Assembly (NCBI GenBank): GCA_900617105.1
Contig: UYFQ01000176.1
Coordinates: forward strand, 1-43,673
Reading direction: 5' to 3'
DNA: 43,673 nucleotides
Origin: Hydrurus foetidus
Taxonomy: Eukaryota
The translations under genes and the position numbers were made by a program. Of the stretch, positions 1-43,673 are shown piece after piece; within the stretch, counting starts at the first letter, position 1, and every line of letters begins with the position of its first letter. The notes under the pieces were generated by a model. The model had not been told where the DNA came from and ran no database searches. It saw nothing but the letters and a program-made list of their open reading frames with translations.

Positions 1-1
1 T

Positions 2-322
2 ATCGATTGGACGACTGAGGTCAGTAACACTTGGAGGTAGGCTGTCGTATAGTTCTCTGGAGATGAAGTTGCTTCCCTGTGCGCCAGTATCAAGTAAACC
101 ACGACTGAAAGGCATCAGACCAGTGTTAGTTACAATGGTACCAGAACGAATGAAGGGTTGACATAGAGTTTGTGACGTAGTAGATGTCGCAGATGCTAGT
201 TGGTTGAGCAGTGCTTGCGTTAGGATTTTGTCCGGGTCAAAGATTGTCGGATGCGGATAGTCATTAGAGGAGGCGAGGTGATCTTCGATATGCATTTCGG
301 CAAAGGAAGGCCTCGCAAAATC
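2..322 (-). CDS. pol: N-terminus of Pol (aspartic protease), partial
   Basis: Manual translation after the gag TAG is open to the window edge: DFARPSFAEMHIEDH...GLMPFSRGLLDTGAQGSNFISRELYDSLPP. Confidence 0.85.
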
Positions 323-2110
323 CTATTTCTGATTTGGACGTGTCGAGGTGGACGGATAAGTAGGCTTTATGACTCCACGGAAGTTCGTAGAGCTGGTGGT
401 TTTAAAGCTTTGTGAGTTGTTTGTTTTCAAGTTGCTACTTGGTTCTTGTTTTGGCGAAGACCATGGCTCGAGCTGTCCATGCTGTTGGAGCTCACGTTTG
501 GCAAGTAGTGTAAATGATTGAATGCAGCGTTCTTGACCTGCAGTTGAATGGTCGAAGGTGCAACCAGAACTCTGGCGTGTGCATCTACCGTAGACAAATG
601 CTTCGCTGCAAAATCCACGAAATGTGGCAGAAACAGCTGAGCGTGAACGATGCTGATCTGTACTGATTGCAAGAAGTGAATCCTCAGTAGATATTTCCGC
701 GTTCGCGTCATTTGAAAGATCTAGATCTTCAGCCGAGTATGTAGGCGCATTTTCATCTTCTGTGTCCTCATCATTTTCATTGTCATGTGTGGATGACATC
801 TGTTGGGTAGAGAGCTCGATTGATGCAAAGTTGGACTGCAGTCGTTGGTCATGTCTGCGTGGAGTGGTGAATTGCGGACGGTTAGGTGCTGAGATCTGCT
901 GGCGTGTATAGGATTCGCCTTGAGTGTAGCGTAAATCTTCATAGCGTATAGGAGTGAGCTTTGCATCAAAGTCTTGACGAGACTCGCTTTGGACGCGGCC
1001 TTCCATGAGCCTGGCTCTGATGAACTTGACTGATGATTCTAAAGTCTTGTGTTTAACCAGTTCGTCCTTACTAAGCCACTGTAAGATTGAGTCTTTTTGT
1101 GTGCCCAAAGAGATGAGCCATAAGGCAATTTGGCCAGGGCTGTCCCTAGTTCCATAGGCTTGGACCGGTATCTTTGATTTGTTCGTGCTATGGTTGGAAG
1201 TTTCCTCGGACATAAGATCATGTAGGTGATGTAAGTCGGTCAGTGACTTCATTAATGGGGCGTAAAACGTACTGGAGAAGTTCTCGGTGGTTATGGATGG
1301 GGCTTGTGGGATTCCTTTGCCGAGAAATAGGATGAGTTCTTTCGAGTAGAGTTCTTTTGTGCGTGGCCTCGCAGCCTCTACCAGGATAGCTTGGACTTCC
1401 GAATTTGATAGAGATAGCCAATCTTCTACCATAATTTCGTTGGATTCAAGGCCAGTTATGAGAGATTCTCGATAACGATGGGAATTCCACGATGCTACGA
1501 CGTGTGGACGTAGGTTGTAGGAAACCATGTGAGCCATTTTAATTTCGCGGCCAGGATATTTAGAAGATAGTAGTTGAAGTTGTCGAGCTAAGTACTGAAG
1601 ACCTTCAAGTGAACTGACTTTGAGTTCCTTGTCGTATACAATATCGGCTTGAAGCACTTGTATGTTCGATTTGAACGGCGTATCTGCGAGGAGCGTATCC
1701 GTGAGCTGTGGGGTTGATGGAAGTTGAGATATGCCGAAGAACATTGAAGATCTTCTGCTGCCACGAGATCTAACGGGATAAGGAGTCTCCATGCTTTCCG
1801 AGCCCATTGGAGACTGAGTGCTAGATCTGTTAATTGCTTTGATTGCCTCTTTCAATTCGTTGATGTCGGCGCGGTTGCTAGCCTGAGTTTGATTGCTTGA
1901 TATCAAGAATTGGGAAAACATTTCCTTGAGCTCAAGAATTGCATTTTCTGTCTGATCTTCTTTTAAGCCCTCGATCTTCTTCTTTGCTTCTTCCTTCTTC
2001 AAGTCTTGAGTTTGGATTCCCTTTCCTTCCGACATTGTTTTAAAGAGAAAGGAGATGTAGACCTCTTCTTCTCGGAGTGGCTTTGCGAACGTATTGGATT
2101 TAGATTTCAC
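323..2110 (-). CDS. gag: Gag-like protein of LTR retrotransposon; first ATG probably at 2035 (MSEGKG)
   Basis: Long open ORF directly upstream of the protease, with a coiled-coil-like N-terminus, an acidic linker and a C-terminal Cys/His cluster (FCSEAFVYGRCTRQSSGCTFDH). Confidence 0.7.
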   Translation of the reverse strand: MKSKSNTFAKPLREEEVYISFLFKTMSEGKGIQTQDLKKEEAKKKIEGLKEDQTENAILELKEMFSQFLISSNQTQASNRADINELKEAIKAINRSSTQSPMGSESMETPYPVRSRGSRRSSMFFGISQLPSTPQLTDTLLADTPFKSNIQVLQADIVYDKELKVSSLEGLQYLARQLQLLSSKYPGREIKMAHMVSYNLRPHVVASWNSHRYRESLITGLESNEIMVEDWLSLSNSEVQAILVEAARPRTKELYSKELILFLGKGIPQAPSITTENFSSTFYAPLMKSLTDLHHLHDLMSEETSNHSTNKSKIPVQAYGTRDSPGQIALWLISLGTQKDSILQWLSKDELVKHKTLESSVKFIRARLMEGRVQSESRQDFDAKLTPIRYEDLRYTQGESYTRQQISAPNRPQFTTPRRHDQRLQSNFASIELSTQQMSSTHDNENDEDTEDENAPTYSAEDLDLSNDANAEISTEDSLLAISTDQHRSRSAVSATFRGFCSEAFVYGRCTRQSSGCTFDHSTAGQERCIQSFTLLAKRELQQHGQLEPWSSPKQEPSSNLKTNNSQSFKTTSSTNFRGVIKPTYPSTSTRPNQK

Positions 2111-2566
2111 TTACCTCAGAGATTCTGAATCTCGCTGAGCCAGGGCGTTCACTGCTTTCTGGCGTGTAAGAAACAAATCAACTGAGGGGAGTCGATTGTA
2201 ATAAACGTTGTCTCGTGTTTACTAGAAATATATATTTATGCTGTGTCACGGCTTCGACGAACTGGTCGAAGATGAAACGTTAATTGTCCAGTTGGGCAGA
2301 TTGGCGCAACTGGGGATCTTGTCAGACGAATTGGACTGAGCAAGGGATTTGGCTGACTCAAAGGAGTCGAAGTTGGTTTTGGGTTTTCAGTAACGTTAGT
2401 TAATAAGATGTGAAAGAAGTGTGAGATTAGCTACGATGGAGTATGTCTCGAGTTGAAGTTGTCGAACAGTCAGAAACCGAAAACTGGTCCGAAAAACTAG
2501 TGGCTACGAGTGACGTGCGTTGCGTATGTACATACGTGTGATTGATATGAAGTAACGAATGTAACA

Positions 2567-3274
2567 AACGATCACTCCTCGTCATTTACCTGAGACTGTT
2601 GAGCCTTTGGTTGGAATGCTTGTGACACCTGCTCTAATTGATAGAATGATCAGCGAGCTGTCAGAGTATGAGAAGGCTTGTACATCTCTTAATTGGATGA
2701 ACGATTCTTATGAGGATCGTTTGAAAAAAGTGGAATCATTCTGGGCATGTCATAAGCTCTTACCAGCGTGGACAGAGTACGCTCATCTCGTGTTCTTGCT
2801 GCAGCCCACCTCCGCTTGTGTCGAGAGATCCTTTTCGATTCCGAAGTACATCATGGGCGATCAACAAGTTAGTTCCTTGAGAGATAAGATAGAGGCATCG
2901 CTGATGCTGAGGTATAATAGAGGTGTCAAACAGTGATGATAGTTGAATTATGATTTACTTGTCGAGGTAACCAATGATCAATGATCACCTTGTAATCTAA
3001 CAATCAAGTCTCATAAGATGATTTCAAGTAGTGTTGGGTCCTATTTTCATGTCCAACGTCAATTTTCATGCCGAACGTCAATGTCGAAGAATTTTCATGC
3101 ATGAATTTTCATGGCATAAACGAGTTTTCACGATCGAATACAAGGCTATTTTACTGTATAAAATAGGAATAAATTGGCTACTGGCAAATTGTCAGAACAA
3201 TCAATACGTTGCCAATACTGCCAATAGGTGACTTTTTGGCAGGTGCCAATAGGGTGCTTTTTTGGGTCCGGCTG
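2567..3274 (+). mobile_element. 3' remnant of a hAT DNA transposon (C-terminal dimerization domain ending 2936, plus terminal region)
   Basis: FW...LPAW...LLQPTSACVERSFS...LRDKIEASLMLRYN matches the hAT dimerization domain pattern. Repeated GCCAATA motifs at 3210-3252 and an end in ...CCGGCTG suggest the subterminal region and TIR; the end position is tentative. Confidence 0.75.
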
Positions 3275-3341
3275 TACAAAGCCCTACTGTTGACAGTCTA
3301 TACTCTATACCGTTGACAGCAGGGGTACGGCGGGGTACTAC

Positions 3342-3707
3342 TGTCGTACGGTTGGATTTCAGTCTCACTGAATGTCGCACTAGATCTTCCTGCGAACGCT
3401 CTCCTTCTGCAACTTCTGCACAGTAGCTAGCAACTGACTCGGTTCGGAGAGAAAGCTCTGCTGTTTGTGAGGTGAAAGGTAATTAACAATGCAACGTGTC
3501 TTACATTGTTCATGGAGACAGCCGACACGATCGCGCTGTCCCATACGGTCAAACATGGTGTACTTTCATTGCTTTCGATGTTCCTGGGTTAAAAGGAACT
3601 TGGACCGTGTGGAGTAGCGACCTCGATACAGCACACGACGTTGAAATGTCATCAAGCGTACATACGTAATGACTTACTCGGTTACTTAACACACAGTTAT
3701 TCCGACA
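3342..3707 (-). repeat. Complete 366-bp 3' LTR of a copia-like element (TGTCGG...CGACA)
   Basis: TGTCG/CGACA inverted termini. It is preceded on the minus strand by ATAGGGGTG (3708-3716), nearly the same PPT as the full-length copia (TTAGGGGTG, 39594-39602). Its distal 147 bp recur inverted at 4907-5053. Confidence 0.8.
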
Positions 3708-3794
3708 CACCCCTATAGCGTGAGTCGTCGGATAGGGGCTATGTGTATAATGATTATGCAGGTGTATATGGAGGTGGGGAATAATGTAACTTCC

Positions 3795-4885
3795 TTAGTT
3801 TGATAACTTTCCAATGGCTACTGGTGCAGCTGCTTTGGTATTCAGGGCCGTGCACTCATCGGAGTAGTGTCCGGCTTCGCCACACTTATTACAATTTCCG
3901 GGACAGGTACCGGACGACGTACGCCCACCCTACCCTCTACCCCCGCTCCCGTTTACCTTCCCTTTCTCAGTCCCCGCCAGACGTTTTCGTATTGAAAATA
4001 TTGGTCTGGTTGGGTGGTGTTGCTAAAGCAGATTTCTTCGGTGTTACCTTGGCTATCTCGAGGTACGCGTCCTCGAGAGAGTCTGGCCATTCTTTGAGCC
4101 TATGCTCGTAGTACTCTACTTAATGGCGGTACCCCGAATTCAACCCGTTCATGAACTTTATCCCAGATAATATTTCATTGTGGGCGATCATGGCCTCGTT
4201 GTATTCGGGCATGACCCCTAGGGCACGCATAGTGTCTTCGTAACCAGTCTTCAGCGCTTTGAAGCGCTGGTAGTAAAACCTCAGGACGTCTTTCGGCTCC
4301 ATTCCCACGGTCTCGTACGCCATGCTTACTCTCAGCAAATTCTGATCCGCACCTAGTCTCGGGTCTAACAGGTGGGTCAGAATGACTGCTCGGAGTAGCA
4401 GTAGCGTGTCCTCCTCTAGCATGGCTGTGATGCCCGATTCCGTCTCTCTTATAGTCGATTTCGACTGTTCACTAATCTGTCCCAGCATGAGACCGAAAAC
4501 TTGTTTTCGGTCTTCCCTCAGCGTCAGGACTAGCTTGTCATAGAGCTCGAGTGCTCTCTTCCATTTAGTTGCAGCCATTAAGCCAGCATCGAACGCTACA
4601 TCCACTGGAGTGACATATTGCGGGTAAGTACCCGGTATGCCCTCATTGCCGAATATCTCTCAGATATCGGACTTATAGTTTGCGCGAGCGAAACTTTCTC
4701 ATCCATGTGCTTACGCTACTATGGTTCATCTCTCTTCCAAGATCCAGGAATGCGCCGATCGCGGCTACCGTTCCTGTTCTTGGTGGAGGCTTCGCACCGC
4801 GGCCAGCGTTCCCTCTACCACCGTTGGCAGGGTTTACTCGACCGCCTGCGGGATTGTGCTCTCGGCCTCTGCCTCTGCCCTTCAT
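3795..4885 (-). pseudogene. gag: Copia-like gag, disrupted by frameshifts and stops
   Basis: RG-rich N-terminus MKGRGRGR, a capsid-like middle (ORF 4120-4605), EWPDSLEDAY, and a CCHC zinc knuckle CNKCGEAGHYSDEC at about 3850-3893, spread over several frames. Confidence 0.8.
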
Positions 4886-4906
4886 TGCAAGTCGCAACTT
4901 CGAAAG

Positions 4907-5053
4907 TGTTAATTACCTTTCACCTCACAAACAGCAGAGCTTTCTCTTCGAGCCGAGTCAGTTGCTAGCTACTGTGCAGAAGTTGCAGAAGGAGAGCGTT
5001 CGCAGGAAGATCTAGTGCGACATTCAGTGAGACTGAAATCCAACCGTACGACA
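4907..5053 (+). repeat. 147-bp distal (R-U5-like) LTR segment, inverted relative to 3342-3488
   Basis: Reverse complement of 3342-3488 with 2 mismatches seen by eye. Confidence 0.95.
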
Positions 5054-5056
5054 TAA

Positions 5057-5243
5057 TTAACTGGAAGAAAGTTATACGTAGATAAAGAGATTAAACATGG
5101 TTTTGGTGATTACGTTCGAGTGCATAATGATGTCATTGATAACTCTACCAAACCAAGAACAGCCGGGGCCATAGCACTTATGAGCTCCGGTAATCTAGAA
5201 GGTTCATGGTACTATGTGCTGTTAACTAACGAACGTATTGTCT
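5057..5243 (+). pseudogene. Fragment of copia integrase C-terminal region
   Basis: LTGRKLYVDKEIKHGFGDYVRVHNDVIDNSTKPRTAGAIALMSSGNLEGSWYY resembles FFGRKADTKKDIGPPFGSYCQV...NNMDPRTIG...NGTGTHSF in the copia Pol at about 33720-33890. Confidence 0.7.
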
Positions 5244-6765
5244 GCTCTTTGCGCTCTATATTCTTGAAAACTCTTGTAGAGAGTGTTTGCTCTCTTTTTC
5301 CTTATGTGGGCCTTTAGAGGACCATTTGACACAAGATCTAATACCTGCAACTCCCCGGTCATATTCTTTGGTAGGAATGCGACTTCCACACCTATTTCTT
5401 CGATTGTTTCACATGTTTTTTTTTGGCTTCCGCAGTTATCACACCATAATAAGGTCTTACCAATTCTGTCTTTTATCGGCTTTATAACAACTTCAAACCA
5501 CATGCACATCCGGATTGAGTCGTTCCAGGCTTTATACTGGCTTGTAATCACATGTCTGGTGCCTTCATGAATGACATAAATGATTTTGTGCAGCGCTGTA
5601 ACGCCCTTAACAGTGAGTTCTTTATTCCACGTTTTTAGCGTCCATCCATCGCTAACAGCGAGACCATCTTTTTTATGCAGATCGCGAATAATTGTCATTT
5701 TTGTCTGATCTGGACGCATCTCAGAACTCACGGAATGTTTGATGATCATCATCAGTGGAGCAAAAAGATCCTCTGCACAGTTTTGTACTTGATATGCCAA
5801 TGTTAGTCGCTCCTTGCTGATCGTTCGGATAGAACATGTGAATTGGACCTATTGCCCAGGTAAATGCAGTCTCGTCGAAATTGAAAGTTGAATGCGAATC
5901 ATGACCAATGCTTAAGTACAATTCCTGTCCTTTTTGTAATACTGAGGAAATATCACTGTCGCTAGGAAGCAACTTGTCTTCTCTTGTAATCTTACGACGA
6001 TGTAATCCACCTCTACTTAAGAATCCTCTCACCCACTTATCATTGAATTTCATCGCTTTTATATTTTCATTCTCATTCCATCGCATTCTGTTCTGCACAG
6101 TTCTCGCCGCTGCTTCGACAATAGAATAAGAATATGTCACACTAACAAAAATGCGTATACTCATTTCATCATCCTGCGAGAAATATATAGTATTACATTA
6201 AACACTGTAGTGTTACATTATATACTACTACATGAACAAAAAATGTGTACAATATAAAACATACCAAAATAACAGGATTTTATCTTACCTGATTAGGACT
6301 ATTTTCAAACATGCACAGCATTAAATTCCCCCACACCTCGGATTCAAATACATTCTCAATTTTTGGGCCGGATTCTTTAATCTTTTTGTCTTTGGAGAGG
6401 TACCACCGTAGTATTGTTCGAGCCTCCACAGCACAATAATATTTATTTTCACTCAAAATTTTTGCTGTCGTTGTTGATGCAACAATGTCTAGAAGAACAT
6501 GATCGCGTTCCACAACAACCCCTTTAACAGTCTCAAAGAGTGAAATAGTTGTGCTTTGATCTTCGTCCCCGATATTTTCTTGGTAATTTTGTAATTGCTT
6601 ACAATACACGATCATCATCCTGGACATCTCCTACAGCTAATGCATCCTGATTTTCTATTTCAGATTCATTTTTGCTTTTTTTCTTGTCGTAAAAAATTTT
6701 CCGGTTTTTTGAGGAGGAGGTTTTAATAGAGGATTGAAGGCAAAATTTGACATTCTTCTCACCAT
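5244..6765 (-). pseudogene. Decayed pogo/Tc1-mariner (DDE_1-type) transposase, probable intron 6174-6288
   Basis: KFNDKWVRGFLSR, NFDETA, LLWCDNCGS and FLPKNMTGELQVLD motifs across frameshifted ORFs. A GTAAG...TCGCAG intron joins the ORF segments. Boundaries are approximate. Confidence 0.8.
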
Positions 6766-8778
6766 AATTAGCCTCCATTGTCTTCAGTAACTTCTCTGTC
6801 TTATTTTGTATTGCTCTAACTTTTAATTACGATGGCGATTTCCGTGTCACTTTTTTGGGCGCTTTTCAGGGACAATAACCTTCGCTGTTAGTGGAGCTCT
6901 AATAGACATGATCATGGGCAAGTATAGATCACTAAATGCAGAGGATGGTGACGTGCGAAACGACTCTGGGTAGTTACTCTTGCGCATGAGATACCTCATT
7001 CTTCCCAGTAAATTGGAGACAGTCTCGTTCTCTGGAGAGCTGACATAGCCGAGGAATTTATCTTTCAATACTCTCTGAGCAAACTTTAGATGGAAAAAAT
7101 CTCTCACGGTTTGAGCCTCAAGGCCTTCTGGTACAACGAGTAATCATCTCTTGTTCAATAATCTTTGGAAAATTGATAGTCCGTGCTGCAGAGCACCGGA
7201 GTGAACATAGAAATTGGCAGTGTCTGCAAATGGTTGAAGGTTCAACTTGTCGCTTAGTTTTACAGCAGACAGCAGACCATAGCATTTCAGCATTGCTGCT
7301 ATCAACCTGGTGCCTAGCAAGAAGAATGGCCACTATACATGCACAATAGCCGACTGGCAGATTGTAGTCCTTGACTGTAACCTTCATTACAACTGTTTTC
7401 AAATAATTAGGCATCAAACTTAGCGCCCTCGTGATTCGAACATTTTGCATGCAAAAATAGTCGTTGATATCACCTGAATCAACTCTCAAAAATTATTTCT
7501 GACAACTGGCATCATTAAAATATGCTCTGAAGTTATACCATTCGATATTGGGAACACTTTTTTGATTCGAAAGTTTGTAATTTTTCCTTCTCCGAGCACA
7601 GAATATCTTGATGCAGTGAGCAGCTGATACTCTGCAGTACAGAACGTGATAAAGAGAGTTGTGAGAACTGCAAAACTGATTGAGATCTTGGGCAGGTTGT
7701 TAAAACTCTGATACATCAAATATACAGCTGTACATGAGATGCGGACCCTGCAATACCATAATCGAAACAAAACAATAGGCAGGGGACGGTACCCCTTTTC
7801 AAATATTCCCACAAAATGTCAATATTCCCCCAAAAATTTCGAGTGTCGACCCCTACAAATAATTTTTAGTCCCCTCTACAAAAAAAATGTCCAAAATGAA
7901 TGAAATGCAAATTGTTGCCGCGTCACGTGCAAATTGAAAAACTTCGCATAAGATCTTGACTTCGTCGCCACCTCTCATCTGCAGCTGTTTTTGCGACGTA
8001 TTCGTGTTTTTGACCACAGAATCAAAGTAACAATTATTTGGACCTCTATCAAAAACACGAAAAAAACTCCCCGCAAAATAAAATCTCCCGTTTAGGCTAA
8101 TCCTTATGATAAAACACTGACAGGCACCAAAAGCTCAAATTCTTCGATGGGAGTCGACCGCACATCTCCGAATTTGTTGGATAGCCCTAGATTGTTTTTT
8201 TACTCTGTTTAATTAATGATAAGTTTAGGACGAGAAACCCTAGCTTATCACCTTTTTTGATGTCGTCACTCCACTGCTACGAGCACTTTCGCAGCTCAGC
8301 ACATTAAAACTTATAGGAGCTCAATGTTCATTAAATTGCAGCACGTGAAGCACGTCATTACAAAAAATAGCCAATCTATCGATAGTAGGCTTCTTTTGAA
8401 GCATCGCAACCACAGCTGCCGAATCCAGAAGCGATAAGATCCTCCAGAAAAGTTGGATCACATTGAATAGTGAGATAAAATTCAATAGCGGATATAGCAT
8501 CAGTAAGCTCGGAGGGCAGCGGTAGCTTTCAGTTATGGCATTATCGATCCAATGGTTTGTCTATCTTGTGCCTACCGCGCTGTGCGGGTCACCATTCGAG
8601 GCGGTCAGATGCAGCTTGTCATGGCATCCTCACTGCTATCATTCCTGGCATCGCAAGATTAGCACATCATCCTGTATAGATTAGCACATGAAAGATGTTG
8701 AATGGGAGTTCAAGCTCATAGGAGAGATAGATCGGCATGTCGTAGAGTGGAAATACAGCCATAAAAAATCAATTTTTA

Positions 8779-8855
8779 AACTTAGGGAGGCAAACTTTGA
8801 CAGTGTGCTTGTAGAGTACTAGACGTTATTTTGCCGAAGTTTGCCTCCCTAAGTT
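8779..8855. repeat. Perfect 19-bp inverted repeat / tiny MITE-like hairpin (second copy 15309-15385)
   Basis: AACTTAGGGAGGCAAACTT (8779-8797) and AAGTTTGCCTCCCTAAGTT (8837-8855), with a 39-bp spacer. Confidence 0.85.
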
Positions 8856-9159
8856 GCACAGGCCAGAAAGCATGTGGGAAAAAAATGCGCCCAGGCCTCA
8901 AGCGAATTCGAGGTAGAGACGCATCACTCAATAAATTTTGTGACTGATCCAACATGATGAAGATTTGATCAGTCGGAATAAAATCATATCTTCCAGTTGG
9001 CTGCAGCGATTATTATGTACTATGTGTCTGCCAGAGCGTAGATATACAGGTGAGATAGCACAATCTGTAAGTTGTAGTTGGGTTTCGAGTAAGAGAGCTG
9101 TGAGATTTTTTTGGCGGGGCCAGGCGGGGAAACCGTCCCCTCTCCTTTTAATACCCCCT

Positions 9160-9262
9160 TGCCCTGGCTTCCCGGGAAAAAACCTCCCGCTCAAAAAAAC
9201 AAAAAACGAAAAAATTCCTGGGCGTACGGAACCCAATCCCTGGCTTCCCAGGAAAAATTTTT
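9160..9262 (+). repeat. Dispersed about 76-bp repeat family (AAAAATTCCTGGGCGTACGGAACCCAATCCCTGGCTTCCCAGG), transposon-subterminal-like
   Basis: The same motif occurs in direct orientation at about 9210, 15742, 22260 and 22335, with diverged partial copies at 22885-22945. Confidence 0.8.
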
Positions 9263-9894
9263 CCAGTCAAAAAAATGAGTCTTCCCGCCGTGGGCGGAAA
9301 AGGAAACTTCCCCCCAATTTTAAAATATTCCCGCAAAGAAATTGAATATTTCCCCTAATTTTCGAAGTTTGAAAACTTTTAATTTCCCACTAAGAAATTC
9401 AAAATTACTCCTAATTTTCAAAGTTCAGAAACGGACTTTCATGTCAGAATATTTCCTGAAGCTGCCGGCCAGCTGCCAGCTCAGTTCTCTCGATGTCATC
9501 TACATCTTCAAGTACTACTCAGGTAGAGAACACGTCGAAGACACAATATCATCTCTTCTGAATCAGAAATTCGCGTTTCCCGTTGAATTTTATTGTCGTC
9601 TGCTGCAGAGAGCGCATTCAAGTATTCCGAAACCATTCAGTTCAGGAAAAGAAGGTGACGCCTCACTTCATGCATTAGGAATTCACTACTAGAACGCAGA
9701 TTGACTTCAACCACTACCTGAAACTGACTCAACTCCTCGAAATCCCGCAGAAAAACAGCTGGCATTCGTCAGCCGGACCGGCTTTCACGATTGATTGACG
9801 CCGGAAAATTACATTCATAGAAATTTGACATCGTTTTGAAATATCAAAGCACAAAAGCCCGAGACCAATGCCATCTGGCGCGAAGGCATTTACT

Positions 9895-10370
9895 AATATC
9901 AGTTGATCTGTCAACTTCTCCCAAGCTGGAAACGCGTTCCACTTTTCCCGCAAGAGCGTCTACAGCAGCAGCAGCAGCAGCTTACTACCGGCGCAGCACG
10001 TCACCGCCAAGTGGCGTCCATCCTTCCCGGAGTCGATCGCCATCACAACGCCATTGTCTATTAATATGCCATGTCATCATCTCAGTTGATCTGTCAACTT
10101 CTCCCAAGCTGGAAATACATTCAACTCATCCCGCGAGAGCTTCCACAGCAGCAGCGTCCACGGCAGCAGCAGCTTAATACCGACGCAGAACGTCACCATC
10201 CAGTGGCGTCCACCCTTCCTGGAGTCGAACGCCATCAGAAAGTTACCATCAATCATCATATCTTCTCATCGTCTCAGCTGATATGTCAGCTTCCCCCCGG
10301 ATGGAAATGCATGAAACTTATTCCGCGAGGACTTCCACAGATGAAGAAGCGTCCGCGGCAGCAGCGTCTA
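9895..10370. repeat. Three diverged about 185-bp repeats (CAGTTGATCTGTCAACTTCTCCCAAGCTGGAAA core); duplicated at about 16425-16900
   Basis: Core at about 9900, 10083 and 10275; each unit contains a TCYAC(A/G)GCAGCAGC seed. Confidence 0.75.
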
Positions 10371-13300
10371 CACGGCAGCAGCAGTAACGTCCGCAGCAGC
10401 AGCAGCAGCAGCAGAGTCCACGGCAGCAGCAGTAGCATCCACAGCTGCAGCAGCAGCAGAGTCCACGGCAGCAACAGCTATAGCATCCACGGCAGCAGCA
10501 GAGTCCACTGCAGCTGCAGCAGCAGCAGCAGTTGCATCCACGGCAGCAGCAGCGTCCACGGCAGCAGCAGTAGCATCCACAGTAGCAGCAGCGTCCACAG
10601 CAGCGTCCACGGCAGCAGTAGCATCCACAGCTCCAGCAGTAGCATCCACAGCTGCAGCGGCAGCAGAGTTCACGGCAGCAGCAGCAGCATCAGTAGCAGA
10701 GTCCACGGCAGCAGCAGCAGTAGCATCCACAGCTGCAGCAGCAGCAGAGTCCACGGCAGCAACAGCTATAGCATCCACGGCAGCAACAGCTACAGCATCA
10801 ACAGCAGCAGCAATAGCATCCACAGCTGCAGCAGCAGCAGCAGTTGCATCCACGGCAGCAGCAGCGTCCACGGCAGCAGCAGTAGCATCCACAGCAGCAG
10901 CAGCGTCCACAGCAGCGTCGGCAGCAGTAGCATCCACAGCTGCAGCAGTAGCATCCACAGCTGCAGCAGGCAGCAGAGTTCACGGCAGCAGCAGCATCCA
11001 CAGCTCCAGCAGCAGCATCCACAGCTGCAGCAGCAGCAGAGTCCACGGCAGCAACAGCTATAGCATCCACGGCAGCAGCAGAGTCCACAGCTGCAGCAGC
11101 AGCAGCAGTTGCATCCACGGCAGCAGCAGCGTCCACGGCAGCAGCAGTAGCATCCACAGTAGCAGCAGCGTCCACAGCAGCGTCCACGGCAGCAGTAGCA
11201 TCCACAGCTCCAGCAGTAGCATCCACAGCTGCAGCGGCAGCAGAGTTCACGGCAGCAGCAGTCCACAGCTGCAGCAGCAGCATCCACAGCTGCAGCAGCA
11301 GCAGAGTCCACGGCAGCAACAGCTATAGCATCCACGGCAGCAGCAGAGTCCACAGCTGCAGCAGCAGCAGTAGCATCCACGGCAGCAGCAGCGTCCACGG
11401 CAGCAGCAGTAGCATCCACAGTAGCAGCAGCAGCAGCGTCCACGGCAGCAGTAGCATCCACAGCTCCAGCAGTAGCATCCACAGCTGCAGCGGCAGCAGA
11501 GTTCACGGCAGCAGCAGCAGCATCCACAGCTCCAGCAGCAGCATCCACAGCTGCAGCAGCAGCAGAGTCCACGGCAGCAACAGCTATAGCATCCACGGCA
11601 GCAGCAGAGTCCACAGCTGCAGCAGCAGCAGCAGCAGCAGCAGTTGCATCCACGGCAGCAGCAGCGTCCACGGCAGCAGCAGCAGCATCCACAGCAGCAG
11701 CAGCATCCACAGCAGTCCACGGCAGCAGTAGCATCCACAGCTGCAGCAGTAGCATCCACAGCTGCAGCGGCAGCAGAGTCCACAGCAGCAGCAGCATCAG
11801 TAGCAGAGTCCACGGCAGCAGCAGTAGCATCCACAGCTGCAGCAGCAGCATCCACAGCTGCAGCAGTAGCATCCACAGCTGCAGCAGCAGCATCCACGGC
11901 AGCAACAGCCAGCATCAACAGCAGCAGCAATAGCATCCACAGCTGCAGCAGCAGCAGTTGCATCCACGGCAGCAGCAGCGTCCACGGCAGCAGCAGTAGC
12001 ATCCACAGTAGCAGCAGCGTCCTGGCAGCGTCCACGGCAGCAGTAGCATCCACAGCTGCAGCAGCAGTAGCATCCACAGCTGCAGCGGCAGCAGAGTTCA
12101 CGGCAGCAGCAGCAGCAGAGTCCACGGCAGCAGCAGCAGCATCCACAGCTGCAGCAGCAGCAGAGTCCACGGCAGCAACAGCTATAGCATCCACGGCAGC
12201 AGCAGAGTCCACAGCTGCAGCAGCAGCAGCAGTTGCATCCACGGCAGCAGCAGCGTCCACGGCAGCAGCAGTAGCATCCACAGTAGCAGCAGCGTCCACA
12301 GCAGCGTCCACGGCAGCAGTAGCATCCACAGCTCCAGCAGTAGCATCCACAGCTGCAGCGGCAGCAGAGTTCACGGCAGCAGCAGCAGCATCAGTAGCAG
12401 AGTCCACGGCAGCAGCAGTAGCATCCACAGCTGCAGCAGCAGCAGAGTCCACGGCAGCAACAGCTATAGCATCCACGGCAGCAACAGCTACAGCATCAAC
12501 AGCAGCAGCAATAGCATCCACAGGTGCAGCAGCAGCAGCAGTTGCATCCACGGCAGCAGCAGCGTCCACGGCAGCAGCAGTAGCATCCACAGTAGCAGCA
12601 GCGTCCACAGCAGCGTCCACGGCAGCAGTAGCATCCACAGCTCCAGCAGTAGCATCCACAGCTGCAGCGGCAGCAGAGTTCACGGCAGCAGCAGCAGAGT
12701 CCACGGCAGCAGCAGCAGCATCCACAGCTGCAGCAGCAGCAGAGTCCACGGCAGCAACAGCTATAGCATCCACGGCAGCAGCAGAGTCCACAGCTGCAGC
12801 AGCAGCAGCAGTTGCATCCACGGCAGCAGCAGCGTCCACGGCAGCAGCAGTAGCATCCACAGCAGCAGCAGCGTCCGCAGCAGCGTCCACGGCAGCAGTA
12901 GCATCCACAGCTCCAGCAGTAGCATCCACAGCTGCAGCGGCAGCAGAGTCCACAGCAGCAGCAGCAGCAGTTGCGTCCACGGCAGCAGCAGCATCCACAG
13001 CTGCAGCGGCAGCAGAGTCCACGGCAGCAACAGCATAGCATCCACGGCAGCAGCAGCTACAGCATCAACAGCAGCAGCAGCATCCACAGGGCAGCAGCAG
13101 CAGTTGCATCCACGGCAGCAGTTGCATCCACGGCAGCAGCAGCGTCCACGGCAGCAGCAGTAGCATCCACAGTAGCAGCAGCGTCCACAGCAGCGTCCAC
13201 GGCAGCAGTAGCATCCACAGCTCCAGCAGTAGCATCCACAGCTGCAGCGGCAGCAGAGTTCACGGCAGCAGCAGCAGCAGAGTCCACGGCAGCAGCAGCA

Positions 13301-15121
13301 GCATCCACAGCTGCAGCAGCAGCAGAGTCCACGGCAGCAACAGCTATAGCATCCACGGCAGCAGCAGAGTCCACAGCTGCAGCAGCAGCAGTTGCATCCA
13401 CGGCAGCAGCAGCGTCCACGGCAGCAGCAGTAGCATCCACAGTAGCAGCAGCGTCCACAGGCAGCAGCAGTAGCATCCACAGCTCCAGCAGCAGCATCGT
13501 CCACAGCTGCAGCGGCAGCAGAGTTCACGGCAGCAGCAGCAGCATCAGTAGCAGAGTCCACGGCAGCAGCAGTAGCATCCACAGCAGCAGCAGCTGGGGA
13601 GTCCGCGGCAGCAGCAGCTATAGCATCCACGGCAGCAACAGCTACAGCATCAACAGCAGCAGCAATAGCATCCACAGGTGCAGCAGCAGCAGCAGTTGCA
13701 TCCACGGCAGCAGCAGCGTCCACAGCACCAGCAGTAGCATCCACAGTAAGTTGCGTCCACGGCAGCGTCCACGGCGGTAGCATCCACAGCTCCAGCAGTA
13801 GCATCCACAGCTGCAGCGGCAGCAGAGTTCACGGCAGCAGCAGCAGCATCAACAGCTCCAGCAGCAGCATCGTCCACAGCTGCAGCGGCAGCAGAGTCAC
13901 GGCAGCAACAGCTACAGCATCCACGGCAGCAACAGCTTCAGCATCAACAGCAGCAGCAATTGAATCCACTAGCTGCAGCAGCAGCAAACTTTTATCCACT
14001 AAGCAACAGCGTCCGCAGCAAAGTTCAGAAACGGACTTTCAGCAGCATATTTCCTGGCAGCGTCCACGGCAGCTCAGTCCACTCGCTGCAGCAGTAGCAT
14101 CCACAGCTGCAGCGGTAGCAGAGTTCACGGCAGCAGCAGCAATATCATCTCTTCAGAATCCACGGCTCCAGCAGCAGCATCCACAGCTGCAGCAGCAGCA
14201 GAGTCCACGGCAGCAACAGCTATAGCATCAACAGCAGCAGCAATAGCATCCACAGCTGCAGCAGCAGCATCAGTTGCATCCACGGCAGCAACAGCGTCAA
14301 CTCCTAGCATCCCACAGTGGCAGCGGCATCCGCAGCCGCGTCCGGCTGCAGTTGCATCCACAGCTCCAGCAGTAGCATCCACAGCTGCAGCGGCAGCAGA
14401 GTTCACGGCAGCAGCAGCAGCATCGGTAGCGCAGAGTCCAGTAGCATCCACAGCTGCAGCAGCAGCAGATCCACGGCAGCAACAGCTATAGCATCCACGG
14501 CAGCAGCAGCTACAGCATCCACAGCAGCAGCAGTAGCATCCACAGCTGCAGCGGTAGCAGAGTCCACGGCAGCAGCAGTTGCATCAACAGCTCCAGCAGC
14601 AGCATCGTCCACAGCTGCAGCAGCAGCAGCGTCCACGGCAGCAGCAGCTTCCACAGCTGCAGCGGCAGCAGAGTTCACGGCAGCAGGAGTAGCATCAACA
14701 GCTCCAGCAGCAGCATCTTCCACAGCTGCAGCGGCAGCAGAGTTCACGGCAGCAGCAGCAGCATCCACAGCTCCAGCAGCAGCATCCACAGCTGCAGCAG
14801 CAGCAGAGTCCACGGCAGCAACAGCTATAGCATCCACAGCAGCAGCAGAGTCCACAGCTGCAGCAGCAGCAGCAGTTGCATCCACGGCAGCAGCAGCGTC
14901 CACGGCAGCAGCAGTAGCATCCACAGTAGCAGCAGCGTCCACAGCAGCGTCCACGGCAGCAGTAGCATCCACAGCTCCAGCAGTAGCATCCACAGCTGCA
15001 GCGGCAGCAGAGTTCACGGCAGCAGCAGCAGCATCCACAGCTCCAGCAGCAGCATCCACAGCTGCAGCAGCAGCAGAGTCCACGGCAGCAACAGCTACAG
15101 CATCCACGGCAGCAGCAGAGT
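10370..15121. repeat. GCA-based complex minisatellite, array 1, with about 270-bp higher-order period
   Basis: Monomers TCCAC(A/G)(GCA)n of 12-30 bp. The landmark ACAGCTA(T/C)AG recurs at 14821 and 15091, 270 bp apart. Confidence 0.97.
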
Positions 15122-18100
15122 CCATTCGAGGCGGTCAGATGCAGCTTGTCATGGCATCCTCACTGCTATCATTCCTGGCATCGCAAGATTAGCACATCAT
15201 CCTGTATAGATTAGCACATGAAAGATGTTGAATGGGAGTTCAAGCTCATAGGAGAGATAGATCGGCATGTCGTAGAGTGGAAATACAGCCATAAAAAATC
15301 AATTTTTAAACTTAGGGAGGCAAACTTTGACAGTGTGCTTGTAGAGTACTAGACGTTATTTTGCCGAAGTTTGCCTCCCTAAGTTGCACAGGCCAGAAAG
15401 CATGTGGGAAAAAAATGCGCCCAGGCCTCAAGCGAATTCGAGGTAGAGACGCATCACTCAATAAATTTTGTGACTGATCCAACATGATGAAGATTTGATC
15501 AGTCGGAATAAAATCATATCTTCCAGTTGGCTGCAGCGATTATTATGTACTATGTGTCTGCCAGAGCGTAGATATACAGGTGAGATAGCACAATCTGTAA
15601 GTTGTAGTTGGGTTTCGAGTAAGAGAGCTGTGAGATTTTTTTGGCGGGGCCAAGCGGGGAAACCGTCCCCTCTCCTTTTTAATACCCCCTTGCCCTGGCT
15701 TCCCGGGAAAAAACCTCCCGCTCAAAAAAACAAAAAACGAAAAAATTCCTGGGCGTACGGAACCCAATCCCTGGCTTCCCAGGAAAAATTTTTCCAGTCA
15801 AAAAAATGAGTCTTCCCGCCGTGGGCGGAAAAGGAAACTTCCCCCCAATTTTAAAATATTCCCGCAAAGAAATTGAATATTTCCCCTAATTTTCGAAGTT
15901 TGAAAACTTTTAATTTCCCACTAAGAAATTCAAAATTACTCCTAATTTTCAAAGTTCAGAAACGGACTTTCATGTCAGAATATTTCCTGAAGCTGCCGGC
16001 CAGCTGCCAGCTCAGTTCTCTCGATGTCATCTACATCTTCAAGTACTACTCAGGTAGAGAACACGTCGAAGACACAATATCATCTCTTCTGAATCAGAAA
16101 TTCGCGTTTCCCGTTGAATTTTATTGTCGTCTGCTGCAGAGAGCGCATTCAAGTATTCCGAAACCATTCAGTTCAGGAAAAGAAGGTGACGCCTCACTTC
16201 ATGCATTAGGAATTCACTACTAGAACGCAGATTGACTTCAACCACTACCTGAAACTGACTCAACTCCTCGAAATCCCGCAGAAAAACAGCTGGCATTCGT
16301 CAGCCGGACCGGCTTTCACGATTGATTGACGCCGGAAAATTACATTCATAGAAATTTGACATCGTTTTGAAATATCAAAGCACAAAAGCCCGAGACCAAT
16401 GCCATCTGGCGCGAAGGCATTTACTAATATCAGTTGATCTGTCAACTTCTCCCAAGCTGGAAACGCGTTCCACTTTTCCCGCAAGAGCGTCTACAGCAGC
16501 AGCAGCAGCAGCAGCTTACTACCGGCGCAGCACGTCACCGCCGAGTGGCGTCCATCCTTCCCGGAGTCGATCGCCATCACAACGCCATTGTCTATTAATA
16601 TGCCATGTCATCATCTCAGTTGATCTGTCAACTTCTCCCAAGCTGGAAATACATTCAACTCATCCCGCGAGAGCTTCCACAGCAGCAGCGTCCACGGCAG
16701 CAGCAGCTTAATACCGACGCAGAACGTCACCATCCAGTGGCGTCCACCCTTCCTGGAGTCGAACGCCATCAGAAAGTTACCATCAATCATCATATCTTCT
16801 CATCGTCTCAGCTGATATGTCAGCTTCCCCCCGGATGGAAATGCATGAAACTTATTCCGCGAGGACTTCCACAGATGAAGAAGCGTCCGCGGCAGCAGCG
16901 TCTACACGGCAGCAGCAGTAACGTCCGCAGCAGCAGCAGCAGCAGCAGAGTCCACGGCAGCAGCAGTAGCATCCACAGCTGCAGCAGCAGCAGAGTCCAC
17001 GGCAGCAACAGCTACAGCATCCACGGCAGCAGCAGAGTCCACAGCTGCAGCAGCAGCAGCAGTTGCATCCACGGCAGCAGCAGCGTCCACGGCAGCAGCA
17101 GTAGCATCCACAGTAGCAGCAGCGTCCACAGCAGCAGTAGCATCCACAGCTCCAGCAGTAGCATCCACAGCTGCAGCGGCAGCAGCAGCAGAGCAGCAGC
17201 AGCAGCAGTCCACGCAGCAGCAGCAGCATCCACAGCTGCAGCAGCAGCAGAGTCCACGGCAGCAACAGCTATAGCATCCACGGCAGCAGCAGAGTCCACA
17301 GCTGCAGCAGCAGCAGCAGTTGCATCCACGGCAGCAGCAGCGTCCACGGCAGCAGCAGTAGCATCCACAGTAGCAGCAGCGTCCACAGCAGCGTCCACGG
17401 CAGCAGTAGCATCCACAGCTCCAGCAGTAGCATCCACAGCTGCAGCGGCAGCAGAGTTCACGGCAGCAGCAGCAGCATCCACAGCTCCAGCAGCAGCAGC
17501 ATCCACAGCTGCAGCAGCTATAGCATCCACGGCAGCAACAGCTATAGCATCCACGGCAGCAGCAGAGTCCACAGCTGCAGCAGCAGCAGCAGCAGCAGCA
17601 GTTGCATCCACGGCAGCAGCAGCGTCCACGGCAGCAGCAGTAGCATCCACGGCAGCAGCAGCGTCCACGGCAGCAGCAGTAGCATCCACAGTAGCAGCAG
17701 CGTCCACAGCAGCAGTAGCATCCACAGCTGCAGCAGTAGCATCCACAGCTGCAGCGGCAGCAGAGTTCACGGCAGCAGCAGCAGCATCCACAGCTCCAGC
17801 AGCAGCATCCACAGCTGCAGCAGCAGCAGAGTCCACGGCAGCAACAGCTATAGCATCCACGGCAGCAGCAGAGTCCACAGCTGCAGCAGCAGCAGCAGTT
17901 GCATCCACGGCAGCAGCAGCGTCCACGGCAGCAGCAGTAGCATCCACAGTAGCAGCAGCGTCCACAGCAGCGTCCACGGCAGCAGTAGCATCCACAGCTC
18001 CAGCAGTAGCATCCACAGCTGCAGCGGCAGCAGAGTTCACGGCAGCAGCAGCAGCATCAGTAGCAGAGTCCACGGCAGCAGCAGTAGCATCCACAGCTCC

Positions 18101-19900
18101 AGCAGCAGCATCCACAGCTGCAGCAGCAGCAGAGTCCACGGCAGCAACAGCTACAGCATCCACGGCAGCAGCAGAGTCCACAGCTGCAGCAGCAGTTGCA
18201 TCCACGGCAGCAGCAGCATCCACGGCAGCAGCAGTAGCATCCACAGTAGCAGCAGCGTCCACAGCAGCGTCCACGGCAGCAGTAGCATCCACAGCTCCAG
18301 CAGTAGCATCCACAGCTGCAGCGGCAGCAGAGTTCACGGCAGCAGCAGCAGCAGCATCCACAGCTCCAGCAGCAGCATCCACAGCTGCAGCAGCAGCAGA
18401 GTCCACGGCAGCAACAGCTACAGCATCCACGGCAGCAGCAATAGCATCCACAGCTGCAGCAGCAGCAGCAGTTGCATCCACGGCAGCAGCAGCGTCCACG
18501 GCAGCAGCAGTAGCATCCACAGTAGCAGCAGCGTCCACAGCAGCGTCCACGGCAGCAGTAGCATCCACTGCAGCAGTAGCATCCACAGCTGCAGCGGCAG
18601 CAGAGTTCACGGGCAGAGTTCACGGCAGCAGCAGTAGCATCCACAGCTCCAGCAGCAGCATCCACAGCTGCAGCAGCAGCAGAGTCCACGGCAGCAACAG
18701 CTACAGCATCCACGGCAGCAGCAGAGTCCACAGCTGCAGCAGCAGCAGCAGTTGCATCCACGGCAGCAGCAGCATCCACAGCAGCAGCAGCAGCGTCCAC
18801 AGCAGCGTCCACGGCAGCAGCAGGCGTCCACGGCAGCAGTAGTCCACAGCTGCAGCAGTAGCATCCACAGCTGCAGCGGCAGCAGAGTTCACGGCAGCAG
18901 CAGCAGCAGCATCCACAGCTCCAGCAGCAGCATCCACAGCTGCAGCAGCAGCAGAGTCCACGGCAGCAACAGCTATAGCATCCACGGCAGCAGCAGAGTC
19001 CACAGCTGCAGCAGCAGCAGCAGCAGTTGCATCCACGGCAGCAGCAGCAGTCCACGGCAGCAGTAGCATCCACAGTAGCAGCAGCGTCCACAGCAGCGTC
19101 CACGGCAGCAGTAGCATCCACAGCTCCAGCAGTAGCATCCACAGCTGCAGCGGCAGCAGAGTTCACAGCAGCAGCAGCAGCTCACAGCTCCAGCAGCAGC
19201 AGAGTCCGCGGCAGCAGCAGCTATAGCATCCACGGCAGCAACAGCTACAGCATCAGCAGCAGCAGCAGCAGCCAGAGTCCACGGCAGCAACAGCTATAGC
19301 ATCCACGGCAGCAGCAGAGTCCACAGCTGCAGCAGCAGCAGCAGTTGCATCCACGGCAGCAGCAGCGTCCACGGCAGCAGCAGTAGCATCCACAGTAGCA
19401 GCAGTAGCATCCACAGCTGCAGCGGCAGCAGAGTTCACGGCAGCAGCAGCAGCATCCACAGCTCCAGCAGCAGCAGAGTCCACGGCAGCAACAGCTATAG
19501 CATCCACGGCAGCAGCGAGGCCACAGCTGCAGCAGCAGCAGCAGTTGCATCCACGGCAGCAGCAGCGTCCACGGCAGCAGCAGTAGCATCCACAGTAGCA
19601 GCAGCGTCCACAGCAGCAGCAATAGCATCCACGGCAGCAGCAGCATCCACAGCTGCAGCAGTAGCATCCACAGCTGCAGCGGCAGCAGAGTTCACGGCAG
19701 CAGCAGCAGCATCCACAGCTCCAGCAGCAGCATCGTCCACAGCTGCAGCGGCAGCAGCATCCACAGCAGCAGCAGCAGCATCCACAGCTCTAGCAGCAGC
19801 ATCCACAGCTGCAGCGGCAGCAGCAGCGTCCACGGCAGCAGCAGTAGCATCCACAGCTGCAGTAGTAGCAGAGTTCACGGCAGCAGCAATAGCATCCACT

Positions 19901-19931
<31 letters not shown>

Positions 19932-20070
19932 CCACAGCTCCAGCAGCAGCAGCATCCACAGCTCTAGCAGCAGCATCCACAGCTGCAGCGGCAGCAGAGT
20001 TCACGGCAGCAGCAGCAGCATCCACAGCTGCAGCAGCAGCAGCGTTCACGGCAGCAGCAGTAGCATCCAC

Positions 20071-20102
<32 letters not shown>

Positions 20103-20155
20103 CAACAGCAGCAGCATCAACAGCAGCAGCAATAGCATCCACAGCAGCAGCAGCA
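15122..20155. repeat. Tandem duplication unit 2
   Basis: Near-identical copy of 8592-10380 followed by the same satellite. Confidence 0.9.
16905..20155. repeat. GCA-based complex minisatellite, array 2
   Basis: Same monomers and higher-order order as array 1; becomes simpler toward 20150. Confidence 0.97.
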
Positions 20156-20186
20156 ACGTCGACAGCACCCTACCACCACATTAGAC

Positions 20187-20429
20187 CCAGTCGTTGTCAC
20201 GACTCTCCCCGCACTGGAAATATCATTGACGGCGAAGACAACATGTGACTTTTACCGCTGCGCACCGTGAACTCCTGTGGGCTTTTTAGTCGTGAAGCAT
20301 CGATGGAACTCAATCACCCCACCATCTCACTCCACCGACATATTCGACCAAGTCGTTGTCACCACTCTCCCCACACTGGAAACATCACCCACGGCTAAGA
20401 CAACATGTGACACCAACCGCAGCGCACCG
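20187..20429. repeat. Pair of diverged about 80-bp direct repeats
   Basis: AGTCGTTGTCACGACTCTCCCCGCACTGGAAA...AAGACAACATGTGAC...GCGCACCG at about 20187 and 20349. Confidence 0.8.
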
Positions 20430-20560
20430 CAAATTATCTTATTAGATTACATGAAAATTGTTGGGAAATGATTGCACTGGGGACTAGTAGATAGCGGTGA
20501 TGCGAGGCAATAGGTGAGTTGAAACAAAGTTAATTAAAACCCGATCTTCTTTGATGTTGC

Positions 20561-20606
20561 GCTACTGCTGCTACTGCTGCTACTGCTGCTACTGCTGCTA
20601 CTGCTG

Positions 20607-20703
<97 letters not shown>

Positions 20704-20708
20704 TGCTG
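20561..20708. repeat. (CTACTGCTG)n/(CTG)n microsatellite
   Basis: Directly visible. On the minus strand it reads as poly-Ser in DPTEEERRQLQDAVKQISRNTSSNSSS...ATSKKIGF*, possibly the frameshifted C-terminus of the recombinase. Confidence 0.95.
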
Positions 20709-20768
20709 GTGTTCCTGCTGATTTGTTTTACCGCATCCTGTAGCTGTCTTCGTTCCTCCTCAGTCGGA

Positions 20769-22255
20769 TCAGGATACTTCAGTTGTTTCCAGCGCCTTGC
20801 AAGAGCACCGACTGTGTATGCTTTCGCATTCTTCTTTGATAATTAGGAAGTCACCTATAAGCTTAGTCAATATCTTTGCAGTTGCTTTCATATCCATTTC
20901 CCAGGTAGAGTATGACGAATCTTTGGCAGCATCAGGTTGTAGTATCTTCATCGTTTTGAGCTGAGCTTCACTCCCTAATTTCTCAGCTAGCCGAACTACA
21001 TTCTTTGCGTCACCCTGATTGTCACTGCTAGGTTTATGACCGACTGTGATTTGCCAACGACCTGAGGCTAATGTAACAGTATTACCTTTCACTGTTCCTA
21101 GGCTCTTTGCATACCAGTCGTACAAGAACTCCTCCGCCGACTGTGCCCCGAGTGATGTGGAGGAGTACCCTTCGGAAGTCCTCTTAAATAGATCGCTGAA
21201 AGACTTTTCACTGCATCTTGCGGGTGCGACAGGTGAAGACTCTTGCACTCTGCAGTCCTCCTCGACTACTTCGTCATCGAGTTTTCTCTTTTTAGAAGTG
21301 CTGCCATCTTTTCTTGGTGTCTTTTCGCGCATGGTGCTCGAACACATCTTCGCCACTGAGATCTGAATTTCGTTGAGCTGTCCTTGCACAAATTGCAATG
21401 CACTGGACATTGACATCGCGATCTTGACCATCATATAATGTGTATAGAATATCATTAGTATGAGAGTTAGTTTTCTATCAACGACAGTAATATCTTACCT
21501 CCTGTTGCGCTTTTGAGTTCTTCTCCAACATAACAACACGCTCCAATAGAATGGGTATAAGGCTTTCACCGCTGTCAATAGCAGCCGTCATGTTGTCAGC
21601 GGTCCATTTACTCCTGATAAGGGCTCCCCACTCTAACAGTATGTTGATATTGAGACCGCACTCAATGCTCTTCTCACCAACAGCTCGCAACGTCAAATGC
21701 TCTGGATATTTAATTCTCATTTCTGATAGATGCATCAAGAATGTAGCGAACAGACATTTCGCAAGCGGCCACAACTTGCCGCGTGGATGCATCTCGGCGA
21801 CTGAGCAATGGAATAACTTCACGATGAGGTTCTCAATCTGAGTTTCACTTCCACCGATTAGAGGTGTACAGTCAGGTTGGTACACATGTGCTCTCGAATT
21901 CTTCCACCCTGACAACGCCCTACCAGCCCCCGATATCGGACTTAATATACCCCCTATATAACAGAATGCTCGAGAGAATCCCTTTGCCTCCCATCCTCCT
22001 CTGAAGATGGTATTCTCCAGCTTGCATGTTGGATGATCAGTAAGCAAAGTGGCGGCCCCAACTCTGATGTTTAAAAGTAGTTGAGTGTCATTAATAAGAA
22101 ATCAAGTAGCTATCATACGTTGTTTGGGATAACTTTCACTAACCTTAGAGAAGTTCCCTCGTACATGACTGAGTTTGCGGATATATATTCTTCAGAACAA
22201 GATGCAAGCCCCTCTCTCACATACTTCGTCAGCACTGCTGAGGCAGTGTCAACGA
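20769..22255 (-). pseudogene. 5'-truncated Crypton-like tyrosine recombinase; introns 22064-22143 and 21423-21498
   Basis: Splicing AG|GTTAGT...ATCAG|A restores YEGTSLRVGAATLL...IFRGGW...AFCY...AGRALSGW, matching the (H)SxRxGA / RxGW / Y / GRxLxG layout of Crypton recombinases. The N-terminal half is replaced by the 76-bp repeat. Confidence 0.75.
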
Positions 22256-23295
22256 CGAAAAAATTCCTGGGCGTACGGAACCCAATCCCTGGCTTCCCAG
22301 GAAAAATACTTCCACTCAAAAACCGAAAAACAAAAAAATTCCTGGGCGTACGGAACCCAATCCCTGACTGGCTTCCCAGGAAAAAAATTCCCGCTCAAAA
22401 AAATGAAAAATCGACTTTTTTTTATAGAATGCGGGAGCGCAATTCATTTGAGTGACAAATTAATTAAATTTGAAAAAAATCTCAATAAATTCTAACATTG
22501 ACTCAACCGTCTGGACTAGGTATACGTACGTAGTCATTGTGTGTCCCAAATATTTGGGTAGTATCAATAGTCCAAGATTGAGGTGATCAATGAAGTAAAT
22601 ATGCCACTTATTACTCTGAAAGCTTTGGTCGTTCCACAGAAGTTATATCCCTCTCTTCCCAAACGGTCTACAATCCGGCAGCTTTCTCTACGAAGTAGAG
22701 TAATCGCACAAAAAATTCCGTTTCTCAGAAATGAGATCCCTTTCTTCCAAAACGTGTCAATCCGAAGCGAAATCAACAAAATTGAGGTCATCAATCACGT
22801 AAATATGCCACCAATTTCGTCTCGTCCCGACGATGATGCTGTAGGCGTATACCTTTCCAATTATGTAAATTATTCGGAAACAAAATCCCTGGCTCCCCAG
22901 GAGCCAATCCCTGGCTTTCCAGGAGCCGATCCCAGGCTTGCCAGAAAAAAAATCCCACAAAAAAAAATCTTTAATTTTTAAATAGCAGGAGCGTGATCAG
23001 GGATAAGTGACAAATTAATTAAATTTCAAAAAAAATCAATAAAAATCGGTAGAATCTCCCTCTGTACTCTGTACAAACGGTTGAGAATAAAATGCGGTAG
23101 ACTCTACCTCTGTACTCTGTACAAACGGTTGAGAATAAAAAACGTCATTAAAATGCAGGAGCACGCTTCAAATGAATGACAAATTAATTTTAAAAAAAAA
23201 ACGATAAAAAGCGATAGACTCTACCTCTGTACTCTGTACAAACGGTTGAGAAAAAGCACTATCCAAAGGGGATAGGGTTTCCCAAAAAACCCCAT
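22256..23295. repeat. Cluster of short interspersed repeats, probable transposon terminal region
   Basis: Two tandem 76-bp motifs; TGACAAATTAATT x3 (about 22454, 23009, 23177); CTCTGTACTCTGTACAAACGGTTGAGAA x3 (about 23058, 23108, 23226); ATTGAGGT-ATCAAT--GTAAATATGCCAC x2 (about 22577, 22781). Confidence 0.7.
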
Positions 23296-23603
23296 GCACC
23301 AACCCAGCAAAATACAGGATATGCGATATGCGTACTATATTTGTCGAATCATTCAGTCTTTCTATTCAGTGTGTGGAGTGCTATACGTCGCTATTTTCTA
23401 TTTTCCATTTTCCTACTTTCCTATTTTCTATTCTGGATTTTCGGAGATGGGAGTTGAGTTCGAATCTCTTCGATTTTTTTTTGGTGTAGGACGGATATTG
23501 ATCAAATAGCGCGGAGAGCAGGGTACTTTAGGAATATAATTGCAGGAGGGAGTGAAACAAAAAATTCATCAGTCACATATTTTGACATACGAAGGAAATC
23601 ACA

Positions 23604-25356
23604 ATGGGAAACAAGTCTAGCTCGTACATTGCAGGTGATGGCAGCACGGGAAATACCGACGCTGCCGCAGCACTGCCCGGCGGCTCATACACCAGTATGG
23701 AACTTTCGATTACTTGCCAGGGATTACGCGATTCGAACACTTATTCGAAGATGGATCCATTTGTCGTGATCTGGCTTCTCAAGGGGACGCAATGGGTTGA
23801 AGTCACCCGTACTGAAACTGTGGATAACAACATGAGCCCTTGCTTTGACTCAGTACTTGCCCGATTTGATGTAGGTGCAATCGAAAGGCTAAGATTTGTT
23901 GTTTACGATGCGGAGAATTGTGGGACAACCGACCTTCGTCACAACAAGTGTGTCGGTGAAGCTGAGACAACCGTGAGCGACATCATGGAACGTGATGCGT
24001 GGAAATCCGAACTGAAAAAGAAAGGATCCTCAGGCAGTCAAGGGATGATCTCCGTATGTGGGGAGAAGATGGTCGACAGCAGTATCGAGGTCTTAATGAA
24101 CATGCGCATCGAAGATGCTGAGCAATACGAGACTTTCTCCACCGTTAAGCCATTTCTACGAATCTCGAGAGTAGGTGGATTGGGAGGACCTCCAATGAAA
24201 TGTGCTCAGACTAACGTGGGCAAGGGGAAGTCAGTGAAATTCGATCAACTGAAAGTCTCATTCACGCATCTTGCGAACAGCGACATTCACCGCAACTTGA
24301 AGTTCGAGCTCTTTGACTTCGAATCCAGCGGCAAGCATGTTCTCCTTGCGGATACAAGTATGACTTTAGTTCAGCTTCAACAGCGCATCATGGAGGGCAA
24401 AGGCGGGCTTGGAATTCCAATGAACAACTGTCGCAAACCAGGCAAACCTTGTGCAACCACCCTAATGTTCGACTATTTCCAGGCCGCGAGAGTGCCCACT
24501 TTATGGGATTACTTGAAAGGTTAGCATTCATCTTCATTAAATAGTAGTCGACCCCTTCCTCCTTCGTCGTTACTGACTTATCTTCTCGTCAACAGCTGGG
24601 ACGGATCTGTCCTTCGTGACAGCTGTGGACTTCACAGGATCGAACGGACTGTCCCCATCATTCTTCTCAGCGTTCATCAAAACCAGCCAGGAAGAAAAGA
24701 AGAGAGACGCCATCGACACCTACCTGTCAGCGATCAGAGAAATCGGTGGTGTTTTGGAGACCTACGACACGGACGGTTCTTTCCCCGCGTACGGCTTCCA
24801 GGGAGAGTACTGCTTCCCTCTGAACGGAAACGAGGAGGACCCATCCGTCAAAGGTGTCCCAGGAATGATCGAGGCATTCCATCAAGCTCTGCAACACGTC
24901 AAGCTGGTAGGCAACACCGAGATAGTCCCCGTCATCAAGAGGGCGGCCACCATTGCCAAAGGCCCTGTAGCCTTCGGCAGCATCCAGAAATACCTGGCCA
25001 TGATCATCTTGACGGACGGATCATTCAAGGACGCCAAGGCAATCGTGGAGGAAATGGCCACCGTCTCCGCTCTGCCGATCTCATTCATCTTCGTCGTTGT
25101 AGGAGAGGACTCGGACGGAAGCAACATGAAGAAGTTCGAGGCGCTGAAGAAGTCATGCAGAGAATTCACGAACCGAGACATGATGCAGATTATCCAGATG
25201 CACTCTCTCAAAGACCTCTCCACGAACGCGAGAAAATTCTCCATCGCGAGAAACATGATCAAGGAGCTGCCAGGACAGGCAGTCGAGTACTACACTCAGC
25301 TGAAGATCATGCCATATCAATCCAACATGGGGCCATGCAATCTCAACCATCTTTAA
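23604..25356 (+). CDS. Copine family protein (C2A-C2B-vWA), 558 aa; exons 23604-24519 and 24596-25356
   Basis: C2 motifs (ELSITCQGLRDSNTYSKMDPFVV, RTETVDNNMSPCF, LKFELFDFESSGKH). A 76-bp GT-AG intron joins DYLK-AGTDLSFVTAVDFTGSNG. vWA motifs FPAYGF, IILTDG and LPISFIFVVVG are present. The MGNKSS start fits N-myristoylation. Confidence 0.95.
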
Positions 25357-26508
25357 CTTCATGGTATGTCGATACCAAGTGACTCCTGTCGCCACCTTGC
25401 GTGCTGTCGGGTCAAAACAACCGTTCTTTCTCTCTCTCTCTCTGTCTTCAACTCTTCACACAGCCTTTCTCGACATCAACAACTCTACACCTTCGAACCA
25501 TACCCAAGCGATTTGGCGTTGTAGTGGAGTTGTCTGCGCGCTGCTCTATAGTTATAATCCTTAGTTAGGAAACTCCTCTGTGTTGGTGTGCGGAACTCTT
25601 ACCCTATTTTTACCTGACTTGCTCTTTCCTACAATGCATTCTCTCAAAGCAAATTGTATTCCTTTACACATGGAGTTTCGAATCCAATCGTTTTTCTCGA
25701 ATCTATGAATAATACTAGCACCAATTTACTTTTACTCCGTGGGGTACATGAAATAAATTATATATCTTATAGTGGAACATTTACTTACAGAAAAAATGAG
25801 CTACTTCGTAATTAAGTAAATTTGCCCTTCTTCAGTACTCCTTATTCTGAACTCTGATTATCGAAATCAAAGAATGAAATCTGAAGTTTGTTTTCTGTAA
25901 TCAAGTCTCTCTGTACTAGATCTCTGAGGCCTCCAGTTGTCATGTGTGTGAGCATTGGTGTGTAATCTGCATGACGCAGTTCTAGTGTCAGTAGATGCAG
26001 TGTAACACGGAGTCTACATCACATGTCCGAGAGTCAGGATACGACAATTTGGTAGAGATGGACTGGAAATAATGAAGTTGTGTTTGATCAGACGGTAATC
26101 GAGCCAGATAGCTAGCTGTTCAAGGTACGAATCCTTCCTAATGTCCGGTCAGGTCACGTTAAGTACGTCTTGCAGCGTGGAAAAATGTCCATCGCGTCTG
26201 GGGAAAGAAGGTAAGGCAATCTAACGATGCGATTTCATGCCCTGTGCTTGAACGTCACAACACTTCTGCACAGAGCAATCACAGACAGGACAGCCTTATC
26301 CACATCAACCGCGGTGTTGAAGCGGGGAGGGGATTGCTTACCGCGTGTTAGCTGCTGACAAACTTTACTTTATGTCCTGCATTCCAATACTCGGGATTTA
26401 GGATAAGGGAGCTGCGACGCACTCTTCCACTGCAGGGTTAAGATTCAGTGTACCACACATTACTGCACCATGCAGTAAATAGAAACAAGAACTTGTTGCT
26501 CGCAGCTC

Positions 26509-28641
26509 TCATCGCAACCACCATGGCTGACCCGCACTCACTAAAAGTCCACCATTCTGCTGCATAGCAACTGGTACGATGTCGCTGAGAGTCTTCTCGT
26601 TTCTTCGGATGTGAAGCAAATCCGATGAATCGGCATCTATGAGTGAGAGATTGACAGCAACGTCTTTGGGGAAGTAGAGTCTCGCGCACTGTAGACCGAT
26701 CCTGATACATCGCACAGGAGATCATAATCAGGTAAATTATGCAGTAGATAAATCACATGCCACTAGCACCGATGTCAGGATACATTGATTCAGTACCTTT
26801 TCGGTTCGGGACCCATTAAATGACCCCCGTCCCCAACAGGGCGACCGAGAGGTGAGGCGACACCAATGCTACTTCGTACATCCTGCGCGCAGTCATCGTC
26901 ATCTAAAGAGTCTAGAAGTCCTTCAACTGGACCGTATCGCGTGTCTCCTACGATGCTCGCACCTATTGCAGCGAGCTGAAGTCTAATCTGATGGGTCCTG
27001 CCCGTGACCAGCCGTATTTCGCACTGGAACAGCTCGGACGTTTCTTCGTTACTCTTCTCTTCATCCAGCACATCGCCTGATTTAGATGGCGATCTTTCAG
27101 CATTGAGCAGATGCATAGCGCCCTCTGATGACAAGTCACCTCGGTTGAGTTTCTTGCAGCTCATCACTTCAAGCTCGGCTAACTGCCATATCGACCCAAG
27201 CTGGATGCCTGAGCGACTTCCTTGATATGTTGTGCTCAGAACGTCTTCGGAAGAACGCAAATTCTTTACTTTAGGCAACTTTTTATTTCTTCCTTGTTTT
27301 AGAGTGTTATTGTCTCTTTCGTCCCCGATTTTTGATCCAAGTTGGTTGTCACTGGTCCTCATACCCCCTTTATTCCTTGCCCTGTTTTGAGTCGACTCCA
27401 TAAAATCATTGGTTCTGAACGCCTCCTTTAATTCAAGCAGTGATAAATCGTAAGCTCGCAGAAGAGTAGGTTTGGCATTATCGTGAGATTTCGATTTTCT
27501 TCGGAAGCAGTGCTGGTGGATTCCAAGAGGAATTTTTTTCCGACACAGCGCAAGATAAACTTTGCCTATTGCCTTATCTGCGATAGCTTTTCCAAGAATA
27601 GCAGCTGCGGCTTTATTTCTTGCTAATGGAATAAGTCCTACAGTGATTGCATGTTGCAGTGGCAATAAGGATGTTAGCAGTAGCTGTGATCGCTGTTTAT
27701 GTCGGTCACGAGGTTAGCTCAATTGGGTCTAAAAGGACTTTGAATAGCTAATTCGTAGGTGCAACGTACAGGGCTGATGGATTTGCGCCTGATTTTACCT
27801 GAGGTACATACGTCTAATCGAGAGCCGAGATGTAGTGGAGGACTGGTACGTGGTAATGTCCGCTGCACTTGACTCATCATATTTTCGTAGTAGTTGTCGA
27901 GAGTGGATGACACAGGCACGCCAGCAACTTTGTCGACGAATAGAATCTGGGCTACGAGCTGAGCGGGATGGGAGAGAATTCTGTTCAACAGTACAGTTAA
28001 TAATCTGTGAGGCCGTAAAGTTCTATCGAAGAGATACAGTGAAATTTCAAATACGACCTTTCCATCCAATCGACTCCAGAGATAGCTTCGACACAACGGC
28101 GTGGATTCACATGCACTCTGCAGTATGACCCTGCGGGCACCGCAGTGTCGGCTATCAAGACTCTTTTGATCAGTTTTTTATCGTTTATGTCTTTCTCCGA
28201 GGAGCCGCCTGTCGCTGCCATCTTTCCGGAGACGACCACAGTGCTTGTGCCGCTTTTCGCGGCACTTATTCCGAACTTTGAATTGGCGTTCGACAATGAT
28301 ACATAAACAGCGCCGAATAAGATGAGTTCATTGATGTACAAAGGAGGAAGTCCAGTTTCGAAGGCAATTAATGATGTCAGAGAAGGGAAGTCAATCTCAT
28401 TCTGAATGTGGTGGATGAGAGGTGGATAAAGAAGAGGTCCTGAATTGCCAGATATGATCAGCGTGTTTGCTCTGGGAAAATTTGGATCAGGACAGTAGGT
28501 TTCGCATGACTGTATAACATTTCTACGTCTGAAGCCAATTCCATGTGATTGGAGATTGCGACAATCGATTTTTGTAACGAGTTGTGCAGATTTCTGACAA
28601 AAACTCAGAAGAATTGTTGTTGAAGCAACATATGCGATCAT
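26509..28641 (-). CDS. RluA-family RNA pseudouridine synthase, probably organelle (plastid) targeted; introns 27981-28057, 27638-27798, 26702-26796
   Basis: VDKVAGVP, catalytic SRLDVCTSG, KVYLAL, IRLVTGRTHQIRLQLAAIGASIVGDTRY and IGLQCARL. Three GT-AG introns keep the frame. The N-terminus MIAYVASTTILLSFC is hydrophobic. Confidence 0.9.
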
Positions 28642-28755
28642 GTGGTATTTTGTTTCGGACAATAGTGCAGAATATGGTATGCTACATAAATATATTACTG
28701 TACAGCATATTGCTTAGAGTGGGGTGCCTATTTTTAAGAGCAGCTGTTGGATATA

Positions 28756-30790
28756 ACGTAGTGTCCGGATGGCTCATAACCTTTTGTCCTCATAATCGTT
28801 CTTTTATTATGACACTATCCGGACCTGCACTATACAGTTTCAAAAATAGTACTCGAAGTACATACAAACGGTTACAATTATCTTAAAATAGAAATAAAAC
28901 GCATATCAAAGCTACTCGTCATCGCTGTTGACTTCACCATCCGATTTTGCACCTAACTCATCAGCAATTTCATGATTCTCGACATCTTCATCAATAGCAG
29001 GGTAATCAACAATTTGAGCTTGCTCGAACTGAGCAGTCAACTGCATCTCCTCTGATCTCATCTGCCTAAAGCAGCCGTCTTCAGCGAAACAATTTTTGAT
29101 ACACGATATCATCTCCGGCGTCCTAAGAGCTTCTATGCCTTTCTGTACAAAGCCTGTTATAAATGGCTTCAGTGCACCCATGGTCAACTTTGGGGCGAAA
29201 GTGGTCACTGCGAAACCTTTGGCTTTGTGCACTTGAAATAGACTATCGAGATGATCCCTGTATGCGCTGCGCACCGCTACTTTGAAGGGCTTATTGACGA
29301 CGACGTCACACTCTTGGATAGCATCTGTACAGCAAGCTGGGACGAACAAGGGGTAGATAAAGTTGGCCTTCAAATACGCCAGTACGCTGACATCCTTGTG
29401 CGTGAAGTGTAGATCGTGCTTCAGAATAGTTGCTTGGTTAGCAGGAAGTCCAAGAGTCCGGATCATGTTGTTCTTATACGGAACAATTATTTTCTCGATG
29501 ACCTCGAGATAGGTCTGGACTGACTGCCAATGGCTAGTAGTGTGAGTCCACAGACACTCTTCAGGTCTAATTGATGACGGGTGGCAGCGGGCTGTCTTTC
29601 CGGCGAAGATCATTTGGTACGGTAGTACGTTCCCGGCCTCCGTAACAAATATTGTTGTTGTGATCTGTGCCTTATCATCGCCCATGCCGAGTATCTTCAC
29701 TCGTTTGACGCCCTTCGCGCATCTTGTAGTTCTGGCGCGATTCACGAATTGAACTGCCGTCTCGTCGCCATTGATGACCAGTTCTGGTGGAACGTTGTGT
29801 CTGAATATCAGATCAGCACCGATTCTCATGTAGATTGCTTTTTTAGCTTCGAAGTCCATCGGCAGTTCCCTCATCTTCGTGGTACAGACTCTCAGCACCA
29901 GATTGTGCCTCCTGTAAAATCGCATGGCCCATGAATGTCCGTAGTCGTGAGATCCACCGTTTTCTCTCATCAGCCCCTCCTTGCCAGCCTCAATGAGGCG
30001 AACCTTCAGAAAGCGTCGTAGAATCACGTCGTCTATCGATAATCCACAAGATCTGCTGCTCTCACAATCAGCTAGTAATTTGAGGTCAATCTCAGTGCCG
30101 TATGATGCGACCCGTACTTTTGAAACAACTGTAAGATCTCTCTTACTCTCAAAATCCTTCTTCCATAGGTTCAATCGCTGATATACTGCAGTTTCCGAAA
30201 TACCCAAAAACTCTTCACGGAAGCTTTTCACAGCTTGTCTGTTACCGTAGATCTGCGCTTCACTCGCAATATCTTCCCAATTGGGAGGCCTTTTGTGCCT
30301 TTTCACTCGCTCGGCTGGTGGAGAGATGAGATCTGGGATATCTTCGGCCACAGAATCTATCTGATCCTGGACAATTTCTTCTTCTGTTCTTCTATCATCT
30401 GCTGGACCTCCAGCGATAAAATAATTCCTTCTCTTACGTGCTGCTGATTTTCTTGCTTCTTTCTCATCTGCAATTTCTTTCCTTAAATTCTGTTGCGCCT
30501 CTGCAATTTTTTGTGATTTCTCCTCATCATGAAACCTTTGGACATGCATGTTGGCTCGATGCAATTCTTTTTTTGTGACGGAGCTGAAAAACTTGCGCAT
30601 ATCCATTGCCCGCTGGGCACTCATTTTGAGCGGAGGGAAGGAACCAACGGAAAATCTCTCTGACTGATGTCCTCATAATCGGATGCCCTCATAATTCTAG
30701 AAATAAAATAATGAGATCATCCGGACCAGCACTCACCACTTTTGACGAAGATTATGAGGTATCCGGTTATGAGCCATCCGGACACTACGT
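28756..30790 (-). mobile_element. Intact pogo-like (Tc1/mariner superfamily) DNA transposon inserted in the copia 5' LTR
   Basis: Perfect 26-bp TIRs ACGTAGTGTCCGGATGGCTCATAACC (28756-28781; 30765-30790) and TA TSD. The empty site TGTTGGATATAGCAT is visible in the 3' LTR. Confidence 0.96.
28912..30624 (-). CDS. pogo-like DDE_1 transposase, 570 aa, uninterrupted
   Basis: CENP-B-like HTH (HSWAMRFYRRHNL), NGDETA, KHDLHFTH and VPACCTDAIQECDVVVNKPFK; 35 residues between the 2nd and 3rd Asp (DD35D). Confidence 0.93.
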   Translation of the reverse strand: MSAQRAMDMRKFFSSVTKKELHRANMHVQRFHDEEKSQKIAEAQQNLRKEIADEKEARKSAARKRRNYFIAGGPADDRRTEEEIVQDQIDSVAEDIPDLISPPAERVKRHKRPPNWEDIASEAQIYGNRQAVKSFREEFLGISETAVYQRLNLWKKDFESKRDLTVVSKVRVASYGTEIDLKLLADCESSRSCGLSIDDVILRRFLKVRLIEAGKEGLMRENGGSHDYGHSWAMRFYRRHNLVLRVCTTKMRELPMDFEAKKAIYMRIGADLIFRHNVPPELVINGDETAVQFVNRARTTRCAKGVKRVKILGMGDDKAQITTTIFVTEAGNVLPYQMIFAGKTARCHPSSIRPEECLWTHTTSHWQSVQTYLEVIEKIIVPYKNNMIRTLGLPANQATILKHDLHFTHKDVSVLAYLKANFIYPLFVPACCTDAIQECDVVVNKPFKVAVRSAYRDHLDSLFQVHKAKGFAVTTFAPKLTMGALKPFITGFVQKGIEALRTPEMISCIKNCFAEDGCFRQMRSEEMQLTAQFEQAQIVDYPAIDEDVENHEIADELGAKSDGEVNSDDE

Positions 30791-30792
30791 TA

Positions 30793-31176
30793 GCATAGCT
30801 ATCCCTATGGGGACAATCTCTTTGGGGACAATCCCTTTGGGGTAATATCATTCAAGCCCAAGCGGAGGAGCGAGGGTAGCACTTTTGGAACCGAGAACCA
30901 TCACTCATGTGATGTACTGGAAGTTGCAACTGATGATGACTATGAACAGTCAACTGTAGCTAGTTTAGCTAGACATGAACTGCTTTGTATTGACACCCTG
31001 AGCACTTCTAATTAAAAGAGACTATATGGCTGTGTGTCATTATACCTACACTAGAGTGAGCTGTTGGAGCAACTTTGGTCGACTAGCTGAAAGCAAAGTG
31101 TATTCTGAACGAATCACTGCTATCAACCAGGTGCTTTGATTGGATCCAGGATCCAGAAGACAGTTTTATTCCAAGA
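30793..31176 (+). repeat. Main part of the copia 5' LTR (includes a 15-bp tandem repeat TCCCTTTGGGGACAA x about 3 near 30802-30846)
   Basis: Matches 39614-39997. Confidence 0.97.
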
Positions 31177-31187
31177 TAATTAGAAGT
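31177..31187 (+). promoter_or_regulatory. Non-tRNA primer-binding-site position TAATTAGAAGT, complementary to LTR 31004-31014
   Basis: Abuts the LTR end, has no TGG, and is the exact reverse complement of ACTTCTAATTA in the LTR. The function is inferred. Confidence 0.7.
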
Positions 31188-31202
31188 CATTAGCTGCTCA
31201 GA

Positions 31203-34200
31203 ATGAGCCAGCGAGGCGAGAAGGGCGCTGTCCAACCGAGACCAGAGAAGGGTGGAAAGTTTGAAAAATCCACGATCGGAGATGGCGTGAAGCCAGAGAA
31301 TCTTCCTGAGATAGCCCACAATGGCTGGAAAGAATGGGACGACAACATGCAGATTCTGAAAGAGTACATGCGAGTCAACTTTCAAGACCTTGAGTCAATC
31401 TGTCCCGACCCCATGATGCTGTCGATAAAACCTGCATATGAGGTTTACGAATTTGCAGAACCTGACTATGAAAAATTGGAGGCTCTGAACGACACTACTG
31501 ATCCAAAGGGATTTCGAGCAAAGCTAATGTTGGCAGACTTGAATAGTGAGAGAGCAGTCATCACGAAGATGAAAAAGAAGCAAATGGAGGACCGACGATC
31601 AGCATATCGACTGATCCGATCGATGTGTTCACCATCGCTAAATGCGATTTTGATAGTGAATGCCAAATTCATCGCTGTCAAATTCGAGGATCCACTCGAA
31701 CTGCTTGCAGTTATCAAGTCAGTTGTTGCATCCAGATGTGATGGAAATCAGGAATTGGAGCGGTCCGAGGCCCTACGGGACTGGTATACACTCACCATGA
31801 GTACGGGCGAAGAGATCGTAACGTACGGACGGCGCGCAGTCAAGCTTTTCGACCGACTTGCTGCGACAGGAGTACCAACAGCACAAATTCCAGATGCAAA
31901 ACAACAAGCCATGAGGTTAATTGACGGTCTAAGTAGCACCGTGCAGGTCTACCACGACTACAAAAACTACCTCAGCAACTCCCTCGAGTGCACCGCTATC
32001 GACATCTATCCGAAGACTTTGGTGGAGGCCATCAATGGAGCAACCCGATTCCATCGAGGGGCGAAGGGTAGCGCATTGCAATCAGCGATAGCGACTCCCC
32101 ACACGGCACTGGCGGCGAAGAACCCTGGCAAACAGGGTGGTCCCCCCAAAGGGAGAAAAACCACCTGCCAAAGACAAGGCCAAAAAGATCGATGCTGACA
32201 AGATTAAGGAGCCGAAAGTGAAATTTGCTAAGGAATCAAAGGAAGGCAAGTTCAGTGGAACCTGCTACTACTGCAAGAAAGTCGGTCACCGTGCTAGTGA
32301 GTGCAGAAAGAAGGCAGCGGATGAGGCCGATTCAGCACCAAAAACTTCATACTCGGCCATTAGACAAACCGACGAAGATGACACCAACGACGAAGACAAT
32401 GGGCATACAGCTTTTGGCCAAATGTGGGACCAAGAGGTTAACGAGAATCAGTATGGCGACAGGCACTGTAGTATGTGCCTCACCACCACCTCACCGGTGG
32501 AATTCGCAACCCTCGGTCCTCGGACTGATTTTTCCGCAAACCAACACATCAACCAACAAAGTACCTCGGAGGCCATCTTCGACACAGGAGCTACTGGAAC
32601 CATCATTACATGTGCAGATGTTCTGACTGACATTGCAACATGCACTCCAACTGTATTCAAAGGCTTGCATGGTTCCCTTACTGTAACTAAAGCAGGACTT
32701 CTTCGAGACATTGGTATTGTTCATTTTGATCCGCGAGCTGGACTTTCCATCATCTCGGCATCGGATTGCCTGTTGCAAGGACACAACTGGGAGTTTCGCC
32801 AAGGTTCTACAATAGATCAAGATGCATTTCTGCTTCACACTGATCAGAATACATACAAATTTCAACACCGTGGAGGGCTGTATGTCAGCGATTTGGCAAC
32901 GCCTCCAGAGCCGCGATACTCTGACGCCGCAGAGCGCAGAAATGGATATGCACACCCCGCAGTGGTGAAAACACCATCTAGCAACTTATTCTACTCTACT
33001 AAGCTAGAAACAACGGCAGGAAACGAAGCCAACTTCACAAAACGCGAAGTTCAAAGAAGCGTCGATGCACGACGTTTGCAAGCGAGTTTAGAATTCCCAC
33101 CAGATCAGAAATTCATTTCTGCTTTGAGGGCTGGGACATTTCTCAACTGCGACATCTTACCTGAAGACATCGCACGTGCCACAGCAATTTGGGGAGCAAG
33201 CACGGCTTCGCTCAAAGGACGCACTATTAGGCTGAGGCCTATGCCACCACCACAACTACCTACAACGGCCCGCAACAGTGACGATCAACACATGCATTGT
33301 GATGTCATGTTCATAAATCGACACCCATTTCTAGTTTCAATTACTCATCCACTGGGTATCGTTTCGGTGGCCTACGTTGAGAATCTCACAACGCCGGTGC
33401 TCCGACAGAGCATCAAGCGTATGTTCGGAACCATCGGGTCCCGACGCATTTCCATCGTGAAATTTACCAGCGATAATGAAAGAGGCATTGCGGCACTTGT
33501 CAACGACATGAACGCCATGGGCGTCGAGGTCATTACAGTTGGTCCAGGGCAACACGATCACATTATTGAGCAGGCACCTGAAGGAAACCATCCGTTGTAC
33601 CATCTTCAGTCTACCGTACCTCCTACCAGATATACTGATGCCTCACCTCGTCATGAGCTCAGCAAGGAAGCTTCTACTGTTCCCCTCCTCAACGAGAACA
33701 GATAGGATCTCCCCCTTCGAAGCATTCTTTGGAAGGAAGGCCGACACAAAAAAAGATATCGGACCGCCTTTCGGATCATACTGCCAAGTCACCGCAAGGG
33801 TGCTTAGCAACAACATGGATCCACGAACCATCGGATACCTATACCTGGAACCAAAGATGAATGGGACAGGTACTCATTCCTTCATGCGCATCGACACTAG
33901 GAGCGTCATATCGGCCAACCACTATGTGGTGCTACCGATACCACCACTTGTCACCACCACTGTAAATGGGTGGGCATCGAAGAATAAAATCCACATATCG
34001 CAAGAACCGATATTCACTTTCCATGATAGAGACATCACTGGAGATATCGACGATGATGTGGTAATAATGGATACACCTTCAGAATCGGAACCCACGATCC
34101 AATTTCGACATCCACCTCCTATACAACCGGTGTTCCGGGATGAAACCGACACGCCTGATACCGTGATAGAACCTCAAATTACACAAGACCAATTGGAGAT

Positions 34201-35131
34201 TCGGGGTGAAATGGAATCAGCTGTCGATGAAAATAATAGTATTTCCACTACTGACGAAGTATCTGGGCCAGAAACTAATTTTGAATCGGCATCGGAGGAG
34301 CAACCAGAGGCACTACCTACCTCCGTGCGTACGTACGTGCCCACTGCACCAATTGAAATGCGTGAGAAATCGACGAGAATCCGAAAGCCACCAGACAGAC
34401 TCAACTTAGTAGCTCAAAAACTGCCTATTTCAACGTGGAAAGAAGGAATTAGGGGTGAGTGGTCATTAATGACAGTTACCCGGGCACTGAAACTTTTTCC
34501 GGACAAGGCTACCGCAGCCATCGAGTCAGAGGTCAAATCACTACTTGCCAAGGGGACATTTTCGGGTGTGCACATGGAACAGCTATCACCTACTCAGAAG
34601 CAGAAGATACTGCGTTCTAACATGTATGTTGTGGAGAAATACCTCCCAACACTGAATTCGAATGGTGATCGCCAGATCGACAAGGTCAAGGCACGTTTCT
34701 GTGTGGATGGGCGTGCTCAAGTTAGAGAAGACTACGCTGCAGATGAAGTTGAGTCACCTACAGCGACTATAGCTTCCATCTTTACAGTTGCACAAATTGC
34801 TGCTGTGGAAAACCGTTTCATTATGGTCGGGGACGTTGGGTCCGCGTACCTCAACGCCGATATGCCTAAGGAAAAACCGGATAAAATCCTCCATATGTTC
34901 ATTGATAAGAATGTGGCCGACGCAATCATCAAACAAGACAAATCATTTGAGTGCTACCGAAGACACAATGGAGGGCTAGTGGTGAGACTGGACAAAGCAC
35001 TTTACAGGTGTATCGAGTCCGCCAAACTATGGTATAACGAAATAGCCGGAACACTTGGCCGTAATGGGTTTACGGCCAACCCGCGCGATATTTGCGTCTT
35101 TTATAAGGACGTCAAAGGGAACCAATTTACT
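31203..35131 (+). pseudogene. gag-pol: Copia gag-pol, 5' part (Gag, CCHC, protease, integrase, RT N-terminus); frameshifts near 32150 and 33570
   Basis: CYYCKKVGHRASEC, AIFDTGAT, HCDVMFI...FTSDNE...HIIE, KVKARFCVDGRAQ, GDVGSAYLNA and RLDKALYRCIESAKLWY. Confidence 0.95.
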
Positions 35132-35375
35132 CTCCTTATCGCACCATTTTTACGAGAACGAGTTTCTTATTTTCTTGTAAACCTAACTCGACTTTTTTTC
35201 CCGGAGTTTCACTCCTTATCGCGGAAGCATTACGAGAACGATTTTATTTTGTGTTCTAGCACTCCTTACCGTGCGAGTTCAAAATACGAGTTTTGGATTC
35301 ACAAATTCCGTGCAGCCGCATGCATCCTTTGAACATATGTTATCAACATAATCAAATCATATCAAGACCTTCACG

Positions 35376-36780
35376 ATGCACTTTAAAAAAATTGTTCTCC
35401 GGGCCATCATTCATAGGCACTCTATGATGGTGAAGCACCGCGCTGAACTTGCGGTTCAAATGAAGGAAATGGTTGTACCTTCCATTGCAGCGGTCAAAAG
35501 ACGTAAAGAATTTAAGCAAAGGAAATTCGAGAAAAGGCCAAAATACGAGCAGTCAACTTGGGGGATGATGTTGGCGCATCCACGCTTCAAGGACCCTCAT
35601 GATAGGAAGGGAGGTCAACTATTTAGGAGACGTTTTAGAGTACCATTTCCGGTGTACTTGGAAATACTTCGTATGACACGTGAAAGCAACTGGTTTTCTG
35701 AAGGGCGAGACGCCATTGGAATTCTCTCAGCACCTCTGGAGCTCAAAGTTCTCAGTGTGCTGCGTGTCCTTGGACGAGGATGTTGCTTTGACGGAGTAGA
35801 GGAGCTCTGTTTCATTAGCGCAGAGGTGCTGAGACAATTCTTTCACAAATTCTGCGCTTTGTTCGCAGCAAAGTACTTCCCTATCTAATGCTCTCCACCT
35901 ACAACTGCGGAAGAAATAAAGCATACAACAGGAGTCTATGCTAGGATGGGTCTGCCTGGGTGCATCGGCAGCACCGATTGCGTGCACATCAGATGGGAAC
36001 GTTGTCCAGCAGGGAGTCGATCATTACACAAAGGGAAAGAGGGATACCCTACTTTGCCGTATGAAGTTACAGTTGATCATAGCAAGCGTATCATTGGAGT
36101 CACACAAGGGCATCCAGGTGCAAGGAACGACAAGACCATTGTGAAGTTTGATGGTTTCGTGTCTGCTATCCATGACGGTACTCTCTATCAGAATGAGACG
36201 TTTGAACTTCTTGATGAAGAAGGTGTTCCAACTGAGCAGAAGGGACTCTACCTTATTGTTGATGGTGGCTACCATAAGTGGCGGTGCTTACAATGCCCGA
36301 TGAAACATACGTCTAAGATGAAGGAGGCCTTGTGGAGTAAGTGGGTAGAGTCCGTCCGCAAAGATGTGGAGTGTTGCTTTGGTATATTGAAGGGTCGGTT
36401 CAGGTGCCTCAAACTTCCTATATTTTATCAGAACAAATCAGTGATTGATAACATGTTTTTCACCTGTTGCATACTACATAATATACTCCTGAATGTTGAT
36501 GGGTTTGATGCACGATGGGAAGAAAATGTGAATTGGGAGGACAAGCAGGATATCATGCTGATGAAGATATAACTATTTTTAAGAAGCACTGGAGAAGAGC
36601 TAGAGCGTTAGTAGGATCAACAGATTATAGTTTACAAGGAATAAATGCAGTGAATAGACGATACGAAATGTTTCATGATGGCGGTGAAGAAGTTCAAGAC
36701 TCACATTACGCTTAAAGGAAGAAACTGGTCGATCACTACTATAGAAAGTATGCTGCACGTCAAATTGAATGGTTAACTTA
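35376..36780 (+). pseudogene. Harbinger DDE transposase, frameshifted near 35885 and 36540
   Basis: FRRRFRVP, PGCIGSTDCVHIRW, PGARNDKTI, YLIVDGGY and ESVRKDVECCFGILKGRFRCLK. Confidence 0.92.
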
Positions 36781-36790
36781 ATTATAATTT

Positions 36791-38200
36791 CTACTTCTTG
36801 GTCAATTTCCTTTTCCTTGAAACTCCTCTAGTACGGGTCATCGCAGTAAACAAGCATTCACCTTCCGGGGATGATGGTGTGAGCGATGCTGCAGCAGCAT
36901 TAGCAGATGCAGAAGAAGATGATGAAGCAGATGATGATGAAGATGATGTAGCAGGTTTCACTCCATGTTTCCTTGGCGACACCCGAGTGGGCACTTCTAG
37001 AGGAAGAGAGGCTGTGGTGGATAGAGATCGTTCGGTGTCACTGTCAGTAGGTGCTTGCTGATCATCTCCACTGTCCTCATGATTGCTGTAATCTCCACCG
37101 CACTCTTGACGGTCCACGATCTCATCAAGATCACCCTCAAATTCCGAAGGCGCATCATCCCCCCAAAGCTCGGTCTGTTGTGGTGGACTCAAAAGGGTAT
37201 TATTCTTCGATGCACTCTCACTGCAGGTGGCAGAAGATGGAATCTTTGGAAGCTCAACAACTTCCTCATCGGAGTCTTCAACAATGATCTCAACTGGAGG
37301 AGGATTGCGTATGAGCGCCTTGATCTCCGATTTGATCACAACTCTCTCGTCTTCGTCATCCTCAATTTCCAGCAGGTACTTCAGCTCAGCGAGCCTTTTC
37401 TCCCGGGCATCTAAGAAATTGCTTACTTTGAGCACCGCATTCAGTTCCCGCTAGACCTTTCTGTCCTTCTTGATATTTGTTGGCTGCTCTTTAGATATTA
37501 CCTTTCGGATATCATCCTCTTTGACTCTTTGATCATGGCGTTGATCCTTCCTGCTCTTCGCTTTTTTCACGTTGGTGTCGTCCGTTGTCACGCCAGGGCC
37601 ATTTGATTTCCTACCGATATGCATTCAAGACTTCAGAAGATGATAGAAATTCGTTTCGTTTATCTGATAGACTCACGCGGCGTAGAAGATGCCGTCGGGT
37701 TCTTCTGAAGCTGCGCCAAAGATTAAGAAGACATTCCACTCCTTCGGAGCTCAATTTGGAGGGCAGCTTTTCGTGGATTTAGGATTCTTCGCTAGCTCCG
37801 CTCTCAAGAAAACATCTTTCCTCGTCTTCTCTATGATCTCAATCTTTGACTTGCCTGACGGCAGTTGTCCACCAGGAAGGTTTTTCATGTAAAGCTCTGT
37901 AAAGTCATTGACTATTATCCTCTTGATTTCACCAAACTTTCTCCAAATTGATTCCCCGTCGTGATAGTCGTCAGGTTTGCAGACTTTGACAATGAAATTC
38001 TTTGATCGGAGGAGGATAGCTCGATCAATACCCTGTAACGCCGGCGAGAGATAGGAATTTGCGCAAGCCAATTTGAATTCTTCGAAGATTTCTGTCTCAA
38101 TTTGCTCTTTGCACAATTCGCGTTCTGCGGATACAGAAAGACCAGCCCTGGCGATGCAGACATATTGAAAACTTTTGATGTCGTGGACTTGAAATATCAT
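36791..38200 (-). pseudogene. Harbinger accessory (second) gene, fragmented
   Basis: Inside the TIRs and convergent with the transposase. Charged, low-complexity ORF pieces at 37751-38200 and 36791-37435. A Myb/SANT-like role is inferred from position only. Confidence 0.6.
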
Positions 38201-38427
38201 GATTGTTGAATAGAAGTGCCTCTGATAGCACCGTGAGAGAACTCGTCTTGAAGAAACTCGTCACTAGATCGAGACGAGAATGGACCAGCTTTGCCGGGCC
38301 AGATACTCGTAAATGTCATGATCGAGTTTTATTCTCGTATTATTTGCGCGATATGGAGTCAAAAGTCGTATTTCTCGGCACGAGTTCCAGGAAAACTCGT
38401 GTTTCAGGTGCGCGATAAGGAGTGGCC

Positions 38428-39438
38428 TAAGGACGTCAAAGGGAACCAATTTACTATCCTAGTCTACGTAGACGACTTAATGATGACGTTTGTGGACAAG
38501 AAATCAGTTTTGGATTTTGAGCAAACTTTGCTGAAAACGTACGGACAATTCCGTACCACTCAAGAGCGTGTCGTACCGTACCTAGGTTGCACGTGGGATT
38601 CACTGAGAAAGGATTTGTAAAGGTCACACAGATCGGAATGATTCAAGATCTGATCTCATCAAGGGAAAAAAGCCATGCCGAACGAGGTATAAACCTCATT
38701 GGGAATCTATCGTCACCCGGTGCCCCACACCTATTTGAGCGGACCTTGGACTGCAAATTCCTGAATGAGAAAGACGCTAAAACCTTCCATACAGACGTCG
38801 CTACAGCGCTATACCTGGGGAACCGAACGCGTCCGGATATCGTATTAGTGTTTGGTGAACTTTGCAAACGTGTAAAGGCACCAACAACAGAAGACGACAA
38901 GAAACTTGATAGGCTCATATGCTATCTGAGGGCTACTAGAGACAAGCCCCTACGACTCGGTTGCACATTACCACTGACAGTTACAGTATCAATTGATGCC
39001 GCATTTGCTAACCGAGATATGATGAAGTCAACCTCAGGAATGTGTGTCACATTGGGGGTGGGATATTTTATTACGAGTTCCAAGGTCCAGAGGCTCAATT
39101 CCAAGTCAAGTACGGAGTCCGAGATCATTGCAGTTTCCGACGGCATGAACATTCCACTATGGCTTGCTGGGTTTATTGCGTACCAAGGACATGGGAAACA
39201 CCCAGTGAGGCTGGAACAAGACAACCAATCATGCATTGCGTTGCTGAACAAAGGTCGGTCTACCGCAGAGACCACCCGGTTTATTGAGGTACAGAAATTC
39301 TGGATCTCAGACTACATCCGTATCGGTGCCGTAAACATTATCTACGTGCCCACCGAGGATATGACATCCGATTACTACACCAAGCCACTACAAGGAACAC
39401 TTTTTCCCAAGATGGTGAAGGAAATTATGGGAAATTAA
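38428..39438 (+). pseudogene. pol: Copia pol, 3' part (RT YVDD and RNase H); frameshift near 38597
   Basis: ILVYVDDLMM, YLG, RTRPDI, SIDAAFA, SKSSTESE, EQDNQS and DYYTKPLQG. Confidence 0.95.
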
Positions 39439-39602
39439 GTAGTATACACTATTGACTTACAGTTGAGCTATTTTTAAAAAATTTATTAGCAACAATACAT
39501 GTTATGATCACTATAGCTTACAGCAGATACAAATACGATTTATGTTTCATTCCCATGAAAAAATACGAATATGCCGCCTGAATGCTTATGACATTAGGGG
39601 TG

Positions 39603-39997
39603 TGTTGGATATAGCATAGCTATCCCTATGGGGACAATCTCTTTGGGGACAATCCCTTTGGGGTAATATCATTCAAGCCCAAGCGGAGGAGCGAGGGTAG
39701 CACTTTTGGAACCGAGAACCATCACTCATGTGATGTACTGGAAGTTGCAACTGATGATGACTGTGAACAGTCAACTGTAGCTAGTTTAGCTAGACATGAA
39801 CTGCTTTGTATTGACACCCTGAGCACTTCTAATTAAAAGAGACTATATGGCTGTGTGTCATTATACCTACACTAGAGTGAGCTGTTGGAGCAACTTTGGT
39901 CGACTAGCTGAAAGCAAAGTGTGTTCTAAACGAATCACTGCTATCAACCAGGTGCTCTGATTGGATCTAGGATCCACAAGATAGTTTTATTCCAAGA
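39603..39997 (+). repeat. Copia 3' LTR, 395 bp, TGTTGGA...TCCAAGA
   Basis: Direct repeat of the 5' LTR, preceded by the PPT and followed by the TSD. Confidence 0.97.
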
Positions 39998-41989
39998 GCA
40001 GCTCTCCAAGATTAATTCCAGCACACGGAGTATCAGGCCCCACCGGTATCTGAGTGCATATTTGAACTCGCCTTGATCTCTAGAAAATTCACATATACTT
40101 TACTGATCTATCCGCTAACTGGAAAGGCATAATAATTGGGGGGTCTAAAACACCGTTCAAATCGCGCTCTTAATTAGGATTATGTTACCCAAAATGACGC
40201 TTATAAGCCTACTTTCGATATGGTTTGCAGTTTGTTGCCTAGTGCTTTTTATTGCATTTTAAGTGCTGATATATTAGACCTTAGATCGTAAATCTAAGAG
40301 GATAAGAGCCGCACGCATTGAACGGTAGGAGCGCTTGTTCCCGGCCAAATTGCCCCATTGGTTGCGTGTACAGTCTACTGAAAGGATAGCTAGTTGCTCT
40401 GTTGACTAAAATGGGTCTAGAGTCTGATTGTAAAAAGTGCACGAAGAAGAAGCATAGCAGTTTGAATCGAACGGAGCTAGGAGACTACCTCCAATCTAAA
40501 ATCAAAAATACAGAAAAAATTGTCGCAGTAACGGTTGGTTCCGCGCTTGATATGGCTGTTGTCGTGCCAGAGACTCCTGCGGCAATCGGCTTGGAACTGC
40601 CAGCAGTCGTGATTGACTTCGTTGCAACCACATATGAAGAACTAAGTAATCATCTATATAGTAAGTACAGTAGTAATCAAACTGAAATAGTGTCTTGCTT
40701 ACCCTCGATAGAAGACAGGAACTTGTTGCAAACGTTCTACCTCGATGCATCAGAAAATGATAAGTTTCTAATAGATGCAGTTTGGCACAAGCACCGTCAC
40801 TTCAAAATTTGAAAACTTTTTTCTTATTAAATGAGTATTTTTGCAAATTTGCTATTTTTTTAGGGCTCGTAATCGATCTCAATGGCAATGTTGTCAGAGT
40901 GCAACTGTATGTGTGCAATAGACTCGCTAAATCATCAATCAAAAGCCATCTTAAAAGAAAAAATTCTGGAAAAAAATTGCTCTTAAATCGGATTTAGGAA
41001 ACAATAGGCACCCCACTCTACTGCTAGGGCTGGTGGTCGACCCCAAAAATGGAAGTCGACCCGACCAAGGTCTTAGATCGTTCCTTGTGGGTAAACAGAA
41101 TACAAAATACAAAACGGGGTAAATTCGTTTTTTTGTATTTTGTATTCTGTCACTCAACGTCTGCTGTGGTACGGGCTGAAGACACCAAGAAAGGTAAAAT
41201 ACGGTTTCCAGAAAAAAGATCTTAAATTTCGAATTCAAGTTCGAATTCAAAATTAATCTGAAACGAAGGTCAGCCATTGACATCCATCGACATCCATCGA
41301 ACATCTACAATCTCGATCATCTCTACTACACTACTCTCGCAACAGAAGACAAACCGCAAGCAGCTGCCAGCCAGAAAGATTTCAAGGGCAACTACCTCTT
41401 TCTGCAGCATTTTTTTCAAGTGGGAGCATTCTACCAACCAGCAGAAATCTCATCAAATCTACTTGATGAGGTTGCCGTCGCGACGGCTCAACACATCTGA
41501 CATCCCGGGGCACCACTATTATCGCGACAAGGGCCAACAATCTCCGACCTGATGTTCTTAATGATTACCGCTCTCCCGATAATTTTAGATAGCTTCTTCC
41601 ACTCTCAAACATTCCGATTTCAGATCAACTTCAGCAACCACAAGAGATTGATTTGCCCGCAGTGTGGATGATGAATTAGCATTGCGATTCTCATCGCATT
41701 AATTACTACTAGAAGCTGGCTGCCCACGTCTTATCGCCCATCCATCCTCATGCCCGAGCCGATCTCTCCGGGACCTCCTCACCAGACTGCTGTTAAATAT
41801 GCGGCGGTCATGGTCACAGAGGTCTCATCCTCTGCTCCTACAGCAACTACACACGGCTAAAAGAAGCTATTCTTATTGGCAAAGCCACTACTGGAAGCTG
41901 ACTGCCCACTTCATGCGACCACAGACTTCGGTACCGATCATTCGCTTCCATCAGCGTCAAATAATTTGACCCTTCGGTACAGTATAGTA

Positions 41990-42525
41990 ATAAACTTTGA
42001 TTATCTTTTACAAAACTTCTATCTATTTCCATTATATTGCGATGTGTCTTCTGTTTCTTTCTCATTCTCTCAATAGCAGTATATGATGTGGCAGATTTGC
42101 CGCTTCTCACTGTTTTCGGCATATATAGTCTTTTATAATCCCGCGCCCTTCTCTGATATTTGAAAACTCTACTCAGAGGTAGCACAGCAGTATACTTGCA
42201 CAATTTTTCACTCTCTCGACAAACTTCACATCCGCTTCTAATCTCGTTACACAATCGTTTTCCCTTCTCTGTTCGTACTTTAACTTGCCCAACCCATACT
42301 CTATGCCTCCACCAGCAGTTTCAGGTGTGCATACAACTGAGGGGAGCAGGATATGTCCTATTATTTCTACAACGTATTGTAGTGCAGTTCGCTCGAATTT
42401 GAAATCAGTGCAGTTATTCAAGACAGCATGTGCATCAAGGTCTGGCGTAACAATCAATCTACTGTCACCATTCATCTCTCACCTTTCCTTAACTGAATCT
42501 GTTTGCCTCCCCTTCATCTTTTCTT
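41990..42525 (-). pseudogene. C-terminal remnant of an IS630/Tc1-like transposase, interrupted by the next LTR element
   Basis: LNNCTDFKFE...GHILL...PETAGGGIEYGLGKLK and RRARDYKRLY...KTHRN resemble the PKxHxEL/IEYxWG..K...KSHR pattern from memory. The sequence is frameshifted. Confidence 0.6.
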
Positions 42526-43673
42526 TGTAGTGTGGTCGGACCGGCTATACCGGGCCTACGGGCCGTACCGGACCTAGTCCCGATCCATCCGATCCTACCG
42601 CCTACTGTACACATACATCTCTAGCGCAGCTGCTAGCTAGCTCTAGCCTACTCGTAGAAGTTTATCCTAGCTTCTAGTTTAGTCTTGTAACTAACTAACA
42701 CCTCCATTCTATCGACCTACCTTCTATCCGGACTACAATAGCGGTATTCGTCCACTCTTTCTTCTGCTACTTCTCATTCCGTCTACTCGTCCCAACCTGT
42801 AGATAAGACTTCTGAGCTTCCGCTCAACAACTTTCGAGCCGTTTTCTTCTGCAGCCATTGGCTCAGAAGACCTAGTCTAAGTTAGAGAAAGTCAGATTAA
42901 CTGCTTTCTTGGAATCCCCGTGGATTGGGCTCTTCCAAACTTGACATTTTGGTCGAAGTTGATTTATCCTTCCCAAAAGTCATTTCAGACTTGCTCCGCT
43001 GGTCGATCGAATCACAGATTCATCACCAGAGACACAAAGTTAGTCTATAGACTTCTTTTCGTCGACGTTGAGCAACGTCTTTGACCTTAACGGTCACTCA
43101 GATTTTCTACCTCTCTAAATTTGGCTTTCACGCCATAGAACTTTTCAGTTCAAGAGTTGGTTAGAATTGCTTTATTCGTTGTTACTGACGTTACAGTACC
43201 CGTTTGCGAACGAGGCGAAGCTCTTGAAAAAATTTTCTGAGCAGGGGTTATCGATCTCCATTGACTTTCAGTGAGATTTACATCGATAAGTGATTAGACA
43301 TGTCATCACCACCTAACCCAAACCCTGATCCGAATCCGGACGAGGAAGAGATTGCACGTCTGGCAGCTTTAGCCGCGCTCAACGATTCGACTATCTCAAT
43401 GTCGAACTCGCTGTTCCCAGCTTTCCCCTCGACGATGCAACTCCAGGGTGAGGTGTTCGTCCTCAGGCATAACTTCATTGATGAAGCTGATGCGACTGAG
43501 TTCTACGAACAGGCTCAGAGGTACCCGTTGATGAAGCTGACCGATTGCATGCAGAAGCAGGCAATCGAGTTACTTAATTTCAGGATCATGATCGATCCTG
43601 AATTTAACATCATCGATAGACGACAACGCCATGATTGGCAGACTAAATTGTCGGTACTTCAGGTAGCCAAACA
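42526..43673 (+). mobile_element. 5' end of an LTR retrotransposon (candidate 212-bp LTR 42526-42737, leader, gag start)
   Basis: TGTAGT...ACTACA inverted termini start exactly where the transposase remnant is cut, followed by a long leader and an ORF open to the edge. The second LTR is not in the window. Confidence 0.65.
43300..43673 (+). CDS. Partial ORF, probable gag N-terminus (MSSPPNPNPDPNPDEEEIARLAALAAL...)
   Basis: 124 codons without a stop up to the window end, downstream of the candidate LTR. Confidence 0.55.
   Translation, partial: MSSPPNPNPDPNPDEEEIARLAALAALNDSTISMSNSLFPAFPSTMQLQGEVFVLRHNFIDEADATEFYEQAQRYPLMKLTDCMQKQAIELLNFRIMIDPEFNIIDRRQRHDWQTKLSVLQVAK

Follow-up and report, generated by a model that had tools for sequence, protein, structure and literature searches.

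Likely self-priming of reverse transcription in a Ty1/copia retrotransposon family represented by a defective copy in Hydrurus foetidus

A Ty1/copia family represented by a defective element in the genome of Hydrurus foetidus likely primes reverse transcription in the manner of Tf1, using the 5' terminus of the element's transcript in place of a host tRNA. The element lies within a 43,673-nt stretch (contig UYFQ01000176.1, positions 1 to 43,673), referred to throughout as the window. Its primer-binding site (PBS) is complementary to a segment inside its own long terminal repeat (LTR), the complementarity starts at the first base past the LTR (offset 0), and relatives retain the complementarity with different letters; the helix that the two segments would form is predicted by RNA folding. 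Self-priming was proposed in an initial annotation of the window and stands as the best reading, with covariation in its favor, although three parts of the proposal (its novelty, a second block of pairing, and the expectation that no tRNA fragment matches the site) fail or are weakened in the analysis described below.

Structure of the interrupted element

The element, at 28745-39997, is a defective Ty1/copia LTR retrotransposon, interrupted and frame-broken, and it is bounded by a 5-bp target-site duplication, GCAGC (28740-28744 on the left and 39998-40002 on the right; these and all features below are on the forward strand unless noted). The 5' LTR's end had been placed at 31176, and this position agrees both with the end of the 3' LTR (39997, followed by GCAGC) and with the point at which contigs from sequencing runs diverge. 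The limits first given for the LTR need correction at the other side, where the true start is 28745, a 2-kb transposon having separated the first 11 nt of the LTR from the rest. Those 11 nt (TGTTGGATATA, 28745-28755) are identical to 39603-39613, and the remainder of the 5' LTR occupies 30791-31176. The intervening Tc1/pogo-like DNA transposon (28756-30790, reverse strand) has terminal inverted repeats, sits at a TA within the LTR, and contains an open reading frame (28912-30672) with a weak match to DDE_1, below the cut-off. The complete 3' LTR (39603-39997, 395 bp) is preceded by a purine-rich tract, AGGGGTG (39596-39602), and differs from the 5' LTR at 7 of 386 nt. Both LTRs terminate in ...CAAGA (TCCAAGA, at 31170-31176 and 39991-39997) rather than ...CAACA. 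The same is true of one close relative, L022, and another, L055, ends in CA. Elements whose LTRs have the form TG...GA, rather than TG...CA, make up a subfamily in which the integrase end is non-canonical.

Gag, protease, an integrase-like stretch and the first part of reverse transcriptase (RT) are found in 31203-35136, with the zinc knuckle of gag at 32263 and the protease motif DTGA at 32581. The D..D..E stretch at 33295-33580 I take to be integrase-like on the basis of its motifs; no Pfam match for integrase was found in the window element or in the relatives searched. RT is interrupted by a PIF/Harbinger-type transposon (35137-38427, with Plant_tran and DDE_Tnp_4 at 35889-36572) and resumes, followed by RNase H, at 38428-39438, with YVDD at 38465 and the D-E-D-D residues of RNase H present. 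The ends of the Harbinger-type insertion carry a 33-nt duplication of RT sequence (35104-35136 and 38428-38460), which looks like template-switch repair after insertion. The left inverted repeat of the insertion is without its outer bases.

The assignment to copia draws on the RT (PF07727 RVT_2, E = 3.5e-11 in the window, matched also in relatives P0002, P0083, L002, and L012) and on the gene order gag-PR-IN-RT-RH, in which the integrase is placed by its D-D-E motifs and no integrase-sized open reading frame follows RNase H. Comparison with PDB gave only weak zinc-knuckle matches. The element is judged defective because of the Harbinger-type insertion in RT and three frame breaks (near 32100-32200, 33575, and 38599) with respect to the single 1663-aa open reading frame of P0083. 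Since the copy is interrupted and frame-broken, any mechanism considered here is a property of the family and not of this insertion.

Elsewhere, the window contains an approximately 6.5-kb tandem duplication with long CAGCAG-rich repeat arrays (8592-15121 and 15122-21650, both approximate), a 1.7-kb element at 3342-5053 with 147-nt inverted repeats that are 99% complementary, probably a DNA transposon, and, on the reverse strand, a 595-aa open reading frame (323-2110) with only weak CCCH zinc-finger matches below the cut-off.

The primer-binding site and its complement in the LTR

The PBS, TAATTAGAAGT (31177-31187), adjoins the LTR, and its exact complement, ACTTCTAATTA, is found where it had been reported, at 31004-31014 and, in the 3' LTR, at 39825-39835. 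Also as reported, no TGG follows the LTR, whose end lies 26 nt from the ATG at 31203. The complementary 11-mer has no further occurrence in the window (0.01 expected by chance), and of 5000 LTRs resampled by a first-order Markov model, 1 contained a complement of 11 nt. The site has the combination by which Tf1-type elements are recognized: it adjoins the LTR, complements a stretch of it, and has no match to a tRNA 3' end. The window itself contains no tRNA or Rfam family that could be found.

Contigs of the same family provide a limited view of constraint on these segments. Run X7 contains 323 family contigs, and variants reaching a level of 3% are absent from 30999-31034 and from 31177-31186 in this set, whereas positions 31189-31191 vary. 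About one variant would be expected in the 11-nt stretch from the rate over the LTR (an estimate), and so the lack of variation there is weak support. In run X9, a loose contig end before 31014 comes from a related LTR with another motif at the position of the self-primer.

The initial annotation proposed a second block of pairing, CTGAGC with GCTCAG. The block is present in this copy (p about 0.014), but none of the 11 relatives described below has more than four complementary bases there, and in two runs roughly half of the depth summed over family contigs has another base at position 30998. CTGAGC lies upstream of the predicted RNA start; in an RNA that contained both halves the two would pair (P = 0.81-0.97 with a longer 5' end). 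With the block absent from all 11 relatives and 30998 variable, I rejected it as a conserved element and treat the pairing as incidental. At 31188 and its counterparts, opposite the position that precedes the predicted +1, 6 of 11 elements have a C; it is a matter of speculation that this C could face the cap G.

Relatives were sought in several collections. The family occurs in metagenomes from freshwater, sediment, biofilm, and air and in one run labeled as a single organism; contigs of four of these runs were aligned to the element. In the single-organism run, 555 contigs aligned over a stretch of 808 bases, a number suggestive of many divergent copies (the summed depth is not a copy number). 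Alignment of RNase H gave 22 loci in prokaryote metagenome-assembled genomes (MAGs) and confirmed 23 of 47 pattern matches. The contigs with copia polyproteins in several prokaryote MAGs (L002-L023, G001-G010) are evidently misbinned eukaryotic contigs, and further searches within those MAGs added more relatives. Alignment of gag gave none in viral or genome contigs and, in metagenome contigs, one weak locus without an LTR; alignment of RNase H gave no relatives in viral contigs. The 101 matches of a PPT-LTR pattern in viral contigs were taken as noise, and a short pattern used on MAGs was set aside as too unspecific.

A relative was considered testable if LTR start, LTR end, and sequence beyond were all present, and 11 are. 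Those left out, having no 5' LTR-PBS junction, include L001, L006-L011, L013, L015, L016, L018, and L021, as well as L023, L033, L068, and L225. The comparison with distant copia is confined to L234 and L237, the others having no definable junction. Seven LTR ends were obtained by enumerating candidates blindly and four were set by eye (L002/3, L012, L014, L019), that of L002/3 being fixed by the divergence of its two copies.

All 11 testable relatives, including two with an uncertain end, have an LTR complement at offset 0. The match is perfect over 16 nt in L002/3, 15 nt in L004 and L019, 14 nt in L012, L014, and L020, 11 nt in L022 and L055, and 9 nt in L005 and L017; L085 matches at 13 of 14 positions, only 4 of them in a perfect run. 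The null means for the relatives are 3.6-5.1 nt. An alternative LTR end agrees better with the LTR start in L005 and L014, and with it the match falls to 6 nt in the former and, as judged by eye, to none in the latter, leaving 9 firm cases. Neither of the two distant copia is matched (4 nt in L234, 3 nt in L237). These two share a PBS starting AGTTACG that has no TGG, no LTR complement, and at most 6 nt of match to the 40 tRNAs tested. A quick maximum-likelihood tree of 39 rows, midpoint-rooted and composed only of unnamed rows (L020, L022, L055, and L085 are absent from it), puts all 8 self-matching RT/RNase H rows in a single 28-row clade with SH-aLRT support of 100 and both non-matching rows outside it. 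Owing to the small number of labeled rows, a shuffle of labels on the tree does not reach significance (55 of 500).

Whether pairing is kept as letters change can be seen best in the two closest relatives, L022 (45% in gag and 76% over 25 residues at the end of RNase H, with respect to the window) and L055 (gag E = 7e-100), whose LTRs are alignable with the window LTR and have the motif at the same place, 170-171 nt from the LTR end. The primer and PBS are ACTTCTAATTA and TAATTAGAAGT in the window, ACTTCTTATTA and TAATAAGAAGT in L022, and (A)CTTCTTTAATA and TATTAAAGAAG in L055, the last with one pair more. Two of the six gap-free pairs over these three elements have changed on both sides and none is broken; with so few sequences, this count does not reach significance by itself (64 of 500 shuffles). 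Every slid register of the primer and PBS pairs is worse than the true one. Without being prompted, RNAalifold recovers the helix, in which 30 of 30 cells are paired, along with two U5 hairpins with double changes; one of these, at 31097-31118, has its double changes in the two closest relatives. The mean predicted probability of the helix is 0.94 in the window, for an RNA from 31004, and 0.75-0.99 over the 12 elements. The central duplex is predicted in the three close elements, and predictions of flanking duplexes like those of the Tf1 "pretzel" differ among them. The test of covariation that had been proposed in the initial annotation thus favors self-priming: letters change in the relatives and pairing is kept.

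Proposed mechanism and competing explanations

The start of the RNA is predicted from the position of the motif. In 11 of the 12 elements the match begins at, or one base past, the A of a CA (1.3 expected, the elements being partly dependent), and in the window the predicted self-primer begins at such an A, the predicted +1. A pyrimidine-A step marks initiator sites. A hexamer resembling a poly(A) signal, ATTAAA (31011-31016), overlaps the self-primer and is kept in L022 and L055; over the three close elements, ATTAAA or AATAAA overlaps the 3' end of the motif, an arrangement that fits a short R. TATATG at 31023 was considered as a TATA box and rejected, since the relatives have TACATA and AATATA, and no conserved TATA box was seen about 30 nt upstream of the motif. 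As for contigs from RNA runs, X20 had none, and the one from X19, a 260-nt contig made up of U3, flank, and some letters resembling adapter, is uninformative as to the start.

If self-priming operates as in Tf1, the RNA would start at A31004 and its first 11 nt would fold onto 31177-31187, closing a loop of 162 nt that comprises R and U5. By analogy with Tf1, the RNase H of the element would cut the RNA behind nt 11, and the 11-mer, its 3' end now free, would be extended across U5, minus-strand synthesis beginning from the edge of the LTR. The minus strand would then transfer by means of the short R and recopy the 11-mer from the 3' LTR. Minus-strand strong-stop DNA made in this way would carry a leader, ACUUCUAAUUA.

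A tRNA half was said in the initial annotation to be a potential objection to self-priming, and the objection has some substance for this copy. Positions 31179-31189, overlapping the PBS, are the complement of nt 29/30-39 of a non-host tRNA-Arg(UCU), over 10-11 nt. Priming by the host tRNA-Arg(UCU) 5' half, cut after nt 39 and bound to this rival site, either alone or as a back-up, seems to me improbable, even though several observations speak for it. A tRNA-Arg(TCT) gene in L195 makes 10 contiguous pairs with 31179-31188, ending at nt 39; the best of 87 Arg-TCT genes, which are non-host and were fetched by a pattern built to match, makes 11 pairs; and the PBSs of L012 and L004 make 8 and 7 pairs to the Arg-TCT half. 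Half-tRNA priming is moreover established in copia, and the halves are cut near nt 39-40, where the match to Arg ends, according to the portions consulted of PMC6317226. Against this, the closest relatives, L022 and L055, have 2 and 4 pairs from the 3' end of the half and keep the self-match, and 9 of the 11 relatives have at most 5 pairs to Arg-TCT halves. The register for the tRNA is also 2 nt off the end of the LTR, whereas self-matches are at offset 0 in 12 of 12 elements, and one contig of run X9 is changed at 31187, a position that would fall mid-way along the tRNA duplex but at the distal end of the self duplex. Among 40 other tRNAs with 21 anticodons, no relative matches over more than 8 nt. 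With the tRNA match lost in relatives, it is therefore the self-match that is the conserved feature, and the match to Arg(UCU) may be chance, a back-up, or an ancestral trace.

The last of these can be extended to a scenario in which self-priming arose independently in a broad Branch-1 copia clade on the CoDi/GalEa side, the primer derives from a copied tRNA-Arg(UCU) half, and the present family is an intermediate with two primers. I would give it only an outside chance, on the grounds that the window family matches its own 5' end and a tRNA half, 11 nt each, and that two other members retain 7-8 nt of the same anticodon loop. Such a family, were this true, would show how tRNA priming becomes self-priming.

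It is about as doubtful that the helix is functional with the motif internal to the RNA, owing to a start upstream or to use of the copy in the 3' LTR. An internal cut would then be needed, or the helix would have another role (dimerization, packaging, or control of translation) and a different primer would be used. The start position is predicted only, and a TATA box is not conserved about 30 nt upstream; a longer 5' end would allow CTGAGC/GCTCAG to lengthen the helix in this copy, with the probabilities given above; and fungal GalEa elements have a conserved hairpin at the position of the PBS whose role is not known (PMC5445492, in the part consulted). But in 12 of 12 elements the helix stops precisely at the boundary of the LTR, the point at which a primer has to end, its 5' end is at CA in 11 of 12, and the block that would extend it is absent in all 11 relatives. 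Finally, it is exceedingly improbable that the match arose by chance from AT-rich, partly palindromic sequence (the 11-mer is 82% AT and contains the palindrome TAATTA), and a chance origin is refuted for practical purposes by the 1 in 5000 resamplings and by the fact that relatives show the match again in unrelated letters, among them L019 (15 nt), which is richer in GC, with the match absent in both distant copia.

Comparison with known systems

The initial annotation took self-priming not to be known as established for Ty1/copia, and this overstates the novelty: self-priming of Houba, Osr-1, and the TAR group is already in print as a prediction (PMC6317226, as seen in part). What seems unpublished is the design in a separate, CoDi/GalEa-like clade. 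A search of mostly open-access literature, including portions of PMC2806351 and PMC2774666, turned up no published description of CoDi-like or stramenopile copia as self-priming, the text consulted of PMC7472051 has nothing on self-priming in such copia, and the text searched of PMC2806351 and PMC2774666 yielded no description of a PBS for CoDi. With a second copia clade, probably unrelated, that has this design and natural covariation, priming without tRNA would become a strategy that evolved more than once, and it would follow that a copia RNase H is able to cut an RNA-RNA duplex. The natural series of primers, 9-16 nt with varied letters, constitutes a ready-made set of tests. Annotation tools that demand a tRNA site would miss elements of this kind.

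The closest functional parallel is Tf1, in which RNase H releases the first 11 bases, which then prime (PMC7175516) and two duplexes flank the central PBS duplex (PMC10085805, both papers in the parts consulted). Tf1 and Tf2 of Schizosaccharomyces pombe and the Tf1/sushi group, including plant Tcn1, likewise have an 11-nt PBS by the LTR that is complementary to the LTR and likewise have no site for a tRNA 3' end. Tf1 belongs to Ty3/gypsy, whereas the present element has the gene order of copia and an RVT_2-type RT; primers range over 9-16 nt across the clade, flanking duplexes are not consistently predicted, and self-priming is here a prediction from sequence. Self-priming was reportedly suggested in the case of Houba and Osr-1 in an earlier study. 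In the literature surveyed, as far as it was seen, experimental proof exists only for the gypsy element Tf1, and for copia (plant TAR) there is prediction only.

The plant TAR copia (Houba, Osr-1, Fourf) have a predicted self-primer in 89% of 203 elements, defined by a complement of at least 10 bp located 0-5 nt past the LTR (PMC6317226, in part), and the window element has such a complement. The clade described here is probably unrelated to TAR. TAR elements are from plants, and the 47 matches of the RNase H search made here come without exception from JGI or ENA, NCBI contributing none; together with motifs of the GalEa type, the search points indirectly away from TAR. The traits shared with GalEa are a DTG(C/A) protease, YVDD, TRPDI at the start of RNase H, a 5-bp target-site duplication, an LTR starting in TGT, and, in the intact relative P0083, a single large open reading frame (PMC5445492, in the part consulted). 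By DTGA, YVDD, and TRPDI, the clade may be placed as CoDi/GalEa-like, the tree having unnamed rows only; CoDi, from diatoms, and GalEa form one branch, Branch 1 of Ty1/copia (PMC2774666, in part). Metazoan GalEa have a tRNA-Met site and fungal GalEa a hairpin (CHS), with no LTR complement found, according to the text seen of PMC5445492.

The half-tRNA-primed copia (Osser, Bryco, Bianca, FunCo1) likewise have a PBS without TGG, one that matches an anticodon arm. The known cases in the literature surveyed use Met, Ile, or Lys halves, whereas the half matched here is that of Arg-UCU, over 10-11 nt, and the closest relatives have lost this match but retain the self-match.
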